Program-made: the position numbers and the translations under genes
Notes under the pieces: generated by a model
Databases searched by the model: none
The model's input: the letters and a program-made list of their open reading frames with translations, nothing else
What the model was told of the DNA's origin: nothing
In this document: positions 1-64,000 of the stretch, in pieces
Layout of the letters: each line of letters starts with the position of its first letter
How positions within the stretch are numbered: position 1 is the first letter of the stretch
Assembly: GCA_041740355.1 (NCBI GenBank)
Contig: JBGSMD010000063.1
Span: forward strand, 53,002-117,001
Length of the DNA: 64,000 nt
DNA from: Bdellovibrionota bacterium
GTDB taxonomy: Bacteria; Bdellovibrionota_C; UBA2361; CALJRW01
Direction of reading: 5' to 3'

Positions 1-669
1 TTAAAAGATATTCATAAAATCTATCAAATGGGCGAGATTGAGGTTCCGGTCTTAAGAGGATTATCATTAAATATCGATCAAGGTGAAATGGTTGCCTTGA
101 TGGGCAGTTCGGGCTCTGGAAAAAGCACCTTAATGAATATTTTAGGATGCTTGGATCGGCCAACTTCGGGTAAGTATTGTTTAGATGGTGCAGATATTAC
201 TGATTACTCCAATGATCAACGGGCTAATTTAAGAAATAAAAAAATTGGCTTTGTGTTTCAGAATTTTAATTTGCTTCCCAGAACAAGTGCTCTGGAAAAT
301 GTAATTATGCCATTAGCCTACTCCGATGAAGTCATCTCGAAAGAAGAAGAAATTGAGAAAGCAAAAAAAATCCTAATTCGAGTGGGATTAGGCGATCGCT
401 TAGATCACTACACTTCGCAACTCTCTGGTGGCCAACAACAGCGCGTTGCTATTGCCCGAGCATTGATTAATAACCCTCCGGTGCTATTTGCCGATGAACC
501 AACTGGAAACCTCGACTCTAAGACAACAGCTGAAGTTCTCGAAATGTTTAAGGAGCTTCATGAAAAAGACCGAATAACAATCATTATTGTAACTCACGAA
601 GTAGAAGTCGCCTCACATACTGAAAAAATTATTCGTCTTAAAGATGGTCAAATTGAGGAGCAAGATTAA
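1..669 (+). CDS. ABC transporter ATP-binding protein, MacB/LolD family (5' end outside the window)
   Basis: The frame is open from nt 1 ([15 protein letters not shown]...). Walker [13 protein letters not shown] signature LSGGQQQR and Walker B LFADEPT are present. Its stop overlaps the permease start (ATGA at 669). Confidence 0.9.
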
Positions 670-2033
670 TGAAGACTGCTCGTTTGCTTTTAACATCGAT
701 GACGGGATTGCGCCGAAACCTACTTCGAGCAACGCTCACCACATTGGGAATTATGATTGGTGTAGCCGCAGTAATTGCCATGGTTGAGATTGGTCAAGGG
801 TCAGCCAAGGTTGTGGCAAAAACAATTTCCTCCATGGGTTCTAACACCTTATTAATTATTCCTGGCACTGCGGCGAGTGGTGGTGTTAGCTTTGGAGCTG
901 GAAGTGTCATGACCCTTACACCTCAGGACGCCGAAGCATTAATTCGCGAAGCAACAACACTTCGCGCTGTCGCACCGATCGTGAGGACCAGAGGACAAGT
1001 TGTTTATGGAAATAAGAACTGGGTTCCCTCTTCTGTCACGGGAACCACTCCAACCTATCTCCAAGTTCAAAACTGGGAAGGATTAACTGCTGGTGAAATG
1101 TTTACAGAACAAGATGTTCGAAATGCTAGTAAGGTCTGTGTGATTGGCGCAACTATTGTAAAAGAATTATTTGATGGGGAATCTCCCATTGGCAAAGACC
1201 TTCGGGTACAAAATGTAGCGCTAAAGGTTGTGGGAGTCTTAAGTAGTAAAGGTGCCAACATGATGGGTATGGACCAAGATGATATTATTCTTGCTCCTTG
1301 GACAACAATAAAATCAAGAATCTCAGGAACATCAACAGCCAATACAAGTCAGGCAACAGTATCTACTAATACAGTTAATTCGATTAGCAATCTTTACCCC
1401 TCCACTGGTCTTGCCCTTTATCCGGCTGTTTCTGAAAATCAAACTGCGAATACTCCCTTAACGACAAAGTTAATTAATATTGACCAAATTATGACTTCCG
1501 CAAAATCCGCAGAAGATATTCCTGTCGCAATAGATCAGATTAATGAAATTATTCGCAATCGTCATAATCTGCGGACCGGTGAGGAAAATGATTTTAGTGT
1601 TCGTGATATGAGTCAAATGATTAAAGCTATGACTTCCACTACTGCTCTGATGACAAAACTTCTTCTTTGCGTTGCTATGATTTCATTACTTGTGGGTGGA
1701 GTTGGAATCATGAATATTATGTTGGTTTCAGTAACAGAAAGAACTAGGGAGATTGGCCTAAGGATGGCAGTTGGAGCAAGAGCTAAAGATATTCTTCTGC
1801 AATTTTTAGCAGAGGCAATTGTTCTCTGTTTACTTGGTGGTGCAATTGGAATTGCCTTTGGAAGAATTATTTCTATTTTAATTACGACTTTTCTGCAATG
1901 GCCAACACAAATGTCCGTGCCAGCAATCCTTGCTGCTGTAATAGTATCAGCTAGCGTTGGGATTATTTTTGGATTTTACCCAGCATGGAAAGCTTCTAAA
2001 TTAGATCCAATTGAGGCTTTAAGATATGAATAG
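669..2033 (+). CDS. MacB-like ABC transporter permease (FtsX domain plus periplasmic domain)
   Basis: It has an N-terminal TM helix, a large periplasmic domain and a C-terminal FtsX-type 3-TM bundle, and ends ...KASKLDPIEALRYE, as is typical of MacB/LolC/E. It is coupled to the ATPase gene. Confidence 0.85.
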   Translation: MKTARLLLTSMTGLRRNLLRATLTTLGIMIGVAAVIAMVEIGQGSAKVVAKTISSMGSNTLLIIPGTAASGGVSFGAGSVMTLTPQDAEALIREATTLRAVAPIVRTRGQVVYGNKNWVPSSVTGTTPTYLQVQNWEGLTAGEMFTEQDVRNASKVCVIGATIVKELFDGESPIGKDLRVQNVALKVVGVLSSKGANMMGMDQDDIILAPWTTIKSRISGTSTANTSQATVSTNTVNSISNLYPSTGLALYPAVSENQTANTPLTTKLINIDQIMTSAKSAEDIPVAIDQINEIIRNRHNLRTGEENDFSVRDMSQMIKAMTSTTALMTKLLLCVAMISLLVGGVGIMNIMLVSVTERTREIGLRMAVGARAKDILLQFLAEAIVLCLLGGAIGIAFGRIISILITTFLQWPTQMSVPAILAAVIVSASVGIIFGFYPAWKASKLDPIEALRYE

Positions 2034-3420
2034 ATTGTTATTACTTACTCTGATTTTCATTACCAGTTGTACCGTTGGTCCAAATTTTAAGTTACCAGAA
2101 ATTTCTGAGTCTGACACTTGGGCAACAATATCTAACAATCAACTTTCACAAACAAACACGACACTAACTTTTCAACATAATTGGTGGGAAAGTTATCACG
2201 ATCCAATTTTAAGCTCTTTAATTAATCGAGCCAAAGATTCTAATTTAGATCTAAAACAAGCAGTATCTAAAATTAGACAAGCTAGGGCGTCTCGAACAAC
2301 GATAGCTTCCAGTCTTTTCCCAAGTATTAATTCATCAGCAACATTTCAAGAAAGTGATTCTGACTTTAATGCGACTTCTAATAATTCAGGTTTATTCCAA
2401 GCAGGACTAGATGCCTCCTGGGAGTTAGATATTTTTGGAGGGATCCGTCGTAATATTGAATCCGCTGATGCTGAAATTATTGTTCAAGTTGAGAATCGCA
2501 ATGACTTGATTGTAACGCTGACTTCCGAAGTAGCACTTAACTATTTAAGCTTAAGAGGCTTTCAACAAGAGCTAGTAATTACAAATCTAAATTTAGCTGC
2601 TCAAAAAAAATCAGTTGATGTTACTGAAAAACTTTTTAATGCTGGATTTACTGGGAAATTAGATTATCTAAATGCTACGGCCCAACTAGCTACAACGGAG
2701 TCACAAGTCCCAAGCCTCGAAGCAAATATTCAAAAAACTATCTACACCCTTAGTGTTTTATTAGGATTAGAACCTGAAGTTTTAAATGCCGAACTTTTAC
2801 CACTTGGCACGATTCCTTCGGTTCCCGCAGAAATCGCAGTGGGACTTCCTTCTGAATTATTGAGACGTCGGCCTGACATTCGACAAGCTGAAGCAAGGCT
2901 TCATTCCGCAACTGCAAAAATTGGAGTAGCTGTTGCCGATCTATTTCCAAAGTTTACTTTAAATGGCTCAATAAATGTTCAGGCAAATTCCGCCTCTAAT
3001 CTAACGGCTGGAGATAATAGCTTTTGGTCTTTTGGGCCAGGAGTAAGTCTCCCTATTTTTAATGCTGGAAAATTAAGAGCAAATGTAAAAATTCAAGAAG
3101 AAATACAAGAACAAGCTTTAATTGAATATGAAAAAACTATTTTAAAAGCTCTTAAAGAAACTAATAGTGCATTAGTTGATTATCAACGAGAACAAGAGAG
3201 TCGTCTTACCTTGGAACAAGCAGTCAACGCTAATTTACAAGCAGTGGAGATAGCACAAGAACTCTATCGAACTGGACAAACCGATTTTCTAAACGTGCTT
3301 GTTACACAGAGATCACTATACTCTACGCAATCAGCTTTGATTCAAAGCACCAGGACCATTGCAACAAATTTAGTAGCTATTTATAAAGCCCTCGGTGGTG
3401 GCTGGGAAACGGGGAAATAA
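2026..3420 (+). CDS. Efflux outer membrane factor lipoprotein (NodT/TolC family)
   Basis: A lipobox-like LIFITSC follows the signal peptide. Two TolC-like repeat halves are present, and the C terminus (YKALGGGW) is typical of NodT-family OMFs. It overlaps the permease by 8 nt. Confidence 0.85.
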   Translation: MNRLLLLTLIFITSCTVGPNFKLPEISESDTWATISNNQLSQTNTTLTFQHNWWESYHDPILSSLINRAKDSNLDLKQAVSKIRQARASRTTIASSLFPSINSSATFQESDSDFNATSNNSGLFQAGLDASWELDIFGGIRRNIESADAEIIVQVENRNDLIVTLTSEVALNYLSLRGFQQELVITNLNLAAQKKSVDVTEKLFNAGFTGKLDYLNATAQLATTESQVPSLEANIQKTIYTLSVLLGLEPEVLNAELLPLGTIPSVPAEIAVGLPSELLRRRPDIRQAEARLHSATAKIGVAVADLFPKFTLNGSINVQANSASNLTAGDNSFWSFGPGVSLPIFNAGKLRANVKIQEEIQEQALIEYEKTILKALKETNSALVDYQREQESRLTLEQAVNANLQAVEIAQELYRTGQTDFLNVLVTQRSLYSTQSALIQSTRTIATNLVAIYKALGGGWETGK

Positions 3421-3490
3421 TTTTCTTTCCTTTTTGAATCTGAGGAAATAAACTACATTTTTTGCCTAGCTAACAAAGATTAAATTAAAA

Positions 3491-4462
3491 TTAATCTCTG
3501 GAAACAGAAATTACATTTCGTGGTAAATACTTAGATGTCCAAGAACGTGTGATCGGACTTCCGGCTGGACCTTCCGTCACTTCTAAAGTTATTTCAATAG
3601 CTCTTATTTCCTGCCATTGTTGACTAGACGTAAATGACGAGAAGATTGTTCCATCTTGCATCTCAACTCGAACCTGAAAATCGGTGATATTATTAGCAAT
3701 ATTCATAAAGAAACTAGGGTCATTGGAATCCACTAACTGTAAGATGTTAGTTGTAGTATCGAGCTGAATTCTCCATTCTTCCAATAGGTAAACAGAAGCA
3801 TTAGCAGCTGAAAAATTATGTTGCCAGTTTCCACTACTGGCAGTCTTGAAAATACGGTATTGGTTGACCCCGGCAGATACTGACAAATTTTCTACGCTTT
3901 CAAAAGTTAAATATTCGCCAACAAGACTAGATGCGTCGAAAATATAGGCTTTTGCTTCTCCACTATCTTCGCCGGCTAAGTATGCCCCCCAAACATTAAA
4001 GTTATTGGCATTGACACTATGACCACAAGCCCCTGGCAATGGGGTCAGATTAGTGCTGACGTAAGAAAAGAATAAATTTCGGTCGGCACTAGTAGCTGTT
4101 AAATTTTGACATAATAATAAAACTTCTTCTAATAAATTTCTTCTTAAAGTTAAAACGTCTGGTGCTCCGCTAGCACCATTTTGTAATAGGAGTGCTGGGA
4201 AAACTGCTGGTAAATTTGCACCTAACAAACGTACCTCCGACGAAATCACGTCGAAAACTCCGCGTAATTCCTGATTGGCCCGAACATTCACTACGTCTTT
4301 GGCGTAAAGCTTTTTGAATGAAATAATTGAAGACAAAACTATCGAGCTGACCACTACTAAGATCGAGGTTGAAACTAAAATCTCGACTAAAGTCATCCCT
4401 TTAATTGAGTTTCGTGAGCACGCTTTCCACTTCATAAACTTCTTTACTATCATAAGTGACAA
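3491..4462 (-). CDS. Pseudopilin / minor pilin-like protein with prepilin-type N-terminal domain
   Basis: The N terminus ...SIKG|MTLVEILVSTSILVV matches the prepilin cleavage/methylation motif (G, then a hydrophobic helix with E at +5). It is the last gene of a three-gene minus-strand operon. The start is ambiguous (Met at 4462, 4453 or 4435). Confidence 0.6.
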   Translation of the reverse strand: MSLMIVKKFMKWKACSRNSIKGMTLVEILVSTSILVVVSSIVLSSIISFKKLYAKDVVNVRANQELRGVFDVISSEVRLLGANLPAVFPALLLQNGASGAPDVLTLRRNLLEEVLLLCQNLTATSADRNLFFSYVSTNLTPLPGACGHSVNANNFNVWGAYLAGEDSGEAKAYIFDASSLVGEYLTFESVENLSVSAGVNQYRIFKTASSGNWQHNFSAANASVYLLEEWRIQLDTTTNILQLVDSNDPSFFMNIANNITDFQVRVEMQDGTIFSSFTSSQQWQEIRAIEITLEVTEGPAGSPITRSWTSKYLPRNVISVSRD

Positions 4463-4826
4463 CTACTTTTAAATGTCTTGTTTCGCTAGTTGCTGTTGGA
4501 GGGCAATATGTCATATTACTACAATAAGTTACCACAACTTGATAAGTCCTAGCACCAAAAGTGATATTGATCGGTGCGTTAGAGGTAACAGTTGAAGGCA
4601 TAGTTGTTGTATTCTCCAATCTCATTTGGTCAAAAACTTGTTGTGCCGCAATCTGAGCTTCTGATTTAATTTCACCCAGTCTTAACATACTATTTGCTTG
4701 CATTACAGAAGTACTAAAAGTTGCCGAAACAATTCCAATAATTATTAAAGCAACCAATACTTCAATTAAGCTAAATCCTGAAGCACTGTTAAAATTTCTC
4801 CCTAAAAACTTTTGTTTTAAATTCAT
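4401..4826 (-). CDS. Pseudopilin / minor pilin-like protein
   Basis: The N terminus ...NSASG|FSLIEVLVALIIIGIV is a canonical prepilin-type N-terminal cleavage/methylation domain. Confidence 0.65.
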   Translation of the reverse strand: MNLKQKFLGRNFNSASGFSLIEVLVALIIIGIVSATFSTSVMQANSMLRLGEIKSEAQIAAQQVFDQMRLENTTTMPSTVTSNAPINITFGARTYQVVVTYCSNMTYCPPTATSETRHLKVVVTYDSKEVYEVESVLTKLN

Positions 4827-4859
4827 AACAATTAATTAATTACGTTTAGGGCTGCTTCG

Positions 4860-5315
4860 TTATGAGGCAGAAATTCCTCCACCTAGAAAGATTTCAATCT
4901 TCTTAGTAAGTCCAGTCGTATCAGTAATATAAAATTCTTCATTATTTGGAAAACCACGAGAGTCAATACAAACTGACCAAGTGGTCGTGGTAAAAGTTGC
5001 CCCCACTGGTAAATCAAAGGTTAAACGTTGATCGTCGACCCAAGCATCTGCGGAATCACATGATTTGCGATAACTAGCAACAACCTGCGAATTACCGTTG
5101 GGAATAAGTTGATAAGCTACTAAATTAGCAATTGATTTAGCCTTAGCTAATTTATAAACACTAAGGACTTGATCCGTTGCAGATTGAGTTGGGGATACTA
5201 AATCTTTTAAATTCAAAACAGCGATCAACGATAAAATTCCAACTAGAGACATTACTACAAGAAGCTCGGCTACAGAAAATGCTTTAACTTGTAAAAATCT
5301 ATCTAACATACTCAT
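4860..5315 (-). CDS. Pseudopilin-like protein (atypical leader, Ala at -1)
   Basis: The N terminus ...LQVKA|FSVAELLVVMSLVGIL has a pilin-like hydrophobic helix with E at +5. It is the first gene of the pseudopilin operon. Confidence 0.5.
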   Translation of the reverse strand: MSMLDRFLQVKAFSVAELLVVMSLVGILSLIAVLNLKDLVSPTQSATDQVLSVYKLAKAKSIANLVAYQLIPNGNSQVVASYRKSCDSADAWVDDQRLTFDLPVGATFTTTTWSVCIDSRGFPNNEEFYITDTTGLTKKIEIFLGGGISAS

Positions 5316-5530
5316 TTATATCGGCCTAAAGCAGGATAACTTTAATTTTTAGCCCTTAAGTGCGAAAACCACCTCGAACGTACTTTTTAAAAAATTACTT
5401 GGAATTACAATCAATTAAGATACTCTATAGTATGTTTTATTTGCTAAAAATAGCTTATTTTTCGCATACTCATACTAATTTAATCAACTTCATGATTTTT
5501 ATCCAGAGAACGGGTGTCATTTGAGCGAAA

Positions 5531-6601
5531 CTAACCTTTTCCAGCAAGCGTACCACAGGCAGCACTAATATCAGCACCTCCCGAGTATCTTCTAACCACA
5601 GGCTGTTTTAAGTAAATATTCAGAGAATCTCGAAATACATTCATTTCTTCCTCAGTTGGTCTCTGGTAACGATTTGTAGCATCCGTTACTTCAATTAAAT
5701 CCAATCTAACTTGGGTGTCACCAATTAACTCCCCCAAAGCTTTTGCATCCTCCTCGTAAATGTTTTCACCACTAATGCAGACATATGCGAGCATAATTCT
5801 TTCCTTACGCTTCAGGGAATAACGTCTAGCCGCCGCAATAATTTCTTTAATTGGTGTTCTTGCCGCAACTGGTACTAAGCGCTGGCGCTTTTCATCCGTT
5901 GATGCACCGATACTAATTGACAGTCGAAATGGTCGCTCTTCGTCTATAAAGCGATTAATCTTATCTAACACTCCAACAGTACTTATTGTGATCGCCTTGG
6001 AACTAATTGCATTTAGTACTGGATAGCAAAGTAGTTCAGCCGAACGGAGAACATTTTCATAATTTAAAAATGGCTCACCCATTCCCATAAATACAGCTCC
6101 CGTGACAGTGCGTCCAGAAGCTTCGGCAATCTTTCGTGCTTGTTGCAGTTGATCTACTATTTCCCAACTTTTTAAGTTTCGTTGTTTTGGCATTCTTGCC
6201 GTTGCACAGAATGTACAAGCCATAACACAACCAACTTGCGAGGAAAGACAAACAGTAACGGAATTTTCTTTATGTAATGGAATAATTACTGTTTCCACGT
6301 TTAGGTCATCAGTAGTCTTAAAAAGTAGTTTTTGAAAACCATCAAGCTCAGAGGTAACTATCTTCACTAATTGCAATGATGGTAATTTTTCTAACTCAGA
6401 GGCTCGCTGATTACTTATGATTCCAACCTTCGCCCATTCTTGGGGATCTAAATGATACCTACCAAGCACCGCGCCCAATAAACGTGCCCCATTTTTTTGA
6501 TTAATACCAAATTTTTCTAAATTTTCTAAAAAAATCTTAGGTGCGTAGTCACGAGGATCTAATAAGTTAGGATTATTATTAATTTTTAAAGCAGAAGACA
6601 T
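5531..6601 (-). CDS. rlmN: Radical SAM 23S rRNA/tRNA adenine-C2 methyltransferase RlmN
   Basis: The CxxxCxxC cluster (CVMACTFCATA), GMGEPFLNYENV, ISTVG and the C-terminal ...DISAACGTLAG (catalytic Cys) are all present. Confidence 0.85.
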   Translation of the reverse strand: MSSALKINNNPNLLDPRDYAPKIFLENLEKFGINQKNGARLLGAVLGRYHLDPQEWAKVGIISNQRASELEKLPSLQLVKIVTSELDGFQKLLFKTTDDLNVETVIIPLHKENSVTVCLSSQVGCVMACTFCATARMPKQRNLKSWEIVDQLQQARKIAEASGRTVTGAVFMGMGEPFLNYENVLRSAELLCYPVLNAISSKAITISTVGVLDKINRFIDEERPFRLSISIGASTDEKRQRLVPVAARTPIKEIIAAARRYSLKRKERIMLAYVCISGENIYEEDAKALGELIGDTQVRLDLIEVTDATNRYQRPTEEEMNVFRDSLNIYLKQPVVRRYSGGADISAACGTLAGKG

Positions 6602-6787
6602 AATTAATACTGAACAACTTCGATGAATTGATTAGCGCGACTTTGAATTTGTACTAGTCACTATTGATTGCAAATATTAAATTATAGGAACTTAGAGTTA
6701 CTGGCAAGCAAAGGGTGAACTTGAGTAAAATAAAAAACTTGGTATCCTCTGACAAGAGAGTTAATTTTGTTGTAAGTTGTTTGATTA

Positions 6788-8467
6788 ATGCCAAGTCCAG
6801 TTCCAAATAGTGGTTCCCCTGAAGATCGAGGCACAAACTCGGCTGAACCTACTAAGATCGAAACAAAAGAGATACAGCTTTATCCAACAGTCGTTAAGTT
6901 ACAGATTCCGACAAATATTTTTGAAGCTAGTGCTTGGGGCAATATCGCTATTAATCACTTCAATTATGATACGACTGCCTGTGAGCTAATTCACAGAGCC
7001 GAAAGTCAATTGCCGGCACTGACAGAACTTGGTGAGCATTTTTATGAAGTAATTAACCGATCAACTTACCAATTAAACAATATTAACGACAAAGAATGGT
7101 TGCGTTTTTTAGCTGCTGGACCAAACACGTTATTAACAAATACCTCCAATCAAGATACTGTTAATCCTGTAGATGTTGCTTACGCAAATATATTATTCTC
7201 TGCTAGTTGTCTTTGCAAAGCAGACGCTGTCCAAGACCATAGCTCTAATATTTACCAACGTTGGCGAGAAGCTGGTTTTGTTACCTGTGCTCATGCCATT
7301 ATTCAACTACACGAGTCTGTGAGATTTGATTCGATAGTGGGCCCAATGCCTGTAGTACAACTGAAAGAGAAGTTATTGGCTTTAGAAAGTGAGCACCCTG
7401 GTAGATCGCTGCGCTTAGAGCGCGCGGTAGATGAACTGATTCAAAGTTTTGACACGAGTACTGACCACCTTGCTAATATTATCAAGGAGCATGGTACTAT
7501 TGGGGATAAAATCTTCTCACTATCATCAGAGACAGTTACAAAAAACTTTGAAATTACTCGTCAGAACCACCAAATTTTTGGAACACTACAAGATCAAATT
7601 AGGGCTCAAACTACTCGGGACTCTTGGATTAATGCCGATGATCATCTGCCAAAGCTTGTGAATGCTGAAGGTGGACATTTATCATGTTTCCCTGATGCCA
7701 TCTTTCGAAGTGAGCACTTAAGAAAAGCCGCAATTGGGATGATTTGTGAAATCAATAAACAAGCAGATCAGATTATTTTGATGGGGACACGTTGGGTAGA
7801 TCCGCTAGTTAAATCTGATTTGCAAAAACGCTCCGCTCAGGATCTTGTTAATTTGATCCATTACTGGTTGGAAGATACAGATCCTAACATTACCTTAAAA
7901 TCACTCATGAACTTAACAGCAGAATCTGAATTGCTTAACGGTGTCTATACTTTTTTTAAACATTTAAAAAATAGTCATGCTAATTCTCGCGCCTCTCTCC
8001 AATTAAATATCAATCCAGATCTTACTAATCATTTTGACAAGGAAAAAGTTGTAATTATTGGTGATAATGAATGGACTAGTTTTTTTCATAATAATAAATA
8101 TGTTTCGATTTATTTAACAAACACCAGTGCCGAAAATAAACTTGATTTCTCTCGTCCTATTAGCGAGAACTCTGGTGTTAGTTATGTTAAAGCTGCAGTT
8201 TATAATGTGGCAAATGAACCCGATCGGGGCTGTGGTGCCTGGAAAAGTTGCTATGTTTCTGGACCTGGACTTCATCAAGTAATTTCATCTGTTAAGTGGG
8301 AAAATTTTACCGAACAATTCCATCATTTTACACGCACAGGATCAATTCAAAAGGACCAGCCACATTCTGATCGCCTTCACAATCATTACGTTTTTATCCA
8401 TCATCATGAACCTGAACGGAAAAGAGTAGCCCGAATGCAACCTAAAAATCGCTTTGTAAACACCTAA
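6788..8467 (+). CDS. Hypothetical protein (559 aa), no recognised domain
   Basis: This is a long uninterrupted ORF with no recognisable motif and a His-rich C-terminal segment (HNHYVFIHHHEPE). Confidence 0.5.
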   Translation: MPSPVPNSGSPEDRGTNSAEPTKIETKEIQLYPTVVKLQIPTNIFEASAWGNIAINHFNYDTTACELIHRAESQLPALTELGEHFYEVINRSTYQLNNINDKEWLRFLAAGPNTLLTNTSNQDTVNPVDVAYANILFSASCLCKADAVQDHSSNIYQRWREAGFVTCAHAIIQLHESVRFDSIVGPMPVVQLKEKLLALESEHPGRSLRLERAVDELIQSFDTSTDHLANIIKEHGTIGDKIFSLSSETVTKNFEITRQNHQIFGTLQDQIRAQTTRDSWINADDHLPKLVNAEGGHLSCFPDAIFRSEHLRKAAIGMICEINKQADQIILMGTRWVDPLVKSDLQKRSAQDLVNLIHYWLEDTDPNITLKSLMNLTAESELLNGVYTFFKHLKNSHANSRASLQLNINPDLTNHFDKEKVVIIGDNEWTSFFHNNKYVSIYLTNTSAENKLDFSRPISENSGVSYVKAAVYNVANEPDRGCGAWKSCYVSGPGLHQVISSVKWENFTEQFHHFTRTGSIQKDQPHSDRLHNHYVFIHHHEPERKRVARMQPKNRFVNT

Positions 8468-8628
8468 CTGTTAATTAACAATATTTTAACCTAGTCCCTT
8501 AAGGGTAGCTTTAAGCCCTTTCACCATTGTACTAAACGAAATTAAAAACTAACTCTCAATGTCGTCTAGTATTTGGATGTCGATCGGGCTATTTTGAAAA
8601 ACAACTCTAGATCGGATAAAGTCCTCTC

Positions 8629-9162
8629 GTGCCCAATCATAAGCTCCATCGTAATTTTAATATTATCCTGCTCTGTCCGATCGTGGTTGCTTGTCTTTAT
8701 TATTACCTACAGATTGATCTTCGGATGCTTGGAATACTAACACTTGCCTTTATCTATGCTACTTTTTTTGCGCACCCGGACTTGGACTTAGCGAACCAAA
8801 TTAAGCTTTTTTCTTTCACTGGAATATTTACCCTACCATTTAGGATTTTTTATGCTCCCTTCATTAAGCACCGTAGCAAAATCAGTCATAGTCTCCTCTG
8901 GGGAACTCCCAGCAGAATACTTGCTCTAGTACTTTTTGCTCTTCTAATAACTTTTCTCTATCTCTGCTATCAGAAACTTGGCTCTACTGGTCTTCATAAA
9001 AACGACTTGGCAACAATCTGGCAAAAGGTATTAATCATTGCCAAAGTCGCTGGTGTAAGTTCTTGGCAGCTGGCTATTCAACATCAAACTGAAATTTTCT
9101 TTGCTATAGCTGGGTTTTATTTAGCAGATCTAGGGCACTTGCTACTCGATAAATTACGATAG
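8629..9162 (+). CDS. Small polytopic membrane protein, possibly a DUF2227-like metal-binding membrane protein
   Basis: It has a GTG start and 4-5 hydrophobic segments. The HPDLDL ... HRSKISHSLLWGT pattern resembles membrane-bound metal-binding/hydrolase families. This is recollection only. Confidence 0.4.
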   Translation: MPNHKLHRNFNIILLCPIVVACLYYYLQIDLRMLGILTLAFIYATFFAHPDLDLANQIKLFSFTGIFTLPFRIFYAPFIKHRSKISHSLLWGTPSRILALVLFALLITFLYLCYQKLGSTGLHKNDLATIWQKVLIIAKVAGVSSWQLAIQHQTEIFFAIAGFYLADLGHLLLDKLR

Positions 9163-9211
9163 TCAAAAAAAGATCTAGGAGATTCCAAAAAATAATGATA
9201 CTTATATCAGA

Positions 9212-10147
9212 ATGCCGATTGCCTTTAGCCCGCAAACTGCTGGTTTTACTTATCCTGATGAATTCTTGGGGGCAAATCTACCGCGTCCAGCTTACCACTT
9301 AGAAGCGTCTGCTTTCCAGCCGCAACCAAGTCAAAATCAACAATCCTGTTGTCCAAGTTATATTTTTCAAAACATCCTTACTTTCGAATCCCTTCCTGCT
9401 ATTGATTTAGAACAAGAACACAAGATTAGATTAATCGTGCCAACCGAAAAGATTACTTTCACAGGTCATCAATCTTATGGCCAAATTGAAATTATCGGAC
9501 AAGTTCATACTATTTATAATGAGGACACTCCAACCCTCAAGAAAATTGGAATCTGTCAGGAACAAGTCCTGCTTCATCTTCAAGCTAGAGCAACACAAAC
9601 AATTTTCGTTGAGGGACTTTGGAAAGATTTTCCCGCCCAGACCTACTCTCAAAGTCAATTTTCAGAATTTTGTTTCTACTTACTACCGAATGAGCATGCC
9701 AAAAATCATCAGCCACAAAACTTCAGCGGATTTATCAAAAACCTATTTCAGAACTTTCAGCCAGGTGCAGAATTTACTGAAGAACAAAAACTTTACTTGG
9801 GATTAATTGGAGCTCCTTATATTTACGCAATTTGTAATCCACAAGTTAGTTTAATGAAAACTATCTCATCTGAAGATGATTTGAGAATTCCTAAGCTGAT
9901 TGAACAGCATAAAAACAACTCAGAGACGGTTCATTTTTTACGTTTTGAATTACGAGAATACCTCGCGCTTCAAGAGGCAAAGAATTATCTAGAACGAAAC
10001 CCAGGGACTAGAGTTTCCATTGTCTACGGAAGCAGTCATGAGTTTCTCCCTCAGGCAGATAAGGTATTTCGTCAAAACACTCCAATAATTACCACCGTTA
10101 AATGGAGCTCGCTAGAAAACAAGCTAGGGTGGGACAATGCCGCCTAG
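9212..10147 (+). CDS. Hypothetical protein (311 aa)
   Basis: Long ORF with no recognised motif. Confidence 0.45.
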   Translation: MPIAFSPQTAGFTYPDEFLGANLPRPAYHLEASAFQPQPSQNQQSCCPSYIFQNILTFESLPAIDLEQEHKIRLIVPTEKITFTGHQSYGQIEIIGQVHTIYNEDTPTLKKIGICQEQVLLHLQARATQTIFVEGLWKDFPAQTYSQSQFSEFCFYLLPNEHAKNHQPQNFSGFIKNLFQNFQPGAEFTEEQKLYLGLIGAPYIYAICNPQVSLMKTISSEDDLRIPKLIEQHKNNSETVHFLRFELREYLALQEAKNYLERNPGTRVSIVYGSSHEFLPQADKVFRQNTPIITTVKWSSLENKLGWDNAA

Positions 10148-10227
10148 TTTTAAGTAATCCGTTAAAAGTGAATTTCAGCTGACAACCTTTCCGACACTCC
10201 AGTCGTCTAGTAAAATGAAGTCAATAC

Positions 10228-10689
10228 ATGAACTATAATCAACTGGTCGAAGAGCATTACGAAGCGGTATATAGATTTTGTTATTATTTTATGGGTTCTA
10301 AGCAAGATGCTGAAGACCTGACTCAAGAAGTCTTCATAAAAGCTAATAAAAAACTATCAACACTGCAATCAGAGTCCTCAGCTAAAAGCTGGTTACTTCA
10401 GATTGCCCGCAACAAGTGTATCGACCGGAAACGTTGGTGGAAAAGACTCTTTGCTTTAAAGGAGCAAGTTGGTGCAATCCAACTACAGAGCAGTCACTCT
10501 CCAGATATGAAAATCATGTTGGAGAAAGCACTGAACTTGCTTTCTGCTAGGCAAAAAGAAGTTTTCATTTGTAGACATTTTATGGACTACAGCACAGAAC
10601 AAACCGCGGAGCTTCTAGGAATTAATTCCGGGAGTGTAAAATCTCACCTGAGTCGCGCAATTGAAAAAATGAGTAAGGAATTGGAATAA
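10228..10689 (+). CDS. ECF-type RNA polymerase sigma factor (sigma-70 family, group 4)
   Basis: Region 2 (DAEDLTQEVFIKA ... WLLQIARNKCIDRKR) and region 4 HTH (STEQTAELLGINSGSVKSHLSRA) are present. Confidence 0.85.
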   Translation: MNYNQLVEEHYEAVYRFCYYFMGSKQDAEDLTQEVFIKANKKLSTLQSESSAKSWLLQIARNKCIDRKRWWKRLFALKEQVGAIQLQSSHSPDMKIMLEKALNLLSARQKEVFICRHFMDYSTEQTAELLGINSGSVKSHLSRAIEKMSKELE

Positions 10690-10694
10690 ATTAG

Positions 10695-11060
10695 ATGGAT
10701 AATGAATTAAAAGAGATTTGGAAAAATCATTTAAGTCCGAAAAAGCTAGAGCAACTAGAAATAGAATTAGCTGACGTAAAACACATTACTGTTCCAGTAA
10801 ATCTAAAAGTTAAACTTACTAACATTAAACGACCTAACTATTCTTTTCGCTATTCAGCTCTTGCACTTTCTGCGACTTGTATATTGATGTTGGTAATTTT
10901 TAATTTTAAACCTCAGGAAAATTATCAGGCAAGTTTAAGTTCCCCAAGAAACTCTTCGGAAAAAACAGAGCTTGATTCATTACTTAATTTCTATCTGGAA
11001 GATGACAATTTTAACTTTACACTTAGCGAGCTAAGTATTTTAGACGAAGAGGAACAATGA
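10695..11060 (+). CDS. Putative anti-sigma factor (single-pass membrane protein)
   Basis: It lies immediately downstream of the ECF sigma gene and has one TM helix (ALALSATCILMLVIF). The assignment is positional inference. Confidence 0.4.
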   Translation: MDNELKEIWKNHLSPKKLEQLEIELADVKHITVPVNLKVKLTNIKRPNYSFRYSALALSATCILMLVIFNFKPQENYQASLSSPRNSSEKTELDSLLNFYLEDDNFNFTLSELSILDEEEQ

Positions 11061-11506
11061 AAAAACTAATCCTAATTTTAATAGTGCTACTGACAATGGC
11101 TCCATTTGCCTTCGCTGAAGATTGGAACCGCAAGGGACCTCCAAAATTTGAGGGCAAATTTGATCCTGAGGATAAAGAAATTTATGCTCTGATGAAAGAT
11201 AAACATCAAGACATGATGAAAGAGATGGAGCAAATGATGGAAGAGCGAAAAAAACTAGGGGAGCTACTACGAAATCCAGAGACAAGTGATGAACAGATTC
11301 GTACACAATCTAAAGTTATTAACGATCAAATGCTAGCGATTAATAACAAAAGAACTGATGACATACTAAGCCTTAGAAAGAAACTTCCACCGGAAAAATT
11401 TAAAAAGCTCTTAGATCGCTTTGATGAAAAAAGAGATGAAATGCGTGATAAATTTAAAGGTAAATTTGATCGCTTTGGTAAAAATTCTCATTCCAAAAAC
11501 AATTAA
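11057..11506 (+). CDS. Secreted, highly charged helical protein, Spy/CpxP/ZraP-like periplasmic protein
   Basis: It has a signal peptide (…APFAFA|ED) and a lysine/glutamate-rich helical sequence. It overlaps the upstream gene by 4 nt, and ECF operons commonly include such a protein. Confidence 0.4.
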   Translation: MKKLILILIVLLTMAPFAFAEDWNRKGPPKFEGKFDPEDKEIYALMKDKHQDMMKEMEQMMEERKKLGELLRNPETSDEQIRTQSKVINDQMLAINNKRTDDILSLRKKLPPEKFKKLLDRFDEKRDEMRDKFKGKFDRFGKNSHSKNN

Positions 11507-11520
11507 TCATACCTTCCCTG

Positions 11521-11541
11521 AGGTAGGGCTTTGCCCTACCT
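11521..11541 (+). terminator. Stem-loop after the ECF operon (AGGTAGGGC-TTT-GCCCTACCT)
   Basis: A 9-bp perfect GC-rich stem lies 15 nt after the stop at 11506. The downstream T-tract is weak (TCTTCC). Confidence 0.45.
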
Positions 11542-11641
11542 TCTTCCACTAAATCCTTAATAATTTATAATTATTTTCTTGTAACTAACTAATCAGACAA
11601 AACACTTATCTTTACATCTCGACTAAAAGTATCTTAGAATT

Positions 11642-11698
11642 TAGTTATCGTAACTCCAAAAAGTAATTTCCGTTGGGAATTATTTTTTGTCATAACTT
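11642..11698. repeat. Family-2 hairpin repeat, compact copy
   Basis: The outer arms are AGTTAT...ATAACT. The inner hairpin AAAAAGTAATTTCC-gttg-GGAATTATTTTTT is shared with the copies at 31.0, 31.3, 50.8 and 54.0 kb. Confidence 0.6.
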
Positions 11699-11730
11699 TA
11701 AATCAAGCCTAAACTTCTTCAAAGAGATCA

Positions 11731-12507
11731 ATGTTAAGATTCCCAAAAATATTTTTTATACTTATTAGTATTTTATTAATTAGCATAATCTCTATCGGTT
11801 GTGGTGGTATTGGTAAATTATTAAAAGCGGATCCTGCTCCACCTTCAGGATTTATTGAAAATCCAGAACATTTAAAAGAATGGCGTGACCATGCACCTTT
11901 TCATGGTATTTGGTTTCAAGACAAAGAAAAATTTGATAAGACCAGAAGCAAATTTAAAACTATTTACTTTGCACCTGTTACAACTGATTTTCTGCAAGAG
12001 CAAGGTTGGTGGAGCTCATTAAACACCGTAGACTTTGAGGCCTATCAAAAAGAATTGCAGATGCTGGCTGATTATACAAAAAAATCCATGGACAAAGCAT
12101 TTGAGAATGATCCTAACAAGGTTCAAACTGTAGTTCAAACTCCAGGAGAAGATACCATTGTCTATAAAATTGCGATTGTCGAAGTAGTTGCAACCAAAGC
12201 TCACATTAATGCCATTGGATCTGTTTTAGGCGCCGTTGTTCCTGGCGGTGGATTAGTTAAGTCTTCTGCTAAAGGTAGTATTGCCATTGAAGTAAAAGTT
12301 TATGATGGTGAGAGTAATGAACTAATGATTACCTGGGCGGATCGCGAGCAAGATCCAAGTACTATTTTTAGCTTAGCTGACTTTAGTTGTTTTGATCATT
12401 CCAAAAAGAGTATTGATAACTGGGCGGAGCAGCTTGTGAAGCTTCACAACACCACAACAAAAGATCGCGTGGAAGACTCTTCTCCCTTCACTATTTTGCC
12501 TTATTAA
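11731..12507 (+). CDS. Putative lipoprotein
   Basis: A signal peptide with lipobox-like ISIGC|GG is present. There is no other recognised motif. Confidence 0.5.
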   Translation: MLRFPKIFFILISILLISIISIGCGGIGKLLKADPAPPSGFIENPEHLKEWRDHAPFHGIWFQDKEKFDKTRSKFKTIYFAPVTTDFLQEQGWWSSLNTVDFEAYQKELQMLADYTKKSMDKAFENDPNKVQTVVQTPGEDTIVYKIAIVEVVATKAHINAIGSVLGAVVPGGGLVKSSAKGSIAIEVKVYDGESNELMITWADREQDPSTIFSLADFSCFDHSKKSIDNWAEQLVKLHNTTTKDRVEDSSPFTILPY

Positions 12508-12683
12508 CTTTTGAATCGAATCAGAGTAATAGCAACTCCTTGTACTTAAGTTGGGACCGATAAACCTCACGAAATTTATATCTTTAACCACGGTTCTATT
12601 TTTTTTGATATTAACTACAGGCCACTAAATAGTTTGAGTTTTAAAAATTAGCTTTTAAATAGCTCCCTAAATAAATTAATTGA

Positions 12684-12726
12684 ATAGAGGTTAGTCACTT
12701 TTGTTAATGACTAACCTCTATTTTTT
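12684..12726 (+). terminator. Rho-independent terminator-like hairpin (14-bp stem plus T6)
   Basis: ATAGAGGTTAGTCA-N10-TGACTAACCTCTAT is followed by TTTTTT and sits between convergent genes. A second hairpin, TTAGTGGT-N6-ACCACTAA, lies at 12731-12752. Confidence 0.6.
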
Positions 12727-12758
12727 ATAATTAGTGGTCTCTAAACCACTAAAATTAA

Positions 12759-13472
12759 TTAACGGAAAAGCTTAGTTAGTTTTTCAGCATAATTACTAGA
12801 ATCAGGAGAAACTCGACCTTCTAATAATGCTACTCGATCAACTTTCATTCCATAATAGGAATCAAGATCAGCTTGTTCTTTTCCAATTTTGCTTCCACCA
12901 ATTGCTGCACCAGCAAATAATCCTTCAGTTCTTGTGAATGCAATTACCTTAGCAGTCTCTGTATCAACACTACTATCATAATTACCTGCTACTGCACTAA
13001 GATCCGTTCCAAGTACAAAGTCACCATTCTTTAAAGACTGAACAGCATCCTTGTTCATTAGAAATAAAACAACATCAGTTGATTTAGCGCCTACTTGTAA
13101 ACCAATATTTCCTTGATTCAAGGATAGAACTGCTGGTTGACTCCACTTAGCATCAGCATTCTTACAACTTACTAGTCCAACACCATGGGCACCACCAACT
13201 ACTACTGCAGCTGTTACTACATTTGGCAAAACGGCAACACATAGTGCGTCATTTTGTATTTTCATAGGAACTTCTTTTGACTCTCCTTTGATAATTGCAG
13301 CATATACTTCTGCAGACTGATCAATCATTTTATGAAAGTGTACCAAATCTTTAATCTCTTCTTTTTTGATTTCTGCAACTTCTTCCTTGCTTACTTTTTC
13401 ATGCTGTTCAGCAAAAGTAACTATTGGAAAAATTAGGGTGATTGATAAAATCAATCCAGTTATTTTATTCAT
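12759..13472 (-). CDS. SYLF (DUF500/Ysc84-like) lipid-binding domain protein, secreted
   Basis: The pattern GGAHGVGLVSC ... GLQVGAKSTDVVLFLMN ... GTDLSAVAG ... GLFAGAAIGGSKI is characteristic of SYLF domains. The start was moved to MNKITGLILSITLIF (signal peptide) at 13472; the ORF track's extension to 13550 is unlikely. Confidence 0.65.
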   Translation of the reverse strand: MNKITGLILSITLIFPIVTFAEQHEKVSKEEVAEIKKEEIKDLVHFHKMIDQSAEVYAAIIKGESKEVPMKIQNDALCVAVLPNVVTAAVVVGGAHGVGLVSCKNADAKWSQPAVLSLNQGNIGLQVGAKSTDVVLFLMNKDAVQSLKNGDFVLGTDLSAVAGNYDSSVDTETAKVIAFTRTEGLFAGAAIGGSKIGKEQADLDSYYGMKVDRVALLEGRVSPDSSNYAEKLTKLFR

Positions 13473-13738
13473 GATATAGGCCTTATTTATTATTAAATTT
13501 CTTGAATCACCAATTAATTCCCAGTTGCTCTTGAACGCTCTAGCCCGCATTGTTCATCAGTGCACGTAGCGAGGCAAGGAAGTTTGGTTTCAGTTTGGAC
13601 TAAAAAATGCGCAGTGAGACCGAGGTCTCGCGAGCATATTTTCGTTCAAAATGGAATCAAAATTCATTGCCGCAGTAGTGCCATATCGATGACACACTAT
13701 AATCTTAAACAACTTCTAAATCTCTTGTAAGTCATCGA

Positions 13739-13769
13739 GATTAGAAAGAAATTTTATTTCTTTCTAATC
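13739..13769. repeat. Perfect 14-bp hairpin (GATTAGAAAGAAAT-TTT-ATTTCTTTCTAATC), extendable by TCATC/GATGA
   Basis: Read directly from the sequence. It lies in the 560-bp divergent intergenic region between the SYLF gene and tag. Confidence 0.6.
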
Positions 13770-14031
13770 ACTGATGAATTATGCGAGCTAGTTAAGAATG
13801 CACAACAGTCACTAAGGACATGATAATTAAAAATAATTTCCTGAGTTAACTTTTAAAAATTAGCTGAAGTTCTATTATTTCTTGACCTACTATAATTTCT
13901 ATCTTTAGTTTGCTTTATGACCTTCATCATAGGATAGGCTATTAATACTGGCTTAATCGGTCTTGCCTTTAATGAATATTGGGGGTTAATATCCTTTTTG
14001 GTTGTTTTAAACGTTATTGATCAGTAATTAA

Positions 14032-14610
14032 ATGAATAAACTAACTCGTTGTACTTGGGTCGGGACCGATAAGCCTCATTATGAAAAATACCATGACGAA
14101 GAATGGGGAGTTTCTGTGTATGACGATCGGAAATTATTTGAATTTTTGATACTAGAGAGTGCCCAAGCAGGACTTAACTGGGAAACAATTCTTAAGCGAA
14201 GGACTGGCTATAAAAAGGCTTTCTGTAATTTTGACCCTAAAAAAGTTTCTAAACTTAGCGACCATCAATTAGAGAAACTTCTCTTAAACCCTGAAATTAT
14301 ACGTAATCGACTGAAGGTTTTTTCAACACGAAAAAACGCCTTAGTTTTCCTAGAAATCCAAAAAGAATTTGGCTCATTTAGCAATTATCTCTGGGCGTTC
14401 GTAAATAATCGAAAAGTTATTAATAAATGGAAGAATCTAGCCGATGCTCCAACTGAGTCTAAGGAAAGCCAGGCTATATCAAAGGATCTAAAGAAGCGCG
14501 GCATGACTTTTGTTGGTTCAACAATTATTTATGCTTATATGCAAGCAGTAGGTTTAGTAAACGATCATGTTACTGAATGCCATTGCTACAAGCGTTGTTG
14601 TAAACAGTAA
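14032..14610 (+). CDS. tag: DNA-3-methyladenine glycosylase I
   Basis: RCTWVGTD...YHDEEWGV...LILESAQAGLNWETILKRR and the C-terminal H..C.C zinc-snap residues are typical of Tag. Confidence 0.9.
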   Translation: MNKLTRCTWVGTDKPHYEKYHDEEWGVSVYDDRKLFEFLILESAQAGLNWETILKRRTGYKKAFCNFDPKKVSKLSDHQLEKLLLNPEIIRNRLKVFSTRKNALVFLEIQKEFGSFSNYLWAFVNNRKVINKWKNLADAPTESKESQAISKDLKKRGMTFVGSTIIYAYMQAVGLVNDHVTECHCYKRCCKQ

Positions 14611-14613
14611 GCT

Positions 14614-15249
14614 ATGGAAAAAGTCATTTTACTTCATGGAATCTTACTGCATGATTACAACATGTCTTCTTTAGCAAAATATCTAAAAAATAACGGCTAT
14701 GAAGTTCTAAATATTTGCTACCCTTCACGTCGGTGTCCCATAAAAGATCTAACTCAGATTGTTAAAAGTAAAATTCTCGCTGATTTTCAGTCCGATCAAA
14801 AAATTAACTTAGTTGGATTTTCCATGGGAGGTCTAATTTGGCGTTCGATCTTAGCTGAAATGCAACCTAAAAATCTTGGTCGGTTAGTGATGATAGCTAC
14901 TCCTAACCAAGGTAGTGAAGTCGCTGATGCTCTACACTTAAATCCATTTATTAGATTCCTTTTTGGTCCAGCAATTAGCGATTTGCGAACGACCGCCGCC
15001 GATCAAATTCCTAGCATTAATAATCCACAATTAGAGTTTGGAATAATTGCTGGAAACATTCCTACCTCGCCACTTTTTAGCCGATATTTCACGGAAGAAA
15101 ACGATGGCAAAGTTTCAGTTGAGAGTTCGCATCACTTAGGAGAAAAAGACCATATTGTTTTGCCATTCGATCACACATTTGCACCATTTAACAAAAAAGT
15201 TCAGCAACAAACTCTACATTTCCTAAAAAACGGCAATTTTCAACATTAA
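14614..15249 (+). CDS. Alpha/beta-hydrolase fold esterase/lipase-like protein
   Basis: The nucleophile elbow GFSMGG is present, with the size and pattern of a small alpha/beta hydrolase. Confidence 0.65.
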   Translation: MEKVILLHGILLHDYNMSSLAKYLKNNGYEVLNICYPSRRCPIKDLTQIVKSKILADFQSDQKINLVGFSMGGLIWRSILAEMQPKNLGRLVMIATPNQGSEVADALHLNPFIRFLFGPAISDLRTTAADQIPSINNPQLEFGIIAGNIPTSPLFSRYFTEENDGKVSVESSHHLGEKDHIVLPFDHTFAPFNKKVQQQTLHFLKNGNFQH

Positions 15250-15307
15250 TTCTGACCATAGACTTGATATATTTGTAGATTAATTTAAAAATGCGACTTC
15301 AAATTAT

Positions 15308-15397
15308 GGAGAGGTGGCCGAGTGGTTGAAGGCGCAAGCCTGGAAAGTTTGTATACTAGAAATGGTATCGGGGGTTCGAATCCCCCTCTCTCCTCCA
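15308..15397 (+). tRNA. tRNA-Ser (anticodon GGA), CCA encoded
   Basis: Hand-folded: acceptor GGAGAGG/TCTCTCC (one G-U), 3-bp D stem, anticodon loop CTGGAAA, long variable arm (ATAC...GTAT), T arm GGGGG-TTCGAAT-CCCCC. Confidence 0.9.
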
Positions 15398-15640
15398 TTA
15401 ACTATTCACTACGTGAATAGTTAATGGAGCGCGCCGAAGCTCCGTAGGAGCGAAGGTGGGCTGATTGAATACAAAAATTTCATAGCCACGGCGTAGTCCG
15501 TCTTTGCGGAGCAAAGACGTAACGAAGACGGGCTGTTTGCGATCAAGTTATTTTACTCCAGCAGTGATTGAAACGAGCAAGTGATTTTTGTAGCCATAAC
15601 GCAGTTCTTCTTTGTGAAGCAAAGACGAAACCAAAACAAT
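15393..15640. repeat. Hairpin array beginning inside the 3' end of tRNA-Ser
   Basis: The first hairpin is a 17-bp stem, CTCCATTAACTATTCAC-tac-GTGAATAGTTAATGGAG. Next come GCTCC-gta-GGAGC flanked by GAA/GAA, then CGTCTTTGC-gga-GCAAAGACG with a competing AAGACGG arm. A degenerate second copy of that unit lies at ~15588-15630. Confidence 0.6.
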
Positions 15641-15672
15641 TGATACTTACACAAAATTATTTACAGGCTCCT

Positions 15673-17355
15673 TTATAGGACTGGTACATCCCCAGCACTA
15701 GCAGGAGTTTCATTATCACCAATATTGTTTGTATTACCATAACCGATACTACCAAACTCACCGCTACCCCAACACCTAACACTACCGGTATCCAGTAATA
15801 CACATGTATGAATACCTCCGGCGGCTAGTTGAACCACGGTGCCACCGACATTTACATTTCCGACACTTGCTGGAGTTTCATTGTCACCAATATTATTAGT
15901 ATTGCCATAGCCAAGCTGACCATTTAAGCCTCGGCCCCAACACCTAACATTTCCCGTATCTAGTAATGCACAGGTTTTCTTAAAACCAGTAGCTATCTGA
16001 ACTACGGTGCCTCCGACATTTACATTTCCGACATTGGCTGGAGTTTCATTGTCACCAATATTATTAGTATTTCCATAACCAAGCTCCCCATCCGAACCTT
16101 CGCCCCAGCATCTTACATTTCCCGTATCTAGTAATGCACAGGTGTGATTCCCTGAAGCGGCCAATTGAACTACATTGCCACCAATATTCACAGCCTCATA
16201 GATAAGAGGTCCAATAATGTCATAAGTGCCCCCATGGCCAAGTTGGCCATAATAACCATCCCCCCAACACTTAACATTTCCTGAATTAACCAAGGCACAT
16301 GTATGATTACTTCCTGCTACTATTTGAGTTACAGTTTCATTTTCAAAATTGTAATCTTGAATAATAACAGACTCAAAGTTAGCAGGAGCTTCATCGTCTC
16401 CAACATTAGTAGTATTTCCGTTGCCCAGTTGGCCATTTCGTCCATAACCCCAACATTTAACTTGTCCAGTATTTAAAAGTGCACAGGTATGATTTGAGCC
16501 AGCAGAGATTTGAGTAACAGTCCCGCCAACATTAACATCTCCAGCATTGGCAGGTGTTTCAAAGTATCCAACAGAAGCAGTACTACCATATCCAAGTACA
16601 CCATAGTTACCACTCCCCCAACACCTAACTTTACCTGTGTCAAGTAGGGCACAGGTATGACCCCCTCCAGTAGCGATATCAACGACATTCCCGCCAACAA
16701 TTACATCCCCAACGCTTGCTGGTGTTTCATCATCTCCAATATTATAATGTACAGGAACAGTTGCATATCCAAGTTTACCAATAAACCCCTCACCCCAACA
16801 TCTAACTGCTCCAGTATCTAGTAGAACACAAGTATGACTAAATCCTGCCGATATTTTTTGAACATCTAAAGGTATATTACATAAGTTAGAACAAGCATCG
16901 TCATTAATATTATTTCCATCATCACACTGTTCTCCAGACTGCTTGACTCCATCTCCACAAATAGGCGTTGTGCATATATTAGTACAGGAGTCCTCATTGA
17001 TCGTATTCCCATCATCACACTGTTCAGCAATATCAACATCAACTACACCATTCCCACAGGTATGATTACAAGCAACCAGTCCTGAGACATGAAGCTTCTG
17101 CATTTTTTTTGATTGATTATTATATTTATTAATTCCGGTTGAGGCGAACAACTTCTTAAAATTAGAACTTAGCTTCTTATAGGTAATAAATTTCTTTTTT
17201 TGAATCTTCCCTGGCTTCCAAGAACCATTAACGTTTTTACAAACATAATTTATACCATCCTTTTCAACGTTTACCGTCTGGGCAAAAGCCGCCCCGGAGA
17301 ATAAAAATAGGCAGACTAGCAAAGATGAGAAGATAAATTGAAATGAGTTTTTCAT
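15673..17355 (-). CDS. Secreted RCC1-repeat (beta-propeller) protein with N-terminal Myxococcus-type cysteine-rich repeats
   Basis: A signal peptide is followed by CGNG..D..EQCDDGN...C..C repeats (x2-3). Then come about nine repeats of HTCALLDTG.V+CWG.G..GQLGYGNT..IGDNETPA (RCC1 signature). A start at 17355 (MKNSF...) is preferred over 17364. Confidence 0.8.
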   Translation of the reverse strand: MKNSFQFIFSSLLVCLFLFSGAAFAQTVNVEKDGINYVCKNVNGSWKPGKIQKKKFITYKKLSSNFKKLFASTGINKYNNQSKKMQKLHVSGLVACNHTCGNGVVDVDIAEQCDDGNTINEDSCTNICTTPICGDGVKQSGEQCDDGNNINDDACSNLCNIPLDVQKISAGFSHTCVLLDTGAVRCWGEGFIGKLGYATVPVHYNIGDDETPASVGDVIVGGNVVDIATGGGHTCALLDTGKVRCWGSGNYGVLGYGSTASVGYFETPANAGDVNVGGTVTQISAGSNHTCALLNTGQVKCWGYGRNGQLGNGNTTNVGDDEAPANFESVIIQDYNFENETVTQIVAGSNHTCALVNSGNVKCWGDGYYGQLGHGGTYDIIGPLIYEAVNIGGNVVQLAASGNHTCALLDTGNVRCWGEGSDGELGYGNTNNIGDNETPANVGNVNVGGTVVQIATGFKKTCALLDTGNVRCWGRGLNGQLGYGNTNNIGDNETPASVGNVNVGGTVVQLAAGGIHTCVLLDTGSVRCWGSGEFGSIGYGNTNNIGDNETPASAGDVPVL

Positions 17356-17408
17356 ATGGATCATTAAAAAAAGGATTAACTAACTTGTTAGGACTCGGAT
17401 CTTCTTGT

Positions 17409-17497
17409 TTAATCATTAAATAATACGGCGGCAGATAACTATCGACTCTTAAAGACTTAAACTTTAGAAATAATAATTAATGATTAGTTTGGATGAG
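17409..17497 (-). promoter_or_regulatory. Conserved upstream leader/promoter block of RCC1 paralog 1
   Basis: This ~89-nt block aligns by eye with 19442-19530, upstream of the paralog (TTAATC.TTAAATAATACGGC.G..AGATAACTATCG...TTAATGATTAG.TTGGATGA). Confidence 0.45.
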
Positions 17498-17730
17498 ACA
17501 ACTAAGATTTGAGATTCAAGGTAAATCTCGAAACTCTAAGTGACTTTATTCACGGTTAAAAGCTGTGTCCTGACTAAATCAGACTATTTAGTTCCTAAAA
17601 ATTGCAGTTCGAAAATGGTGCCTTATAAAATAAATTTTCAAGCTACAAAATTAATATGGGACTCAAGTATCATAAGAAGTCTAATAGATTCTAAAAACTA
17701 TTAGACTTCCAACTAATAATTTCTAGTTAC

Positions 17731-19401
17731 TTACAATACTGGCACATCGCCTGCACTAGCCGGCGTTTCGTCATCACCTATATCGTTGATATTACCATAT
17801 CCAAGATTACCCTCATCCCCATATCCCCAACATCTTACAGCACCAGTATCTAGAAGTGCACAAGTATGACTAACAATATAAGAAATTCTAGCATTTGAAG
17901 TAGTTATTTGAGTAACAGTGCCACCAACATTAATATCACCAACGCTAGCTGGAACCTCATTGTCTCCAATCGTTGTAAAATTTCCATAACCAAGTTGACC
18001 AGAACCTCCAAAACCCCAACACTTCACGGCACCAGTATCAAGTAGTGCGCAAGTGTGAGTTTTACCCGCAGATATTTGGGTTACCGTACCGCCAACATCA
18101 ACGTTATCAATACTTGCAGGTGTTTCATTGTCACCAACACTATATATATTACCGTAACCAAGTTGGCCCTCTTCGGCATATCCCCAACATTTTACTGCTC
18201 CAGTAGCTAAAAGCGCACAAGTATGATTATTGCCAGCAGATATTTGAGTTACTGTACCACCAACATTTATATCACCAACATTAGCTGGAGCCTCATTATC
18301 TCCAATAGTTTCAACATTTCCATAACCAAGTTGACCAGAACCTCCAAACCCCCAACACCTAACGGCACCATTATCAAGTAGTGCGCAAGTGTGACCACTG
18401 CCCACAGATATTTGAGTTACAGTACCGCCAACATCAACGTTACCAATACTAGCAGGTGTTTCATTGTCACCAATACTATTTGTATTACCGTAACCAAGTC
18501 GGCCATTTCCTCCATCGCCCCAACATTTTACAGCTCCAGTATCTAAAAGGGCGCAAGTATGCTTTCTACCAGCCGATATTTGAGTTACCGTACCGCCAAC
18601 ATCAACGTTACCAATACTAGCAGGTGTTTCATTGTCACCAATACTATTTGTATTACCGTAACCAAGTCGGCCATTTCCTCCATCGCCCCAACATCTTACT
18701 GCTCCAGTATCTAAGAGTGCGCATGTATGTTCTTCTCCCGCTGATACTTGAGTTATAGTACCACCTACATTCACATCTCCAACACTAGTTGGAGTTTCGT
18801 TATCTCCAATATTGATTACATTAGCATATCCAAGTTGACCAGAACCTCCATAGCCCCAACATTTAACATTACCAGTCTCCACAAGGGCACAGGTATGCGC
18901 ACCACCAGCGACTATTTCCAAGACTTTGTATAGACAAGTATTCGGACAAGTATCATCATCGTTACTATTCCCATCATCGCATTGTTCATCAGACTGGACA
19001 ATTCCATCACCACATTCTGGAAAATTACAAGAATTAGTACATAAGTCTGTGCTAACTAAATTCCCATCATCACACTGCTCACCCATGGATACGTCTAATA
19101 TTGTGTTTCCACAGGTATGACTACACGCAACTAACCCAGCTATATGCAGGTTCTTCATTTTTAGTGATTGCTTATTATATTTTTTTAAGGCAGTAGCTAC
19201 ATATAATTTCTTTAGATCTGATTGTAGTTTCTTGAAAGTTATAAATTTCTTTTTCTGGATTTTACCAGGTTTCCATGAGCCTTTAATTTGACTGCAAACA
19301 AACGTTTGTCCATCTTTAGTAACGGTAACTGTCTGTGCAAAAACTGAAGATGATAAACAAAAGAATACACAAGCGGATAATAATGAAAGCCTAATTTTCA
19401 T
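17731..19401 (-). CDS. Secreted RCC1-repeat protein with cysteine-rich repeats (paralog of 15673-17355)
   Basis: It has the same architecture and the same repeat consensus. The N-terminal 100 aa are co-linear with the paralog (…GSWKPGKIQKKKFIT.KKL…). Confidence 0.8.
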   Translation of the reverse strand: MKIRLSLLSACVFFCLSSSVFAQTVTVTKDGQTFVCSQIKGSWKPGKIQKKKFITFKKLQSDLKKLYVATALKKYNKQSLKMKNLHIAGLVACSHTCGNTILDVSMGEQCDDGNLVSTDLCTNSCNFPECGDGIVQSDEQCDDGNSNDDDTCPNTCLYKVLEIVAGGAHTCALVETGNVKCWGYGGSGQLGYANVINIGDNETPTSVGDVNVGGTITQVSAGEEHTCALLDTGAVRCWGDGGNGRLGYGNTNSIGDNETPASIGNVDVGGTVTQISAGRKHTCALLDTGAVKCWGDGGNGRLGYGNTNSIGDNETPASIGNVDVGGTVTQISVGSGHTCALLDNGAVRCWGFGGSGQLGYGNVETIGDNEAPANVGDINVGGTVTQISAGNNHTCALLATGAVKCWGYAEEGQLGYGNIYSVGDNETPASIDNVDVGGTVTQISAGKTHTCALLDTGAVKCWGFGGSGQLGYGNFTTIGDNEVPASVGDINVGGTVTQITTSNARISYIVSHTCALLDTGAVRCWGYGDEGNLGYGNINDIGDDETPASAGDVPVL

Positions 19402-19441
19402 AAATTTTTCTCAAATTTGAAGTGCTAAAAAATCGCACTTA

Positions 19442-19530
19442 TTAATCGTTAAATAATACGGCAGGTAGATAACTATCGGATCACCAAGTCTTAGACTTTA
19501 GAAAAGATAATTAATGATTAGATTGGATGA
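19442..19530 (-). promoter_or_regulatory. Conserved upstream leader/promoter block of RCC1 paralog 2
   Basis: Alignable with 17409-17497. Confidence 0.45.
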
Positions 19531-19722
19531 AGGAAAGAAGATTAAAGCTTCTTAGATACCAAGAAGAGTAACAAGCACTCCTTAAACTGTCCTGAAAGTT
19601 AAGAATATGAAGTAAACAACCGAGTCTACTTCAGGCTTTAACTCCACACCTAACAATCTAATATTACTAATTAAAATGATTTATGATTGAATAAGTGTAT
19701 AATAAACTATACACTTAACTCA

Positions 19723-20103
19723 ATGAAAAGATCTCTTCCTTCTCATCTTAACACAACTAACCTCGCAATTATCCGATGTCTCTACCTAAGCGACTTCCCA
19801 GTTCCACTTCGTGAAATCGCTTATCGAACTAATCTTCAGATTAGAACTGTACAACTGATCTTAGAAAAATTTTTGAAAGAAAAAATTGTTCGAAAAAAAC
19901 GGAAAGGGCAACGGACTTCCTATACTATTAATAAAGAAGATCCCTACATTATTTTGCTTAACGAATTTATCGAGAAGCAAAATATGATGGAACTAAATCT
20001 GGCATCTCAAGAATATTCTGAAAGAGCTACTAATGCTCTACCCAATATTGTCAAAATGTATGAATTAGTAACTAGAGGTAAGAGAGATTATGAATCTAGA
20101 TGA
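19723..20103 (+). CDS. Small winged-helix DNA-binding protein (putative antitoxin/regulator)
   Basis: LREIAYRTNLQIRTVQLILEKFLKEKIVRKKRKGQRTSYTIN has an HTH-plus-wing pattern. The ATG at 19723 is preferred over the TTG at 19687. It overlaps the next gene by 14 nt. Confidence 0.5.
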   Translation: MKRSLPSHLNTTNLAIIRCLYLSDFPVPLREIAYRTNLQIRTVQLILEKFLKEKIVRKKRKGQRTSYTINKEDPYIILLNEFIEKQNMMELNLASQEYSERATNALPNIVKMYELVTRGKRDYESR

Positions 20104-20725
20104 TATTTTTGAATATGCTGTTAAAGAACTACATGAGCGTAAATGTAAATTTGCCGTTGCTGGCGGAATAACTTCGTCTGTCTATCGCAGCGAAGTTAGA
20201 TTAACGATGGATGCAGACATACTGATCTATTCTGGAAGCGACTCTCAAAAAATTGCTGAAGAAATTTTAAACAAAATAAATTATTCTGTTTCTTCTGCAA
20301 CGATTGCTAATCTTTCCCCCGCTCCGCGAATGAATAAGAAATCTCTACCAACCCTGATTATTGTTGGCCGACCTAAAGATAAGGGAGATATTGGACTAGA
20401 TTTCATTCTCCCTGATATGCCGTGGTTCCCAAAGGCAATAAGTCGCGCGCAAGATAATTTAATTGATTTTGGGTTTGGAAAAATCCCCTGTTTAACAATT
20501 GAAGATTTTATTATTTCTAAGTTATTTGCTTATCAACTAGCTCCCAAGAGAATCAAAGATCTAGACGATCTAACTTCTGTCTTTCAAAAAAAATCAAAGC
20601 TAGATCTTTCCTATCTTTGCGCTGAGTTAGAAAGATTAAAGATTGGAATACCAAAAGAACTCTATCAAATCGCACCGAAGGCACTACGAGTTCTTAGTAA
20701 AAGAATGAAGATCTCCTCTAAATGA
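20090..20725 (+). CDS. Nucleotidyltransferase-fold protein (pol-beta superfamily; AbiEii/toxin-like)
   Basis: FAVAGGITSSVY...RLTMDADILIY matches the hG[GS]-x(9-13)-Dh[DE]h NTase signature. It is translationally coupled to the wHTH gene. Confidence 0.55.
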   Translation: MNLDDIFEYAVKELHERKCKFAVAGGITSSVYRSEVRLTMDADILIYSGSDSQKIAEEILNKINYSVSSATIANLSPAPRMNKKSLPTLIIVGRPKDKGDIGLDFILPDMPWFPKAISRAQDNLIDFGFGKIPCLTIEDFIISKLFAYQLAPKRIKDLDDLTSVFQKKSKLDLSYLCAELERLKIGIPKELYQIAPKALRVLSKRMKISSK

Positions 20726-20726
20726 A

Positions 20727-20954
20727 CTATCTATCCTTATAGAGTTCCCTCTCCAAGCTCTCCGCCACCTTTAAAATATCAGGCGAATAAGTTTTCGCTT
20801 TAACCGCAGCTTTAATGGCAGCAATCTTAGCTTTTCTTTCAGGAGTTAATTCAGGAGTAAAGCTAACTTCAATTTCTTCAACAAGTTTAGGAATTAAAGA
20901 TCTAGCATTAGACGAAGTGATACTTTGTGGAGATTTTTTTGCGGTGTTTTTCAT
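20727..20954 (-). CDS. flgM: Anti-sigma-28 factor FlgM-like protein (75 aa)
   Basis: The C-terminal ...ERKAKIAAIKAAVKAKTYSPDILKVAESLERELY matches the FlgM C-terminal helix pattern (K.A.LK.AI..G.Y.VD...A..L). The start was trimmed to MKNTAKK at 20954; the 133-aa ORF-track version has an implausible N terminus. Confidence 0.5.
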   Translation of the reverse strand: MKNTAKKSPQSITSSNARSLIPKLVEEIEVSFTPELTPERKAKIAAIKAAVKAKTYSPDILKVAESLERELYKDR

Positions 20955-21232
20955 TTTCTTTTTATAAGGCACAAGTTGACTAAGTTTCTTCAAATAGTTA
21001 GCTATAAATTTACTGACGCAAATAAAAATATTGCCTTCAATAAATGTTATGCTTAGATTTTGCTGACCTGTAACCCTATCTGAACACAAGAATAACACTT
21101 GGGGCCCAAAGCCCCAAGCTATAACCATTTGAAAAAGTGAAAAAAACCTGTAATTTACTATCGGTGCAATAATTAGCTAGCTTGAGTACTTTTTTAGATA
21201 TTTTATATTTCTTTTAACCACCTAATATTACA

Positions 21233-21697
21233 ATGAAAATAAAATTAATCTGTGGTTTTAAGTTAAAACAGGAAGAACTGTTTCAATTAGAACAATCATA
21301 TCTAAAACGTCTTAAAAACGAGTATCGGCTAGAGATTGTCGAGGTCCCTTACACAAAGAATCAGTCTGCTGATGAGATTAAGAGCCGACATCCAGCGGAA
21401 CTACTCGCCAAATCCTCACCATCAGCCTTTAAAGTGCTTTTAGCGGAAGATGGCAAATCAATGACTACCAATCAACTAGCAAGTATAGTTGATGAGAAGA
21501 AGCTAACTGGCCTAAATGAGTTACATTTTTTTATTGGTGGGCCATACGGAATTGCCAAAGATGCTTATCCTTTGTTTAATTTAAAATTAAACATTTCGTT
21601 AATGACATTCACCGCAGAATTTTGTAGGTTGATCATCATTGAACAAATTTATCGCTTGCAATGTATCAGTTTAGGCGTTCCGTATCATAAAGAGTAA
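21233..21697 (+). CDS. rlmH: 23S rRNA (pseudouridine1915-N3)-methyltransferase RlmH (SPOUT)
   Basis: FFIGGPYGI ... LSLMTFT.EF.RLIIIEQIYRL..I..G.PYHKE at the C terminus is the RlmH signature. Confidence 0.85.
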   Translation: MKIKLICGFKLKQEELFQLEQSYLKRLKNEYRLEIVEVPYTKNQSADEIKSRHPAELLAKSSPSAFKVLLAEDGKSMTTNQLASIVDEKKLTGLNELHFFIGGPYGIAKDAYPLFNLKLNISLMTFTAEFCRLIIIEQIYRLQCISLGVPYHKE

Positions 21698-21701
21698 ACA
21701 T

Positions 21702-22163
21702 ATGTCAGCAAAAACAAAGCCTACAAACTTAGTACTAAAGTCGATTACCGGGGATAAAGATCCTGTTCGACTTATTGAAGATTTTATTCAAGACCTGGGC
21801 TTTGATGCCGAAGAATGTTTAAACATTCGTAGCGCTGAGACTTGTCGTTGGGTTGTTCCTCTTAATGATGAAGTTCAATTAGAGCTACTCCTAGAAAACA
21901 TTAAACAAGTCTTTGGAACTATTCTTTACATGGGTGTTAACCTAACAACTGTTCCTTTAAAAGATACTCAAAATTTTTTAATTCATGCTCTGGAAACTGC
22001 TGACTCCTTAATTGGAGTTAAGGTCAGCGTTGTTGGTCATTTCTTGGTATTAAGTAGCACTGCTAATCTACATGATAAAAACATCTCCGATATTAATTAT
22101 CAAATGACAGAATTGTTACAACAAAGCGCTTGGTATCAAGGTGCCCTAACAAATAACGATTAG
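21702..22163 (+). CDS. Hypothetical protein (153 aa; possibly a YbjN/secretion-chaperone-like fold)
   Basis: An ORF with good coding appearance. The family assignment is a guess. Confidence 0.45.
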   Translation: MSAKTKPTNLVLKSITGDKDPVRLIEDFIQDLGFDAEECLNIRSAETCRWVVPLNDEVQLELLLENIKQVFGTILYMGVNLTTVPLKDTQNFLIHALETADSLIGVKVSVVGHFLVLSSTANLHDKNISDINYQMTELLQQSAWYQGALTNND

Positions 22164-22924
22164 TAACACCGCAAAAAAAACTTATTTAATTCTTTAATAT
22201 AAAAATCAGTATTCAGATGATGAATATTATGTCCCGCATCAGACGCAATTATTAGCTTTGAATCAGGAATTATTTTCTTTACCTCTCTCGCAATCCCTAC
22301 GAACTTGGAATCTTTTTCACCATTAACCAGGGCTACTGGGCAAGTAATCTTACTTAAATCTTCCCAGTAACTTGGCATCTTTCCAGGAGAAAGATCTTCT
22401 AGAATTTTGGCTATTTGAATTGGATCATGTTCAAGTTTTTCAGAAACTATATTTTTTTGCATTTCTTCACTTAGGGCAAAAATTGGATTTTGATACCAAC
22501 TCTTAAGGAATTCTTCAAATCCAGAATCTCGAATCTGATCAGCGAGGTGTCGATCTAAGATTAATCTTTCTTCTCTTTCTTTAGAATCAGCTATCCCAGG
22601 ATTCAAGCTTTCTAAAAACAAACCGGAATAAGTCTTAGGAGATTTTAAATACAAACCTAATGCAAGTCTTGCTCCTAGTGAATAACCTACTAGAATTTTT
22701 TGCTTAGAGGGAATTGTTAGAAGTTGATCGTTCAAGGAATTTAAAAAGTCTTGATATTCTATCGCTTCACTAGTTGGAACCTCAGAGAATAGGTCAACTG
22801 AGTAAACAGCATAAGGTACATTAAGATTTTTGATGATATCAGCAAAATCTTCGGTCTTACTTAAGAAACCGGGAATAAAGATTATTCCCGTTGAGTGCTG
22901 ATTGGCGAGATGCTTAATTAGCAT
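22160..22924 (-). CDS. menH: Alpha/beta hydrolase, probable SHCHC synthase MenH
   Basis: The nucleophile elbow GYSLGARLAL is present, with a C-terminal GHNIH. It lies immediately downstream of, and overlaps, menD. Confidence 0.6.
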   Translation of the reverse strand: MLIKHLANQHSTGIIFIPGFLSKTEDFADIIKNLNVPYAVYSVDLFSEVPTSEAIEYQDFLNSLNDQLLTIPSKQKILVGYSLGARLALGLYLKSPKTYSGLFLESLNPGIADSKEREERLILDRHLADQIRDSGFEEFLKSWYQNPIFALSEEMQKNIVSEKLEHDPIQIAKILEDLSPGKMPSYWEDLSKITCPVALVNGEKDSKFVGIAREVKKIIPDSKLIIASDAGHNIHHLNTDFYIKELNKFFLRCY

Positions 22925-24636
22925 TGCTGGAAAAATTCACTAGCTTGTAATCCATTGGTCACAATTTCTGTAAACGTGCTGGAGTTTGTTTGCTTAATTT
23001 TAGATAATCTTGCTTCTAGCTCACTTAAACTCTGAACTCGTGCGAAATCTAATTTAAAAGATTCGGCTATCTTTAGATAATCAAAATTATGAGTGTTAGT
23101 TAGCAAGGAATTAACGACAGGTTCCTTCAGTAAATTAAATACTGCTCCCCCTGAATTATTAACTAAGACTAAATGAAACTTATCCTTAGGTAAGAGAGAA
23201 AGAGCTGTTAAATCATGATTTAAAGCTTGGTCCCCAATAAACAAATAGGTTACTTGATCACTAGCATCTCTGGCTCCCAGAGCGGAGGAAAGAACACCAT
23301 CAATTCCCACACACCCGCGATTAGATCGAACCGTAATGTTTTTATCTTTAAATTCAGCAAAAAATTCTAATTCACGAAAGATTAGACTAGAAGAATGGTA
23401 AACCAAGGAATTAGCAGGAATACTTTTAATGAGATGATAAATTGCAGAAGCTTCTTGATACTCACTTGCAAAATCTAACTTAGATTTCTCTGATTGCTCT
23501 GCTTCTTTTTTGTGCCAATTATCTGAATATTTAGCATCCTCTTTTACTAATAACTTGTATTCTAAAGCCTTAGTATAATCAGCAAGGCTTACAAAAAAGT
23601 GATAATCAAAGTTAATCAATTCATTTTCAACAGCATCTTGTCTTTGATTTGATTCTGAAAATAAATACTTGGGACATTCTTGCTTTGATAAAAACTTCCT
23701 CAAGTTTTCAGAGACTATTCTATCTCCAAAATATAGAATTAAATCCGGATTAAAATCATCAGAAATATCTTTTAAATATAAGTTATAAAGTGATAAAGCT
23801 TGTGATCTGCCGCGTAAGTTAGAATCAATATCAGCAAGGATTGGCGCTTTGATTTTTTGAGCTAATTGATTCAATGTTTGCGCATTTGCCGGCGTTTGCG
23901 GTCCAGCAATAATTAATGTTTTTTTAGATAGGCTTAAATCATTGGCTAGCAGATCGAGCGAACCTAAATCAGGAACTGGCTGATAATTAATAAATGTTCG
24001 AAATGGCCTTTTTCTTGCTGCCCAAGTAGTCAGAATATTTCTTTGTTCAGACGATACTTGATTAAAATCAAAGGAGTCTAAAGTATAAGGTTTACGGTAA
24101 ACAAGATTTAAATGAACAGGCCCAGCTGGTAAAGTCTTGGCTGTCTGAACTAGTTGATCCAAATTAGCTAACAGCGCATCAGCAGAAAACTCATCTGACA
24201 AAGCTGGTAGATTTAAATTTAACTTAGAAAATTCCTGGTAAAAATTTACTTGATTTACAGTTTGATTAGCACGAGAGTTTTGTAATTCCCAAGGCCGGTC
24301 ACAAGTAATAATAATTAAAGGAGCCTGATCATAAAAAGCTTCCATCACTCCCGGTAATAAATTCCCTAGTGCTGTTCCTGAAGTAACTAATAAAACAACA
24401 GGATGCTTAGTTGTCTTGGCAAAAGCCTTTGCCCAAAAAGCTAATTGTCTTTCATCATTAAAAAGTTTGATATTGGTTTTGGGGTGTTGGTGGATGGCAT
24501 TAAGTAGGGGTAACATCCGCGCGCCTGGAGCAACCGCATATTGTGTAACATCTAAGCGGTACAGTTCTTCCACAATTAGCCTACTCGCTAAGTCTTGAAA
24601 CCCTTTTAAATCAGTAAATAATTTTTGTTCTAACAT
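22918..24636 (-). CDS. menD: SEPHCHC synthase (ThDP-dependent) MenD
   Basis: It has a three-domain ThDP enzyme layout: an N-terminal ...YAVAPGARMLPL... region, a C-terminal ThDP motif GDQALNHDLTAL...NNSGG, and a length of 572 aa. Confidence 0.8.
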   Translation of the reverse strand: MLEQKLFTDLKGFQDLASRLIVEELYRLDVTQYAVAPGARMLPLLNAIHQHPKTNIKLFNDERQLAFWAKAFAKTTKHPVVLLVTSGTALGNLLPGVMEAFYDQAPLIIITCDRPWELQNSRANQTVNQVNFYQEFSKLNLNLPALSDEFSADALLANLDQLVQTAKTLPAGPVHLNLVYRKPYTLDSFDFNQVSSEQRNILTTWAARKRPFRTFINYQPVPDLGSLDLLANDLSLSKKTLIIAGPQTPANAQTLNQLAQKIKAPILADIDSNLRGRSQALSLYNLYLKDISDDFNPDLILYFGDRIVSENLRKFLSKQECPKYLFSESNQRQDAVENELINFDYHFFVSLADYTKALEYKLLVKEDAKYSDNWHKKEAEQSEKSKLDFASEYQEASAIYHLIKSIPANSLVYHSSSLIFRELEFFAEFKDKNITVRSNRGCVGIDGVLSSALGARDASDQVTYLFIGDQALNHDLTALSLLPKDKFHLVLVNNSGGAVFNLLKEPVVNSLLTNTHNFDYLKIAESFKLDFARVQSLSELEARLSKIKQTNSSTFTEIVTNGLQASEFFQQC

Positions 24637-26714
24637 TACTCTTTTAATTTGTCTGCAATTTGCACAATTCCATTTAAGCCTGAACGTTTAAAGACTTTCT
24701 CTTTAAGATCATTCTTAGGCTTTTTATTCCTCATGTTAAAGGAAGTAATATAATCCTCATCTATTGGGTCAATCTCAAAATCATATTTTGTTTCACCGAT
24801 TTCATTCCCCGATATTACTTCTACTGGAATATCTTCCACAAATCTACTCGGTGCCCGATAATAGCCGCCGTAACCGAAACTGGACATGGCTGAGGCCATA
24901 CTGCGCTGCTGGGCGTAGGTTAAAAAGAGTTGTTCCCTGGCTCGGGTGATTCCCACGTAACAAAGCCTTCTTTCTTCATCAATAGAATTTTCATCAATGG
25001 AACGACTGTGAGGGACTAGCCCTTCTTCTAGTCCAGTAAAAAATACTACAGGAAATTCTAGTCCCTTAGCCATGTGCAAAGTCATGAGTGATACAAAATT
25101 TGCTTCATTATCCTCCACGTTACCATTACTTTGATCAACTGCTGTCATTAAAGCGACGTGATCCAAAAATTCAGCCAATGAATCTTCTTTAGCAGAAAAT
25201 CCTTCCGCCACGGCAACTAATTCGGCAATATTTTCTTTGCGATCCTGATCTTTATCATCATCAGTTAAATTTAATTCGAGGTACTTAGTTTTCTCAAGGA
25301 TATCACGAACATTTTCTGCGACTGTTATTTGATCTTTGCGATCTTGCCAACTCTTAAGCATAATCACAAAATCAAGTAACTTGCGATTAGTGATATCAGC
25401 TTTCAATAAATACTCCCAAGCCGAAAGTCCTTGGATCTCTGCTTGATCAATAATGTTCTGTAAAGTTTGTGCTCCAATCCCACGTCGTGGAACATTGATA
25501 ATTCGGATTAATGCTTGCGTGTCTGAAGGATTATGGATTAAACGTAAGTAAGCTAAGATGTCTTTTACTTCTTTGCGTTCATAGAACTTAAAGCCACCAA
25601 AGATCTTAAATGGAATCTTCGCTCGAAGAAATGCTTCCTCTAATGCTCGTGACTGCGCGTTGGTACGGTAAAACACAGCATAGTCTTTAAAGCTACGTCC
25701 CTCAGTCATCAAATCTTCAATTTGCCTAACTACAAAATTAGCTTCTTCACTTTCATTATAAAAACTTTTAAATTCGATTAGTGCACCGTCGTTAGAGTCG
25801 GTCCAAAGCTTCTTCGCCTTGCGGTGCATGTTTTTAGAGATAATACCATGTGCCGCATCAAGAATATTCTTAGTAGAGCGATAGTTTTGCTCTAATTTTA
25901 TAGTCACAGTATTTGGATAATCTTTTTCAAAAGATAAAATATTAGTTATATCTGCACCACGAAAAGCATAAATTGACTGGTCGTCATCTCCTACTACCAA
26001 TAAATTATTTTTAGGTTGAGCTAGGTGTTGAATGATATCGTATTGAATTTTATTAGTATCTTGAAACTCATCCACTAAGATAAACTGTAATTGATTCTGA
26101 TAGAGTCGGCGGACATCGGGATGATTATTTAAAAGTTTCAAGCAGTTAAAAATTAAATCCGAAAAATCCATGGCATTATTTTGCATTAATGCTTTCTGGT
26201 AGGCATCGTAAACATCTGCTACATTATTTTTCTTATCTGCGTAATCAGGCTGGAACTCTTCAGGACCAATAAATTTATTCTTTAAGCTATCAATGACATT
26301 TAAGTAATAACTCGGTGTGACTTTATTATTATTTAAGCCCAACTTTTTTAGAATTTGCTTCATCAGGCTTTGGCCATCATTGGTGTCATAGATCACAAAT
26401 CCAGTTTTATAGCCCAATAATGGAGCGTGCCGACGAAGAATTCGCAGAGACATGGAATGAAAAGTTGAAATCCAAAGTTGCTTCGACTGGGGACCCAATA
26501 AATTCTCCAACCTCTCGCGCATTTCATTGGTAGCCTTATTAGTGAAAGTTACGGCCAAGATTCGATCTGGGCTAACACCATGTCGATTTACTAAATTCGC
26601 AACTCGATTAGTTAGGACTCTAGTTTTGCCAGTTCCAGCACCTGCTAGAATTAGGATTGGCCCGAGGTGATGATCTACTGCTTTTTGTTGTTCGGGATTA
26701 AGAGAGGTGGACAA
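24636..26714 (-). CDS. ATP-dependent DNA helicase, UvrD/PcrA/Rep family (SF1)
   Basis: LNPEQQKAV, Walker A AGAGTGKT, DEFQDT, GDDDQSIYAFRGA, QNYRS and VGITRA motifs are present, with a TTG start. Confidence 0.9.
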   Translation of the reverse strand: MSTSLNPEQQKAVDHHLGPILILAGAGTGKTRVLTNRVANLVNRHGVSPDRILAVTFTNKATNEMRERLENLLGPQSKQLWISTFHSMSLRILRRHAPLLGYKTGFVIYDTNDGQSLMKQILKKLGLNNNKVTPSYYLNVIDSLKNKFIGPEEFQPDYADKKNNVADVYDAYQKALMQNNAMDFSDLIFNCLKLLNNHPDVRRLYQNQLQFILVDEFQDTNKIQYDIIQHLAQPKNNLLVVGDDDQSIYAFRGADITNILSFEKDYPNTVTIKLEQNYRSTKNILDAAHGIISKNMHRKAKKLWTDSNDGALIEFKSFYNESEEANFVVRQIEDLMTEGRSFKDYAVFYRTNAQSRALEEAFLRAKIPFKIFGGFKFYERKEVKDILAYLRLIHNPSDTQALIRIINVPRRGIGAQTLQNIIDQAEIQGLSAWEYLLKADITNRKLLDFVIMLKSWQDRKDQITVAENVRDILEKTKYLELNLTDDDKDQDRKENIAELVAVAEGFSAKEDSLAEFLDHVALMTAVDQSNGNVEDNEANFVSLMTLHMAKGLEFPVVFFTGLEEGLVPHSRSIDENSIDEERRLCYVGITRAREQLFLTYAQQRSMASAMSSFGYGGYYRAPSRFVEDIPVEVISGNEIGETKYDFEIDPIDEDYITSFNMRNKKPKNDLKEKVFKRSGLNGIVQIADKLKE

Positions 26715-26847
26715 AATCTTGCTCGTTATTTAAAAATTTCTTTTTAGCCTAATAAGATAACTTAATTTACCCCATCTAGTAAATGTTATCGCAATTTAAG
26801 CCAAAAAGTTCAGTTAAGAGTAAGAGTTTGAAGCTTTTTTAAAAGTA

Positions 26848-27024
26848 CTAAAAGGTTCTCTTTGCAACCTTCTGAAAAGCCAAGGATCTCTTTACACATA
26901 ATGGATCACTGTAATCGGAAAAGTGCTGGCTTTTTAAGTCCTGCACAAAAAGGATTACTAAGTAAACTAAAGTGCCAAGCAGCGCTAAAGTGTCTAGGCT
27001 AAAGATTGTAGTTAAGTATGTCAT
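26848..27024 (-). CDS. Possible small single-TM protein (58 aa)
   Basis: MTYLTTIFSLDTLALLGTLVYLVILFV... has one hydrophobic helix. The longer 79-aa ORF-track version runs into a repeat hairpin. This is a weak call. Confidence 0.2.
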   Translation of the reverse strand: MTYLTTIFSLDTLALLGTLVYLVILFVQDLKSQHFSDYSDPLCVKRSLAFQKVAKRTF

Positions 27025-27050
27025 GTTAAAACCTCGTCTAAAATTATAAA

Positions 27051-27077
27051 CCCTCCGCAGATGAAATTTGCGGAGGG
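27051..27077. repeat. Family-1 hairpin module only (CCCTCCGCA-N9-TGCGGAGGG)
   Basis: The same 9-bp stem and a near-identical loop (GATGAAATT) begin the long copies at 30.7 and 37.9 kb. A second hairpin, ACCTGAG-N7-CTCAGGT, follows. Confidence 0.6.
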
Positions 27078-27308
27078 TGAGTGTCACCTGAGTCTTGTTC
27101 TCAGGTTCTAGGATATTTCTATATCAAAGCTTTATGTCTTTCAAGTATATTTCTATGTTTTAGTTAAATTCTATAAAAATGTTCTAATGCACGATCTCCC
27201 TGAGAACTTAGCAATAGAAATTAGTGAGTATTTTAAGGTAGTTATGAATTCTTGTAATTTAAGCACAATATCATAAGATACAAGCTCTTAACTTAATACT
27301 CAGTTCGC

Positions 27309-28568
27309 ATGAAGAATAACTTATCAATTTGGTTCATTCGCCTCAGGTGGTTTGCCTTCATAGCGCAGATTATTATCCTTGCTTCAACGGTTTTATTTTT
27401 TAAGGTTGAAGTTAACTGGCAAAAGATTGCCCTAATCTTATCCGCACTTCCCCTTTCCAATATCATCACAACCCAATTTCTAGTTAAAAAATTTTCGGCC
27501 CAAGCAATTACTATTTGTTTAATTTTTTTAGATACTATTATTTTATCGGCAATTCTTTATTTGTCTGGCGGACCTGCTAATCCTTTTACGATTGTATTTC
27601 TACTGCACCTAGTTCTAACTGCAGTCTTACTCGATGAGCGTTGGACTTGGGTTATGGCACTCACAACCTGTGCCGCTTATGTCTTTTTATTTTTCTTCTC
27701 TCCAGAGACTGGAAGCGATCATCAACATCATCATGGATCTTCAAACTCTTTTTCCTTACATTTATATGGAATGCTATTTGCTTTTATTACCGTAGCAGTT
27801 CTTGTTGCTTATTTTCTAAATAAGATTATTACCGAACTTCGGTTAAAAGAATTGCGACTTCAAAAACTGGAACAGTTAGCTGTAAATAGCCAACGTTTAG
27901 CATCATTAGTAACTATAACAGCAGGAACCGCTCACGAACTAGGAACTCCATTAAGTACTATTGCCGTAGTCTGTAAGGAGTTAGAACTAGAGCTCAAAAA
28001 TCTAAATCCCTCGCCAGAAATTTTAGAAGATCTGCATTTAATTCAGCAAGAAGTGGGTCGTTGCAAAGATTACCTGTCAAATTTATCAGAGAAAACTGGC
28101 GATCTTACGGGAGAAACTCATCAAAGTATTTCGGCAAGAGATTTAATAAGTCAGATTATTGCTCCACTTTATAACAAAAACCATCGATTTGAAATTGAAG
28201 GTTCAGCAGATCATATTTTAAATTTAATCCCTGTGAAATCCCTAACAATTGCTATTAGAGCTCTAGTTAAAAATTCTCTAGATGCTTCAAGTGGGAGTAT
28301 TAAGAATGTTACCATTCGCCATCAAATAATTAATAATTATAATCAAATCGAAATCATAGACTTTGGCTTGGGGATGGATCCGGAAACATTAGAAATGATT
28401 GGGGAACCATTTTTCTCTCAAAAAGATAGCAAAGATGGTTTGGGTTTAGGAGTTTATTTATCAAAACTTGTTGCCAACCAAATTGGTGGAGAGCTAACTT
28501 TCACTTCTACAATATCCCAAGGCACTTGTGCTAAATTTCGATTTCCAGTAATTCCCTGTAAAGCATGA
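27309..28568 (+). CDS. Sensor histidine kinase, RegB/PrrB-like (polytopic N-terminal domain)
   Basis: About six TM helices are followed by the H-box TAGTAHELGTPLS and N/G boxes (…DFGLGM…, GLGLGVYLS). It overlaps the response regulator gene by 4 nt. Confidence 0.8.
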   Translation: MKNNLSIWFIRLRWFAFIAQIIILASTVLFFKVEVNWQKIALILSALPLSNIITTQFLVKKFSAQAITICLIFLDTIILSAILYLSGGPANPFTIVFLLHLVLTAVLLDERWTWVMALTTCAAYVFLFFFSPETGSDHQHHHGSSNSFSLHLYGMLFAFITVAVLVAYFLNKIITELRLKELRLQKLEQLAVNSQRLASLVTITAGTAHELGTPLSTIAVVCKELELELKNLNPSPEILEDLHLIQQEVGRCKDYLSNLSEKTGDLTGETHQSISARDLISQIIAPLYNKNHRFEIEGSADHILNLIPVKSLTIAIRALVKNSLDASSGSIKNVTIRHQIINNYNQIEIIDFGLGMDPETLEMIGEPFFSQKDSKDGLGLGVYLSKLVANQIGGELTFTSTISQGTCAKFRFPVIPCKA

Positions 28569-29104
28569 CCGCCAAGAACCTACGAAATACAATCTTAACT
28601 ATTGATGATGATGGAATTTTTCGTGATCGATTAACCAAAGCTTTTGCTAAAAGAGGGTTAATCGCTGAGCAGGCAGAAAATAGTACGGAAGCATTAAAGA
28701 AAATTAAAGAATTAAATCCAGACTTAATTGTTCTCGATCTGAAGCTTGGTAATGAATCAGGGTTAGATTTAATTACTGAAATCCTAGTTCTCTGCCCCAA
28801 AACTAAAATTGTGATGCTTACTGGATATGGCACAATCGGCACGACGGTTGAGGCAATGAAAAAAGGTGTGGTAAATTATTTAACAAAACCAGTTGATGCT
28901 GATACAATCTTAGCTGCTTTTCTAGGAGAGATAAAAGTTAATTCTACAACAGGAATTCCCCCACTCCACCAAATAGAATGGGACTATATTCAAAAAATCA
29001 TTGAGCAGTGCGAAGGTAATATTACGAAAGCATCTAAGTTATTGGGATTACACAGGCGCTCATTGCAAAGAAAAATGAAAAAAAGTCCTGGCTCCCTAAA
29101 ATAA
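28565..29104 (+). CDS. Response regulator, RegA/ActR/PrrA-like (receiver plus Fis-type HTH)
   Basis: The receiver domain has IDDD...LDLKL...TGYG...KP. The C-terminal HTH NITKASKLLGLHRRSLQRKMKK is typical of this family. Confidence 0.85.
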   Translation: MTAKNLRNTILTIDDDGIFRDRLTKAFAKRGLIAEQAENSTEALKKIKELNPDLIVLDLKLGNESGLDLITEILVLCPKTKIVMLTGYGTIGTTVEAMKKGVVNYLTKPVDADTILAAFLGEIKVNSTTGIPPLHQIEWDYIQKIIEQCEGNITKASKLLGLHRRSLQRKMKKSPGSLK

Positions 29105-29260
29105 CTTATTGTTAGTAGTTGAATTAAGCTGCGACAATCTGTCGCGTTGACTTTAAAGTTCCCCTTAGGCATATCTACGACTCAGAATACATACAACCAA
29201 TGTCCTCTAGAGGGATTATCCATTGGTTTAACTAATACAAACTTTTTAAGTATTTAAATA

Positions 29261-29701
29261 ATGAAAAATAAATTATTCCCTGTTATGTCGGCAGCACTTC
29301 TTAGCTTACTTTTTCTTTCCGCCTGCGGAGGAAGTAGCTCCAATGATAAAAGTGTCATAATCGAAGGGGATCTAAATCAAGGGGCAAGCTCTGACCATAA
29401 GTTATTCAAACATTCCGAAGGTGAGCACATTGGAGAAGTTGAAATCTGTGCCTTAGGTGAATGTTCGACCACTAATACTGAAGGAGAATGGGGTTTTGCG
29501 ACTTCGGAGGATCTAAACGGCAATGAAGTTTCTTTTAAATTTACGGGTCATGGCATTGATACGACAACAATCGTAAAAATTCCAGATGCTGAAGAAAATG
29601 TATTAATCAAATTTGTGCATAGTGCCAATGTTGTGACTATTGCTGAAATGTTAGTTGATGGACAGGAAGATCATTCTAATCATGACCACGCTCACGAATA
29701 G
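29261..29701 (+). CDS. Lipoprotein with His-rich C terminus (possible metal binding)
   Basis: Lipobox LSAC|GG is present, and the protein ends with EDHSNHDHAHE. Confidence 0.5.
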   Translation: MKNKLFPVMSAALLSLLFLSACGGSSSNDKSVIIEGDLNQGASSDHKLFKHSEGEHIGEVEICALGECSTTNTEGEWGFATSEDLNGNEVSFKFTGHGIDTTTIVKIPDAEENVLIKFVHSANVVTIAEMLVDGQEDHSNHDHAHE

Positions 29702-29708
29702 TTCTACA

Positions 29709-30686
29709 ATGAAAAAATTTGTTCTGGGTATCTTTTTTACTTCCTTGTTATTCGCAACTAGCGCTTGGGCTTGCGACCCTTGCGCAATATTTAATGCCGC
29801 TAGGCTTGATGGACATGAGCCCAACAGTTGGCGAGTTTCACTAGGAGAGCAGTATACTAATTTTAAAAAAGGGAAAAGTTACCCAGAAAATTCCTTTCGC
29901 AATAAGGAGTTGGTTAAAGGATTTAGTAATACCCAGTTTGCTCTGTCCTATGATTTTAGTGAAGTTTTAGGACTACAACTAAGTATTCCCTTAATCTCTC
30001 GCTATGTTGAAGAAATCAAAGACTATCAAACTTCCAACAATTGGGATGCCGGCCTTGGTGATATTAGTCTAATAGCTTCTTACTCCCCAGTTCATATTAA
30101 AAAGTTAGACTGGACAGTGCTAACTGGTGTTTCTGCTGGAATAAAATTACCGACTGGAGACACAGGTGTATTAGAAGAAATTAGTGCTGACCCAGATGCG
30201 CAAGTAAAAGCTCAGTTTTTAAAGCACCACCCAGTTGGCTCTACCTCTGGTGGACGCGCCTTAACTTATGGATCAGGATCTTATGATTATATCATGGGAG
30301 CAAACAATTTACTTCGATATCAAAACTTTTTATTACTAAGCAATATTCAATATACGATCCGCACTGAAGGTGATTTTAATTACGAATTTGATAATGATTT
30401 AATTTGGGCCGTACTTCCAGCCTACTATCTTTTATTAGAACATGACTACACTGTGGCTAGTGGTCTAGGCCTTTCTGGCGAACATAAAGGTAAAGATCGA
30501 TTAGCTGGTAGCGAACTTGATGGTTCAGATATTTCTAATATCTACTTAGGACCTGAGTTAATCTTAAGCTTTAAAGGTAAATATTCTGCACAAATTGGAT
30601 TTGATTTTCGGGTCTCCAATAAAGATCGCGAAGCCGATATTGTGCCGGAGAATAGAGTACGAGCCAGTTTGGCTTATCGTTTTTAA
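29709..30686 (+). CDS. Outer-membrane beta-barrel protein with N-terminal CxxC (WACDPCAIF)
   Basis: It has a signal peptide (MKKFVLGIFFTSLLFATSAWA), alternating beta-strand patterns and a C-terminal ...SLAYRF (aromatic terminus). The start was trimmed from 29655 to 29709. Confidence 0.55.
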   Translation: MKKFVLGIFFTSLLFATSAWACDPCAIFNAARLDGHEPNSWRVSLGEQYTNFKKGKSYPENSFRNKELVKGFSNTQFALSYDFSEVLGLQLSIPLISRYVEEIKDYQTSNNWDAGLGDISLIASYSPVHIKKLDWTVLTGVSAGIKLPTGDTGVLEEISADPDAQVKAQFLKHHPVGSTSGGRALTYGSGSYDYIMGANNLLRYQNFLLLSNIQYTIRTEGDFNYEFDNDLIWAVLPAYYLLLEHDYTVASGLGLSGEHKGKDRLAGSELDGSDISNIYLGPELILSFKGKYSAQIGFDFRVSNKDREADIVPENRVRASLAYRF

Positions 30687-30687
30687 A

Positions 30688-30918
30688 CTCTCCACAGATG
30701 AAATTTGCGGAGGGCGAGCGTAGTCTTAGCTTGTTTATCGGACGTAGCATTTGCGAAGTCTGAAACCAAGTTACGCCGTAGAAGACAAAACTGATACTCA
30801 CCGCTCTTTGTGCATTCGGTTTAGTATTATTTTCTCCGGCAAAACCCTTTTTGCAACAGGATTTTACTCGCTCACTTTGCTTTTCATTTTTTCTCAAAAA
30901 TGAAAAGCGGTGAGTATA
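30688..30918. repeat. Family-1 structured repeat, copy A (~230 nt)
   Basis: It aligns by eye over most of its length with 37863-38116. The modules are hairpin CTCCACA.../TGCGGAG, the block GACGTAGCATTTGCGAAGTCTGAA.CCAAGTT, the long-range pair ACTCACCGCT...AGCGGTGAGT, and an A/T hairpin TTTTCATTTTT-tctc-AAAAATGAAAA. Confidence 0.7.
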
Positions 30919-31040
30919 TAGTATCGTTTTCAATCTAGTCGCTTGGTATATTAAATGCGTAGCACTTGTAGCGACCCTAGGGGGGTGCTTAGGTTAAAAT
31001 GCTTATTGCATAAGCATTTTAACTTGGGAAAACAAATATA

Positions 31041-31100
31041 CTATAGTCATCCCAATAAATAATTTCCGCTAGGAAATTATAAAACAGATCATGACTATAG
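31041..31100. repeat. Family-2-related nested hairpin
   Basis: Outer arms CTATAGTCAT...ATGACTATAG enclose ATAATTTCC-gcta-GGAAATTAT. Confidence 0.55.
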
Positions 31101-31263
31101 AAGCGACCAGCGGGAGCCAAAAGATAAATAGTAAACCCAACTTTAAAAAACAGAGTTAAACCATCGGTTTATCTATAAACTTAGATCCTTAAATTACTTC
31201 AGGGTAAAAAAAATAAGGGTCAGCAAAAGTCTTAGTTAATCTATTTATCGGAAATCTATTTTT

Positions 31264-31333
31264 GGGTTTACTATATAATCCGAGATACGCAAAAAGTAAT
31301 TCCCAATGGAAATTACTTTTTGGGCTCACTATA
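31264..31333. repeat. Family-2 repeat, partial copy
   Basis: AAAAAGTAATTCC-caat-GGAAATTACTTTTT is flanked by GGGTTTACTATA / GGGCTCACTATA. Confidence 0.6.
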
Positions 31334-32221
31334 CTAAAAAATAACTGCTGGATCACGTCGATAAACACGCTCTTGTTCTAATAAATAATTTTCATCTCCA
31401 GCTAGGTTAACAATCTGACGCATGACATCGCGATATTCTGATTTCTGATCACTGCTTAATAAAAAAAGATTTTGTCTTAGCTTAGACTGAGACTCTCTGT
31501 TGTAAGTGATTTGCTGTCTTATTTGCTCTAACTTTTCAATTCTTTCAGCTTTATCCATCGTCATCAAATCGACAATACCATCAATCAGGATTCCTGCCGC
31601 TTTAGCCGTAGATTCTTGTAATTCTCTTCTTTGAAGAAAACTACCAATCTCTTTTGAGTACTCTTCTCTTAGTTGTTTTGTGTTTGAACCAAATGCTTCG
31701 AGTGGAATGACTAAAGTATATCTTTCTGATAAATCAGAAAATGCCGTTAATAATTTATTTATTTCAAGTAAATTATTATAAATTAATTTTTTTAGTTCAC
31801 CAGCAATACTGGCATCCATTAACATTATCTCAGAAATTTCAATTAATTTTTCTGGATTAGAAGTCGCTCTTTGAATACTCTTAGCAATCTCTTCAAAGTC
31901 ATTTCTACTTAATAGATCCTTTAAACGCTGAGCCTCAGCGGGACTATCTGCAATAACTTCTAAAATTAATTTTAAGTTTTCGGGGTCCATTTTTCGTAAA
32001 CTCTCTCCGCGATTATTGGTAAGATAAGTGACAGCTTCACGTAAATTATCAAAATTTCTGTTAAGATTCTGTAAAGTTTCCTCAGTCGTCTTACGATCAA
32101 CCACAGTAAAATGATCCTTGGCATTTGTTAATTCGCGCACTAAGTTATTAAGCCCATCCTGCTGGATAATATCGCGTGGATTTAGAGTAGGGTTTCTTTC
32201 TTGTTGGATCGGATTTGGCAT
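31334..32221 (-). CDS. Hypothetical protein (295 aa), predicted helical/coiled-coil
   Basis: Long ORF rich in heptad-like charged/Leu sequence, with no recognised motif. Confidence 0.45.
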   Translation of the reverse strand: MPNPIQQERNPTLNPRDIIQQDGLNNLVRELTNAKDHFTVVDRKTTEETLQNLNRNFDNLREAVTYLTNNRGESLRKMDPENLKLILEVIADSPAEAQRLKDLLSRNDFEEIAKSIQRATSNPEKLIEISEIMLMDASIAGELKKLIYNNLLEINKLLTAFSDLSERYTLVIPLEAFGSNTKQLREEYSKEIGSFLQRRELQESTAKAAGILIDGIVDLMTMDKAERIEKLEQIRQQITYNRESQSKLRQNLFLLSSDQKSEYRDVMRQIVNLAGDENYLLEQERVYRRDPAVIF

Positions 32222-32357
32222 AGAGTTAGTGGGGCAAGAGTATACTTAGAATTACTATCACCATTTGTTAACAAATTGCTTCAGCTTAGGAATTAAACAA
32301 GAGCCAGCAAATATCTAGGATATACAGATACTTATAGCGTTTAGAAACTCTACAAGC

Positions 32358-33110
32358 TTACTTTTTGAGTTCTTTAGTTGGTAGGAGCTTTTGACTAAGG
32401 CCATCTAATTCCTTATTAAGGCCAGTCGGAGTTAATAAATCTTTATTCAGTAGGATAAATAATTTCTCAGAAAGCTCTACCAAACTTTGTTTCTGTAATA
32501 TGTCTAGGCCCAGATGAGCGGTCTCTTGTCCCACATCTTTGTGGTTCAATCGAAGTAGAATTTGAAACTGCCCAACTCTAGTTAGCAGTCTTTTTGATGC
32601 TTGATACTGCTCAGCAATTGTTTTTCCAGAGCAAGCAGTTAAGCCAATTAAATTATCATCAACTTTTCCTAAACGTCCAAGCTCACGTTCGTCACCTACT
32701 CCACCGCCCCATTCTTCTACGGCAAAAGTAACCGCTAAACTTTTTTCCGGTAGCGGCGCATTGCGATCTTTGTTTTTGGCAATTGTCGCCCCAAACATAT
32801 AACCATCGCGCGTACTATGGCCAACAGCTCTCCATGATACAAGAAATGGAGAAACACAGAACCAACCCTTTCCTTGCTTTTCAATCGAAAGAAAAAACTC
32901 CCAAAGCGAATTGAATTCATCTTTTAACATTTGAAAATGCTCTGACCAAAGAGCATAGTTTAAACTTAGATCCTCTTGCATGTTTTTTAAACGTTGCTCT
33001 TCGGAGACATTCATCATGTCTAAAAGATTAGCAAACTCTTGTGTTGGAGATCGACGGCGAGTGAGATTTTTTATACTATTAATTAGATCTTTGGTTTTTG
33101 ATTCACTCAT
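32358..33110 (-). CDS. Hypothetical protein (250 aa)
   Basis: Long ORF with no recognised motif. Confidence 0.45.
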   Translation of the reverse strand: MSESKTKDLINSIKNLTRRRSPTQEFANLLDMMNVSEEQRLKNMQEDLSLNYALWSEHFQMLKDEFNSLWEFFLSIEKQGKGWFCVSPFLVSWRAVGHSTRDGYMFGATIAKNKDRNAPLPEKSLAVTFAVEEWGGGVGDERELGRLGKVDDNLIGLTACSGKTIAEQYQASKRLLTRVGQFQILLRLNHKDVGQETAHLGLDILQKQSLVELSEKLFILLNKDLLTPTGLNKELDGLSQKLLPTKELKK

Positions 33111-33290
33111 AAATTATATCTTGCTGCTGGTCTATGTCTAGGAATGAAAGTCCTTATAATCTTATAACAAGAGTGCCATTATTTTACTAGTTAAGCTATC
33201 TTATGGTGCCAAGGATTGGCTCAAATTCATATTGCTTAATATCTACAAATTGCTAATCTAATATTGCCTCCACTCTACTGGGCTCTGATT

Positions 33291-33620
33291 ATGATGAGAA
33301 TTACTACTGGTTTACTAGACTTCGCCGATACTTGCTTTGGAGCAAAAGCTCATCGTGAGTTTGATCAAAAAATTTCCGAATTAAAAAAAGCATTTCCAGA
33401 GCCTTTCTCGATTGAAAGACGTAGGGAAGATGGAGAAACATTCATTCGAATTCAATTTGCTGAGCCTCACGATTCCAAAATAGATCTTGTTGAACTTGAA
33501 AAACAAATTAGAAAAGCAACGGGTAGCCTACCGGTTAGATTCGTATTTACTAGCTATCGTTCTATTTCTAAATTATTTGCAGAACTCGCAGCGCTAGCTC
33601 AAGATCCTAAACCTAATTAA
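33291..33620 (+). CDS. Hypothetical small protein (109 aa)
   Basis: The ATG at 33291 is preferred over the TTG at 33264. No motif was recognised. Confidence 0.35.
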   Translation: MMRITTGLLDFADTCFGAKAHREFDQKISELKKAFPEPFSIERRREDGETFIRIQFAEPHDSKIDLVELEKQIRKATGSLPVRFVFTSYRSISKLFAELAALAQDPKPN

Positions 33621-33623
33621 GAC

Positions 33624-35549
33624 TTAAAGATCTACCTCTAACCGATGTGCATTCTCCTGAATTAATTGAAATCGATCTCCTGTTTCCTTACCCAGTAAAC
33701 TTTCTAAGGAAGCATTAACTTCAAATTCATCAACAATATCAATCTGCAACAAGCTTCTTGTCTTTGGATCCAAAGTCGTAGACCAAAGTGTACTTGGATT
33801 CATCTCCCCTAGACCTTTAAAGCGAGTAACTGTAATTTTACGACTAGCAAACTTCTTTACCAACTTCTCTTTATCTTGGTCATTATAAGTCCAATGAGTT
33901 TCTTCTTTATTACCCACGCCTAACTTTACTCGGTAAAGAGGTGGTAATCCTAAATAAACATGGCCATTCTCAACAAGCTTCTTCATGTATTTATAAAAGA
34001 AAGCCATCAGTAATGTAGCAATGTGCATTCCATCCGAATCAGCATCGGTTAAAATAATAACTTTGGAATATCTTAATTTTTTCAAATCAAGACTCTCACC
34101 CATTCCACAACCTAGCACCGCGACAAGATCCATTAGCTCAATATTAGCTGTCACTTTATTACTAGCCGAAGCTACCGTATTCATCACTTTGCCGCGTAAT
34201 GGAAAAATAGCTTGAGTTTTACGATCTCGTCCTTGCTTAGCAGAACCACCCGCCGAATCTCCTTCCACGATAAATAATTCAGACTTATTTGCCTGAGTAC
34301 TAGAGCAATCGGCTAATTTTCCCGGTAAATTTAATCGTCTAGCTGCACCAATTTTTCTGGAGACACTTTGTGATGCCTGACGCGCAGCTTGTCGGGCACG
34401 CGCAGACAATGTAATTCTTTCAATAATTTGATTAGCTACAGCCGGCTGTGAGTTAAGAATGTTTTCTAAACTCCGAGCAACATTTTCCACCGGGGCTGTG
34501 ACTTCCACATTATTTAACTTATCTTTAGTCTGTCCTTGAAACTGTAATTGAGCAACAGAACCAGGAACATTAATGGAAACAATAGCAATTAATCCTTCGC
34601 GAAAATCATCTCCGGTTAATTTAATTCCTTTTAGTTTTACATCATGAACATTAATGTAATTACGAATAGCCTTTGACAAACCATTCTTAAAGCCATCTTC
34701 ATGACTTCCACCCTGAGGCGTAGGAATTCCATTCACAAAAGAAAGAATCTTACTCTGAGTTGATTCCGTCCAAGCAAAAGCTAACTCCACTTTGATACTT
34801 TGATTACTATCAAAATAAAAACTTTCCTTACTAATGGAAGTCATCTTATAACGCTCTAAAAGCATATCTAAATATGCTTTTACGCCATCTTGAAAACAAT
34901 AGGTTTTAACTGTAGCTGCGAGATTATCTTTATAAATAATTTTAAGCCCTTTATTTAAAAAGGCTTTAACTTCCACTAGATGCTCAATTTCAGAACTAGC
35001 AAATTTAGTTAATTTAAAAATTTCAGAATCAGCTTGAAAGTAAATTTTTGTTCCCGTTCTTTTAGTGGCAGTTCCTTTTTGCAACTTCGTCAAAGGCTTA
35101 CCTCGACTATACTCTTGAGTCCAAACAAAACCATCGCGAGCAACTTCAGCAATCAATTTAGAGGAAAGAGCATTAACCACCGAGGAGCCAACTCCATGTA
35201 ATCCACCAGCAGAGGCATAGCTATCGTCGGAAAATTTACCCCCGGCATGAAGTGTTGTTAAAATAATTTCCAGTGCTGGCTTTTTCATTTTTGGGTGGAT
35301 ATCAACGGGGATACCACGTCCATTATCAGCAATGCTGATACCTTGAGCATCTCGATCTAGCTCCACGATGATTTCAGTTGCATGTCCATTCATCGCTTCA
35401 TCAATTGAGTTGTCAAGAATTTCTTTTACTAAGTGATGTAAACCAACAGAGTCAGTTCCACCAACATACATACCAGGTCGGTGCCTCACTGGATCTAAGC
35501 CTTCTAAAACATCAATACTGGAAGCGCTATAATTTTTACTTTTTGTCAT
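33624..35549 (-). CDS. parE: DNA topoisomerase IV subunit B (type IIA topoisomerase ATPase subunit)
   Basis: It has a GHKL ATPase N terminus (LEGLDPVRHRPGMYVGGT, HHLV.EILDNSIDE), a Toprim EGDSAGG and PLRGK. Its 641-aa length (no GyrB insert) and adjacency to a ParC-sized partner favour ParE over GyrB. Confidence 0.8.
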   Translation of the reverse strand: MTKSKNYSASSIDVLEGLDPVRHRPGMYVGGTDSVGLHHLVKEILDNSIDEAMNGHATEIIVELDRDAQGISIADNGRGIPVDIHPKMKKPALEIILTTLHAGGKFSDDSYASAGGLHGVGSSVVNALSSKLIAEVARDGFVWTQEYSRGKPLTKLQKGTATKRTGTKIYFQADSEIFKLTKFASSEIEHLVEVKAFLNKGLKIIYKDNLAATVKTYCFQDGVKAYLDMLLERYKMTSISKESFYFDSNQSIKVELAFAWTESTQSKILSFVNGIPTPQGGSHEDGFKNGLSKAIRNYINVHDVKLKGIKLTGDDFREGLIAIVSINVPGSVAQLQFQGQTKDKLNNVEVTAPVENVARSLENILNSQPAVANQIIERITLSARARQAARQASQSVSRKIGAARRLNLPGKLADCSSTQANKSELFIVEGDSAGGSAKQGRDRKTQAIFPLRGKVMNTVASASNKVTANIELMDLVAVLGCGMGESLDLKKLRYSKVIILTDADSDGMHIATLLMAFFYKYMKKLVENGHVYLGLPPLYRVKLGVGNKEETHWTYNDQDKEKLVKKFASRKITVTRFKGLGEMNPSTLWSTTLDPKTRSLLQIDIVDEFEVNASLESLLGKETGDRFQLIQENAHRLEVDL

Positions 35550-35581
35550 ATCTATTTTTAATACTCTTACTAATTTGAAGC

Positions 35582-37840
35582 TTAATCTTCAATTCCTACA
35601 ACTTCTGATTTCACAGGTAATTTATTTCCCTTCAACCCACGACCAGTTTTCTTAATTTCTTTCAAACTGATCTTTTTATTTTTTAGATCTTTCATTACCA
35701 AGGTGATCTCGCGATCCTTACTCCAAGATACTGCTAAAGCTAATGAGTCTCCTTTCTTAAAACCCATTAAGCTGATTCCTACAGCCGGAGCATTTCGTTC
35801 TTGGACTTCATTCTTATTAATAGTTATGGCGTATCCTTCTCTGGAAATTAAGCTGATCAACTTATCTGGCTCAATGATTGTTCTGAGTTGATCTTCCCCT
35901 TTTAATTTCATGATTCGTTTACCATTACGTTTCACATCGGCTAAACCTTCAATTTTTGTTTGGAATCCTAAGCCATTAGAACTAATTAGAATAAATTCTT
36001 GTCCTTCGGCCAGATAGAACTGGTAATCATTAATATGTCCTAAATCTAAATCAGATAATAATCCGTAGCTGGAAACAATCTTTTCCCCATCTTTAAACTT
36101 CAGGTGTTTCTGAATTGGATCTCCATACCCGCTAGAAGAAGGGAAATCTGTCACAGCCATGCTGTAAACATTTCCTAAGCTAGTAAAGAATACAACTCGG
36201 TCAAGTGTATTTAGTGGATGAGCGACCAATAAAGAATCACCTTCTCGTAAGCGACTAACTACAGGGTCATTTCCTTGACGAATTCGTTTAATCCAACCAT
36301 CCGTACTAACTAAGGCAAAGACTTCTTCTTTGACAACAAAGTCATCAGCTTGAATTTCAAACTGGACGTGATCTTTCAGGATTTGAGATTTACGGTTATC
36401 ACCAAATTCTTTAGCAACATGTTCTAAGTCAGCTTTAACTGTTTCGGCAATTTTCTTAGCACTATCAAGGATTTTTTGAATCTCTGCTAATCTTTTTAAT
36501 TTCTCTTTTTGCTCAGCACGAATCTCTTCGATGTTAGTCCTAGAAAGTTGATAAATCCTTAAGTCAACAATTGAGAAAGATTGAATTTCTGTTAACTTAA
36601 AATGCGCCCGTAATTTTTCTGCAGCATCTGACCTTCCATCACTGCGGCGAACAATCTGAATAGCTTTATCTAGGTCAGCAAAAATCAAGACAAAACCTTC
36701 CAGGATGTGTAGCCGTGCTAGTAAATTTTTCTTTTCAAATTCCAATCGACGACGAACAATGCCTTTTCTAAAATCAAGGAAATGTTGCAACATTAACTTG
36801 AGCGACATTGGCATTGGCACAGTCACTTTATTTTTATCAGGTGCCAGTGCTGTTAAGTTCACATTAAAGTTCTGCTCTAGTGGAGTATTCTTAAACAGAT
36901 AGGCCATAACGTTTTGGACGTCTGAGTCAGCTTGCAACTCAAGTACTACACGGACATCGGTAGTTGACTCATCACGAATATCCACTAACTGTGGGACTTT
37001 GCGATTTATAATTAAATCAGCAATTTTTTCAACCAACTGAGATTTGTTAACCATGTAAGGAACACTTGTAATCACAATCTGTTTCTTGCCTCGGTTTTCT
37101 TTTTCCTCTTTCCAATCGGCACGCATCTTAATTGGACCACGTCCTGTTTCGTAAATCTCTTCTAGCTCTTTTTTAGTGTTGAGAATCTGACAGCCTGTTG
37201 GAAAGTCGGGACCTTTTAATGCTGCGACTAACTTAGAATTAGGCACTTCCGAATCTTCTAATTGTAATAATAAGGCCTTAACAACATCTCTTAAATTATG
37301 TGGTGGAATACTTGTTGCCATACCAACAGCAATTCCAGTAGCGCCATTTACCAATAAGTTTGGTAATCGACTTGGCATGACCACTGGCTCTTTCTTAGAG
37401 GCATCGAAGGTATCACGAAAATCAACTGTTTCTTGATCGATCTCTCCCAATACTTCTAAGGCAATTGGAAGCAATTTAGCTTCAGTGTAACGATATGCTG
37501 CTGCTGAATCTCCATCCATCGATCCAAAATTACCTTGCCCATCAACTAGGCAGTAACGCATGCTAAAATCTTGCGCCATGCGAACCATCGCTTCGTAACA
37601 GGCAACGTCTCCGTGTGGATGATAGTTACCAAGAACTTGCCCAACAATTGTTGCTGACTTTTTATAACTAGAAGTTGGTTTCAGATTTAAGTCGTGCAAC
37701 ATGGCATAAAGAATTCTTCTTTGAACAGGTTTAAGCCCATCACGAACATCGGGAAGTGCTCGCCCGGAGACAACACTAAGTGCGTAGGTCAGGTAACGAT
37801 CCTGTGCTTCCTGTCGAAAAGGTGTGCTAATAATAGTCAT
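35582..37840 (-). CDS. parC: DNA topoisomerase IV subunit A
   Basis: [21 protein letters not shown], the catalytic AAYRYTE and HPHGD are present, and I saw no GyrA-box (QRRGGKG). The start was trimmed to MTIISTPF... at 37840, because the ORF-track N-terminal 58 aa lie inside a repeat element. Confidence 0.8.
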
Positions 37841-37862
37841 ATACTGCTTGGAATTGAATAAA

Positions 37863-38116
37863 CCCTCCGCAGATAACTTGCGGAGGGCGAGCGTAATCTT
37901 GGCTTTTTTACCAGACGTAGCATTTGCGAAGTCTGAAGCCAAGTTGCTCCGTAGAAGATAAAACCAATACTCACCGCTGATTTGCGTAGGGTTTGGTAGT
38001 ATTTTCTTCAGCAAAATCTGTCTCCCTCTTTCGCCAAAGCTTCAGAGGACAATTCGCCAGGATTTTGCTCGTTCACCTTACTTTCATTTTTTATAAAAAA
38101 TGAAAAGCGGTGAGCA
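37863..38116. repeat. Family-1 structured repeat, copy B (~254 nt)
   Basis: It has the same module order as copy A, a perfect first hairpin CCCTCCGCA-N9-TGCGGAGGG, and an internal insertion relative to copy A. Confidence 0.7.
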
Positions 38117-38296
38117 TCTTATAATAATATCAGATAGTTATAGCGAGGGTGAGCTCAAGCTTTAATTTTATGATGATCTTAATTTAAACAAGAAGACCTG
38201 TTCCGTAAAGGGGGTCTTACAAATAGTCTTAATTTCTCAAAAAACACTGCTACTTCATAATTTGAAAATACTAGCCATGTAGGTTAGTTTAGCCCT

Positions 38297-38788
38297 ATGA
38301 CATTTTCCAGAACGGATGAAAAATACCAGACTTTAGAGACTCACCTAAGCCAGGATCAGTATTTAATGGTACATCTAAACCCTACTTACCCTGGTGTTTT
38401 AATACCAGAGAATTTTCTTGCTTCACCAACTCTTACACTAAAGTTAAGTTATAATTTTCAAGGAGTTACCGTTATCACCCCAGAATTAATTACGGCAGAA
38501 CTTATGTTTAATGGTAAACATTTTTCCTGCCGAATTCCACTGGCAGCGATTTGGGGTTGCACAACTATTGCTGAGAAAAACTTCATTTGGCCAGAAAGTC
38601 TTTCAGCAAATTCCTATGAGAGTTTAGCCACAGAAATGGAAAGTATTAAAAAACCTAAGTTAGCTGTTAATAAACAAGAAGATATTTCTACACCCTCTTC
38701 TAATCTTAAGAAAATTGAATCTGATCCCAAGCAGGAGGAACCAGTAGCAGAAAATAAAAAACGTCCAAACCTCACTCGAATTAAATAA
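38297..38788 (+). CDS. sspB: ClpXP adaptor SspB-like (stringent starvation protein B)
   Basis: The N-terminal domain pattern (…MVHLNPTYPGVLIPE…TLKLS…F.G….C.IPL.AIWG) is followed by an acidic/low-complexity linker and a basic C-terminal tail, KKRPNLTRIK, resembling the ClpX-binding tail of SspB. Confidence 0.55.
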   Translation: MTFSRTDEKYQTLETHLSQDQYLMVHLNPTYPGVLIPENFLASPTLTLKLSYNFQGVTVITPELITAELMFNGKHFSCRIPLAAIWGCTTIAEKNFIWPESLSANSYESLATEMESIKKPKLAVNKQEDISTPSSNLKKIESDPKQEEPVAENKKRPNLTRIK

Positions 38789-38813
38789 CCAATAGAAGAT
38801 AGCTGTTGAAGAA

Positions 38814-41150
38814 ATGATTAATTTAAAAGTTTTGATTGGCTCAACTAAGATTAATTATAATCTTATATCTTTAATTCTAGCTCTTACTTGTGTCCATCTG
38901 AGCATTTCACAAATAATTTCTAGTGAACCAATAAGTGGCTGGGACACTCCAGGGCATCTCTACTTAACATATAAGATGCAAGAATTCTTAGGATTAGGAA
39001 CCTGGTTTGGCTATGATTCAAGCTGGTTCTCAGGCACAGCTCTCTTTGTGCTGTATCCACCACTAACATATATATTAATTAACATATTACATCTTATAAC
39101 TTTCTCTTCTGATCTAACTTATAGTTTTAACCTATTTATTTACCTTCAAGCTCAATTATTAGTAATAATTTTTTACTGGATAACAAAATATATTTTAGGT
39201 GTCGAATATCGGAAATATGTGATGTTGGTGCTCACCTTAATGTTACATACAAACATTATCTATTCGACCCACTTTATAGGATTAGCAGGATTATTTTACG
39301 CAGGCTTTCTATCAAATTGTACAGGGCTAATTCTATTCTTGCTGCTATTTGCACAAATCAGAAAACTGGAATTAAACATTATTAGCTCCTCTTATACTTC
39401 AATATTAATATTGAGCTTGATTTTACTTAACCATATAATCTCAGCAATATTTACTTTAATATTTATATCAATTTACTTAGCCCTTCAGGGAAATTCAAGG
39501 GTAGCGAAAAAATGGTTTGCTGTTATCGCAGTCGCTTCGCTGGTTGCTTCCCCTTATTACTGGATATTTATTGCCAATCTAGAATTTTCATCCTCAGAAG
39601 CTATCGGGCTTCACGGATCTTTTCCCGATCCCTTATTAGTCCTCTTTCCAAATCTTAATATTGAACATTTTGTGAATATGTTTAATGCCGAATTTAGCGA
39701 TACCTTCAGTTTTTTTAACTATAAAATCGAGTTGCCATTAATCATCAGTCAATTTCCATATTATGCGCTGATTGCTTTTTATTTTGGAATTAAAGGAAGT
39801 CTTCTAATTGTTAAAAGTCAAAAAAAACTACTGGGGTTTCTTTTTACAATTACTATCCTCTTCATATTCTTACCTCGCGCTTACTTAACAAACCTAACTA
39901 GCCTGACAATCCACTACTATCGCTTTACTGGCCTGCTGAGTTTCATGTTTATTTTTATAATTGCCTCTGGGATTAAACATTCTGACTACACACATAGCAA
40001 TTTGAAAAAAATACTCGGAGGTATATTTCTTGCTCTGATTTTACTACTAACAACGTCGTATCAGATGCTTTTCATTAGTGATTCTAGACATCAAGAATTT
40101 AAGCTACACCTGAGCGATTATCAAGGATATCAAAACCTAGATAAGGTTGCTAAATACCTTAAAGAGAACAATCTAACTGCAGGTGTTGCAATTGAGCAAA
40201 GCTATAATTTCCTCCTACAAGTCGGTTCCCTTCATGCCGTTTCATATCTTTTCCCGCATAAGTATAAAATCCCAATCAAGACTGGACTACTAGCTGAGTC
40301 AGCTTATTACTCGTCATTAATTAATCCCACTTTAGGTCTTCAAACAAATCACATGGTTTGGGGAAGTAAAGAATTATACCTTTTTAACTATTTTAATAAC
40401 CCAAAAAAAAATCCGAATTTATTTATTGAGAAGCTAAGGCTTTTAGGAGTAAAAGTATTAATCACAACAGATCGGGACAGCTTCAAAAAAATTAAAACCC
40501 TAACTCTTCAAAATCGTTTTCTAGTACTAAATAAAAAGATTGCTAATTATGCTATATTTGTTTTGCCAGAGTTGTCCCTAAAGAAAACCAACTCAATCAA
40601 GCCCCGATATCTATTTTTTGATTCAAAAGAATTAGCATTCAAAATGTTTTTTAGAGACTGGTTTGCTTATGATTCAACGATTAATTTTAACCTAGTATAC
40701 GATTACTTCAATTTGACTCAAAAAGATCCTAGCTTATTAAGTCAATTTTCAGGATTAGTCTTTTCCGCTGAGAATACAAATTCTTGTCTTAAGAATTACG
40801 AAAAGCTGAAGAGCTTGCAAGGTGATCTGAATGAAAAGTTAATCCCCTTAATTGATCAACAAAACCAGCAGCAAGAAAACCCAGCAATCCAAAAGCATAA
40901 GAGAGACTTTTATGATTTAGATATTATTTTCTTGGGTAAGAAGTGTTTTAAAGATCCGAACTGGAAAGTTAAGTGGATTAAAACAAATAATCCAGAAGAG
41001 AGAATGGCAAAACTAACAAAACTAGTTCAAAAAAATAAGCTAAAAATTCTCGTTAATAATAGACTGATTAATACGGAAGATACGTTTAGCCCACTAAATG
41101 GTAATAATTCATTTATCCAAACCCCGTTTTTTACTCTAAAGGTTAGGTAG
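38814..41150 (+). CDS. Large polytopic membrane protein (778 aa), GT-C/YfhO-like architecture
   Basis: The N-terminal ~430 aa hold about 13 or more hydrophobic helices, followed by a soluble ~340-aa C-terminal domain. The gene looks very AT-rich by eye. The family assignment is a guess from architecture only. Confidence 0.55.
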   Translation: MINLKVLIGSTKINYNLISLILALTCVHLSISQIISSEPISGWDTPGHLYLTYKMQEFLGLGTWFGYDSSWFSGTALFVLYPPLTYILINILHLITFSSDLTYSFNLFIYLQAQLLVIIFYWITKYILGVEYRKYVMLVLTLMLHTNIIYSTHFIGLAGLFYAGFLSNCTGLILFLLLFAQIRKLELNIISSSYTSILILSLILLNHIISAIFTLIFISIYLALQGNSRVAKKWFAVIAVASLVASPYYWIFIANLEFSSSEAIGLHGSFPDPLLVLFPNLNIEHFVNMFNAEFSDTFSFFNYKIELPLIISQFPYYALIAFYFGIKGSLLIVKSQKKLLGFLFTITILFIFLPRAYLTNLTSLTIHYYRFTGLLSFMFIFIIASGIKHSDYTHSNLKKILGGIFLALILLLTTSYQMLFISDSRHQEFKLHLSDYQGYQNLDKVAKYLKENNLTAGVAIEQSYNFLLQVGSLHAVSYLFPHKYKIPIKTGLLAESAYYSSLINPTLGLQTNHMVWGSKELYLFNYFNNPKKNPNLFIEKLRLLGVKVLITTDRDSFKKIKTLTLQNRFLVLNKKIANYAIFVLPELSLKKTNSIKPRYLFFDSKELAFKMFFRDWFAYDSTINFNLVYDYFNLTQKDPSLLSQFSGLVFSAENTNSCLKNYEKLKSLQGDLNEKLIPLIDQQNQQQENPAIQKHKRDFYDLDIIFLGKKCFKDPNWKVKWIKTNNPEERMAKLTKLVQKNKLKILVNNRLINTEDTFSPLNGNNSFIQTPFFTLKVR

Positions 41151-41153
41151 TAG

Positions 41154-41312
41154 CTAGTTATAATTCATTTTATCTGCTGTAAATTTTAATTTTTGTGAGC
41201 TAGCTCTTCCCATAGCAGTTACGGCAACGATGGTTACGATAGCGATTAACGCAACAAGTAGTCCATACTCAACTAATGATGCCCCTTTTTTATTTTTATT
41301 TATTTTTTTCAT
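41154..41312 (-). CDS. flp: Flp/Fap family type IVb pilin (52 aa; not in the ORF track)
   Basis: Hand translation gives MKKINKNKKG|ASLVEYGLLVALIAIVTIVAVTAMGRASSQKLKFTADKMNYN*. The G-x-x-x-x-EY motif plus a hydrophobic helix is the Flp signature. Confidence 0.7.
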   Translation of the reverse strand: MKKINKNKKGASLVEYGLLVALIAIVTIVAVTAMGRASSQKLKFTADKMNYN

Positions 41313-41363
41313 ATTCTTCTTTATTGGGTTTCCCCGTTAAATACGCCTGATTGATAAATCTAG

Positions 41364-41960
41364 TTAAATATCTAATTTTTTGCAATTAAGATGGAAATTA
41401 TTAGGTAAATCTACAGTTAGTGTAAACTGATATGCGCCTGCTACTGCTATATTTAATTTAATATTCTGACTGTTTTCGCCATTGAAAAGTGTAAAATCTT
41501 GATTCAAAGTAAGATTAGATCCCTCTTGTTCGAATCCAAATACAAAAGGGCTAGTCCAATCTTGATCTGCGATTTTAAATTCATACTCTCCGGGAATTAA
41601 GGGTAATACTACTCGATAGTTATTCCCGCCAACTGGCAAAAGCTGATTATAAGCTCCCGCTTTCCAATTCTCAATTCGATTAACACGAAGAAACACATTA
41701 CGATCAATACTTTTTATTGGATTATTAGCACTATTTTCTTGCGTAATTGGATTAAAATAAACTACAACGGCCAATAATAAGATTACAAGAAAAATTATCC
41801 CTCCAAAAATCTTGGCATAAGATTCCATCTTTTTCCTAAACCTATATTGTTCTGCGAATTTTTTTAAATTAGCAGTGCTTCTTGATCGAACCGAATCTTG
41901 AATAACATCGCCCAGACCTAATTGATCCTGTCTTTTAAACGTTCTTTTATTAAATATCAT
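41364..41960 (-). CDS. Single-pass membrane protein with C-terminal beta-sandwich-like (CBM-like) domain
   Basis: It has one TM helix (IFGGIIFLVILLLAVVVYF). The C-terminal GEYEFKIADQDWTSPFVFG resembles carbohydrate-binding-module patterns. This is a weak call. Confidence 0.4.
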   Translation of the reverse strand: MIFNKRTFKRQDQLGLGDVIQDSVRSRSTANLKKFAEQYRFRKKMESYAKIFGGIIFLVILLLAVVVYFNPITQENSANNPIKSIDRNVFLRVNRIENWKAGAYNQLLPVGGNNYRVVLPLIPGEYEFKIADQDWTSPFVFGFEQEGSNLTLNQDFTLFNGENSQNIKLNIAVAGAYQFTLTVDLPNNFHLNCKKLDI

Positions 41961-42165
41961 AACTAGCTAAGTTTATCAGATAACGAATTAGAATTACAGA
42001 TAAGATCTACTGTAAAGTATCAAATATTATCGGTTTATTCGTTACAAGCTAATCACAACAACCACAGGGCCCCTAATGAAAGGGATCAGAATGACCTGAT
42101 TATTCAATCCATTTGAATTATCTTTACAATTAGAAAATGGATTAATTCGATACAAACGTTATGAA

Positions 42166-42194
42166 TTGTTAGCACTCTGGTTTAGGTGTATATT
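42166..42194 (+). promoter_or_regulatory. Candidate sigma-70-type promoter for the RT operon (TTGTTA-N17-TATATT)
   Basis: The hexamers were read directly from the sequence with a 17-nt spacer, about 80 nt upstream of the RT ATG. In AT-rich DNA such matches are common by chance. Confidence 0.25.
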
Positions 42195-42272
42195 TATATT
42201 TGGTTGGTTTGTGCAACCTATCGATTAGAACATATTAAAAAAGACAAACGGACCCAATCAGCAATCTTAGTA

Positions 42273-43604
42273 ATGAACCTACTGCAAAAACTCTCCTCCC
42301 GTGAAAACTTTTTAGCAATCCTTGATATTTTAAAAAGTAAAAAAAAATCAAAATCTTGGATTCTACAATCTGCCCCGATTGAAAAATCAATATCGCTTGC
42401 TTGGTGTATTTATAACCAAGACTTACTTATCAAGTATTATTTAAAAAACTTAAGAAATCATTCCTATCGCCCACAAGTAAGAATTAAAATGACTATTTTT
42501 ATAGATAAACAAAGGATTATCTATAATATTAACTGGGTTGATAAAATTATGGACTATGCCCTGACTAAACTACTTTTTGATGTCAGTGCGGAATTTTTCT
42601 CCGATCAATTATTTTCCTATCGCCAAGGATTTTCTAATAAAAAAGCAGTAAAAAGCCTCTGTAAATATATCAAGAATAATCAAGGCTCAGAGATCTACAT
42701 TGCCAAACGAGATATTAAATCATACTTCGATAATATTAATAGCGGGATTTTAACCTCACAAATTAAGGAGAAATGTGGCGAGCAAGATTCCTTTTTTTGG
42801 AAACTTTTAAGTAGTTTCTTACAACCAGAATATTATGATCCGGAGCTAGATCTTCAGGAGCAACTACTTCTAGGAATACCAACTGGATCTTGCATCTCTA
42901 ACTTTGCTGCGAATTTTTATTTGCACGACCTTGATCATTTAGCTGTAAACAATTTAGACTTTTATGTTCGCTATGGAGACGATATAATTTTTGCTGATCG
43001 GGATAAGGATAAGCTAAATCAGCTTCTTAATACTTATCAAGAAAAAATTTTGGAACGCGATCTTAAATTCCACCCAGACAAAGATCTATTCCTGAAAATC
43101 GGACCAACTTTAGCAAGCTCCAAAGATTCGCCCTATCAAAGCAAAAAAGTATTTGATTACCTAGGTTACCAAATTAGCGACGAAGGACTTATCTTCCTAA
43201 AGTCTTATAAATTTAAAAAACTAAAAAAGGATATTAAGAGTAGACTATTCAACTCCTATCGCACATATTACCGTGCTGGACTAAGTAAGGATCTGCAAAT
43301 GTCTAATCTGATTAAAGACCTAAATGGTACGATGCGAGATTTAAATTACTATAATCATTTCGCCGATCTTGTCCTATTCACGACTGATAAACCACGACTT
43401 AAGGAATTTGATATTTGGATTGCTCAAACAATTATTGCCATGACTCATAACTGTTCTCGCGCTAATGCGTTTGGGAAAATTTCCTACAGACAAATACGCG
43501 AGGCAGGTCTATTCTCGATTCTAAATTACAAGAATATTTATCCTAGAAGAAATGAAGTTCTCCGATCTACAAAAAATCTCCAAAGCAGATCAGCAACGAC
43601 GTAA
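42273..43604 (+). CDS. Reverse transcriptase (RNA-directed DNA polymerase), orphan/unclassified
   Basis: RT motifs in order: YRPQ...I....R.IY (1), D+I..YAL..LL (2), RQGFS...AV, KRDIKSYFDNI (3), LGIPTGSCISNFAANFYLHDLD (4), YVRYGDDIIF (5; YGDD at 42972-42983), FHPDKDLF (6), FDYLGYQI (7). A ~150-aa C-terminal extension follows. The ATG at 42273 is preferred over the GTG at 42186. Confidence 0.85.
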   Translation: MNLLQKLSSRENFLAILDILKSKKKSKSWILQSAPIEKSISLAWCIYNQDLLIKYYLKNLRNHSYRPQVRIKMTIFIDKQRIIYNINWVDKIMDYALTKLLFDVSAEFFSDQLFSYRQGFSNKKAVKSLCKYIKNNQGSEIYIAKRDIKSYFDNINSGILTSQIKEKCGEQDSFFWKLLSSFLQPEYYDPELDLQEQLLLGIPTGSCISNFAANFYLHDLDHLAVNNLDFYVRYGDDIIFADRDKDKLNQLLNTYQEKILERDLKFHPDKDLFLKIGPTLASSKDSPYQSKKVFDYLGYQISDEGLIFLKSYKFKKLKKDIKSRLFNSYRTYYRAGLSKDLQMSNLIKDLNGTMRDLNYYNHFADLVLFTTDKPRLKEFDIWIAQTIIAMTHNCSRANAFGKISYRQIREAGLFSILNYKNIYPRRNEVLRSTKNLQSRSATT

Positions 43605-45786
43605 TCTTGTCCGTAAAGGACTAGAGCAGTATGATCTCAGATCCTACTTACGCTACTTAAGGTATCGAATTAAATGGCCAATACTTTTTAAGTTACTTTC
43701 TCGACTAATTGTTATTGTTGAAGTGATTCTAATTCAACAACTATTTACTTATAATATTTTTGCAGACTTAACTCTCTATATTTTCATTATTTTTATCAGT
43801 CGAAGCGCCCTAAAAGGTATTACTCAATACTATCGTGTGCAACTAATGCCCCTAGCGACGGCAAAAAACATTTCTGGCCTAAATATCGCCCTAAGTAAGG
43901 CTCTGATCATAAACATCTTTTCTGCCTTTTTATTAGCCTTGGTCATTAGCATTCTTTGTCTACTCTTAGATTTATCGGATCAGTTAAACACTTACTTTAT
44001 AATTTCCTGGTGCTTATTAATCCCGCTAGAGCAAATTACCACGCAGCTTTGGAATACCGTCTATCTTAATACCCGACTAAGGCGAAGTGCCTTGATTACT
44101 TTCATTTGCCGCATGCTTCCAATCATTTCACTATTAGCTTTTAGCAGCTTGATTGGCCCCCTAAGTTACATTCTGGGTACATTTATGGCGAGATTATTAG
44201 AAAGTTTTTACTTATCGCGTGTCGCAATTTTAGCATTAAAGTTCAAATTTACATTAAAGAAGAAATCGAGCAGTTTGTTACAAGTTATCGGACAGTATTT
44301 TAAAAATCAAAAGGCGCGCCAATACCTTTACTTTAATGCCATCCTACCCTGTTATTTTTTGGGTCTTGGATTAATCATCTTTGAACGGGGAGTCGGTACC
44401 TGGATTACAAATATTATTTATTTTTTTATTTTAAATTTTGCAGTTTTTTTTACTACACAAATTTCACGCTCAATTCAATTTGACATCTACTCCTGCTTTA
44501 AAAAAGGGCAGGTAAAAAAAGCAACGTTCTTAGGCAAAAGAATTGTAAAATATACTTTGAACTTTGCTGTAATTCTAGCAGCTAGCTTTATCTATTTACT
44601 CTTAAATTCCAAAAGGTTTTACCTTTTCATACCAATTAGCTTAGAATATTTTCTATTAATCTTACCCTTGGCAGTAATTGCTCAAACGTTTTTTTTTTCG
44701 ATCTATGCCCAAATCCAATCCCTAGCAATCGATCGTTATTTCACCAAGCTAATCTTCATTAGCTTCCTCCTAATAGGCTTACCAATTCAGTTCCTTCTAT
44801 TTCATTATTACCTCGCAAATCTACAAGCGATCTACTGGACTGAAATCCTTCTCTTTGTGTTTGTAGGTACACTATTATATTTAAATTTGAACTTTAATCT
44901 CAGTCCCTTTTTAATAAAGTATATCAAAAGAGAGCGGAAGGCTCTGCCCCTGTGCCAACCAACTGCACTCCAATTAGAGCTCCGAACTAAATATATCAAA
45001 ACTGGCTCAGCTTATCTTTACATATTATCTTATTATGAGCGGGATGCTTTCTGGGAACGCATTAAGTATTCACTTCCCCAAACAAAAGATTTCTTAATTA
45101 CCCGGTACTCTGCTGGGCTCTTCCTGCTTTCATCTCATCAACCACTGACGGATCTTGATTTTCGCAACCTAAGCTTTGTTGCCAAAAAGCAAATAGATTT
45201 AAGCCAAGAGCTACTGCAGACTTTACTGGATATTTATACTTTTTACTATTCTCTAGAATTTAGAAATAGCTCATTCCAAAAAATACGTAATAAGTTCTAT
45301 CTTAATAGATCCATCAAAGAAGAATTGTATCAGTTAGCGGAATTAAAGAGGCCAGTAGATCAAATAATATCAGAGTTGCTTGGAGCTCCTAGGATCGTCT
45401 TCAAAAATGGTAAAATTTCTTGTTTGGGCAAAGTCAGTAATAAACTTTATAATTTTGCTTTGAACCAATATTTTTATCCTGACAATAACTTGGCTCCCGC
45501 AATTCAAGGATCCCAATTAACAATCAGAATTAATAATACGGAAACAATTAGTTTCGACTTAAGGCACTTGAATAGTTACCTAATTGGACAAGTTAATAAA
45601 AAGATTTTTTTCCTCAATCAATATTATTATTTTAAGAATATTATTGATCCCCATTTGCCATATGCAGCTAGCATTCAAGATTATTTAATAGCACGGAGAC
45701 TGATTCATAAACATACCCGTCGCTGTAAAACGAGAAAGGCTGACCATTTAGCAGATCTCAATTTTTATAATCATAAATTAGTATGA
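43552..45786 (+). CDS. Polytopic (~12 TM) membrane protein with ~290-aa soluble C-terminal domain; RT-operon gene 2
   Basis: About 12 hydrophobic helices were counted by eye between aa ~40 and ~450 (MOP/MATE-flippase-like spacing). No motif was recognised in the C-terminal domain. It overlaps the RT gene by 53 nt and the PLD gene by 4 nt. Confidence 0.65.
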   Translation: MKFSDLQKISKADQQRRNLVRKGLEQYDLRSYLRYLRYRIKWPILFKLLSRLIVIVEVILIQQLFTYNIFADLTLYIFIIFISRSALKGITQYYRVQLMPLATAKNISGLNIALSKALIINIFSAFLLALVISILCLLLDLSDQLNTYFIISWCLLIPLEQITTQLWNTVYLNTRLRRSALITFICRMLPIISLLAFSSLIGPLSYILGTFMARLLESFYLSRVAILALKFKFTLKKKSSSLLQVIGQYFKNQKARQYLYFNAILPCYFLGLGLIIFERGVGTWITNIIYFFILNFAVFFTTQISRSIQFDIYSCFKKGQVKKATFLGKRIVKYTLNFAVILAASFIYLLLNSKRFYLFIPISLEYFLLILPLAVIAQTFFFSIYAQIQSLAIDRYFTKLIFISFLLIGLPIQFLLFHYYLANLQAIYWTEILLFVFVGTLLYLNLNFNLSPFLIKYIKRERKALPLCQPTALQLELRTKYIKTGSAYLYILSYYERDAFWERIKYSLPQTKDFLITRYSAGLFLLSSHQPLTDLDFRNLSFVAKKQIDLSQELLQTLLDIYTFYYSLEFRNSSFQKIRNKFYLNRSIKEELYQLAELKRPVDQIISELLGAPRIVFKNGKISCLGKVSNKLYNFALNQYFYPDNNLAPAIQGSQLTIRINNTETISFDLRHLNSYLIGQVNKKIFFLNQYYYFKNIIDPHLPYAASIQDYLIARRLIHKHTRRCKTRKADHLADLNFYNHKLV

Positions 45787-47513
45787 AATCCAAAAGTTTA
45801 ATCTACTTTATTTTCATTTTACTAAGCTTAATTATTGGACTATCGCTCCACGCTGAGAGAATCGAAATACCTCTTTACGTTCTACGAAAAGCAATTACTT
45901 GTTCTAGTGTTCAAGAGAAAACATTGGAAGTTGTTTTCCAAAACAAGTCTTATTTGATCGCATTTGACCATATTTACAGTACTCCCGTTATTAATGCAGG
46001 TTTAGTCTGTCAACGTTTGATCCGCTACTTAAAAGCAGCGCCTTCGCCCAATTTAATCATCCCTATCTCCAAAAAATATACCAAGTTCGGCCATGATATT
46101 TATGTCGATGAATCAGGATTTTTAGAAAAAGCTTGCCTAGAACAAGGGCTTTGTAAGCGAAACATCTTGGATACTTTTAAGCCCAAAAAAATACTCCGTG
46201 AATGTCATGGGAAAATTACACTAAACGGCTTATTGGCAAAATCTCGTCCCAAAATTCCTGGCTATCAAACAAAAATCATTAAAGATGTTACAATTAAAAT
46301 TCACCCATTTCATCCATTTATCAATATTCTAAATGAATACCTTCAAGATCCAATTTTAAAGGAAATTCATGCCTCTACTATGTCAATTGGTAATCAAGCC
46401 CTAGACGATATTTCTGCCAGCACGCAAAGCTACAATAAAAAGGCTGTAATTAATTATGATGCCGGAATTTCATTGTTCAATTCTCAACAAGGCCAAATTG
46501 CTAAGGCTATTACTAAGTCACCTAAAGTTCATTTTTTACCAATGACCAGTGGTAATAATTTTAGCCAATTTTATCACATCAAATTTATTGCTAGCCCACA
46601 AACTAACAAGTCAATGTTGGCCTCAATGAATTTAGCCTCAGTAGATCGAACAGCATATCTCGACCTAAATTTTTTCTTTGAGGATCCTACTATTCGCGAT
46701 GAGTTTTTATCCATCTCAAATAATAATAATCGAAGATTTTGTGATTATTCTGAAGATTATGACTGCTTAGCAAATTTTTATGATGAAAGATCAAAATCCC
46801 ATATTCCACTGGTAATAAATAGAAGTTGTCCGACAAGCAATACCGAAACTACTATCAAAAGATCTGGTTACTTTGTAAACTCCGAAGATGATGATCTCAA
46901 ACAATTTGTGATAAACTTTATTAATCAAGCAAAACAAGAAATCATTGTAACTTCCTACAAGTTAACAGAAAGAGCCATTGCCAAGGCCTTATTAAACAAG
47001 CAGCAAGAAGGGCTTAAAGTTCACGCCATGTTAGCCTTTAAATCTCCCGCATTGGGCGAATTGAAAAGCCATTTCTACTCGGGGGAAGTTGTTAAGGAAG
47101 AGTATCCTTTTCCTCACATGAAAATTATTATTATCGATCGCCGACTAATGCTATTTGGAACTGCGAACTTCACGATTAATGCTTTAAATAATACAACTGA
47201 ATTAATTGGAGTTACTGATAATCAGCAAGCAATTAAAACAGCGTTAGATCATGTCGCAGTTTTTACACAGTCCAAAGATCTGGCCTTAAGTAAAAACATT
47301 TCCAATACTCCTAAGCAGAAAAATTATGTAGCAGTGACGAGCTCTACGCAGATCAAACCAGTGAATTTACCTTTTACTAAACCGCTTGAGCAGAAATGGT
47401 TATCAAACTACCGAGAGGTAACAAAGGAAGGCGAAAAATTATTAGATAAGTGTGATTTAAGGCACCTTATTTTTATAACTAAGGCAACTTATTTGGAATG
47501 TCTTAAAAAATAA
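45783..47513 (+). CDS. PLD-superfamily (HKD) enzyme with N-terminal signal peptide/anchor; RT-operon gene 3
   Basis: The canonical HKD motif HMKIIIIDRRLMLFGTANFT (HxKxxxxD-x6-GTxN) lies at 47115-47168. A degenerate first motif, HIKFIASP...ASMN, lies at 46575-46641. The N terminus MKSKSLIYFIFILLSLIIGLSLHA is signal-like. Confidence 0.8.
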   Translation: MKSKSLIYFIFILLSLIIGLSLHAERIEIPLYVLRKAITCSSVQEKTLEVVFQNKSYLIAFDHIYSTPVINAGLVCQRLIRYLKAAPSPNLIIPISKKYTKFGHDIYVDESGFLEKACLEQGLCKRNILDTFKPKKILRECHGKITLNGLLAKSRPKIPGYQTKIIKDVTIKIHPFHPFINILNEYLQDPILKEIHASTMSIGNQALDDISASTQSYNKKAVINYDAGISLFNSQQGQIAKAITKSPKVHFLPMTSGNNFSQFYHIKFIASPQTNKSMLASMNLASVDRTAYLDLNFFFEDPTIRDEFLSISNNNNRRFCDYSEDYDCLANFYDERSKSHIPLVINRSCPTSNTETTIKRSGYFVNSEDDDLKQFVINFINQAKQEIIVTSYKLTERAIAKALLNKQQEGLKVHAMLAFKSPALGELKSHFYSGEVVKEEYPFPHMKIIIIDRRLMLFGTANFTINALNNTTELIGVTDNQQAIKTALDHVAVFTQSKDLALSKNISNTPKQKNYVAVTSSTQIKPVNLPFTKPLEQKWLSNYREVTKEGEKLLDKCDLRHLIFITKATYLECLKK

Positions 47514-47518
47514 AAGAA

Positions 47519-47650
47519 AAAAGAGTTGGGCGGAATTTAACGCTTACCTGCTCTATAATATCTGCCGTCAGAACCTGCACCTTTCTCCGAAGGCGTATTT
47601 ACAGATCCCCCTTGCGTTTGGAGAAGCCCGAAGGCGACAACCCAACTCTT
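47519..47650. ncRNA. Candidate structured element: GC-rich ~110-nt core closed by a 10-bp inverted repeat (AAGAGTTGGG...CCCAACTCTT)
   Basis: The inverted repeat was read directly. On the minus strand the core contains GCC-UUCG-GGC and a second UUCG, plus UUCUCC/GGAGAA pairing. The minus strand is followed by a U-rich tract. The strand, and whether it is transcribed at all, are unknown. Confidence 0.3.
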
Positions 47651-47730
47651 AATTTAATATTACCATAGCAATTTAACGATAAACAATGATTTATTTTTAA
47701 AGTTCTAAGAAAGGAATGTAATTAAAAGTT

Positions 47731-48309
47731 TTAGTTCGACTCAACCTTTTGCATTTTCTTCATGTGGATTTGATAAAGCTCTTCTTTGCCATAATCTTCT
47801 AACTCACGTGAGCGACTCATTAAGGTTTCTTTATCTTCAATATAAAGTCTTGGATCCGGATGGTGGACTTCGGGGTGAAGTCCCGTGTCCATTCGAATGG
47901 CATCTACTGGGCAGGCTTCCACACAAAAACCACAATAGATACAAAGCAAAGTATCAATCTCATATCGTCTCGGGAACTTTTCAATTTCAGGATCATCGTG
48001 CTCTGCCGCTTCAATGTAAATACACTTTGCCGGACAAGCAGTTGCACAAAGAAAACAGGAGGTACATTTAACACTACCTTCCGATGTAAGAGTTAAACGA
48101 TGACGACCCCGATATCGCTCTGGGTAATCACGGCGCTCATTGGGATATTGAATCGCAACATCAGCAGCAATATTTTTGGCGAGACCAACTGTATGTAAGA
48201 CATGTAAGGAAAAATTCTTAGCAAGCTTGGTGAAAGTGAAGGCAACACCCTTAGCTACCTCAATCAGGTAGATCTTTTCCCAAAAATTCATTTCTTCACG
48301 ACGTCTCAT
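47731..48309 (-). CDS. nuoI: NADH-quinone oxidoreductase subunit I (2x[4Fe-4S] ferredoxin)
   Basis: CTSCFLCATACP and CIYCGFCVEACP are present, with NuoI-type N- and C-terminal extensions (…YPERYRGRH.L…). Confidence 0.85.
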   Translation of the reverse strand: MRRREEMNFWEKIYLIEVAKGVAFTFTKLAKNFSLHVLHTVGLAKNIAADVAIQYPNERRDYPERYRGRHRLTLTSEGSVKCTSCFLCATACPAKCIYIEAAEHDDPEIEKFPRRYEIDTLLCIYCGFCVEACPVDAIRMDTGLHPEVHHPDPRLYIEDKETLMSRSRELEDYGKEELYQIHMKKMQKVESN

Positions 48310-48378
48310 AAGGCAAATTTATAGCCTATTTTTTAAGTGGGAACAACAAGCTCTGGAACATGCAATTAATAAGAATTC

Positions 48379-50532
48379 TTAAAATTCTTGATGATGGCTC
48401 TTGCCTCGGGGCTCGTTCCGATAGGTTCGATCTTTGGGACTTGGCTTACTCGGCTTATGATTTGCTTCTCCTCGTAATAATCCACCAAGCTTCTGTCTCA
48501 CCATTTGAGGCCCATTAGTTTGATACCATTTGGCACTTACTCTAACCCCAAAATGGATCAGTGGGATGAGCTTTGGTTTTTCAGGATCTTTATAAGAAAC
48601 AACATCAAAGGGCATACCACTTACTAAGCGAGTGCCCCGAGGCAAAATGGAACTTCGATCTAAAATCCTTTGTAAATTATCCTGACTTCCCGCGGCGAGA
48701 TAAACAGTGCCTTTGTCAGTTTTTTTAGAACTAAAAAGTGCGTCACAACCAGACCAGATTGATTCTAGGACTGCTTGATGAATTGTCTCGTCCATATGAC
48801 GAATTGGATATTTTTCTAAGTCTAATTTAAATCTGCGAAGTAAAACTTCCTTAAGTTCGGTACAACGTCTCATACTAACAGAGTCAATACCACATTTGGC
48901 TTGTGACTCGGGAGACATGCCAATTGCCGACTGAAATACCAAAGCTTGCGCGATAGCATCAGAATCCTTTTCGTCATCACAAAGTATCTTCCAATCTTTA
49001 CTACTACTATTTACAACACCACCATTTTCTTGAACGACAGCAACATCAATTGCCAAGCGAAGAATTTCGAAATCCTCATAGGCAACAGACTTTTGTTGTG
49101 CCGTGATTAACATCTTTCCAATTCGAACATCCACTGGCAGATTCGCAACAGCCTTTCCTTCTGTTGTAATATGCCCTTTTGGTCCACATAAATTTAAATT
49201 TTGCAGAACCCTGAAAGTTTCATCCATTCTTTTTTTGGTAATCCTACTTGGAAATGGCAAGCGCTCAATAGCTTCGCGATTTGGCAGAACTGGACTACTG
49301 ATTAATCGTAGAAATAAACTTTCCAACCTAGAATTTTGAATATCCGCTGGTGGTTCAGGGTCTAAATAACGATGCGGTGTTTCGCCATGATAAATAAATT
49401 TTCCCGGATGAGTCCTTCCGGCGCGTCCTTTTTCTTGAGTAAAATTAAATTTAGAAATCGCCATCAATCTTAAACACGGCACGCCATTCTCAACTACAAT
49501 CCGCTTAACTAATCCAGACATAATGACTAAGTCGATATCTGGAATTGTAATACTTGCTTCGGCAACGTTTGTAGCCAAAACAATTTTTGGTACATCATAT
49601 TTCGCCATTGTTCTTTGCTGCTCCGCAGAGGAAAGCTTAGAATGCAGAGGCATAACAGCAGCGGACATCCCTTCTTTCGCTAAGGCGGCATTTATTGCAG
49701 TTTCCATCTGACTAATCTCATGTTTTCCAGGAAGAAAAATGAGCGTATTTTCACCACGCCTCACAGCGTCGACAGCATCCGCTAAAATAGATTTACCTTT
49801 CTCTCTTTCGTCTACTCGAAAAGTTCGACCAGGAACCTTGATCACTGGAGTGGCAAGACCAAAGACTTTTCTCACTTTATCGGTATTCAGTGTTGCCGAC
49901 ATAATCACTAATTTAGGCTTAGGGCCTTTAGGATTCTGAAGCTCTTGAAGGAACATGGCTAGTAATGTTTCCATGTACATGTTTTTTTCGTGAGCTTCAT
50001 CAATCACATAAACGGTACCTTGATCCGAACCTCTATGCCCACCTAATTTTTGTGCTAAAAGTAAACCATCTGTTAAATATGTTACCTTACTAAGCGCATT
50101 GCAGCATTTGCCGAAACCATGCTGAAAGCCGACTTCCTCTCCAAGTTCTGTGCTGTTCTTAGCTGAGACGTAGGTTGCTAAGTTAACAGCCGCCATTCGA
50201 CGAGGTTGTGTCACCACGACTCGATAACCAAGATCGGCCAGAAACATTGGTACTTCGGTGCTTTTCCCAGAACCAGTTTCTGCTTGAATTACAGTCACGT
50301 TATTATTTAATACCGCACGCTGAATTCTGGCTTTGTAGGCCATGATTGGCAGCTCGCCATTTGTTGTAATAGGTTCAATTTTTGGTTTTACAATATCGCG
50401 AGCAGGAAATCGACCTTGGATTTCACGTGGATTTGGGAAAGTAATCCGGGGGATATGATACTGTGTATGTTTAGGCTGATTTCTTTTACTGTCCCTTAGG
50501 GCTCTTCCACCCTGAGTATTAACTCCTGCCAT
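48379..50532 (-). CDS. DEAH-box ATP-dependent helicase, HrpA/HrpB-like
   Basis: AETGSGKST (motif I), DEAHE (II), SAT (III), TNVAEASITIP (V) and QEKGRAGR (VI) are present, with a basic C-terminal tail. Confidence 0.85.
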   Translation of the reverse strand: MAGVNTQGGRALRDSKRNQPKHTQYHIPRITFPNPREIQGRFPARDIVKPKIEPITTNGELPIMAYKARIQRAVLNNNVTVIQAETGSGKSTEVPMFLADLGYRVVVTQPRRMAAVNLATYVSAKNSTELGEEVGFQHGFGKCCNALSKVTYLTDGLLLAQKLGGHRGSDQGTVYVIDEAHEKNMYMETLLAMFLQELQNPKGPKPKLVIMSATLNTDKVRKVFGLATPVIKVPGRTFRVDEREKGKSILADAVDAVRRGENTLIFLPGKHEISQMETAINAALAKEGMSAAVMPLHSKLSSAEQQRTMAKYDVPKIVLATNVAEASITIPDIDLVIMSGLVKRIVVENGVPCLRLMAISKFNFTQEKGRAGRTHPGKFIYHGETPHRYLDPEPPADIQNSRLESLFLRLISSPVLPNREAIERLPFPSRITKKRMDETFRVLQNLNLCGPKGHITTEGKAVANLPVDVRIGKMLITAQQKSVAYEDFEILRLAIDVAVVQENGGVVNSSSKDWKILCDDEKDSDAIAQALVFQSAIGMSPESQAKCGIDSVSMRRCTELKEVLLRRFKLDLEKYPIRHMDETIHQAVLESIWSGCDALFSSKKTDKGTVYLAAGSQDNLQRILDRSSILPRGTRLVSGMPFDVVSYKDPEKPKLIPLIHFGVRVSAKWYQTNGPQMVRQKLGGLLRGEANHKPSKPSPKDRTYRNEPRGKSHHQEF

Positions 50533-50762
50533 ACGACCACTTCCTCTTTACGACAAAACATTTCTAAAAACTCGGTAAGTTTTGAAATGTTTTTGGTTAA
50601 ATCTGGAAGAAAAAATCTGCAAGTCTAACCCTACTAAGATTCAATCTTATTAAAAGTTCTATATTGAATATGATCACTAAGCAAGATTTATTATTTTGTG
50701 TTTAGCTAAAAAAAATGTTGACAGAAAAATCAAAAGTTCAAGATTTTAAGTGAATGATTCTT

Positions 50763-50897
50763 TAGTTATGACAAAAAGTAATTTCCAAATATTTCAAAGG
50801 TAGTTTTTTGTCATAACTATATGATATTATTATCCCTCCGGGGGATAGTAAGCCCCAAAAAGTAATTCCAAACAGAAATTACTTTTTAGGCTTACTA
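50763..50897. repeat. Family-2 composite repeat, full copy (two long hairpins)
   Basis: Hairpin 1 is TAGTTATGACAAAAA...TTTTTGTCATAACTA (15 bp). Hairpin 2 is TAGTAAGCC(CC)AAAAAGTAATT...AATTACTTTTT(A)GGCTTACTA (~20 bp). It is co-linear with 54003-54144. Confidence 0.7.
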
Positions 50898-50915
50898 AAT
50901 TTGTCCTTGATTAAA

Positions 50916-51806
50916 CTACAAACACTCTTGTAATTTTTTTAGTAACTTCATTGCGGCAACTGGAGTTGGTCCACAGATCAAATGATAACCAACCACATAA
51001 TCTTTGCAAGCAACAGCAATGTCTCGACATAATTTAAAAGAAAACTCTCCAAGATCAGCTTCTGGATCTGCTTCCGCCATCGCAATTAGCTCCGGTGAAA
51101 TTTTAATTCCGGGAACATTTTGAAAAGCCAAAGCATTGCGCCCCTTGCGAAAAGGTAAGAGTCCAAGAAAAAGTGGCACTCCAACTTCGCTAGCTGCTTT
51201 GAAAAAACCAACAGCTTGATCAACATCAAAGACTGGTTGACTGAGTGCATACTGCGCTCCAGCTAATTTTTTCTTTTCTAACTTTCTAAGTTCTGGTCCT
51301 GGGTTGCGAACATTTGGATTCACAACACAACCAGGGATGATAGCCGGCGCACCTTCTAGATCATTCCCGGCTAAATCCTTGCCAGCATTAAGAGTCTTAA
51401 TGGTATCTAGTAATCCCACAGAGTTAACTTCGAACACACCCTTACAATCTTTGTTATCACCAACACTGATCGCATCACCAGTTAGGGCGATAATATGATT
51501 AACCCCCAAACTACCAGCGGCAAGCAACTCTCCTTGCATGGCAATTAAATTACGATCTCGACAGGAGAGGTTAACCATCGTCTCAACTCCATAACGCTCT
51601 TTAAGTTTAGAAGCGAAGACAATTGGGTTCATCCGCATGCGAGCTAGAGCCGAATCGGTAACATTTAAATAATCAATTTGGCCAAGATACTTATCAAGCC
51701 TAGCAAACACCTCATCTGAGGAAATTCCCCGAGGGGGATTCACTTCTAGGCAGAATAGCTTTTTATTTTCTTGAAAATTTAAGGATTTAGGGGAGAAATT
51801 GCTCAT
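50916..51806 (-). CDS. metF: Methylenetetrahydrofolate reductase (MetF family)
   Basis: The NPPRG...N.TD ... SCRDRN.IA.QGELL.A...G..HI.ALTGD pattern and ~296-aa length match MTHFR-family proteins. Confidence 0.7.
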   Translation of the reverse strand: MSNFSPKSLNFQENKKLFCLEVNPPRGISSDEVFARLDKYLGQIDYLNVTDSALARMRMNPIVFASKLKERYGVETMVNLSCRDRNLIAMQGELLAAGSLGVNHIIALTGDAISVGDNKDCKGVFEVNSVGLLDTIKTLNAGKDLAGNDLEGAPAIIPGCVVNPNVRNPGPELRKLEKKKLAGAQYALSQPVFDVDQAVGFFKAASEVGVPLFLGLLPFRKGRNALAFQNVPGIKISPELIAMAEADPEADLGEFSFKLCRDIAVACKDYVVGYHLICGPTPVAAMKLLKKLQECL

Positions 51807-51983
51807 TTCTGAGTAAATAATACAGAGAGGGCGAAAAGTCTATTAGCCACTGATAGTTAGCTATCTGAGTAAATTCTGTTATTTGAAAAAGACCTTAATG
51901 GAGATTATACTCAAAAAGCATTGTAATCTTCGAAAAATGAAAGTATACAATATGACGTGTCATTTTAAACATTGTGTATTTTC

Positions 51984-52592
51984 ATGAGCTTACAAGTTGA
52001 AGTTTTTTATTCCTTTCAGAGTCCTTACTCTTACCTAGCCTTAGAGTCGATCTATAATCTAGAAAAAAAGTATGATATCGACCTTTTGTGGCAACCATTT
52101 TCTGCTAAAGCTAGCGGTCAACAAGCTCCCTCAGGGATGACTGTCTTGCCTGAAAAGTTCTCCTATCTTATTGAAGATACTAAGAGATTTGCTACTAAGA
52201 TGAATTTACCGCTGGAATTTCCAGAAAATTGGCCTAATGAAGAATTCGATCCAGGTCGAGTTTGTCGTGGAGCACTCGTTGCAAACGATCTTGGTGTCCT
52301 AATGGAATATAACTATAAAGTTTTTCAGTGTTGGTGGGGAGAAGGTCGCGATCCAAATACAGACGAATTTACTTCTGAACTATGTGAAGACTTAGACATT
52401 GAACTAGGTGATTACATCAGTAAGTCTTCTGCTAGTGAAATCCGTCAAAGACTGAAAGCTATTTACCACCGTGGACGTAAAATGGGTGTATTTGACACTC
52501 CAACTATTGTTATCAACCAAGAAAGATTCTACGGAATCGACAAAGTTCCATATGTTGATGAATATCTTAAATCTCTTAACTTAGGGATTTAA
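51984..52592 (+). CDS. DsbA-like thioredoxin-fold protein (2-hydroxychromene-2-carboxylate isomerase family)
   Basis: The N terminus ...VEVFYSFQSPYSYLA and the C-terminal ...GVFDTPT.VI..E.F.G.D+ are typical of HCCA isomerase/DsbA-like proteins. The ATG at 51984 is preferred. Confidence 0.6.
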   Translation: MSLQVEVFYSFQSPYSYLALESIYNLEKKYDIDLLWQPFSAKASGQQAPSGMTVLPEKFSYLIEDTKRFATKMNLPLEFPENWPNEEFDPGRVCRGALVANDLGVLMEYNYKVFQCWWGEGRDPNTDEFTSELCEDLDIELGDYISKSSASEIRQRLKAIYHRGRKMGVFDTPTIVINQERFYGIDKVPYVDEYLKSLNLGI

Positions 52593-52598
52593 TCGCAC

Positions 52599-53318
52599 GT
52601 GCCCTCCCGAATCTTTGTTAACTCACTTAATAGTTGGCAAAGCGGTGAGGGCATTTTATTATCTAAAGATCAGACACATTACCTTACTAGGGTTCTTCGC
52701 CTTAAGGAATCAGATCAAATTGAAGTGGTTAATAAATCCACTGCCCAAGTATTTTTAGCTGAGCTTCTTCCGGCGGAAAGCACAGCGATCCTTACCTCTG
52801 AAATTTCAAACTCCAAATTTAACACTAAATTAAATCTAATTTTTGCTTACTGCAAAAGTGATAAGAATGAATTAATAATAGAGAAAGGCACGGAACTAGG
52901 AGTTGATAATTTTATTATCTATCAAGCAAAACACTCCATCGCCAAGCTAAGTCCCAATAAGTCAGAACGTTTAGAAAAAATTGCCGAAGCTGCTTCTTGC
53001 CAGAGCAAAAGAAACACCCTACCCAAGATACACTTAGCGGAGAGTCAAACGAAATTACACACAAGCTTACAGGCTTTAACGATTGGAAGATCGCTCTCAC
53101 TAATCGCCTCGTTGGAAGTAAAGCAATTACCCATACCAAACAATATAAGCGACTACTTAACAATTAATTTTGCAGTTGGACCAGAAGGTGATTTCACCAC
53201 AGAGGAGTACAAACTTTTTAAAGATTTTGGATTTCTGCCGATTAGCTTAGGTAGAAATATTCTAAGATCAGAGACAGCCGCAATTGCTGGGATCTCCTAC
53301 ATAAATATTCTCAGATAA
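52599..53318 (+). CDS. rsmE: 16S rRNA (uracil1498-N3)-methyltransferase RsmE
   Basis: An N-terminal PUA-like region (…HYLTRVLRLK..D.IEV.N) and the C-terminal VGPEGDFT..E......G...ISLG.NILRSETAAI are present, with a GTG start. Confidence 0.8.
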   Translation: MPSRIFVNSLNSWQSGEGILLSKDQTHYLTRVLRLKESDQIEVVNKSTAQVFLAELLPAESTAILTSEISNSKFNTKLNLIFAYCKSDKNELIIEKGTELGVDNFIIYQAKHSIAKLSPNKSERLEKIAEAASCQSKRNTLPKIHLAESQTKLHTSLQALTIGRSLSLIASLEVKQLPIPNNISDYLTINFAVGPEGDFTTEEYKLFKDFGFLPISLGRNILRSETAAIAGISYINILR

Positions 53319-53320
53319 GA

Positions 53321-53803
53321 TTAAGTTATATTTTGGTAATCTAAAACCTTAAAAAGCTCCTTCATTTTTTGATATCGATAATCAAAAATGTTCTTAAGCT
53401 GATTCTTTACCAACAACTCTCTCGCTATTTGACCAAAGATGCCACAAGGCATTCCATAATGAACTAAATCTTCTACCACCAAGCCTTGATCTGTTTTTCT
53501 AAATGAATGTTGATGGTGCCAAAACTTATAAGGTCCAAAGCGCTGCTCATCTATAAAATACTCCCGATCTTTAACCTGGGTAATTTCCGTCACCCATTGC
53601 ATTGGGATTCCAAGTAAAGGATAGACTCGATACTCTATTATCTTGCCAGGATATATTCTTCCATCTTCTGCGCCAGATATAAATTTAAAGTTTAAAAACT
53701 CAGGTGTAATAATCTTCAGATTCATCGGATTACTAAAGAAGTCCCAAATAGTTTCCAGATCTTCATTTAGGATAAATCTTTCTTTGATCTGATAAATTTT
53801 CAT
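53321..53803 (-). CDS. SRPBCC-fold (START/Bet v1-like) ligand-binding protein
   Basis: At ~160 aa, with the pattern ...W.FFSNP.NL..ITP....F........G.II.Y.V.......W.TEIT...... F.DEQ..GPYK.W.H.H.F, it is typical of the COG4276-type SRPBCC family. Confidence 0.6.
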   Translation of the reverse strand: MKIYQIKERFILNEDLETIWDFFSNPMNLKIITPEFLNFKFISGAEDGRIYPGKIIEYRVYPLLGIPMQWVTEITQVKDREYFIDEQRFGPYKFWHHQHSFRKTDQGLVVEDLVHYGMPCGIFGQIARELLVKNQLKNIFDYRYQKMKELFKVLDYQNIT

Positions 53804-54002
53804 AAAATATTGCTTTGATTATAATACTAGCCACTTTACTGATGAATCTTTTCAAATAAAGATTACTTACTAAATTAAGTATCTATGACGTAAGAACTAG
53901 ATTAAATTGCACAACTTTTCTTAGATTAGGATATTCAAATTCAATCGCTGTCCAAGTAAATTTGCAAACTGCCAAAAAGTGTATCGCTGCGGATGAGTTT
54001 TA

Positions 54003-54144
54003 TAGTTATGACAAAAACTAATTTCCGAATATTTAAAAATTAGTTTTGTGATTTTTGTCATAACCGTATGATTTTATAACGCTTGCGGGGGATAGTAAGC
54101 CCCAGAAAGTAATTCCTATTGGAAATTCCTTTCTGGACTTACTA
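54003..54144. repeat. Family-2 composite repeat, full copy
   Basis: It has the same two-hairpin layout as 50763-50897, with small indels and compensating changes. Confidence 0.7.
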
Positions 54145-54407
54145 TAGTATATTTATTTTGCTCAGATTCTAAGTTTATTTTATAAGGTCTAGAGACTTAT
54201 GCGAACCCCTTGGGTCACATCAAGCACTTTATGCTTGAGATACGAGGCAACCAGATCTTATTAAGGAAAGTTTCAATGTCGCCTAGTATATTCTTGGATT
54301 TAGACTAAAGCTGGACTATTTGAGCTTAAAAATTAATGTTTGTTAAATATAATGTCGAACAATTATTAGCTTTCAAATTTAACTTAAACGACTTAATAAA
54401 TACAAAA

Positions 54408-54961
54408 ATGAAACTCCAAAACTCTAAAGCTCTAAAGCTCAACATAGATTTACCTTAGTTGAGCTTTTAGTAGTTACTGCAATTATTGGTATCCTAGCCT
54501 CAGTCAGTGTGGCCAACTATGATGAATATAAAGCTAAGGTAAATGATACTCGGGCTGAGTTAACTGGTAGAAATTTAATTACGGCGGGAGAAGTCCACTT
54601 GAATGATTTAAGAGATCTACAATCGACGAATTCCCTGACATCGTCAGTTGCCTATAGCCCAATGGAGGGTAATGAATATTTAACATCAGGAGGACATTCT
54701 CTAGACATCAGATCCCTAATCTCACCAGCCCTACTTCAAGGAAACGATCTATTCTTTAATATGATGGTCGAAATGCGCAGCGCATCTCATGCCGCTAGCA
54801 GTGCAGGATTAAGAGAAAGTATTCTAATTAATATTCTAGCTTGTGGAGGAAATAATCTTTTCCATATGAATCATACGAACTTATATAATCACAATACAAT
54901 TCACCTAGATAGCTCCCCAGGAAGTACAGTTCCGGCATTAAGATCTATGTTCTGCGGTTAG
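54408..54961 (+). pseudogene. Type IVa pilin (PilA-like) gene disrupted by a frameshift from an 8-bp tandem duplication
   Basis: The ATG at 54408 gives MKLQNSKALKLNIDLP*. In the other frame the sequence reads ...SKAQHR|FTLVELLVVTAIIGILASVSVANYDEYKAK..., continuing to a C-terminal Cys pair (ACGG...MFCG). Removing one copy of CTCTAAAG (54422-54429 / 54430-54437) restores a single ORF. Confidence 0.65.
54422..54437 (+). repeat. Perfect 8-bp tandem duplication CTCTAAAG x2 inside the pilin leader
   Basis: Read directly from the sequence. Confidence 0.9.
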
Positions 54962-55070
54962 TTTCTAAATAGCTTGTATTGTTAAGTTATTTTAAAGATC
55001 GATAATTTTACCTCTCTAACGACTTGTAAATAGGTATTAAATTTGCTAATTATCCCAGTCTACAAAGTTT

Positions 55071-55143
55071 GCCCAGATAGCTCAGTTGGTAGAGCAAAGG
55101 ACTGAAAATCCTTGTGTCGACGGTTCGATCCCGCCTCTGGGCA
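55071..55143 (+). tRNA. tRNA-Phe (anticodon GAA), no encoded CCA
   Basis: It is co-linear with canonical bacterial tRNA-Phe: acceptor GCCCAGA/TCTGGGC, D arm GCTC-AGTTGGTA-GAGC, anticodon loop CTGAAAA, and T arm GACGG-TTCGATC-CCGCC (one A-C mismatch). Confidence 0.9.
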
Positions 55144-55580
55144 CTTTTTCACAATTTTATTGTGAAAAAGTGCATAGCTATTTTCGTAGAAAATAGCTGG
55201 GCCATACATCTAAAGGATGTTGCATAATAATTTTGAGTCATAGATACAGTCTTTTTCTTAACCTAATTCTCAAAATTATTGGGCTACTTTCGCCTAGCGA
55301 AATAAAGTGCATAGTAATTTTCTGAAAGAAAATTACTGGGCAATTACCAGAATGGTGTTGCATAGCTATTTTCGAAGAAAATTACTGGGCAATTACCAGA
55401 ATGGTGTTGCATAGCTATTTTCGAAGAAAATAGCTGGGCATTATCCGAAGGATAATGTTTAGTAGTTCTTCCTAAAACTACTAAACCCGAGCACCGCGAG
55501 GGTTAATAATTCTGATCTCAGAATTATTAAGCAATCATCCGCAGGATGATGCTAAGTAGTTTAAGGAAAAGCTACTTGGC
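55141..55580. repeat. Array of ~15 back-to-back hairpins starting in the last 3 nt of tRNA-Phe
   Basis: Examples: GCACTTTTTCACAAT-ttt-ATTGTGAAAAAGTGC (15 bp), AGCTATTTTC-gta-GAAAATAGCT, AATAATTTTGAG...CTCAAAATTATT, AGTAATTTTC-tgaaa-GAAAATTACT, ATTATCC-gaa-GGATAAT, GTTTAGTAGTT...AACTACTAAAC, TTAATAATTCTGA-tc-TCAGAATTATTAA. Several are followed by (C)TGGGC(A), the same sequence as the tRNA-Phe 3' acceptor end. Confidence 0.7.
55331..55428. repeat. Perfect 49-bp tandem duplication (x2) within the hairpin array
   Basis: AATTACTGGGCAATTACCAGAATGGTGTTGCATAGCTATTTTCGAAGAA occurs at 55331-55379 and again at 55380-55428. Confidence 0.85.
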
Positions 55581-55723
55581 ACCGAGTTCTTTAAAATTCA
55601 AAAGAAAACACTGAACCCTAAGCAAACATAATCTAACCCCACTTGCTCAAAACCTACTAATAATAACGACTAGGTACTACCTCACCCCTTTTTCCTCCCC
55701 CACTCTTGCGCTATGCTACCCCC

Positions 55724-56734
55724 ATGTCCTCTAAAGAAATAATTGAAAAAATTAAAGTGCTGGCAACTCAACCAACACCCCCTCGACAAATCGCAATAAT
55801 TGCTAGCGATCGCATACTCCGAGAACGCACATTAAATAGCTTTGCGGAAGAACTAAAACTCCAAGCAGAGGGTAAATGGAAATATGATATTAAGCGAATT
55901 AAATTATCTCAAGCCAAAGACCAGGATTTAAAAACTTTTATCTTTGAATCTAATGCCCAATCTTTTTTTTCTAAGAAACAAATTTTCTTAATTGAAGAAC
56001 TAGAAAAAGTTAGCGGTCCACAAACAGATATTTTGCTAAGCTTATTTAAGCAAAGACAAACTGAAAATTATTACTTTTTTCTGGGCACCGGGTTACTCAG
56101 TACTAGTCGTTTAATGAAGCAATTTAAAGAGCAGAACTCTGTAATCACACTGCCCAATTTGAAACTGCCGGAATTTAAAAATTGGATCAAAGGAGAGTTT
56201 AATTCTAAAAATCTTTTGCCTGAGCCTAGAGTGATTGATCATCTAGCTCAAAGCTGTGAGCTTTTAACTGACATCGCCCTAGCTAAGATTGAGCAACTAG
56301 AATTATTTGCAGATACTCAGAAAATCACACTTAGTATGGCAGAAGATCTTTTTCCAAGTGAGCTAGCTTTAAAGAAGTTTGCTTGGTTAGATGCCATCTC
56401 CTCTGGCAACAAGCTATTAGCTCAAAAGCTTGTTAGTCAAGCACTGTCTGAAGGTAAAGAAGCACTAGGGCTGACTGCACTTATTCAAGGTAATTACTTA
56501 AATTATTATTTAATTATCTCCCTTCGAAATCAGGGTTACTCTCAACAACAAATTAAAGCTTCCTTGAAAATAGAACCCTGGCTTTTCGATTTACAATATT
56601 CCACAGCTTCCCAAAAAGACTTAAAAAGATTAATTAAAGACTTAAAAGTACTCGTACTCGCTGATAGTAAATTAAAAAATAAGTCTCTAGGTAGCGAAGC
56701 TGTTTTGCACGAACTAATTAATTCTTTATCTTAA
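55724..56734 (+). CDS. holA: DNA polymerase III subunit delta (HolA)-like
   Basis: It is ~336 aa. The N-terminal pattern is …SFFSKKQIFLIEELEK…. The C-terminal domain pattern LDAISSGNKLLAQKLVSQALSEGKEALGLTALIQ resembles HolA domain III. The ATG at 55724 is preferred over the TTG at 55706. Confidence 0.5.
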   Translation: MSSKEIIEKIKVLATQPTPPRQIAIIASDRILRERTLNSFAEELKLQAEGKWKYDIKRIKLSQAKDQDLKTFIFESNAQSFFSKKQIFLIEELEKVSGPQTDILLSLFKQRQTENYYFFLGTGLLSTSRLMKQFKEQNSVITLPNLKLPEFKNWIKGEFNSKNLLPEPRVIDHLAQSCELLTDIALAKIEQLELFADTQKITLSMAEDLFPSELALKKFAWLDAISSGNKLLAQKLVSQALSEGKEALGLTALIQGNYLNYYLIISLRNQGYSQQQIKASLKIEPWLFDLQYSTASQKDLKRLIKDLKVLVLADSKLKNKSLGSEAVLHELINSLS

Positions 56735-56744
56735 ACATCGACTA

Positions 56745-57665
56745 ATGATCAATTTTGGAAAACTCCTGCTGTTTGCATTTATCCTAATTACTCAACAAGC
56801 TTGTGCTCAATATTCCAAACAAGAGATACAACAAGCTAAGGTAACAACTCTAAGTTACGAACAAAAACTCAAAACTCTTCCTACCCTCCCTAAAGGTTAT
56901 AACTTTAAAGGGTGGAATTATGTTGCCGCTCGGTTAATTCAAGATGGCGTACCAGAAAGAGAAGTTATTAAATTCTATACTCACCCGAAGCTTCCTAGAT
57001 TTGAACCAGTAACTTTTAGTTTGAAACCGAAGGAAGGTGCGGGGATGTATCAGGGGTTTCTTAGTAAAAAGAACTTTGCCTTAGGAAGACAATTTATTAA
57101 CGAGAACAAAAGAATCTTTGACCGAGTAACTAGCAAGTATCAAGTTCCCGCCGAAGTAATCGCTGCAATACTCCTCGTAGAATCGTATTATGGCAAAAAC
57201 ACTGGAAAGGAAGTGATTGCTTACCGCCTGTCACGTTTAGCTAACATTAGTGATCCAATAAATTTAAAGCAAAATTTAGTCCGATTAAAGAAGGATGACC
57301 GCCGGGTTACTTGGGAACAAGTAGTTAACCGTGCTCAGTACTTAGAAAATACCTTTTTACCAGAAATTATTGCGGCTTTTGATATTTGTAAGGTCAATAA
57401 TATCGACCCTTTTGATTTTCTAGGATCCTCAGCAGGAGCCTTTGGTTGGGCACAGTTCTTACCTAGTTCCTATCTAAAATATGCAGTTGATTTTGATGGT
57501 GACGGCAAGCGTTCCCTTTACAACAAAGCTGATGCAATTGCCTCGGTCGCTAATTATTTTCAGGCTCATGGCTGGGGTAAATTACCTGATCATGATGTTA
57601 TCTGGAAATATAATAAGAGCGAACCTTATATTAAAACAGTATTAGGGCTAGCTAAAGGATTTTAG
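56745..57665 (+). CDS. Lytic murein transglycosylase (MltB/SLT_2 family)
   Basis: AILLVESYYG (catalytic Glu), GAFGWAQFLPSSY and DFDGDGKRSL....DAIASVANYF..HGW are present, with a signal peptide. Confidence 0.8.
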   Translation: MINFGKLLLFAFILITQQACAQYSKQEIQQAKVTTLSYEQKLKTLPTLPKGYNFKGWNYVAARLIQDGVPEREVIKFYTHPKLPRFEPVTFSLKPKEGAGMYQGFLSKKNFALGRQFINENKRIFDRVTSKYQVPAEVIAAILLVESYYGKNTGKEVIAYRLSRLANISDPINLKQNLVRLKKDDRRVTWEQVVNRAQYLENTFLPEIIAAFDICKVNNIDPFDFLGSSAGAFGWAQFLPSSYLKYAVDFDGDGKRSLYNKADAIASVANYFQAHGWGKLPDHDVIWKYNKSEPYIKTVLGLAKGF

Positions 57666-57852
57666 ATAAACTTTCAGCCTTTTGCGGGTCTCGAAAGAAA
57701 AAATTGTTAAAATACTCGCGGTAAGACTTGTACACCTGCGTTTTTACCCTTTTTTTCTTTCGACTGCCACTCAAACTCTAAACGGATATTTTATTGATTT
57801 CTTGTGCAAAAAGATACTGTAAACATGTTATTTTTCTTGCTATACTTTTTTT

Positions 57853-58230
57853 ATGTCTACTAAAATTGTCAAAAATGTTCTCGTTGTCGAAGATGATGCT
57901 GATGCACGCCATCTATTAACTATGATGTTACAAACTCTTGGTTATAATCCTATTGGGTTTGACTCTGGTCAATCTTGCTTAGCGAAAGCTGCTGAACTTA
58001 ATGTGTCAATTATTCTTCTGGATGTGATGATGCCGGGAATGAATGGCTATCAACTTTTAGAGCAACTTAAAAAATTAAGACATTTAGCTAAGGTTCCAGT
58101 AGTAATGGTCACAGCTAAAGACCAAGATGATGATATCATGGCCGGCTATCAACATGGCGCGGACTATTACATTACAAAGCCCTATACCATGAACCAGATT
58201 CAATACGCCTTGGAATTATATGCTGGTTAA
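57853..58230 (+). CDS. Stand-alone response regulator receiver (CheY-like)
   Basis: VLVVEDDAD...ILLDVMMPGMNG...PVVMVTAK...YITKP. It overlaps tmk by 11 nt. Confidence 0.85.
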   Translation: MSTKIVKNVLVVEDDADARHLLTMMLQTLGYNPIGFDSGQSCLAKAAELNVSIILLDVMMPGMNGYQLLEQLKKLRHLAKVPVVMVTAKDQDDDIMAGYQHGADYYITKPYTMNQIQYALELYAG

Positions 58231-58894
58231 ACCTTCCCAAATTAAATCTTTAAAGAAACCAAATGGTTTTATTGTTATAGAAGGTGTTAATGGTGCAGGA
58301 AAGAGTTCACTTCTAAAAAAAATTTCGAAGTATCTGAAATCCAAAAAAAAACAATTCCTGCTTACGAGAGAACCAGGAAGCGGAGCATTAGGAAAGGACC
58401 TGCGAGAATTAGTTTTAAACAATACCGAGAAACTTCCTCCCTTAGCTGAATTATTTTTATTTGCCGCTGATCGTAATTATCATGTTAACAAAATTATCCT
58501 ACCGGCTTTAAAGAAGAAAAAATTAGTTATTTCTGATCGCTACTATTATTCCACGACAGCCTTCCAGGGTTATGGTCGAAAAATTGATCTAAAGAGTATT
58601 AATGTAATCAATCAACTAGCGATTGAAGATCTTCAACCAGATCTAGTTTTATTACTGGATCTTGATCCACTAATCGGACTTCAAAGAAATCGCAAAAGTG
58701 ACAAAGAGCGAGATAGTTTTGAAGAAGAAGAGCTCAGCTTTCATCAGAAAATTCGTCAGGGATTCTTAAAGCAAGCAAAGTCCTTGCCAGAAAAGTTTGT
58801 ACTGATCGATGCTTCGCAAAGTGCCGATCAAGTCTGGAAAAATACCAAAAAGATTTTGGACTTATACTTACATCAACTAAAGACAATTAAATGA
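58220..58894 (+). CDS. tmk: Thymidylate kinase
   Basis: The P-loop EGVNGAGKS, TREPG and the DRY-like SDRYYYSTTAFQGYG are present. Confidence 0.9.
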   Translation: MLVKPSQIKSLKKPNGFIVIEGVNGAGKSSLLKKISKYLKSKKKQFLLTREPGSGALGKDLRELVLNNTEKLPPLAELFLFAADRNYHVNKIILPALKKKKLVISDRYYYSTTAFQGYGRKIDLKSINVINQLAIEDLQPDLVLLLDLDPLIGLQRNRKSDKERDSFEEEELSFHQKIRQGFLKQAKSLPEKFVLIDASQSADQVWKNTKKILDLYLHQLKTIK

Positions 58895-59841
58895 TTATTG
58901 GTCATCAGGCGATCCGAAAAATTTTAAATAAATTATATACGGAAGCAAAATTACCTCATGCTATAATGCTTGCTGGTAGTGCTGGAATCGGCAAAAAATT
59001 AGTTGCGGAGGAAATTGCACAGTCTTTAGTTTGTATTAATAATGTTTATGGTGGCTGTGGATCTTGTACTAACTGCTTACCATTCCTAGCTAGGAACTAC
59101 CCTGATATTCACCGACTAGATTGTCAGGATAAAGAACAAGTTAGCGCTGAAGCAATTAGACAGATTATTAACTTACTCTCACTAAAAGCTTTTGGCGGAC
59201 AAGCGCGTATCCTGATTTTTGAAAATGCCGAGTCACTTTCTGTTACCAGCTGTAATATTTTATTAAAGTCACTTGAGGAACCAAGACCGAATACTTATTA
59301 CATTCTAATATCAGCGAACCCTTCTTTTATTCCAATTACAATTCGCTCCAGATGTCAGACTTACTACTTGCCTGATCTAACAGACTTAGAATTAGAACAA
59401 ATCATTGCCGGTAGCGATTTAAATAATCAACTCCCCGATAATCTTACTTGGGAATCAATTTTACAGTATTCCTCTGGTAGCTTAGTAAGTATTCATAAAA
59501 TCATTGAAAAACCTGAGCTCTGGGCCAAAACTAAGTCTTTCTTAAGTGATTTTTTCACTGGCAAAGTCTACTCTTTAGTCGAAACAATCATGCCTTTTAA
59601 AAAAGATAGAGAAGGCTTGATTGATTTTCTTTTTTTTGCAGAAATTATTACTAGACGACAGATGTTGCTTCAAAAGAGTCCTGAAAAACAGCAGATGTTT
59701 GCTCTGTTGCTTAATAATCTCCTCCTTTCTAAATACTACATTACACAAAGAAATATTCATGCCATTAGCCTCTTAAGTGCAATATTCGCCGATACCAACT
59801 TCAATTTGGAGCAGGAAGATATTGAAAATTATCTGACCTGA
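58891..59841 (+). CDS. holB: DNA polymerase III subunit delta' (HolB)
   Basis: HAIMLAGSAGIGK, the zinc-module-like CGSCTNC, NILLKSLEEP and IRSRCQ (sensor) are present. It is coupled to tmk by a 4-nt overlap. Confidence 0.8.
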   Translation: MIIGHQAIRKILNKLYTEAKLPHAIMLAGSAGIGKKLVAEEIAQSLVCINNVYGGCGSCTNCLPFLARNYPDIHRLDCQDKEQVSAEAIRQIINLLSLKAFGGQARILIFENAESLSVTSCNILLKSLEEPRPNTYYILISANPSFIPITIRSRCQTYYLPDLTDLELEQIIAGSDLNNQLPDNLTWESILQYSSGSLVSIHKIIEKPELWAKTKSFLSDFFTGKVYSLVETIMPFKKDREGLIDFLFFAEIITRRQMLLQKSPEKQQMFALLLNNLLLSKYYITQRNIHAISLLSAIFADTNFNLEQEDIENYLT

Positions 59842-59904
59842 AAAGCTTAACTGCTTAGTCCGATACTAATGACAAGAAATAGTTTCTAAGATAAACTCCC
59901 CTCC

Positions 59905-60282
59905 ATGGAAATAGAAAACACTCCCGAAATAACAGCCGAACCAGTTAAAGCTAATTTAATTTCAATTGATGACTTTGCAAAAATCGAATTGCGAGTTGCT
60001 GAAATTTTATCAGCCGAACCACTCCCAAAATCTAATAAGCTGATGAAGCTTCAAGTTACTCTGGGCGAAGCGCTGGGCCAAAGACAAGTACTAGCGGGAA
60101 TTGCTAAGCACTACACTCCGGAAGATTTAGTAGGTCGTAAAATAATTATCATAGCGAATCTACAGCCAGCAAAGTTAATGGGCGAAGAGTCTCAAGGTAT
60201 GCTTTTAGCGGCGGATGGCATTGATGATATTATTTTACTTGCACCATCAAAGGATGCTCCAGTTGGTGCCAGAGTTAGATAG
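59905..60282 (+). CDS. Stand-alone tRNA-binding domain protein (CsaA / MetRS C-terminal domain-like)
   Basis: F.KIELRVAEILSAEP.PKSNKL.KLQV.LGE...RQV.AGIAK.Y.PE.LVG+KI...ANL.PAKLMG.ESQGMLLAA is the EMAP/Trbp111-type OB fold. Confidence 0.8.
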   Translation: MEIENTPEITAEPVKANLISIDDFAKIELRVAEILSAEPLPKSNKLMKLQVTLGEALGQRQVLAGIAKHYTPEDLVGRKIIIIANLQPAKLMGEESQGMLLAADGIDDIILLAPSKDAPVGARVR

Positions 60283-60284
60283 TC

Positions 60285-61064
60285 ATGATTATTGATTCCC
60301 ACATTCATCTGATAAGCCAAGAATATCGGGAACAACTTCCTGAGTATTTGTCGGAAGCCGAAGATCTTGGCGTTAAAGCATTTATTAATATTGGTGCCGG
60401 GACAGGTTTAGACTCGGCGGAAGAATCAGTGAAACTTGCTGAGAAATATTCTAATGTTTTTGCAGTCGTGGGAATTCATCCACTAGAAGTTAGTAATAAA
60501 ATTGAGCTGGAAACAATTAAAGATCAAGTCCAACATCCAAAAGTTGTTGCTATTGGCGAAACAGGACTCGATTACTATTATCAGAAAGATAATGCCAAAG
60601 ACCAAATTAAAGTTTTTCGTCAGCAAATTGAATTGGCGCATGAATATAAAAAACCACTAGTGATTCATTCTCGAGATGCCGCCGATGTTTGTTTACAGAT
60701 TTTAATTGAAATGGAAGCTAAGCTAGTTGGTGGGGTCTTTCACTGCTTTAGTGAAGATGCCGCCTTTGCTGAAAAACTGGCCGATATTAATTTTATGGTA
60801 TCCTTCCCAGGAGTAATTACCTTTAAAAATGCTGATAAAACAAGAACTGCCGTAAAAGAAATTCCAATTAAGCAAATAATGCTAGAAACAGATGGTCCGT
60901 ATTTAGCCCCTGAACCTTATCGCGGGAAACTTTGCAAGCCTTCATATATTGCTGAGACTGCTAAAAGATTCGCCGAATTAAGAAATTTATCTACTCCGGA
61001 GTCTAATAAAATAATTTATAATAATACTATTAACTTTTTTCGCCTGCCATTAAAAACAATTTAA
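60285..61064 (+). CDS. tatD: TatD-family metal-dependent hydrolase/DNase (YcfH-like)
   Basis: IDSHIHL, AIGETGLDYYY, PLVIHSRDA, GVFHCFS and LETDGPYL are present. Confidence 0.9.
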   Translation: MIIDSHIHLISQEYREQLPEYLSEAEDLGVKAFINIGAGTGLDSAEESVKLAEKYSNVFAVVGIHPLEVSNKIELETIKDQVQHPKVVAIGETGLDYYYQKDNAKDQIKVFRQQIELAHEYKKPLVIHSRDAADVCLQILIEMEAKLVGGVFHCFSEDAAFAEKLADINFMVSFPGVITFKNADKTRTAVKEIPIKQIMLETDGPYLAPEPYRGKLCKPSYIAETAKRFAELRNLSTPESNKIIYNNTINFFRLPLKTI

Positions 61065-61068
61065 TTCC

Positions 61069-61863
61069 ATGAAAGTCAGCTTACACAACTTTGGAAATTT
61101 TAAACTAGATGGTGGCACCATGTTTGGTCCGGTCCCCAAACCTGTCTGGTCAAAACTTTGTCCAGCGGATCAACAAAATCGTATATTAATGGCCTCCAAT
61201 ACTTTATTAATTGAAACAAACGATCGTCGAATAATTCTTGATCTAGGAATGGGCAGTAACTTCACTGATAAGATTAAAGAGCGCTACGCAGTTACCGATC
61301 GATTGGAAATTTCAAATCCTGAAACAATTACAGATATAATCTTTACTCATTTACACTTTGATCACACTGGTGGATTGTTTGTAATGGATAATAACCAAAC
61401 AAAAGCTATTTACCCCAATGCTCGCTACCATCTTCAAAAGCAACAATGGGAAGAAGCACAAAAACCAAGTCTAAAAGAAAGTAATGCTTACAATGCTGAG
61501 GATCTTAATTTCCTTAGTAAGCAAAAGTTGAACCTCATCCAGGGAGAAAGGGAAATCATTCCGGGGATCACAAGTGTGATCTCTAATGGTCATACGCGAG
61601 GATTACAATGGTTAAAAATTAGAACAAATCGTTTAACAATCGCTTTTGTCAGTGATCTAATTCCGACCTCACATCACTTAAACTTAGCCTATCACATGTC
61701 CTATGAAATTAATGCTGAAGTACTTTTACAAGAAAAGCAAAGGTTTCTAACGGAAGCAATTAGAGAAAAATATTTAGTAGTCTTTCAACACGATCCAAGT
61801 TTTGTGGTTGGTCAAATCATCCAAAATGCTGGTGAATATCAATTAATGAAAGGCACCTTATAA
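61069..61863 (+). CDS. Metallo-beta-lactamase-fold hydrolase
   Basis: THLHFDHTGG (HxHxDH) is present, with later His/Asp ligands (GHTRG, SD). Confidence 0.75.
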   Translation: MKVSLHNFGNFKLDGGTMFGPVPKPVWSKLCPADQQNRILMASNTLLIETNDRRIILDLGMGSNFTDKIKERYAVTDRLEISNPETITDIIFTHLHFDHTGGLFVMDNNQTKAIYPNARYHLQKQQWEEAQKPSLKESNAYNAEDLNFLSKQKLNLIQGEREIIPGITSVISNGHTRGLQWLKIRTNRLTIAFVSDLIPTSHHLNLAYHMSYEINAEVLLQEKQRFLTEAIREKYLVVFQHDPSFVVGQIIQNAGEYQLMKGTL

Positions 61864-61873
61864 AAATTAAAAA

Positions 61874-62191
61874 ATGAAAGAAATAACACCTAAAGATTTA
61901 AAGACAATGCAGGCTGCGGATGAAGATTTTATCTTAATTGATGTCCGCGAAGAATCAGAAAAAGCTGTTGCGGATATTGGTGGCATACTAATACCACTTA
62001 GTACCTTACCAATGAATCTACCCGAAGCTGATAAGAATCAGAAGATTATTGTCTACTGTAAGAGTGGTGGAAGAAGTGGAAAAGCTACGGAATATTTAGA
62101 GCAAGTAGCAGGATTTACTAATGTCCACAACCTAAAAGGTGGGATCCTTGCCTGGTCCGATCAGGTTGATCCAAGTGTTAAAAAGTACTAA
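61874..62191 (+). CDS. Rhodanese-like single-domain sulfurtransferase
   Basis: ILIDVRE..E, the active-site loop YCKSGGRSG, and NL.GGILAW are present. Confidence 0.85.
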   Translation: MKEITPKDLKTMQAADEDFILIDVREESEKAVADIGGILIPLSTLPMNLPEADKNQKIIVYCKSGGRSGKATEYLEQVAGFTNVHNLKGGILAWSDQVDPSVKKY

Positions 62192-62273
62192 TGTGGTATT
62201 CTCCTCTTTTGTGACGCACTGCATTACTGTAGTAAATTGTCTTTGAGACAGGCGTCTCAAAAGGGAAGAATCT

Positions 62274-62346
62274 ACGCTAGTAGCTCAATTGGTAGAGCAT
62301 CGGATTCCAAATCCGAGGGTTGGGGGTTCAAGTCCCTCCTGGCGTG
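62274..62346 (+). tRNA. tRNA-Trp (anticodon CCA), no encoded CCA end
   Basis: Hand-folded: acceptor ACGCTAG/CTGGCGT (one G-U), D arm GCTC-AATTGGTA-GAGC, anticodon stem TCGGA/TCCGA with loop TTCCAAA, and T arm GGGGG-TTCAAGT-CCCTC. Confidence 0.9.
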
Positions 62347-62418
62347 TTCTCCCCTTTTGGGTCACACGGCATCGAACCATTTAAATACCTCGATGTATTG
62401 TGACCCAAAAGGGGAGAA
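62347..62418. repeat. 20-bp perfect hairpin immediately after tRNA-Trp, with nested 6-bp hairpin
   Basis: TTCTCCCCTTTTGGGTCACA-N32-TGTGACCCAAAAGGGGAGAA. The loop contains CATCGA...TCGATG. Confidence 0.8.
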
Positions 62419-62497
62419 TGGGGTTAAAATACAACTACATATTTACTATAGAAAAAATAAATATAATAAAAGCGAATTAATCGCGTCTAAGACAATT

Positions 62498-63052
62498 ATG
62501 AAATCCCAAGAAGGAATTAGTTTTTTTCACTCACAACTTGATGCCACCATCGGCTGGGCACGTAAGTATTCTCTATTCACGTATCCTTTCGTAACAGCTT
62601 GTTGTGGCATGGAATACATGGCTGTTAGCTGTGCGCATTACGATACAGATCGATTCGGAGCAGCGTTACCAAGATTTACACCTCGCCAATCAGATTTATT
62701 AATGGTTGTAGGAACTGTAAACCATAAACTTGCTCCAGTATTACTTCGAGTTTATGAACAAATGGCGGAACCTAAATATGTTGTTGCATTTGGTGCCTGT
62801 GCCTCTTCTGGTGGGTTTTACGACAACTACACTACGGTAGCCGGCATTGATAAAATTATTCCTGTAGATATGTACATCCCTGGTTGTCCACCAAGACCGG
62901 AAACAGTTTTAGATGCTTTAATTAAACTTCAAGAAAATATTAATAATTCTCGCCAACCACTTGTTCCAAGTCATGGTGGCACTCAACCTAGACCTGAGCT
63001 TCCAGAATTACTGGGTGAACCTATTGATTCTAAACTAACTAGAGTCCTTTAA
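62498..63052 (+). CDS. nuoB: NADH-quinone oxidoreductase subunit B
   Basis: ACCGMEYMA, GACASSGG and PGCPPRPE (N2 cluster ligands) are present. The start was trimmed to MKSQEG at 62498, because the 271-aa ORF-track version reads through tRNA-Trp and its hairpin. Confidence 0.9.
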   Translation: MKSQEGISFFHSQLDATIGWARKYSLFTYPFVTACCGMEYMAVSCAHYDTDRFGAALPRFTPRQSDLLMVVGTVNHKLAPVLLRVYEQMAEPKYVVAFGACASSGGFYDNYTTVAGIDKIIPVDMYIPGCPPRPETVLDALIKLQENINNSRQPLVPSHGGTQPRPELPELLGEPIDSKLTRVL

Positions 63053-63065
63053 TTACTCTTAATTT

Positions 63066-64000
63066 CTAAATAATTCCTAAGGTTTCATTTAGAAATTTCG
63101 CCACTGGCATAATTGTTACCCCGGACTCGTTGCGCATTTCAGTACCAAGATACAATAAGTAAGCCTTCGCTTGAGGGTAATCTTGTTTAAATAATTTTAA
63201 GCCCTCAAGATCACCACTGCGATATGTAGTTGCCCGCTTCACCTCAATCGCATGAAATCCTCTCTCTCCGTAAAGGACAAAATCAACCTCTTGCTTCTCA
63301 CGAGTTTGCCAAAAAAATATCTGGTACCCTAAGTCTTGATTATCATTAATTGCCTTTAGTTGCTGAAATACAAGTGTCTCTAGGGCAATCCCTTCTATTT
63401 CAGAATTGTGATCTAGTGGCCCAAGTGGTCGAATTGCACGATAAACACCTGAGTCAAAGAAATAAAATTTTGGGTGGCTAATAAGTTTTCGTTGTGCTTT
63501 CCTAGTAAAGACAGGCAAACGACAAGCAATTAATAAATCCTCTAAGAGAGTAAAATAGTTAGTCACAACTTTTCGCTCGACAGCACACTCGGCAGCAACA
63601 TTTGTAATATTTAAAACTGATCCTTGGGAGAAAGAAGCCGCTTCTAAAAACCTAGCAAAGCCTGACAAATTACGAACTAATCCTTCCTGTAATACCTCTT
63701 CTTTTAAATAAGTTGCAACATAACTTTTCAAATAATCTTTAGGACTTGGTTCAGAGAATATTGCCGGTAAAAATCCAAACTCTAGTGAAAAATTTAAGTT
63801 GAAATCTGCTTTAAGTTCTAGGATAGTTAATGGATGAAAATTTTTACTATATGCTCGGCCAGCTAAAAGATTAACCCCTTTAGATCGTAATTTTCGAGCA
63901 CTAGAACCAGTTAAAAGAAAATTGTATTTTTTTTCTTCGATTAATCGATGAACGGTATTTAATAGGTTGGGAACTTTTTGAATTTCATCAATTAAAATAA
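63066..64000 (-). CDS. AAA+ ATPase with DUF4143-type C-terminal domain (5' end outside the window)
   Basis: The frame stays open to nt 64000 by hand translation: ILIDEIQKVPNLLNTVHRLIEEKKYNFLLTGSSARKL... (Walker B DE). The C-terminal half has the ...FFWQTREKQEVDFVL... pattern typical of DUF4143 ATPases. Confidence 0.7.
   Translation of the reverse strand, partial: ILIDEIQKVPNLLNTVHRLIEEKKYNFLLTGSSARKLRSKGVNLLAGRAYSKNFHPLTILELKADFNLNFSLEFGFLPAIFSEPSPKDYLKSYVATYLKEEVLQEGLVRNLSGFARFLEAASFSQGSVLNITNVAAECAVERKVVTNYFTLLEDLLIACRLPVFTRKAQRKLISHPKFYFFDSGVYRAIRPLGPLDHNSEIEGIALETLVFQQLKAINDNQDLGYQIFFWQTREKQEVDFVLYGERGFHAIEVKRATTYRSGDLEGLKLFKQDYPQAKAYLLYLGTEMRNESGVTIMPVAKFLNETLGII

Follow-up and report, generated by a model that had tools for sequence, protein, structure and literature searches.

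The two overlapping genes at 19723-20725 of the window, the whole 64-kb stretch of DNA that was analysed, are likely to form a chromosomal, self-contained toxin–antitoxin-type operon of the MenT/AbiEii (DUF1814) group with a new antitoxin family. The module belongs to an established type of system, of which it is an unusual variant, and does not constitute a new type. The first gene, ORF A, encodes a putative winged-helix antitoxin and the second, ORF B, a nucleotidyltransferase (NTase) predicted to be the toxin. Judged from its sequence, ORF A would represent a fourth, unannotated antitoxin family for MenT/AbiEii toxins. The locus is laid out as follows.

15673-19401, − strand: two RCC1-repeat paralogues, upstream of the pair (RCC1_2, E = 1e-67 and 3e-70)
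19723-20103, + strand: ORF A, putative antitoxin and autorepressor gene, 126 aa counted from its ATG, at which the family alignment starts
20074-20087, + strand: purine-rich, Shine–Dalgarno-like stretch AGAGGTAAGAGAGA, read from the sequence; within the antitoxin gene and preceding the NTase start codon
20090-20103, + strand: overlap of 14 nt, ATGAATCTAGATGA, shared by ORF A and ORF B
20090-20725, + strand: ORF B, putative toxin gene, 211 aa, a short MenT1-like NTase of the DUF1814/AbiEii family by Pfam, fold and profile matches
Downstream, convergent: FlgM-like ORF (PF04316, 23.4 bits, slightly below the 25-bit cut-off)

The first-pass annotation had described the two reading frames, their 14-nt overlap, a pol-β signature in the second protein, RCC1 paralogues and flgM as neighbours, and an AT-rich upstream region. 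Each of these was confirmed at the coordinates given here and below. The GC content of 19200-19799 is 0.315; most neighbouring 600-bp windows lie at about 0.33–0.39 and the RCC1 genes reach 0.44. The pair is flanked by housekeeping genes and its GC content is unremarkable relative to the flanks. Neither the flanking genes nor GC content gave support for a mobility or defence context at this locus, and the pair occupies the same site in one related genome. ORF A and ORF B are probably translationally coupled, because of the 14-nt overlap and the Shine–Dalgarno-like stretch ahead of the NTase start, which would take part in the coupling.

ORF B is an NTase of the DUF1814/AbiEii superfamily in its short, MenT1-like form. 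The Pfam comparison proposed in the first-pass annotation placed it in PF08843 with 33.3 bits (cut-off 22.5; E = 6.4e-8), residues 17-173 aligning with positions 11-175 of the 238-position model. The AF2 model has a pLDDT of 91.8, and its best PDB matches in Foldseek are MenT1/MenAT1 structures (E = 6e-8, TM 0.59–0.72), with 8an5, 8an4 and 8rr5 filling places 1–5 and the resistance NTases and MenT3 ranking lower. The ORF B family profile, searched against PDB sequences, matched MenT1 (8an4) with E = 3e-7 across residues 3-177; identity to MenT1 is only about 17–19%. About 240 homologues of 200–232 aa were found, most of them tagged PF08843 and some PF19502 or PF09970. The catalytic features of ORF B are the following.

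20159-20167, + strand: NTase motif I, A24-G25-G26 (hG[G/S]); both glycines invariant in 31 homologues
20198-20218, + strand: active-site loop and motif II, R37-L-T39-M-D41-A-D43; R37, T39, D41 and D43 invariant
20399-20401, + strand: D104, in a G-V/L-D-x-L-L-P strand; invariant, aligns to VVDLL of MenT1
20519-20551, + strand: motif III, K144-L-F-A-Y...R154 (KLxAa...R); K144 aligns with the catalytic K137 of MenT1
20555-20569, + strand: motif IV, K156-D-L-D-D160 (+DxxD); D160 aligns with the catalytic D152 of MenT1

All four AbiEii motifs (I–IV) are thus present; they have been defined previously, with motif IV specific to DUF1814 (PMC3985639). The pol-β signature consists of A24-G25-G26, 13 residues and M40-D41-A42-D43-I44, so that 14 residues separate the glycines from D41-A-D43, which fits the pattern hG[G/S]-x(9-15)-DhD. 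D41 and D43 are predicted metal ligands, and D104 probably supplies the third carboxylate in the pol-β fold. Besides the residues listed as invariant above, R33, R119, E138, D139, K144, R154 and D160 are also unchanged in the 31 homologues. T39, D41, K144 and D160 align with T39, D41, K137 and D152 of MenT1. Toxicity of MenT1 is abolished by K137A and also by D152A (PMC10435456), and its T39 undergoes auto-phosphorylation (PMC11375011). A threonine stands at this phospho-acceptor position in 194 of 195 motif-matching ORF B homologues. The gene is under purifying selection (dN/dS 0.09). By analogy with its relatives, ORF B is reasonably likely to be toxic when free of ORF A and, if toxic, would probably have tRNA as its target. 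Nevertheless, because MenT1 showed no toxicity in E. coli and that of MenT2 was undetectable (PMC10435456), homology by itself does not guarantee toxicity of ORF B.

ORF A is built from two segments.

19753-19929, + strand: winged helix-turn-helix (wHTH), residues 11-69 (H1, H2, H3, β-wing)
19942-20097, + strand: C-terminal amphipathic helical tail, residues 74-125 (AF2 model)

The AF2 model (mean pLDDT 88.6) shows a winged helix followed by a long helix, with no ligand-binding domain, and the profile matches are of the ArsR/MarR type. The protein is basic (pI 9.8; family median 11.4) and evolves under purifying selection, with a dN/dS of 0.19 against the orthologue in locus L002. Outside the HTH, the most conserved motif of the family is R101-A-x3-L-P107. 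Among 41 homologues R101 is kept in 93% and P107 in 95%, and the tail shows hydrophobic periodicity. AF2 draws this tail as one 52-residue helix despite the conserved Pro107, so the single helix of the model is probably idealised.

Family, profile and fold searches detected no likeness of ORF A to AbiEi, MenA1 or known antitoxins. A profile of the tail (residues 72-126) retrieved neither MenA1 nor any other relevant chain from the PDB at E-values up to 10. No prior description of a DUF1814 protein paired with a MarR/winged-helix protein was found in the literature searched, and neither the papers nor the libraries consulted describe the ORF A family. Since ORF A resembles no known antitoxin, it is the gene order, the overlap and the conservation of the tail that suggest a neutralising role, with the tail as the presumed toxin-binding element. 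Two other NTase modules were considered and set aside. For an MNT–HEPN module, neither protein gave a HEPN match and the partner is a wHTH protein. The PDC-M05A match (E = 2e-4) is weak and confined to the wHTH region of ORF A, and PDC-M05 itself consists of an NTase and a HEPN protein.

Upstream of ORF A, a promoter and a palindrome are interleaved.

19687-19692, + strand: −35-like hexamer TTGAAT, 17 nt upstream of the −10; it includes the TTG of a spurious 138-aa ORF
19696-19713, no strand: putative operator, 18-bp palindrome TGTATAATAAACTATACA, with perfect 10-nt arms at 19692-19701 and 19708-19717
19710-19715, + strand: −10-like hexamer TACACT, made of the last 4 nt of the palindrome and 2 further nt

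A σ70-type promoter with a 17-nt spacer is predicted from these elements. A −35-like hexamer (at least 4 of 6 matches) lies at equal spacing in 23 of 41 related loci, and the A2/T6 signature of the −10 is retained in 36 of 41. The palindrome, with the consensus TGTMYAA-N4-TTRKACA, precedes the antitoxin gene. Its core, TGTNNA-N6-TNNACA with at most one mismatch, occurs at the matching position in 41 of 47 loci, against an expectation of 0.067 per 220 nt, and the motif has a single match in the window. In variant loci, positions 6 and 13 of the palindrome change symmetrically. The palindrome occupies the spacer of the promoter and extends into the −10, and it keeps a constant position with respect to the −35, the −10 and the ATG across loci, an arrangement that implies an autorepressed operon. 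The distance from the −10 to the ATG is 7 nt here and 6 nt in most related loci. Because the ATG follows the −10 at about 6–7 nt, transcription would start at or next to the ATG, and the antitoxin-first mRNA is most likely leaderless. A start at TTG 19687, which would give the longest ORF in this frame, was rejected: this TTG belongs to the −35 hexamer, and it is at ATG 19723 that the alignment of the family starts.

Related genomic loci were collected by a genome scan with a 12-sequence alignment. About 50 were found, in Bdellovibrionota, the PVC phyla, Nitrospirota and others, and nearly all keep the gene order and the overlap. Where enough upstream sequence was available (46 loci), about 43 have a same-strand ORF of 120–145 aa whose overlap with the NTase gene is 4, 11 or 14 nt. 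Homology to ORF A was detected for 39 of these partners (phmmer E = 1e-14 to 7e-4), and a near-identical orthologue is present in locus L007 (phmmer E = 2e-63). The pairing is far beyond chance. The synteny asked about in the first-pass annotation was found, the wHTH–NTase pair being kept across phyla in changing contexts.

An all-against-all comparison of neighbours in 48 loci gave no conserved third gene; the neighbours vary, and the only recurrent one is an AAA_14/DUF4143 ATPase, in three loci. Two copies each are present in three MAGs, and degenerate copies of the module were also found. No relatives were found on plasmids or phages by tblastn or on IMG/VR contigs by a scan, and no defence-gene neighbourhood was seen among the related loci. 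The family comprises about 100–230 protein clusters at 50% identity, drawn almost wholly from uncultured Bdellovibrionota, PVC phyla and Nitrospirota.

The first-pass annotation had seen in the pair an AbiE-like architecture. The AbiEii-family toxin and the regulator-first order agree with that view; the AbiEi partner is missing and the PADLOC match is weak (best AbiEii model on the pair E = 0.004, 14.5 bits, and no AbiEi match), so PADLOC would probably not call the locus AbiE. A strict AbiE system, in which AbiEi antitoxin and AbiEii toxin operate without touching each other (type IV) and serve primarily in phage defence, is an unlikely reading for this pair. It would account for the Pfam assignment of ORF B and for the bicistronic, regulator-first layout with an inverted repeat in the promoter, as in abiE, and AbiE ranks among the most common defence systems. 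Nevertheless, sequence-profile and family searches gave no AbiEi/COG5340 match for ORF A or 34 relatives, ORF A has no AbiEi α/β C-terminal domain, and a single 18-bp palindrome stands in place of the two 23-bp repeats of abiE. Phage and plasmid copies and a defence-island context are absent. For S. agalactiae AbiE the no-contact model has itself been contradicted, and a 2026 preprint disputes type IV and reclassifies AbiE as type VII (10.64898/2026.01.19.700257). The further suggestion that the pair might be a minimal or distinct variant held up better, the toxin being short and MenT1-like and its partner lying outside AbiEi/COG5340.

Slightly more probable, and still improbable, is a non-toxic, domesticated NTase that acts on RNA or a small molecule, with the wHTH protein as a mere transcription factor and no antitoxin. 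The housekeeping neighbours, the GC content like that of the flanks, the shared site in a related genome and purifying selection on both genes are consistent with it, as are the basic wHTH protein, which resembles ordinary regulators in this respect, and the little or no toxicity of some MenT homologues. Against it stand the patchy spread over several phyla with unrelated neighbours and with multiple and decayed copies, the strictly conserved gene overlap, the invariant phospho-acceptor threonine and the strongly conserved ORF A tail, which DNA binding would not need. A selfish or conflict module fits better than a housekeeping operon because of this spread, the overlap, the threonine and the tail. 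The first-pass annotation had also raised a housekeeping or resistance NTase, and ORF B proved to be neither of these but a member of AbiEii/DUF1814. An antibiotic-modifying enzyme of the ANT(2'')-Ia or Lnu type under a MarR/ArsR-type repressor is very improbable: the structure search did retrieve ANT(2'')-Ia and LnuA (E = 6e-5 to 1e-3, TM about 0.45–0.6) and MarR-type repressors often control resistance genes, but these matches rank below MenT1, no sequence-level match to such enzymes was obtained in Pfam, NCBIfam or the PDB, ORF B has the DUF1814-specific motifs III/IV together with the catalytic Lys and Asp of MenT, and the regulator has no ligand-binding domain.

For the MenT/AbiEii-type operon with its own antitoxin family, the following mechanism is proposed. 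A dimer of the 126-aa protein is quite likely to bind at the palindrome and to act as the repressor of its own operon. The free 211-aa enzyme would add nucleotides, probably pyrimidines, to the 3' CCA ends of tRNA, by analogy with MenT1, and this extension would block aminoacylation and arrest growth. The amphipathic C-terminal helix of ORF A, with R101-A-x3-L-P107, is somewhat favoured as the element that directly binds and neutralises the NTase. By one route the tail would occlude the active site. By the other, which we regard as possible but rather doubtful, it would press the invariant T39 toward the bound NTP and thereby cause the toxin to phosphorylate itself, as in type VII systems; that mechanism has been shown for MenA1/MenT1, MenA3/MenT3 and AbiEi/AbiEii. 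If the antitoxin were lost or transcription ceased, newly synthesised toxin would stay unmodified and become free. More speculative still is the proposal that ORF A is a fourth independent neutraliser, an ArsR/MarR-type winged helix to which a MenA1-like 'trigger' helix has been joined, in which R101...L-P107 would insert beside the T39 loop and induce self-phosphorylation. Phage defence, stabilisation of a genomic region and stress-linked growth control were considered as biological roles.

Among known systems, MenAT1 of Mycobacterium tuberculosis (Rv0078B/Rv0078A) provides the closest solved relative of the toxin (profile E = 3e-7, TM up to 0.72). Both modules have a short DUF1814 NTase of about 200 aa and an antitoxin gene that comes first, and in both the part of the antitoxin that is predicted to meet the toxin amounts to an extended α-helix. 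MenA1, however, is a single helix of 68 aa without a DNA-binding domain, whereas ORF A has an N-terminal wHTH and a tail with no detectable sequence similarity to MenA1. The present family is distributed over Bdellovibrionota, PVC phyla and Nitrospirota and is absent from actinobacteria. AbiE of Lactococcus lactis and Streptococcus agalactiae, MenAT3 and MenAT4 share the toxin Pfam family and motifs I–IV with the present pair, as well as the bicistronic order with a winged-helix regulator gene first and a promoter inverted repeat implying autorepression. Their canonical toxins have about 280–300 aa, and ORF B covers only part of the Pfam model. AbiEi, MenA3 and MenA4 belong to COG5340, with about 200 aa and an α/β C-terminal domain, in contrast to the 126 aa and purely helical tail of ORF A. 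The abiE operator consists of two 23-bp repeats (PMC3985639), against one 18-bp palindrome here, and no evidence of phage defence was found for the present module.

SanaTA of Shewanella sp. ANA-3, compared by description only, likewise combines a DUF1814 toxin with an unusually small winged-helix-type antitoxin (136 aa). SanaA reportedly keeps distant COG5340 similarity and the AbiEi loop, and SanaTA confers T7 resistance, with nothing comparable known for the present family. With type II toxin–antitoxin operons the module shares the antitoxin-first order, overlapping genes and a palindromic operator over the core promoter. An N-terminal DNA-binding domain followed by a C-terminal toxin-binding tail is also common to both, the role of the tail being presumed for ORF A. 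The differences are a toxin that is an NTase and not an RNase or gyrase poison, an antitoxin that is basic and not acidic, and a neutralisation that may be covalent, through induced auto-phosphorylation, and not simple sequestration.

Three antitoxin families are known for MenT/AbiEii toxins in M. tuberculosis, and unrelated antitoxins converge on making these toxins phosphorylate their own active-site Ser or Thr. The overall picture of MenT/AbiEii systems is unchanged by this locus. What the locus and its family add is a small antitoxin, annotated by none of the libraries searched, that keeps the DNA-binding domain and has a helical tail in place of the AbiEi C-terminal domain. The module is a compact test case for the generality of induced auto-phosphorylation. 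Its conserved operator–promoter–leaderless layout yields precise predictions that can be tested cheaply and corrects the start-codon calls for the ORF A family. Toxin–antitoxin biology is essentially unexplored in uncultured Bdellovibrionota, PVC phyla and Nitrospirota. Should the tentative trigger-helix reading be true, one short helix, attachable to any DNA-binding domain, would suffice for type VII control, and the pair, with its deeply conserved operator and leaderless start, would be simpler than any other fully self-contained and autoregulated NTase toxin module known.

The pair consists of ORF A, the putative antitoxin/autorepressor gene, and ORF B, the putative MenT1-like NTase toxin gene. 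Both ORFs and their 14-nt overlap (ATGAATCTAGATGA) match the first-pass annotation exactly. The setting it described was also found: two RCC1-repeat paralogues lie upstream on the opposite strand, a FlgM-like ORF lies downstream in convergent orientation, and the 320-nt upstream intergenic region (GC 0.315) is the most AT-rich stretch of the neighbourhood. The pol-beta NTase signature reported for ORF B (AGG-x13-MDADI) is present as A24-G25-G26, 13 residues and then M-D41-A-D43-I.

15673-17364 and 17731-19401, minus strand: tandem RCC1 paralogues, each about 560 aa
19687-19692: -35-like hexamer TTGAAT
19692-19717: inverted repeat with perfect 10-nt arms set 6 nt apart, close upstream of ORF A
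19710-19715: -10-like hexamer TACACT, 17 nt from the -35-like hexamer and 7 nt before the ATG at 19723
19723-20103, plus strand: ORF A, 126 aa
20090-20725, plus strand: ORF B, 211 aa
20727-21128, minus strand: FlgM-like ORF, 133 aa as the longest ORF
21702-22163, plus strand: 153-aa ORF between rlmH and menH

ORF B scored 33.3 bits against Pfam AbiEii/DUF1814 (curated threshold 22.5). PADLOC AbiEii models scored it weakly (E about 4e-3), and neither NCBIfam nor PHROG assigned it to a family. Among 5.8 billion proteins searched, 240 homologues were recovered, nearly all of 200-232 aa; the majority are tagged PF08843, some PF19502 or PF09970, and a few carry the NCBI name 'AbiEii/AbiGii toxin family'. 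When 1.84 billion cluster representatives were searched exhaustively with the profile, 113 matched at E<=1e-30 and 231 at E<=1e-10. The family is thus a small, discrete clade within the very large DUF1814 superfamily. Alignment of 31 sequences (mean column identity 52%) showed G25, G26, R33, R37, T39, D41, D43, D104, R119, E138, D139, K144, R154 and D160 to be invariant, and these residues make up all four AbiEii motifs of Dy et al., hG[G/S], DhD, KLxAa..R and +DxxD (PMC3985639). Thr occupies the T39 position in 194 of the 195 family members matching the motif. The family profile matched the M. tuberculosis MenT1 sequence (8an4) over nearly its full length (E 3e-7), and the five best PDB fold matches of the AlphaFold model (pLDDT 91.8) were all MenT1/MenAT1 (E 6e-8, TM 0.59-0.72). 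On every testable point ORF B belongs to DUF1814/AbiEii, with MenT1, the toxin of MenAT1, as its nearest relative.

Scanning 185,579 species, each represented by a single genome, yielded 50 loci, all in MAGs, from Bdellovibrionota, Victivallales/Lentisphaeria, Verrucomicrobiota, Kiritimatiellia, Nitrospirota and 'Deltaproteobacteria'; three MAGs hold two copies each. Gene order and overlap are kept in about 43 of the 46 loci with enough upstream DNA for the check, a same-strand ORF of 120-145 aa overlapping the NTase gene by 4, 11 or 14 nt. Homology to ORF A was found for 39 of these upstream ORFs. There is no conserved third gene, and neighbours are unrelated between related loci. ATPase genes recur beside it, but in 3-4 of 48 loci only, too few for them to belong to the module. 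Three loci hold degenerate copies, one of which may be an assembly error. Searches of sequenced plasmids, phages and IMG/VR contigs yielded no member of the family.

L052, 4001-4620: NTase gene split over two frames, antitoxin gene and operator intact, possible assembly error
L054, 3777-4037: NTase remnant, C-terminal fragment only
L056, 4001-4207: NTase remnant, C-terminal fragment only
L011, 4297-5451, and L053, 4968-6128: AAA_14 + DUF4143 ATPase directly downstream of the module
L015, 4459-5541: AAA_14 + DUF4143 ATPase about 3.5 kb from the module
L004, 3744-5189: ATPase_2/DUF234 gene upstream of the module

The closest relative, GCA_031385045.1 (89% and 79% identity), carries the pair in the same location, adjoining flgM-rlmH-menH-menD, with a different upstream neighbour. 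Comparison of the two genomes shows both genes to be under purifying selection (dN/dS 0.09 for the NTase gene and 0.19 for ORF A). The pair has a dS of 0.67-0.73 (19723-20725 compared with 5634-6639 of locus L002), clearly below that of the flanking genes (1.1-3.0, near saturation); the module may have been exchanged more recently, or its DNA may be under additional constraint. At the syntenic position the relative has a DUF2238 gene in place of the RCC1 paralogues, so the pair sits at a synteny break. Each RCC1 paralogue carries DUF4215 Cys-rich repeats, seven RCC1 repeats and, as read from the translation without a predictor, an apparent N-terminal hydrophobic signal-like segment. The FlgM match covers residues 95-125 only (23.4 bits, just under the 25-bit cut-off) and the relative's orthologue is annotated with 75 aa, which makes an internal true start probable. 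The 153-aa ORF, which matched nothing in Pfam, shares 93% identity with its orthologue (dN/dS 0.02) and encodes a strongly constrained protein.

ORF A matched no Pfam family above threshold (below it were DUF7342, 23.4 bits against a cut-off of 31.6, and a weak HTH_Crp_2). A k-mer-limited search found four relatives only, and an alignment of upstream ORFs from related loci recovered 45 database proteins. Individual members match HTH_IclR, MarR, DUF7342 and HVO_A0114; none of the 25 Pfam families matched most often is an AbiEi family, and the family profile matched ArsR/SmtB repressors such as CzrA (E 4e-6). In the AlphaFold model (pLDDT 88.6), residues 11-69 fold as a canonical winged helix and residues 74-125 as a single long helix. 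Conservation outside the HTH is highest at R101 (93%) and P107 (95%), within an R-A-x3-L-P-F motif that sits in an amphipathic pattern; the conserved proline suggests that the modelled 'single helix' is really kinked. The tail profile matched no MenA1 chain, nor any other chain, in the PDB.

The putative operator, an 18-bp palindrome (19696-19713) with the consensus TGT(C/A)(T/C)AA-N4-TT(G/A)(T/G)ACA, is found in the equivalent position in 41 of the 47 loci, with a chance expectation, taken from the remainder of those loci, of 0.067 per search window; it occurs once only in the window. Positions 2, 6, 7, 13, 16 and 17 are nearly invariant. In three of the six loci lacking the pattern, positions 6 and 13 have changed together (A/T to G/C or T/A), as predicted by symmetric-dimer recognition. 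The palindrome is preceded, at a distance of 3 nt, by a -35-like hexamer (at least 4/6 matches in 23 of 41 loci), and its last four bases together with the next two make up a -10-like hexamer (TACAnT or GACAnT; A2/T6 signature in 36 of 41). The antitoxin ATG follows the palindrome by 8 nt in 25 of 41 loci (range 3-14 nt), and the operator–promoter–ATG geometry is fixed across loci.

This layout leaves no room in the window for an antitoxin 5' UTR or Shine-Dalgarno sequence, so a leaderless mRNA is the most likely template for translation of the antitoxin. The fixed geometry also settles the start codon of ORF A. TTG 19687 was rejected as a start, being the TTG of the -35 element; in L003, the window's relative, the equivalent TTG was taken as the start, giving 138 aa. 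An in-frame ATG within the operator (ATGTCTAA...) is often chosen by gene callers as the antitoxin start, as in L016-L020, L032, L034, L036 and similar loci (about 3604-3631). This ATG accounts for the 135-aa calls in PVC-clade loci, adding a spurious 'MSNxLYTYC' extension (e.g. database proteins P0129 and P0137). A purine-rich stretch inside the antitoxin gene (20074-20087) precedes the NTase start codon and is consistent with translational coupling. The conserved operator and the leaderless start are new in the present analysis.

The earlier proposal of an AbiE-like toxin–antitoxin pair was essentially right, the NTase falling in AbiEii/DUF1814 and the pair being conserved across loci. Its suggestion of a minimal or distinct variant is accurate: the toxin is the short, MenT1-like form and the antitoxin is of a new family. 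Strictly speaking the system is not AbiE, since it lacks a COG5340 antitoxin, scores weakly in PADLOC and has a differently built operator; a strict AbiE defence system is a less likely reading. Nor is the system MenAT1, as ORF A is not MenA1-like. A resistance NTase is likewise a less likely reading of ORF B; ANT(2'')-Ia and LnuA, along with JHP933 and MenT3/TglT, ranked below MenT1/MenAT1 as fold matches. The same grade applies to a domesticated, non-toxic NTase beside a plain repressor. In the profile alignment T39, D41, K137 and D152 of MenT1 align with T39, D41, K144 and D160 of ORF B; D41A, K137A and D152A abolish MenT1 toxicity, and MenT1 adds mainly cytidines to tRNA 3' CCA ends (PMC10435456).

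The evidence best supports an autorepressed toxin–antitoxin operon with translational coupling, all of whose functional steps we infer. A repressor on the palindrome would cover the spacer and -10 element. The toxin would be a MenT1-like tRNA 3'-end nucleotidyltransferase, and the antitoxin would join an ArsR/MarR-type DNA-binding domain to a toxin-binding helical tail. Neutralisation might occur by sequestration of the toxin by the tail, as in the MenA1:MenT1 heterotrimer, or by induced auto-phosphorylation of T39. MenT1 phosphorylates its own T39 on MenA1 binding (PMC11375011). Besides MenT1, AbiEii has been shown to undergo such induced auto-phosphorylation, and the same has been proposed for MenT3; the antitoxins of these three are unrelated to each other. 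The invariant Thr is compatible with this mechanism and is not evidence for it. The locus would work like a member of the MenAT/AbiE group with a fourth antitoxin type. Its toxin family is known, whereas the antitoxin family, the operator and the leaderless layout are new, and it is relevant to specialists in toxin–antitoxin and defence systems.

Follow-up and report, generated by a model that had tools for sequence, protein, structure and literature searches.

A small, hairpin-rich non-coding repeat, probably mobile, in a Bdellovibrionota bacterium

Introduction

What kind of element is a folded, repeated stretch of DNA that trails one gene and precedes another in the same genome? A sequence-only reading of the 64-kb stretch analysed here (the window) had described such a repeat, Family-1, and offered three options for it: an sRNA gene family, a riboregulator or a novel mobile hairpin element. 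Repeats of comparable build have been described in other bacteria. Of two closely related species, one has the BOX, RUP and SPRITE repeats at higher density, and BOX is built of modules that also occur alone (PMC3049150, Croucher et al. 2011). Likewise, the genomic distribution of bcr1 is not conserved, and direct repeats flank its copies (PMC3184786, Delihas 2011 review). We here examine the copies of Family-1, their ends, their sites in related genomes and their predicted fold, and weigh the possible readings against one another.

Results

Two full copies and one fragment lie within 11 kb

Direct reading and alignment confirm the two long copies, A and B, as genuine; they are co-linear and share one orientation. 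They are 84% identical over 232 aligned columns, and 25 of the 38 substitutions between them are transitions. With copy A as the BLASTN query against the window, copy B is returned at E 2.5e-49 and a fragment, copy C, at E 1e-9, the latter bearing out the lone recurrence of the first hairpin at 27051-27077. The proposed repeat search, run on the 64-kb window with BLASTN and with an nhmmer profile of A and B, recovered A, B and C and nothing more; 2.2 copies are thus seen in the window, all inside 11 kb (27.0-38.1 kb). The copies are as follows:

30687-30921, no strand assigned: copy A, full element, 235 nt, bounded by flanking direct repeats
about 37862-38122, no strand assigned: copy B, full element, about 260 nt, right end good to about 8 nt either way
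27047-27087, no strand assigned: partial copy C, about 41 nt, a lone hairpin 1 (27051-27077) plus TGAGTGT

The left limits of A and B (to within 1 nt) and the presence of both copies agree with the earlier description, while the right ends were moved a few bases outward, to 30921 and about 38122, because of the flanking direct repeat and the empty sites of a relative described below. With these limits, the element ends read AC(C/T)CTCC(G/A)C...GCGGTGAG.

Copy A lies directly 3' of the stop codon (30684-30686) of a 343-aa ORF at 29655-30686, for which a Pfam search gave no match. Copy B lies between parC (minus strand) and a 163-aa ORF at 38297-38788, with its hairpin-1 end 22 nt upstream of the parC ATG (37840, minus strand). 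The name sspB for the 163-aa ORF is borne out in part: the ORF itself has no Pfam match, and its positional counterparts in relatives have weak Pfam SspB matches. Downstream of copy C, at a distance of 26 nt, a conserved 58-aa ORF begins on the minus strand (ATG at 27024).

Copy A is flanked by a significant direct repeat

We examined the sequences on both sides of the element and found a repeat around copy A:

30675-30686, plus strand: left direct repeat of copy A, TATCGTTTTTAA, made up of the final three codons of the 343-aa gene and its stop
30922-30933, plus strand: right direct repeat of copy A, TATCGTTTTCAA, a putative target-site duplication

The repeat has a perfect 9-bp core, TATCGTTTT, at 30675-30683 and 30922-30930, and matches at 11 of 12 positions when extended. 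Among random site pairs of equal spacing in the same window, at least 9 bp were matched in 0.36% of trials (P = 0.0036). The simplest reading is that the repeat is a target-site duplication left by insertion at a gene end; the insertion point itself falls within the T-run of a terminator-like hairpin (30661-30675). Copy B is flanked by a 5-nt repeat (AATAA) only, which is not significant (P = 0.29). Since the flanks of copy B differ from those of the relative by 7-12 unalignable bases, the copy B site may have been rearranged. At the left junction all three copies have TAA before the boundary and AC(C/T)CTCC after it.

The sequence-only reading had noted that inverted repeats of the MITE type are missing from the ends, and our comparison agrees with it: the first 40 nt match the reverse complement of the last 40 nt no better than shuffled sequences do (P 0.88 for A and 1.0 for B). 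A weak subterminal resemblance, CNCNCCGC, exists between the element ends. The end hairpins are dissimilar, with a G+C stem (CCCTCCGCA) at one end and an A/T stem (TTTTCATTTTT) at the other.

The element is missing from both full-copy sites in a close relative

A close relative with 95% identical ParC is represented by Logan contig L004 and the NCBI MAG contig L005 (GCA_031385045.1). Both contigs run uninterrupted over sites A and B, and the element is missing at both sites. The sspB-parC spacer is 157 nt in the relative versus 456 nt in the window, and its alignment contains one window-only block, whose edges match the limits of the A/B similarity to within 8 nt. At site A, the convergent gene ends are 1 nt apart in the relative versus 648 nt in the window, where the spacer consists of copy A and other hairpin repeats. 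The unit that is repeated in the window is therefore the unit that is present or absent between genomes. Site C differs from this pattern: the relative has an unrelated 38 nt of similar length there, a replacement instead of a clean empty site, and the sequence after copy C is ancestral flank common to the relative.

Additionally, we inspected the region upstream of parC in more distant relatives. In those with ParC 69%, 66% and 64% identical, the spacers are 194, 181 and 66 nt long and show no similarity to the element, and the element is likewise absent from the parC region of contigs L006-L008 and L028-L031. Because the relatives at 64-69% also have no element upstream of parC, the more parsimonious event is an insertion in the window lineage. 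At site A, where the comparison is with the close relative alone and without an outgroup, a deletion in the relative keeps some small probability. The claim of mobility is built on one close relative, three outgroups (at site B) and one flanking repeat. The named ParC homologues, which are 58-60% identical, carry the labels Oligoflexia, Bdellovibrionales or Bdellovibrionota, and the G+C content of the window is 36.7%.

The predicted fold is preserved between the two copies

The internal parts of the element are listed below, none with an assigned strand:

30688-30714: hairpin 1 of copy A, CTCTCCACA-N9-TGCGGAGGG, 1 nt past the stop codon
37863-37887: hairpin 1 of copy B, CCCTCCGCA-N7-TGCGGAGGG
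30741-30764: 24-nt block of copy A, GACGTAGCATTTGCGAAGTCTGAA, identical in A and B, at the tip of hairpin 2
30794-30805: internal arm of a 12-bp inverted repeat in copy A, ATACTCACCGCT, found as a self reverse-complement match
30906-30917: terminal arm of the same repeat in copy A, AGCGGTGAGTAT, perfect against the internal arm
37967-37978: internal arm of the 12-bp inverted repeat in copy B
38106-38117: terminal arm in copy B, AGCGGTGAGCAT, matching at 11 of 12 positions
30879-30908 (A) and 38082-38105 (B): A/T-rich hairpin, stem kept
about 38024-38052: B-specific insertion of 29 nt with a hairpin of its own, inside the loop of hairpin 4, an optional module

All of the features described earlier are recovered here. 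Hairpin 1 is present in both long copies; the long-range helix corresponds to the 12-bp inverted repeat, which connects the right end to an internal site; the A/T hairpin has a constant stem and an altered loop (CTCA in A, ATAA in B); and the internal insertion of copy B folds as a hairpin. The conserved block is present as 24 identical nucleotides, yet it is unremarkable, given that simple arithmetic at 84% identity predicts about 0.6 identical runs of that length.

We predicted the folding of both strands of both copies, which against shuffles gave z values of -4.5 to -7.5. The right-end arm of the 12-bp inverted repeat also pairs locally, which gives alternative folds, and in nhmmer the core of the element is partly self-complementary. 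To examine the preservation of pairs, we folded one copy, counted the pairs surviving in the other and compared this count with randomised substitutions of the same types. The observed A/B substitutions break 7-10 pairs versus 13.5-14.6 expected if randomly placed (P 0.002-0.04). The consensus folds of the two strands are near equal (-54.1 kcal/mol for plus and -53.9 for minus), and pair preservation is the same on both. The predicted structure is preserved between A and B, with two sequences fitting either strand and a role as RNA or as DNA equally. Choosing a strand from the asymmetry of G-U and A-C pairs was likewise set aside as uninformative, with two sequences and both strands folding equally well.

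An RNA gene or leader is an unlikely reading

A preserved fold raises the alternative that Family-1 is a multi-copy sRNA gene or a cis-regulatory RNA module on the minus strand, starting near the GGTGAG end and finishing at hairpin 1; copies B and C would then act on the gene directly downstream, parC and the 58-aa ORF, respectively. We regard this as unlikely, though several features speak for it. Apart from the strong predicted structure with its pair-preserving substitutions, the minus strand has TTTA (UUUA(U/A) as RNA) after the 9-bp G+C stem of hairpin 1 in each of the three copies, this hairpin stands 22 nt (B) and 26 nt (C) upstream of a minus-strand start codon, and several helices pair through G-U on the minus strand where the plus strand has A-C.

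The searches for RNA families and transcription signals point the other way. Rfam 15 at the gathering score identifies three tRNAs only in the window, all outside the element. A permissive scan (E <= 10, 26.9-38.4 kb) places only rli36 and mir-471 inside the element, both at chance level, with rli36 scoring 24.7 bits versus a threshold of 50; the Rfam scan that had been suggested thus returned no known RNA family at the element. A scan for one promoter type, sigma-70-like, found no consensus promoter on the minus strand in or just upstream of the element, and one marginal plus-strand site reading outward from copy B. On the minus strand, hairpin 1 is borderline terminator-like and fails the T-tract criterion of the terminator scan. 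Since a strong terminator 22 nt before the essential parC would be harmful and silence it, hairpin 1 probably terminates weakly if at all. Moreover, the near-equal folding of the plus strand leaves no strand signal, and the absence of the element at both sites in the closest relative, and at parC in the distant ones, argues against a conserved gene or leader. Readings as a riboswitch or leader, a retron, a group II intron or a type I toxin-antitoxin gene were also tried and set aside, as the Rfam and six-frame scans gave them no support; for the last of these, the copies share no ORF that opens with a start codon, and none of the six frames encodes a hydrophobic peptide.

Hairpin-end transposition, local duplication and coding are less plausible still

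The element might instead travel as single-stranded DNA, with a Y1 HUH transposase recognising its subterminal hairpins and inserting it beside a TAA or TAAA motif, as an IS200/IS605-derived PATE or a REP/RAYT-type hairpin-end element, and might carry a guide-RNA scaffold. In IS608, an offset usually separates the cleavage site from the hairpin. In Family-1, hairpin 1 starts 1 nt from the boundary and leaves no room for such an offset. Otherwise the resemblance is considerable: hairpins occur at or near both ends, terminal inverted repeats are missing, TAA(A) stands at all three left junctions as the short conserved motif beside one end does in PATEs, and the lone G+C-rich hairpin of copy C is reminiscent of a REP unit. 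PATEs have no genes, retain hairpin ends without terminal inverted repeats and often encode wRNAs (PMC10055086, Meers et al. 2023). In contrast to Family-1, however, PATE end hairpins resemble each other, and elements of this kind make no target duplication, whereas copy A has its significant 9-12-bp direct repeat. We also found no partner TnpA or TnpB, and neither a Y1 transposase nor IscB, encoded in the window. Taken together, we consider this route improbable.

A second possibility is that the copies are remnants of local segmental duplication or gene conversion in an 11-kb neighbourhood, not mobile at all, and were lost or never gained by the relative. The confinement of all copies to 27.0-38.1 kb of the 64-kb window and the lack of copies in the collections searched would fit this. 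Duplication or conversion would nevertheless have to account for sharp boundaries with the same left boundary in three different contexts, for a present/absent unit that coincides with the repeated unit, for the flanking direct repeat at copy A and for the finding that no sequence past the element is duplicated. It therefore has a slim chance in our judgement.

The earlier reading had taken the element to be non-coding, having observed that both copies are open on the minus strand, in a 120-aa ORF at 30571-30933(-) and in an extended 'ParC' ORF, and that the frame in which the shared bases are read differs between the two. Both ORFs exist and six-frame translation reproduces the difference in frame. 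A minus frame is open through all of copy A, with a single stop in the same frame of B. Nonetheless, the 38 substitutions are distributed over the codon phases as 12/12/14 (P = 0.9); six-frame translations of A and B have no match at E <= 10 among 5.8 billion proteins, and share neither an ORF with a start codon nor a ribosome-binding site. The 120-aa ORF of copy A overlaps the 3' end of the neighbouring gene, and the 810-aa 'ParC' ORF is an upstream extension, the true start at ATG 37840 giving 752 aa as in all relatives. With neither codon phase nor protein match, a decayed protein-coding gene or a conserved small peptide can be dismissed as next to impossible.

Searches outside the window

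We next looked for the element in larger collections. The exact 20-mer TAGCATTTGCGAAGTCTGAA has a single chance match inside a protein gene in 185,579 species genomes and another in the JGI metagenomes (the two genes being pentapeptide-repeat-like and TctC-like); these scans cover one exact 20-mer, and a more degenerate pattern might reach further. Three scans of viral contigs with 17-18-mers gave seed-only chance matches, and BLAST against plasmids and phages gave no match to the element. No copy was found in about 135 kb of the relatives' DNA or in the 3 kb past the right window end.

By exact-protein matching, the organism was recovered only as short Logan contigs of SRR28170465. One of these, L003, begins at window position 37965, inside copy B, and another, L032, ends at about 31294 in a hairpin of the second repeat family described below. 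Such breaks in repeats hint that further repeat copies exist elsewhere. We rejected them, however, as an unreliable guide to copy number, because L032 at its opposite end is interrupted within a gene. The element may bear on where short-read contigs break, although of these ends two are inside repeats and another is inside a gene.

A non-autonomous mobile repeat is the favoured reading

On balance, we conclude that Family-1 is probably a small (about 235-260 nt), non-coding, hairpin-rich, modular and non-autonomous mobile repeat that was inserted after the split from the closest relative. This reading is favoured because the two full copies and the fragment are highly significant, because the relative with 95% identical ParC has no element at either full-copy site, and because perfect 9-bp direct repeats enclose copy A. 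It is further favoured by the shared left junction, by a non-coding, structured sequence whose substitutions keep pairs, by the presence of further hairpin repeat families in spacers of the window where the relative's are compact, and by the like behaviour of BOX, RUP, SPRITE and bcr1. Of the three options offered at the outset, the mobile hairpin element thus gains from the empty orthologous sites and the flanking repeat, while a riboregulator tied to a gene loses ground, as copy A is upstream of no gene and the relatives' parC genes are without the element.

Several observations weigh against mobility. The copies are few and confined to 11 kb, with none in the other collections searched; terminal inverted repeats are missing and the flanking repeat of copy B is not significant; site C in the relative holds a replacement of similar length; and the 64-kb window encodes no transposase.

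If Family-1 is mobile, its targets would be A/T-rich spots with a TAA at gene boundaries, and the transposase, acting in trans, would come from another part of the genome. Staggered cleavage would produce a duplication of roughly 9-12 bp as at copy A, and the hairpins would be either a recognition structure or merely tolerated. After insertion the element would be co-transcribed with its neighbours, copy B joining the 5' region of parC and copy A trailing the stop of the 343-aa gene, and any altered expression of a neighbour would be a side effect, not the purpose. The lone hairpin of C and the optional hairpin in B suggest a modular build comparable to the pneumococcal BOX modules.

Most likely, then, Family-1 is no new RNA gene but a small non-autonomous mobile element of an ordinary sort, a new family of a familiar kind that opens no new mechanism. 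It adds a repeat family for a poorly sampled phylum (Bdellovibrionota/Oligoflexia-like, here with metagenomic assemblies only). The long spacers of the window genome consist of stacked hairpin repeats, where the nearest relative's spacers go down to 1 nt. For annotation, the element accounts for two false calls, the 58 aa added to the N-terminus of ParC and the 120-aa ORF. Located 22 nt upstream of the essential parC, copy B may influence topoisomerase IV expression.

Far less probable is a version in which the mobile unit is a structured-RNA gene and not inert DNA or, more speculatively, is copied through RNA like a bacterial SINE. The candidate RNA, a predicted minus-strand product of about 240 nt closed by hairpin 1, could spread to TAA-containing sites; if true, the 5' regions of genes such as the essential parC would be rewired. 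Target-primed reverse transcription would fit the unequal flanking repeats (12 nt at A, at most 5 nt at B) and the missing inverted ends. A link to the reverse transcriptase operon nearby was considered and rejected, as the relative has the operon without the element.

Comparison with known small repeats

Having named a non-autonomous mobile repeat as the favoured reading, we compared Family-1 with established families. Like pneumococcal BOX, RUP and SPRITE, it is small, non-coding and intergenic, is predicted to fold extensively if transcribed, is present in one species but scarce in, or missing from, a close relative, and would likely affect co-transcribed genes. With BOX it shares an optional internal module and lone modules, and its hairpin 1 on the minus strand recalls the terminator-like SPRITE. 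Unlike Family-1, BOX and RUP have terminal inverted repeats; moreover, these families show no sequence similarity to it and belong to Firmicutes, whereas the host here is Bdellovibrionota-like.

The bcr1/Group A bcr repeats of the Bacillus cereus group are about 150-400 nt long, with a stable multi-helix fold and compensatory changes (PMC3184786), and as in Family-1 their distribution varies between related strains and short direct repeats flank them. Yet bcr1 has 5-bp direct repeats at every copy, whereas Family-1 has a 9-12-bp repeat at one copy only, and the two have no sequence similarity.

Classical MITEs (Correia/NEMIS, RUP) resemble Family-1 in being non-autonomous, of similar size, intergenic and insertion-polymorphic (PMC3184786). 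As for target duplication, Family-1 has a putative one at copy A and only the non-significant 5-nt repeat at copy B. It is likewise small and non-coding, and related genomes differ in having or lacking it. The terminal inverted repeats that define MITEs are missing, however, and its only good inverted repeat, of 12 bp, links the right end to an internal site. Because the terminal inverted-repeat test failed, we file Family-1 with the BOX/bcr1-like repeats and not with classical MITEs.

Other features of the window

A second repeat family in the window consists of a hairpin, AAAAAGTAATTNCC...GGNAATTACTTTTT, with the look of a bidirectional terminator, at 11646-11702, 31290-31333, 50758-50897 and 53998-54144. 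A TAGTTATGACAAAAAGT...TTTTTGTCATAAC palindrome adjoins it at 50.8 and 54.0 kb, and the combined units are 93-140 nt long and 82-88% identical. In the 648-nt spacer next to copy A, the remainder (30934-31333) is a mosaic of other hairpins, among them a perfect GTTAAAATGCTTAT/ATAAGCATTTTAAC hairpin at about 31002-31032 and, at about 31041-31100, a unit of about 60 nt with 10-bp inverted ends, CTATAGTCAT...ATGACTATAG, that resembles 54113-54186.

The 58-aa ORF downstream of copy C (26848-27024, minus strand; MTYLTTIFSLDTLALLGTLVYLVILFVQDLK...) has a hydrophobic N-terminal half and no Pfam match. It is kept in the relative, where changes at third codon positions dominate, and on this ground the ORF probably encodes a genuine small membrane protein.

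Between sspB and the reverse transcriptase operon (38814-41960) lie genes for a protein of 778 aa that matches no family and a small Flp/Fap pilin-like protein, as well as a 198-aa ORF. All three are absent at this position in the close relative, and by this comparison the segment is a lineage-specific insertion of about 3.4 kb. The operon itself (42186-47513, plus strand) has three genes, encoding a reverse transcriptase, a protein of 744 aa that matches no family and a PLD/DrmC-like nuclease of 576 aa. The reverse transcriptase (472 aa, Pfam RVT_1) matches the PADLOC model RT_UG26 best (9e-33), with Drt9, Drt3a and Drt2 weaker. Also present in L004/L005, where it directly abuts sspB, the operon looks like a defence-associated RT system of uncommon composition.

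Two adjacent paralogous RCC1-repeat proteins of 563 and 556 aa are encoded at 15673-17364 and 17731-19401 (minus strand); they have 168-nt periodic repeats and a DUF4215 domain and constitute the largest direct-repeat families of the window. At 19687-20725 (plus strand), an AbiEii-like nucleotidyltransferase toxin (211 aa) follows a 138-aa DUF7342-like protein, a gene pair that is likely a type IV toxin-antitoxin module. Finally, a 36-bp near-perfect palindrome, 83% complementary and with adjacent arms, occupies 62347-62418, directly after the tRNA at 62274-62346.

Follow-up and report, generated by a model that had tools for sequence, protein, structure and literature searches.

Why should a reverse transcriptase (RT) share an operon with a transporter-like membrane protein and an envelope-directed PLD enzyme? 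The question is raised by a locus of a Bdellovibrionota bacterium, which we analyzed within a window of 64,000 nt (the whole stretch of DNA; all coordinates refer to it). The longest open reading frame of the RT gene (42186–43604, + strand) is opened by a GTG at 42186, and the likely product of 443 aa starts at the ATG at 42273 (42273–43604), as in public gene calls here and for homologous proteins. It is followed on the same strand by the membrane protein gene (43552–45786, 744 aa), whose start (MKFS...) is the same in homologues, and by the PLD gene (45783–47513, 576 aa). The tight packing described in the initial annotation is real: the RT and membrane genes share 53 nt, and the PLD start lies inside an ATGA overlap. 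That annotation was right about the three genes and missed a fourth part at the 3′ end, a candidate structured ncRNA of ~130 nt (47521–47650, + strand) recognized by conservation, a closing stem and folding z-scores. A consensus scan placed a promoter-like site (TTGTTA-17-TATATT, 42166–42194, + strand) ~80 nt 5′ of the likely RT start; it is weak, because such sites are no more numerous than in shuffled sequences. The 312-nt intergenic region upstream of the operon is not conserved in two other loci of the family, L002 and L003. Moreover, the operon is only mildly AT-rich (GC 0.342 vs. 0.367 for the window, with 8% of equal-sized windows as low), which leaves little of the earlier argument that base composition betrays an accessory origin.

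The first protein is a genuine RT, as proposed. Pfam RVT_1 is the sole known domain found in it (E = 1.4e-19), and the catalytic Asp triad, D147 together with D236 and D237 of the YGDD box (aa 234–237, nt 42972–42983), is invariant in 45 family members. PADLOC models scored 112 bits for RT_UG26, 112 for generic RT, 95 for Cas1-fused RT, 88 for UG17 and 84 for Drt9, the last two being among the top models yet far below family level. UG26, a group placed by Mestre et al. 2022 in Class 2 UG/Abi, is the top PADLOC model for 45 of 45 family members (best E = 5e-37, near end-to-end alignment). We nevertheless rejected UG26 membership, since 112 bits on its 398-position model is the same score as that of the generic RT model, and since the RT is partnered by a membrane protein and a PLD, neither of which is described for UG26, with its occasional Vsr-endonuclease partner (PMC9226505). 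Membership in DRT10 was rejected on the UG17 score and on a partner with a MOP fold rather than SLATT.

The highest PDB and NCBIfam similarity is to group II intron, G2L and CRISPR-associated RTs (GsI-IIC 111, Cas6-RT-Cas1 108, 9ioa 96 and G2L4 62 bits in PDB profile searches; 107 bits for the group II RT/maturase model TIGR04416), with which the RT has in common the group-II-like motif 2a (S-x-x-x-A-V) and a thumb/X-like region. The latter is indicated by alignment of the post-palm part to the group II RT/maturase model up to residue 395. The earlier statement that intron RNA, endonuclease and maturase X domains are all missing therefore survives for the first two, there being no Rfam match at the locus and no En domain, and falls for X. 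Similarly, motif 4 had been said to lack PQG, whereas that position is occupied, by PTG. Unlike the group II and CRISPR RTs, the protein comes without intron RNA, En domain or Cas genes, and TIGR04416 stays under its curated cut-off of 300 bits, so a group II intron was rejected. A classical retron, already doubted in the initial annotation, was rejected because PDB retron RTs reach at most 44 bits and NCBIfam retron St85 gives 34 bits where 235 are required; AbiK scored 39.5 bits. A DGR was rejected because 41900–47800 holds no TR/VR near-repeat pair, only short repeats of ~70% identity, in agreement with what had been noted by eye. Judged by these sequence scores, the RT belongs neither with group II introns, retrons or DGRs nor with any PADLOC UG/DRT model, and placement by HMM scores puts it nearest to UG26, UG17 and Drt9 (Class 2 UG) plus the group II and CRISPR RTs. 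As in Class 2 UG/Abi RTs, the catalytic core is intact and carries no known accessory domain fused to it.

The membrane protein has no match in Pfam, NCBIfam, PADLOC or PHROG, and five relatives likewise match nothing in Pfam or NCBIfam, so that membership in the Pfam families MatE, Polysacc_synt and MurJ was rejected. The flippase-like architecture initially suspected emerged from structure prediction: an AlphaFold model built with 24 homologues (pLDDT 86.4, pTM 0.86) gives the N-terminal domain (aa 1–450, 43552–44901, + strand) the predicted 12-TM fold of the MOP (MATE/Wzx/MurJ) superfamily, two 6-helix bundles, and Foldseek against the PDB returned MATE transporters (E = 7e-7, TM-score to target up to 0.72). 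Twelve helices were counted, and the distribution of K+R (24 in cytoplasmic vs. 2 in periplasmic loops) gives an N-in/C-in topology. The C-terminal alpha/beta domain (~280 aa, 44935–45786, + strand) is assigned to the cytoplasm because it is placed after the twelfth TM helix of an N-in protein; AlphaFold models it confidently to about residue 720, and sequence searches of the PDB and Pfam with it came back empty, so it is as unrecognizable as first described. Across the family E57, R175, P190 and D311 are invariant, and R39, R95, W167 and Y171 nearly so. With its invariant buried charges the protein looks like a working transporter, not a simple pore-forming toxin. It differs from the MOP superfamily in belonging to none of its sequence families, in adding the orphan cytoplasmic domain, and in being always encoded next to an RT.

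The third protein is predicted to be a periplasm-facing, two-HKD, Nuc-like enzyme, which agrees with the two-lobed, envelope-directed PLD of the initial annotation. It has an N-terminal signal/anchor (aa 1–24) and the HxK(x)4D signature of the PLD superfamily; the first HxK is H265-I-K267 (nt 46575–46583) and the second, within HxK(x)4D, is H445-M-K447 (nt 47115–47123). Both motifs, together with Cys118, Cys141 and Cys573 out of 10 Cys in total, are invariant in an alignment of eight PLD homologues. Pfam PLDc_2 covers the second lobe (aa 377–486, E = 2.4e-16), and the best matches to this lobe come from the Nuc/NucT/Zucchini/DrmC branch (PADLOC DrmC, E = 5.7e-13; PDB search, NucT 34 and MitoPLD/Zucchini 26 bits), which is alike in HxK(x)4D with a downstream G-x-N. 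Nuc and NucT are also envelope-located. However, the protein is set apart from the Nuc/NucT branch by its pair of HKD-type lobes within a single chain of 576 aa and by ~230 extra N-terminal residues, and we rejected NucT equivalog membership, as NCBIfam NucT models score 31–42 bits against cut-offs of 211–351.

Among 185,579 species genomes, at least 46 contain the RT family, the count being a minimum because the scan demands exact peptide patterns. Its hosts are Bdellovibrionota, Myxococcota, Legionellales/Coxiellaceae and Rickettsiales, predatory and intracellular lineages (Coxiellaceae, Rickettsiales) among them; the spread across phyla is patchy and rare, with paralogous or tandem copies in some genomes. 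In ~40 of the 42 assessable loci from these 46 species genomes, a membrane protein is encoded directly 3′ of the RT or divergently 5′ of it, and these RT-adjacent proteins (6–11 TM, 560–806 aa) are detectably homologous. Thirteen distinct loci carry a PLD next to the RT–membrane pair, in co-directional, convergent or divergent orientation or as a fusion. The fusion of PLD and membrane protein was found in two independent assemblies; in P0037 the PLD follows the membrane protein, from whose cytoplasmic domain it is separated by one hydrophobic/TM segment. Divergence runs in step across the three proteins (identities of 71, 52 and 31% for the RT, 58, 39 and 25% for the membrane protein, and 62, 48 and 27% for the PLD). 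RT and membrane protein form the conserved core, to which a PLD is frequently but not universally added; in loci without it, the third gene often encodes an exported protein of another kind (peptidase S9, GH18 or an F-box-associated (FBA) domain protein). Because the trio recurs in other genomes, even as a fusion, and model scores tie the RT to no defined group, the view of the locus as an orphan RT operon withstood scrutiny, and in the literature searched we found no description of an RT + membrane protein + PLD combination, which had been thought new. A defence-island setting did not emerge: the 142 neighbouring proteins from ~40 loci are mostly housekeeping, with a few generic PADLOC singleton matches and no defence-island signal. 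Phage, plasmid and viral-contig collections held no copies of the module.

The element at 47521–47650 is a candidate for the structured ncRNA of the module. Its 10-bp closing stem (AAGAGUUGGG/CCCAACUCUU) surrounds two hairpins, one variable and one small, together with an invariant core (GCCGUCAGAACCUGCACCU, UCUCC...GGAGA). The element, known at this locus from three distinct sequences only, is 81% identical to that of L002 over 160 nt (E = 3e-36) and partially conserved in L003; it is better conserved than the coding regions, and the gene 3′ of it differs at each locus. The closing stem is 100% paired with three compensatory pairs in L003, alignment gaps are not multiples of three, GC is 0.50 vs. 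0.34 for the operon, and RNAfold z-scores are −2.4, −3.1 and −4.1 on the + strand vs. −1.1 on the − strand. Rfam has no match to the element, and a consensus scan resolved no promoter or terminator around it.

Structured elements also adjoin the RT in many distant members, and they travel with the RT, not with the PLD. The only other carrier of the motif GCCGU[C/G]AGAAC is an ncRNA candidate 5′ of the RT in locus L059, whose closing stem is common to L006 with one compensatory change. An RRRY-YGCG-GYYY hairpin lies within 350 nt upstream of 19 of 48 family RTs (background, 0.011 per 410 nt), closing stems of at least 10 bp spanning 110–180 nt occur directly 5′ of many, and compensatory changes are seen in a hairpin of the Coxiellaceae element.

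Given the conserved 3′ structured element, this is probably an ncRNA-dependent RT system like DRT9 and DRT10. Class 2 UG RTs use ncRNA templates, and DRT2, DRT9 and DRT10 are characterized anti-phage members of this kind, DRT9 consisting of a UG28 RT and an ncRNA and DRT10 of a UG17 RT, a SLATT membrane protein and a 137-nt ncRNA (PMC12632851). DRT9 and DRT10 resemble the module in their stand-alone RT without a fused known domain and in an adjacent structured ncRNA (~130 nt for the candidate here) with a long central or closing stem and several hairpins, and DRT10 also in its obligatory membrane-protein partner. However, that partner is a 2–3-TM SLATT protein rather than a 744-aa, 12-TM MOP-fold protein with a cytoplasmic domain. 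In both systems the ncRNA lies upstream, whereas the candidate here follows the last gene; our module also adds a periplasmic PLD and stands outside defence islands.

We tentatively favour, at slightly under an even chance, that ncRNA, RT, MOP/MATE-fold membrane protein and periplasm-facing PLD form a four-part module of an undescribed branch of ncRNA-dependent group-II-like/Class-2-UG RTs with an anti-phage-like mode of working. By analogy with DRT9 and DRT10, the ncRNA would be transcribed, bound by the RT and in part copied into DNA; this cDNA or an RT–cDNA complex may be read by the C-terminal domain that the membrane protein exposes to the cytoplasm, and the membrane protein could then pass the signal through the inner membrane, whether by gating, recruitment or transport, to the PLD phosphodiesterase in the periplasm. 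A conflict function, either abortive infection or keeping invading nucleic acid out, seems most likely. In favour of this reading are the intact RT active site and its nearest models, the conserved linkage of the genes, the topology of the two envelope proteins, the structured elements beside the RTs, the DRT10 precedent, and the rare, patchy occurrence across phyla. Abortive infection is weakened by the housekeeping neighbours and the lack of a defence-island signal in ~40 loci, and the defence-island or mobile-element enrichment of Class 2 UG/Abi RTs is not seen. An extracytoplasmic effector, unusual for abortive infection, also counts against a conflict role, as do the lack of copies in phage, plasmid and viral-contig collections, the intracellular lineages among the hosts, and a membrane partner that resembles a working transporter more than a toxin.

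Export rather than immunity is a rival that we consider possible though unlikely: the RT would make DNA or a nucleotide-derived polymer, the MOP-fold protein would carry it through the inner membrane, perhaps attached to a lipid or protein primer, and the periplasmic PLD would trim, release or transfer it, for a surface, matrix, signalling or prey/host-directed role. The fold strongly matches the MOP superfamily, whose members are exporters and flippases; conserved Arg, Glu and Asp in the TM domain point to a charged substrate being bound there; and the PLD, closest to Nuc-type nucleases, retains both catalytic HxK motifs. Housekeeping neighbours in place of defence islands, predatory or intracellular hosts, and the other exported proteins often encoded by the third gene where a PLD is lacking fit as well. 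To our knowledge, however, no MOP transporter moves nucleic acid, MOP-type transporters being otherwise known to handle drugs and glycans linked to lipids. There is an outside chance of a dedicated DNA pathway from cytoplasm to envelope, in which an ncRNA-templated RT makes a defined DNA that a MOP-type transporter exports and a periplasmic PLD-type enzyme cuts or transfers onto an acceptor. Export also sits poorly with a rare, patchy distribution, unexpected for a physiological pathway, and with the work of characterized RT relatives in defence (PMC9226505, PMC12632851).

The RT could instead be a domesticated group-II-like enzyme with a cellular nucleic-acid role such as repair, sharing an operon with envelope genes by chance, and the 3′ element would then be no RT template but a 3′-UTR, a terminator or a regulatory element. 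A repair role has reportedly been proposed for G2L4, group II intron RTs score as high as UG models, and the 3′ element is known from few sequences and flanked by no recognized promoter or terminator. We regard this as improbable, since the RT–membrane protein adjacency, with its overlapping reading frames, holds for ~40 loci in different phyla, structured elements move with the RT in distant members, and G2L4 itself scores only 62 bits. A selfish or diversifying retroelement (group II intron, classical retron or DGR) is very improbable: an RT is present and the ncRNA-candidate closing stem resembles retron a1/a2 repeats in form, whereas the intron RNA, endonuclease domain, TR/VR repeats and retron-level scores are missing, and one related genome shows synteny of the locus with housekeeping genes.

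On the reading we favour, of an anti-phage-like four-part module, an ncRNA-dependent RT would be paired with a novel, envelope-spanning pair of partners. Should the less probable DNA pathway prove true, predatory and intracellular bacteria would have an RT-made extracellular or surface DNA product.

The three co-directional open reading frames described in the initial annotation are present. The RT gene (42186-43604, +), which public gene calls, for the window protein as for its homologues, begin at ATG 42273 (443 aa), is overlapped by 53 nt by the 744-aa membrane protein gene (43552-45786, +), whose MKFS start is kept in homologues, and the latter shares an ATGA overlap with the 576-aa PLD gene (45783-47513, +). 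Pfam assigns the first product to RVT_1 (E 1.4e-19) and the C-terminal half of the third to PLDc_2 (E 2.4e-16); the second had no Pfam match, and an Rfam search of the operon region returned none either. The AT-richness suggested earlier is real but mild (operon GC 0.342 vs. 0.367 for the window, with 8% of equal-sized windows as low), and composition is therefore a poor guide to origin.

Word-indexed searches of 5.8 billion clusters found only five close RT homologues, and such searches with the membrane protein and the PLD found at least 1-3 proteins among the matches listed. Scanning a single genome for each species with a profile located 46 RT family loci, a lower bound, in Bdellovibrionota/Oligoflexia, Myxococcota, Coxiellaceae/Legionellales, Rickettsiales and one Anammoxibacter MAG, so that the family is rare and patchy over phyla. 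Directly 3′ of the RT in ~40 of 42 assessable loci lies a gene for a 560-806-aa protein with 6-11 TM segments, its reading frame overlapping that of the RT in many cases; in two loci (L007 and L012) the membrane protein gene is instead divergent and upstream of the RT. Profile comparison indicates that these neighbours are homologous to the membrane protein of the window, of which an exhaustive HMMER search through 1.84 billion representatives recovered only 26 relatives, nearly all of 640-780 aa. Given this pairing with homologous partners, the RT and the membrane protein are the conserved core of the system. One locus (L015) carries tandem RT-membrane modules at 3040-6119 and 8125-11350, one MAG holds two module copies (L014 and L031), and sample SRR28170465 contains the window's PLD gene (contig L009) plus two further distinct modules (L056 and L061).

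Profile scores bear out the initial annotation in placing the RT outside the common classes. Among PADLOC models, the window RT scored 112 bits against both RT_UG26 and the generic RT model, 95 against Cas1-fused RT, 88 against UG17 and 84 against Drt9, with retron and Abi models far below UG26 and generic scores; the NCBIfam group II RT/maturase model gave 107 bits against a cut-off of 300. A profile of 45 RT family members, every one of which retains the catalytic aspartates D147, D236 and D237, matched PDB entries for GsI-IIC group II RT (111 bits), Cas6-RT-Cas1 (108), 9ioa (96), G2L4 (62), DRT2 (54), retrons (≤44) and AbiK (39.5). Based on these scores, the window RT is in the group-II-like/Class-2-UG neighbourhood by sequence, yet is a member of no defined group. 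Specific assignments were rejected accordingly: UG26, because its score equals that of the generic model and Mestre et al. describe a Vsr endonuclease at most as its partner (PMC9226505); a group II intron, on the sub-threshold maturase score and the lack of an Rfam match; a retron, on both sets of retron scores; DRT10, on the UG17 score and a membrane partner of MOP fold (the MATE/Wzx/MurJ transporter superfamily) rather than SLATT; and a DGR, since a repeat search at the locus agreed with the initial annotation in finding no TR/VR-like repeats.

Using 24 homologues from the exhaustive search, AlphaFold produced a confident model of the membrane protein (pLDDT 86, pTM 0.86), compared to a pLDDT of only 36 for an earlier two-sequence model. 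Loop charges (24 K+R vs. 2) predict an N-in/C-in topology, which would place the C-terminal ~280-aa alpha/beta domain in the cytoplasm. Because E57, R175, P190 and D311 are invariant in the alignment, and R39 and R95 nearly so, the protein resembles a functional transporter or receptor more closely than it does a simple pore. The PLD has a predicted N-terminal signal/anchor and, in comparison with eight homologues, two HKD-type motifs (H265-x-K267 and H445-x-K447, then G...N) and three invariant cysteines among 10 overall. Among characterised proteins, its second lobe is closest to NucT, DrmC and MitoPLD/Zucchini, with every score far under the family cut-off.

Recurrence of the RT-membrane-PLD trio in other genomes is confirmed, as a PLD of the window type adjoins the core pair in 13 distinct loci and four arrangements. 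It is co-directional and downstream in the window, L002, L003, L006, L056, L060, L014, L018, L019 and L031, convergent in L059, divergent in L061, and fused to the membrane protein C-terminus via one hydrophobic segment in P0037 (two assemblies), an order that fits a cytoplasmic domain, a TM segment and a probable periplasmic PLD in succession. Identity comparison indicates parallel divergence of all three proteins. Elsewhere in the family, a third gene in tight linkage often encodes another signal-peptide protein (peptidase S9, GH18 or an FBA-domain protein) or is absent.

Sequence conservation extends past the PLD stop codon, where 160 nt are 81% identical between the window and the related locus L002 (E 3e-36) and partially conserved in L003, compared to 58-71% identity for the operon's proteins, while the following gene differs among the three loci (NuoI, GT87 or HNH). 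Within this region lies a candidate structured ncRNA at 47521-47650 (+), supported by conservation, closing stem, folding and GC content (0.50 against a background of 0.34). All 10 bp of the closing stem, which surrounds an invariant core, form in each of the three sequences, and L003 contributes three compensatory pairs; a small hairpin gives way to a longer one in L003, the gaps in the alignment are inconsistent with a coding sequence, and fold z-scores are -2.4 to -4.1 on the plus strand vs. -1.1 on the minus strand. Only three distinct sequences were matched by nhmmer, and metagenome scans with the core pattern and with the RT profile both came back empty, although L003 derives from a JGI metagenome. 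The intergenic region 41961-42272 was rejected as an ncRNA site, not being conserved in L002 or L003.

In many other family members, a closing stem of ≥10 bp spanning 110-180 nt ends just before the RT. Its enrichment alone is modest (10/43 upstream windows vs. 9.6% of control windows, p 0.008), and the stronger signal is an RRRY-YGCG-GYYY hairpin found within 350 nt upstream of 19 of 48 RT genes, where the background rate is 0.011 per window of equal size. The Coxiellaceae element combines a 12-bp closing stem with a hairpin showing compensatory changes, and a closing stem common to L006 and L059 shows one such change. The window-type element did not align with those of L006, L059 and L061 in MAFFT/RNAalifold; homology between them is suggested only by a similar closing stem and a 12-nt motif, GCCGU[C/G]AGAAC, which within the 1.76 Mb searched occurs solely in the window/L002 and L059 elements. 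None of the family's candidates matched Rfam. We conclude that the RT family is probably associated with a candidate ncRNA, whose putative gene, in the clade of the window, sits at the 3′ end of the operon. The L059 candidate holds a long CU-repeat tract at ~2495-2525 (CUCUCUCUCUCCUCCUGCUCUCUCUCU), reminiscent of the DRT9 and DRT10 templates, which are homopolymers or repeats. Upstream of the RT preceding a membrane-PLD fusion (L057, 4395-4544), a possible pseudoknot, with CCUCCCCUU/AAGGGGAGG crossing GAGCAUUC/GAAUGCUC, lies inside a 14-bp closing stem.

Most of the 142 neighbouring proteins from ~40 loci have housekeeping roles (enolase, fumarase, S1, topoisomerase, menaquinone synthesis and others), PADLOC found only a few generic singletons among them, and searches of phage, plasmid and viral-contig collections found no family member. 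The window and L002 operons share a neighbourhood from an SspB-like gene to NuoI and differ in their position inside it. The SspB-like protein (163 aa, 38297-38788, +; weak similarity, E 0.003) adjoins topoisomerase genes in L002. A 778-aa polytopic membrane protein (38814-41150, +) without a Pfam, NCBIfam or PADLOC match has a 758-aa counterpart in L002, beside a GT87-like protein on the opposite side of the RT operon, which indicates local rearrangement between the genomes. Just upstream of the operon is a 52-aa Flp/Fap-type pilin (…GASLVEYGLL…; 41154-41312, -); other modules have Flp/Tad genes close by as well, namely Flp in L002 and, immediately preceding the RT, in L003, and TadE in L057, a proximity that may be coincidence among related genomes. 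A 198-aa protein (41364-41960, -) that has a single TM segment and weakly resembles CBM48/X25 (binding of glycogen or pullulan) is also encoded in L002, beside NuoI. In Coxiellaceae, a tRNA gene (L025 7555-7628, with an equivalent in L046) precedes the candidate ncRNA-RT-membrane module by ~90 nt; such genes are well-known sites of island insertion.

The closest known architecture is DRT10, in which a UG17 RT is combined with an ncRNA of 137 nt and a membrane protein of the SLATT type, and in which the cDNA has been suggested to regulate the membrane effector; Class 2 UG RTs in general copy ncRNA templates (PMC12632851). On the basis of this architecture and ncRNA templating, we read the window locus as a variant of the Class 2 UG/DRT10 kind. 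The observations cover gene content, fold, topology, linkage and conservation of the RNA; from there on, we infer that the RT and the candidate ncRNA would yield cDNA, that the cytoplasmic domain of the membrane protein would read or handle it, and that the output would be coupled to the periplasmic PLD phosphodiesterase. A conflict role is the most likely reading of the module, and we put it forward tentatively. Its main rival, which we judge rather unlikely, is a genuine export or envelope pathway handling a product of the RT, favoured by the transporter-like conservation of the membrane protein, the housekeeping gene context and the predatory or intracellular hosts. Less likely still is a G2L4-like cellular RT to which the 3′ element would be unrelated, and a selfish or diversifying retroelement is highly improbable.

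No PADLOC, NCBIfam, Pfam or Rfam model covers the combination of an RT, a MOP-fold protein and an envelope PLD, nor does the literature searched. The partner pair itself is without precedent in those models and that literature: a membrane protein of transporter fold that carries an orphan cytoplasmic domain, and a nuclease-like PLD enzyme that faces the periplasm. Each RT-based bacterial system (retrons, DRT2, DRT9 and DRT10) has brought an unexpected use of reverse transcription. Here, the partner pair would physically tie cytoplasmic reverse transcription to chemistry beyond the inner membrane. The candidate ncRNA offers a direct experimental handle, as a template to sequence against and a deletion target. 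Found outside defence islands, in predatory and intracellular lineages, the module could represent a new effector logic in RT immunity or a non-immune use of cDNA.

Follow-up and report, generated by a model that had tools for sequence, protein, structure and literature searches.

The window analysed here, a 64,000-nucleotide stretch of a Bdellovibrionota genome, carries on its forward strand three overlapping genes followed by a conserved structured non-coding element. The first gene (42273..43604) encodes a reverse transcriptase (RT) of 443 amino acids with an intact YGDD active site, the second (43552..45786) a polytopic membrane protein of 744 amino acids, and the third (45783..47513) a PLD-family protein of 576 amino acids, whose start overlaps the end of the membrane-protein gene by 4 nt (ATGA). 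The non-coding element occupies 47516..47652 and is tentatively assigned to the minus strand. The cassette constitutes an undescribed four-part RT system, composed of a non-coding RNA (ncRNA), the RT, the 744-residue membrane protein and a periplasmic PLD, in the branch of the family to which the window belongs. The original prediction had not included the PLD gene and the ncRNA in the unit. PADLOC does not assign any of the three proteins to a named system, and a literature search for RTs with a MATE, flippase or PLD partner returned nothing relevant.

The 443-residue length of the RT is counted from the ATG at 42273, whereas the mechanically called reading frame opens at a GTG at 42186. A promoter-like site lies upstream on the same strand (42166..42194, TTGTTA-17-TATATT), matching 9 of 12 consensus positions with a 17-nt spacer; it is a consensus match only, and such sites are no more numerous in the region than in shuffled sequence, so that it constitutes weak evidence.

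The membrane-protein reading frame, which is confirmed, begins 53 nt inside the RT gene, just as the original prediction had it. Its ATG at 43552 is the earliest ATG, GTG or TTG after the in-frame stop at 43525, and the alternatives are GTG codons at positions 58 and 96 and an ATG at codon 99. The earlier statement that no in-frame methionine follows for more than 100 codons was therefore about right, although the next one is in fact found at codon 99. Residues Y35, R39 and E57 are 96–100% conserved across 24 family members and precede every alternative start; judged from this conservation, translation must begin at 43552. The N-terminal sequence MKF(S/T)xL is also kept from residue 1 in three orthologues, where the overlaps with the RT gene are 53, 53 and 20 nt, and the proposed overlapping start is real. 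Translation of the membrane-protein gene is coupled to that of the RT gene.

The reverse transcriptase

The RT matches Pfam RVT_1 (1.4e-19), has orthologues of 443 and 431 amino acids, and retains invariant catalytic aspartates at positions 236 and 237. Its best PADLOC profiles are RT_UG26 (112 bits, almost full length), UG17 (87 bits) and Drt9, with the top hits spanning 82–112 bits, and generic and group II RT models score level with these three. The closest solved chain is 9ioa_A, a 499-residue ‘RNA-dependent DNA polymerase’ (3.8e-28), followed by the group II RT GsI-IIC (3.7e-26). On the basis of profile scores the RT is placed in an unclassified clade near UG26, UG28 (DRT9) and UG17 (DRT10).

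Assignment to a retron or to any named DRT was rejected, as the scores are far below the levels of the respective models. Genuine UG26 RTs obtain 507–531 bits in the same scan as against 64–112 bits for the window clade, the window RT itself reaching 112, which removes it from UG26. UG17/DRT10 is characterised by a SLATT partner of 2–3 transmembrane (TM) helices, whereas the partner here has twelve and no PADLOC match. The retron model NF038233 gives 34 bits against a cutoff of 235 and there is no Rfam retron match; the group II intron model TIGR04416 gives 107 bits against a cutoff of 300, with no Intron_gpII or D1–D4 match in Rfam at E<=1. No template/variable repeat pair of a diversity-generating retroelement was found near the RT, nor any direct repeats longer than 35 nt at >=65% identity between 38000 and 48500.

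These results bear on the idea that the cassette is a mobile retroelement, be it a group II intron, a retron or a diversity-generating retroelement, with cargo genes. The RT is indeed about as similar to group II intron RTs as to DRTs, as the TIGR04416 and GsI-IIC scores indicate. With both family models so far under their cutoffs, no group II intron or other element recognised by Rfam, no template/variable or long repeats around the locus and a cassette that is single-copy and syntenic between genomes, this explanation is extremely improbable.

The membrane protein

The 744-residue protein starts with an amphipathic helix, which is followed by twelve TM helices (residues ~43–447), an α/β domain (~452–720) and a basic tail. 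The count of about twelve hydrophobic helices made at the outset is borne out by hydropathy and by the AF2 model, which is confident when built with a 24-sequence alignment (with a 2-sequence alignment the pLDDT is 36). Members of the MOP superfamily have 12–14 TM helices arranged in two six-helix lobes around a V-shaped central cavity, and the model of the 744-residue protein displays all of these features. The membrane domain thus has a MOP-superfamily (MATE/Wzx/MurJ-like) fold, in agreement with the flippase-like character first proposed for it. At the sequence level the protein stands outside these families: none of 24 family members matches MATE (PF01554), Polysacc_synt or MurJ/MVF in Pfam at E<=0.01, and neither an NCBIfam scan nor a PDB sequence search with the protein returned a match. 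A fold search against BFVD returned nothing.

The protein belongs to the inner membrane, where by the positive-inside rule both termini are predicted to lie inside, and the basic α/β domain of ~270 residues is cytoplasmic. A conserved basic cytoplasmic face is made up of Y35, R39, R95, Y171, R175, R178 and D311. In MATE transporters the acidic residue or residues that couple to cations are found in TM1 (NorM/DinF type) or in TM7/TM10. Here E57 lies in TM1 and is shared by all 24 members, the comparison with MATE being by sequence position and not by residue-level superposition. In a sister branch of the family an invariant histidine is found about one turn from the E57 position in place of the glutamate.

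The C-terminal ~290 residues are soluble and net basic (43 K/R versus 24 D/E), a property shared by 23 of the 24 members. As the original prediction noted, this region has no recognisable motif: it has no sequence match in Pfam, NCBIfam, PADLOC or the PDB, a PDB profile search with the domain alone gave no usable match, and a Pfam scan of the domain from 16 members at E<=1 gave nothing usable. The basic tail (722–744), also predicted, is present; it is predicted to be disordered (pLDDT <50) and is conserved among close relatives only.

The PLD-family protein

The third protein is two-lobed, with a hydrophobic signal or anchor helix at residues 6–24 and a Cys-rich N-terminal region of ~160 residues whose cysteines are conserved. 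It matches Pfam PLDc_2 (2.4e-16) as well as the DrmC and NucT models, and in the PDB it finds NucT (6ehi, 1.2e-13) and Nuc (1byr, 1.1e-11). The second lobe contains the catalytic motif of Nuc-type PLDs, HxK(x)4D(x)6G(S/T)xN, as HMKIIIIDRRLMLFGTAN at residues 445–462, unchanged in 9 homologues, with H445, K447, D452, G459 and N462 invariant, and the first lobe keeps HxK...SxN. From these matches the protein appears to be a Nuc/NucT-like phosphodiesterase of the nuclease type, with the extracytoplasmic nucleases NucT and Nuc as its nearest matches.

Its N-terminal helix and conserved cysteines are consistent with a secreted or periplasmic enzyme, which would lie across the membrane from the cytoplasmic C-terminal domain of its partner. 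In one lineage the membrane protein and the PLD are fused (P0033), and the fusion retains a 13th hydrophobic helix between its two parts, which places the PLD in the periplasm.

Distribution and genomic context

The membrane-protein family is very small, with 26 representatives (clusters) among 1.84 billion proteins. A close-alignment search of 185,579 species genomes matched a single MAG, one already among the loci, and a tblastn search of plasmids with the membrane protein found no match. The family is patchily distributed, on contigs of low as well as high GC where the neighbouring genes are unrelated. At each of the 11 distinct loci examined (the window, L001, L003, L006, L007, L008, L009, L012, L013, L014 and L016) an RT of one clade lies directly upstream of the membrane-protein gene, the junction being an overlap of 1–53 nt or a 1-nt gap, and the PLD gene is present in 10 of 10 loci of the window branch with enough flank. 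The sister branch comprises at least 15 metagenomic RTs (HMM E 1e-65 to 1e-93), each of them followed by an overlapping gene for a ~700-residue polytopic protein that is homologous to the 744-residue family (hhalign 97.8%, E 1.3e-12, 534 columns). No HKD motif was found in the sister-branch flanks, which are often short. The best explanation is that the RT and the membrane protein form a conserved core and that the PLD is an accessory of the window branch.

The neighbours are mostly housekeeping genes (gyrase, ribosomal proteins, DHO dehydrogenase) and not defence islands in the roughly 11 neighbourhoods seen; a HigB-like toxin, an HNH gene and an AbiEi gene occur near the cassette in two loci. 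In two genomes that are ~60–70% identical at the protein level the cassette occupies the same chromosomal locus, as a single-copy, syntenic unit, and its position is steadier than that of typical defence genes. A neighbouring 198-residue protein has no homology to the neighbour in L003.

In each of the three closest genomes an Flp pilin gene lies 0.1–5 kb from the cassette in spite of rearrangement; a TadE gene is found near L009 and a prepilin-like open reading frame abuts the RT in L039. A general link with pilins was rejected by a motif scan beyond the closest clade, as it is absent from most loci. An unassigned polytopic protein of 778 residues is encoded near the window cassette, and a weakly GT87-like gene near L001.

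It could be argued that the membrane protein has a common housekeeping function as a flippase or MATE exporter (Wzx, MurJ or a drug pump) and that an RT gene just happens to be its neighbour. Its MOP fold would suit such a role, as would the 778-residue polytopic protein and the GT87-like gene nearby. The glycan-type neighbours are not kept outside the closest relatives, and in place of a Wzx-type glycan cluster the protein is accompanied by the RT and the PLD, the other neighbours being unrelated housekeeping genes. The tiny size of the family, the lack of MatE, Polysacc_synt or MurJ matches in any of the 24 members, the RT next to it with overlapping reading frames in every one of the 11 contexts and the fusion to a PLD in one lineage together indicate that it is not a housekeeping flippase. 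This possibility, which the original prediction had named as the outcome that would overturn it, is largely refuted and very unlikely. The protein is instead a dedicated RT partner that is, as first suggested, of transporter size and far larger than the known membrane effectors of DRTs and retrons.

The candidate non-coding RNA

The element at 47516..47652 is made up of an 11-bp closing stem, a GCC-UUCG-GGC hairpin, a hairpin with a pyrimidine tract and GGGGGA, and a U-rich tail. With its equivalent in L001 it shares 81% identity over 157 nt, and with that in L003 68%; in all three it is found immediately 3' of the PLD stop codon with a differing right-hand neighbour. In the minus-strand reading, paired cells make up 97.5%, 8 cells are G.U, and a single pair varies as GU/GC/AU; the MFE z-scores are -1.76 for the minus and -2.83 for the plus strand. 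The ncRNA of the window clade is tentatively placed on the minus strand, antisense after the last gene.

In five loci of distant relatives (L009, L012, L013, L014 and L016) an analogous element is located upstream of the RT, with closing stems of 9–15 bp and six different sequences. In the window, the DNA ahead of the RT gene showed neither a conserved sequence nor a long-range stem, and only 44 and 78 nt are available there in L001 and L003. A structured element with a covarying closing stem adjoins the RT system in 8 of 8 tier-1 loci with flanks, and is a candidate ncRNA partner of the RT. The window-clade element is likened to the upstream ones by shared architecture and not by a significant model score. 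When RNAalifold was applied to a MAFFT alignment of seven elements, the small hairpin alone was recovered, as the arms of the closing stem are out of register. Rfam, at gathering thresholds and at E<=1, returned three tRNAs only, all distant, and nothing for the element. In sampled UG26 loci an upstream element of ~125 nt with a long closing stem and a U tail is likewise present.

Relationship to known systems

Research on RT-based bacterial systems such as retrons and DRTs is moving fast, and every type resolved in turn has brought to light a surprising way to make or use DNA. To our knowledge, the membrane partners of retrons and DRTs are all small pore-type proteins. The closest parallel is with UG17/DRT10, of class 2 UG/Abi, which similarly has a free-standing RT of ~430 residues, an adjoining structured ncRNA and a membrane-protein gene with overlapping stop and start, and for whose membrane protein a response to RT-made DNA, or its export, has been proposed. 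The window system differs in that its partner has a 12-TM MOP fold with a 270-residue cytoplasmic domain in place of the 2–3 TM SLATT protein, in its additional periplasmic PLD, in the 87 bits its RT scores on the UG17 model, and in its ncRNA, which in the window clade follows the last gene and is probably antisense.

UG26, a class 2 UG/Abi group whose role in defence is unresolved, supplies the best PADLOC profile and resembles the system in the stem-closed upstream element. Its RTs are not followed by a polytopic protein, however, quite apart from the gap in bit scores, and a Vsr-like endonuclease has been reported as their partner (PMC9226505). TM partners are also required by, or frequently associated with, the UG1 and UG5 RTs (PMC9226505). 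As here, these RTs (DRT1, RT-nitrilase) have an adjacent downstream membrane protein, but they exceed 1000 residues and carry fused nitrilase domains, and the TM proteins that accompany them are small and unrelated. The membrane protein is set apart from MATE, Wzx and MurJ by its sequence, by its extra cytoplasmic domain and by its association with an RT as opposed to glycan or drug-resistance genes. The PLD resembles Nuc of pKM101 and NucT of Helicobacter pylori, the best matches of its C-terminal lobe (1e-11 to 1e-13), in its intact HxK(x)4D(x)6GxN motif and its extracytoplasmic location, whereas its length of 576 residues, two lobes per chain, Cys-rich N-terminus, RT operon and one fusion distinguish it from them.

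Proposed mechanism

The best explanation, to which we assign a probability of about one half, is a new system of DRT-like type in which an effector or export arm would span the envelope, the function of the system being predicted. The RT would use the ncRNA as template or scaffold to make a cytoplasmic DNA product, as class-2 DRTs do. The basic cytoplasmic face and the basic C-terminal domain of the membrane protein may then bind this phosphate-rich product or the RT complex, and the MOP domain, with an invariant, protonatable TM1 glutamate that may correspond to that of MATE antiporters, would either translocate the product or a derivative of it to the periplasm or open as an ion-leaking effector. 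On the periplasmic side, phosphodiester bonds would be cut by the PLD. The most likely role is DRT-type defence against phage or mobile elements, through an effector arm directed at the envelope. The mostly housekeeping neighbourhoods, the stable locus and the lack of a PADLOC system count against this explanation.

Within this scheme, it is a rather doubtful proposition that the MOP-type transporter receives the RT product, or a derivative linked to lipid or protein, and moves it across the cytoplasmic membrane, to be processed by the PLD in the periplasm. That the protein is an export conduit, as originally suggested, rather than a gated or pore-type effector is something we infer, and it is not obvious that a cavity of MATE/Wzx size could be a conduit for long DNA.

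Export could also serve a purpose other than immunity. The RT–ncRNA DNA, or a DNA conjugate, would be exported by the MOP protein, and the PLD would trim it or transfer it to an envelope or extracellular acceptor by phosphodiester exchange, to give for example surface or extracellular DNA, possibly tied to Flp/Tad pili. A transporter fold with an invariant TM1 glutamate and a basic cytoplasmic face fits this well, and an extracytoplasmic PLD fused to the transporter in one lineage follows a logic of export and then processing outside. The stable position in two diverged genomes, the housekeeping neighbours and the pilin-type genes of the three closest genomes, L009 and L039 point the same way. 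Such a pathway is nonetheless unlikely, as the pilin link is missing at most loci, the sister branch is without a PLD, 26 sparse and patchy clusters are a better fit to an accessory conflict system than to a physiological pathway, and we know of no precedent for the passage of DNA through a MOP transporter.

Alternatively, no transport may be involved at all: the MOP fold would be a gated pore that collapses the membrane potential upon an RT–ncRNA trigger, and the PLD an independent second effector that degrades phospholipid or DNA. RT-SLATT (DRT10) and the 2TM effectors of retrons offer an analogy, the sister branch keeps just the RT and the membrane protein, and the conserved residues lie, as far as sequence position tells, on the cytoplasmic face and not in the substrate cavity. 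Yet twelve helices, a full MATE-like architecture and a conserved acidic residue in TM1 exceed the needs of a pore, and a cytoplasmic RT cannot directly switch a periplasmic enzyme without something crossing the membrane or signalling across it, so that a simple toxin is an improbable reading.

Significance

The DRT-like system proposed above brings together three new protein families and an RNA that are missed by current annotation and defence-finder tools. A full transporter fold, a conserved and putatively coupling-type residue, a basic cytoplasmic domain and a periplasmic nuclease-type enzyme, in one case joined to the transporter in a single chain, suggest that a phosphate-rich cargo may cross the membrane. 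It has long been speculated that RT-derived DNA is exported by membrane partners, and in that event the system would make the idea concrete and testable. If the RT product is indeed handed over and moved out, no earlier pathway would be known in which a flippase-like transporter actively exports RT-made DNA, be it for immunity, signalling or an extracellular DNA structure.

The membrane protein and its gene

The membrane protein of 744 amino acids is encoded at 43552-45786 (+) by an ORF that overlaps the end of the RT ORF (at 43604) by 53 nt, and the PLD ORF starts at 45783 within its stop region (ATGA). Its frame is open, from stop to stop, from 43525, and the first canonical start therein is at 43552. 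The original prediction held that no alternative in-frame methionine follows for more than 100 codons; this was a slight overestimate, as a GTG lies at codon 58 and the next ATG at codon 99. The overlap and the start are upheld, since Y35, R39 and E57 are 96-100% conserved among 24 homologues and all precede codon 58, such that the protein in its conserved form can arise only from 43552, inside the RT gene. The N-terminal sequence MKF(S/T)xL is common to three orthologues even though these overlap the RT gene by 53, 53 and 20 nt. In more distant relatives the two genes are separated by up to 1 nt or overlap by up to 26 nt, and translational coupling is therefore the rule; the 53-nt overlap is particular to the sub-clade of the window because the RT C-terminus is longer there.

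Hydropathy analysis gives about 12 hydrophobic segments. K/R-rich stretches are found N-terminally and in alternate loops, a pattern consistent with both termini being cytoplasmic (N-in/C-in). An AlphaFold model built with 24 family members (pLDDT 86.4, pTM 0.86) starts with a helix, which is followed by 12 transmembrane helices (to residue ~447), an α/β domain (452-720) and a disordered tail. When this model is compared with the PDB by Foldseek, the first 31 matches are MATE transporters (best E 7e-7; target TM-scores between 0.58 and 0.72), with WzxE and MurJ ranking below them, and the membrane domain is therefore predicted to adopt the fold of the MOP superfamily. Both the 12 helices and the flippase-like fold proposed from the sequence are thus borne out. 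The C-terminal soluble domain had been described as lacking any recognised motif and, in agreement, the protein has no match in Pfam, NCBIfam or PADLOC, nor in a sequence search of the PDB. At the sequence level it belongs to no known family. A housekeeping flippase is essentially excluded, as Pfam matches none of the 24 relatives.

Gene neighbourhood

A word-indexed search of 5.8e9 proteins returned a single homologue (58% identity), and when 1.84e9 cluster representatives were searched exhaustively with HMMER, 26 family proteins emerged, nearly all of 700-780 amino acids. Genomic contexts were looked up or fetched for 11 distinct loci. An RT of ~425-450 amino acids lies immediately upstream on the same strand in all 11 (with an additional HMM check), and a PLDc_2 protein of ~550-590 amino acids is encoded in each of the ten loci with enough flank. 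The PLDc_2 gene usually sits immediately downstream of the membrane-protein gene, but it is convergent in locus L012, upstream and divergent in L013 and upstream in L006. At L009 (8001-11951) and L010 (255-4205) it is fused in frame to the membrane-protein gene, encoding P0033 (1316 amino acids), and the RT gene precedes with a 4-nt overlap. The genes around the cassette vary by locus and include those for gyrase, flagellin, ribosomal proteins, DHO dehydrogenase and adhesin-like proteins.

A TSCPD-domain gene lies divergently just upstream of the RT gene in the two most divergent loci of this branch, L006 (3394-3759, -) and L007 (129-509, -). In the window and its close relative L001 the cassette is preceded by gyrB-gyrA (window, 33624-38014, -) and a weakly SspB-like gene (window, 38297-38788, +). 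Read from a TTG, the gyrA ORF of the window encodes 810 amino acids; the L001 gene is called at 752, and translation in the window therefore probably starts at a later codon.

In each of the three closest genomes, and in spite of rearrangements, the cassette has a gene for a Flp-family pilin (motif KKGASLVEYGLL) within 0.1-5 kb (window, 41154-41312, -; L001, 16009-16167, -; L003, 9707-9922, +). In L009 a TadE gene is 2 kb away from the cassette, and in L039, a sister-branch locus, the RT gene adjoins a prepilin-type (N_methyl) ORF. The remaining loci gave no pilin gene in a motif scan, so the Flp link may reflect lineage synteny. The Flp gene is flanked by genes for a 778-residue polytopic protein (38814-41150, +), which has no Pfam match and is 71% identical to a 758-residue L001 protein, and for a 198-residue protein with a single transmembrane helix and a β-rich domain (41364-41960, -). 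This block lies before the RT gene in the window and after the PLD gene in L001, and has therefore moved relative to the cassette.

The PLD partner

The PLD protein has a signal-like N-terminal helix (residues 6-24, ...SLHA/E), is rich in cysteine in its N-terminal region and contains two PLD lobes, of which the first retains HxK and SxN and the second the invariant HxK(x)4D(x)6GxN. Its closest solved relatives are NucT (1.2e-13) and Nuc (1.1e-11), both extracytoplasmic nucleases, followed by Zucchini/mitoPLD. In P0033 the C-terminal soluble domain and the PLD part are joined through a hydrophobic helix (residues ~715-735), and the two should therefore lie on opposite sides of the membrane. 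Together with the positive-inside topology, we infer from this that the basic C-terminal domain is cytoplasmic and the PLD periplasmic.

The reverse transcriptase and its sister branch

The RT has an intact YGDD motif and a ~140-residue C-terminal extension conserved in its clade. PADLOC models score it at 112 bits (RT_UG26 and generic RT), 93 (RT-Cas1), 87 (UG17) and 82 (Drt9), and in the PDB it matches 9ioa_A, a 499-residue RNA-dependent DNA polymerase (3.8e-28), and GsI-IIC (3.7e-26). Despite the UG26 model sharing the top score, RTs of this clade reach only 64-112 bits on it versus 507-531 for genuine UG26 RTs from the metagenome scan (RT alignment), and membership of UG26 is therefore rejected. 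A mobile retroelement is essentially excluded by the NCBIfam models for group II RTs (107 bits, cutoff 300) and retrons (34 bits, cutoff 235). The RT appears to be an unclassified neighbour of the class-2 UG/Abi and group-II-like RTs.

The same scan revealed a second tier of RTs, a sister branch (HMM E 1e-65 to 1e-93; metagenome contigs L018-L039). Almost every one, where the contig continues, is followed by an overlapping polytopic ORF of ~680-760 residues, with the last transmembrane helix near residue 430-460. An alignment of nine of these proteins matches the membrane-protein family profile in hhalign with a probability of 97.8% (E 1.3e-12) over 534 columns; the two groups are homologous. 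Y35, R39, Y171, R175, R178 and D311 are invariant in both branches, and each of them is predicted to face the cytoplasm. The available tier-2 flanks, which are often short, contained no HKD motif. The RT and MOP-like protein appear to form the conserved core, with the PLD specific to the branch of the window. Several sister-branch loci, such as L022, L025, L034 and L035, have long-range stems ending just before the RT start, and L035 has an AbiEi gene 1 kb downstream.

A candidate ncRNA

The non-coding DNA upstream of the RT gene shows no conservation between the window, L001 and L003, there being only 44 nt in L001 and 78 nt in L003. Conservation is found directly after the PLD stop, where a structured non-coding element (47516-47652, tentatively -) lies in a block that shares 81% identity with L001 over 157 nt and 68% with L003; the right-hand gene beyond differs in all three. 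It folds into an 11-12-bp closing stem around several hairpins and has no family match in Rfam.

L009, L012, L013, L014 and L016 have a comparable element on the RT strand, 20-140 nt before the RT gene. These upstream elements have a 9-15-bp closing stem, a first hairpin, a pyrimidine tract (CUUCUCC / CCUCCUC / CCUUCCC...) and a small hairpin closing on GGGA/GGGGGA, usually with a U-run after the 3' arm. The closing stems comprise six unrelated sequences, all complementary, and a perfect stem of at least 10 bp arises in only 2-10% of shuffles per locus. The L016 element has a folding z of -6.4, and from a crude alignment RNAalifold again predicts the small hairpin, with CG 7/7, UG/UA/CG and CG/UG pairs. 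In the window clade, the motif order of the upstream elements and a U-rich tail occur on the minus strand only, where 97.5% of 80 pair cells are standard, including 8 G.U that on the plus strand would read as A.C mismatches; one pair varies GU/GC/AU. Folding energies do not decide between the strands, and hence the minus-strand assignment and the homology of the two positions are probable, not proven. The element is probably the ncRNA of the system.

In the sample, loci of a UG26-like tier likewise have, upstream of the RT gene, an element of ~120-130 nt, with a purine-rich/pyrimidine-rich closing stem of at least 9 bp and then a U-run (L046, L048, L058-L062, L068-L072, L076, L077, L082, L087, L089, L093, L095 and L096). 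The three RTs of this UG26-like tier that were tested (L062, L072 and L093) all exceed 500 bits on the UG26 model. This element looks like an undescribed UG26 ncRNA and fits a shared RT-ncRNA habit.

Possible mechanism and role

The anatomy, co-occurrence, gene fusion, folds and intact RT and PLD catalytic motifs are established computationally. In DRT2, DRT9 and DRT10 an ncRNA is reported to template the RT product and, by analogy, an RT-ncRNA complex may make DNA in the cytoplasm. The membrane protein, through its basic cytoplasmic face and C-terminal domain, would then engage this product or the RT complex; its MOP domain may translocate something phosphate-rich or act as a gated leak, and the PLD would cleave phosphodiesters in the periplasm.

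The non-defence neighbourhoods, and a chromosomal position conserved between two genomes ~60-70% identical in protein sequence, speak against a role in defence. Nonetheless, a defence or conflict role is favoured because of the affinities of the RT, the precedent for an RT with a membrane partner, the very scattered occurrence among unrelated genomes and the fact that the PLD is lost or gained as a module.

Neither the UG/Abi survey (PMC9226505), in which the term PLD is absent, nor full-text literature searches yielded a description of an RT associated with a MATE/flippase-fold protein or a PLD. Systems of the type RT, ncRNA and membrane partner have precedents; what appears to be new is the RT clade, the family combining a MOP fold with the C-terminal domain, the two-lobed, putatively periplasmic PLD family, the fusion and the candidate RNA.
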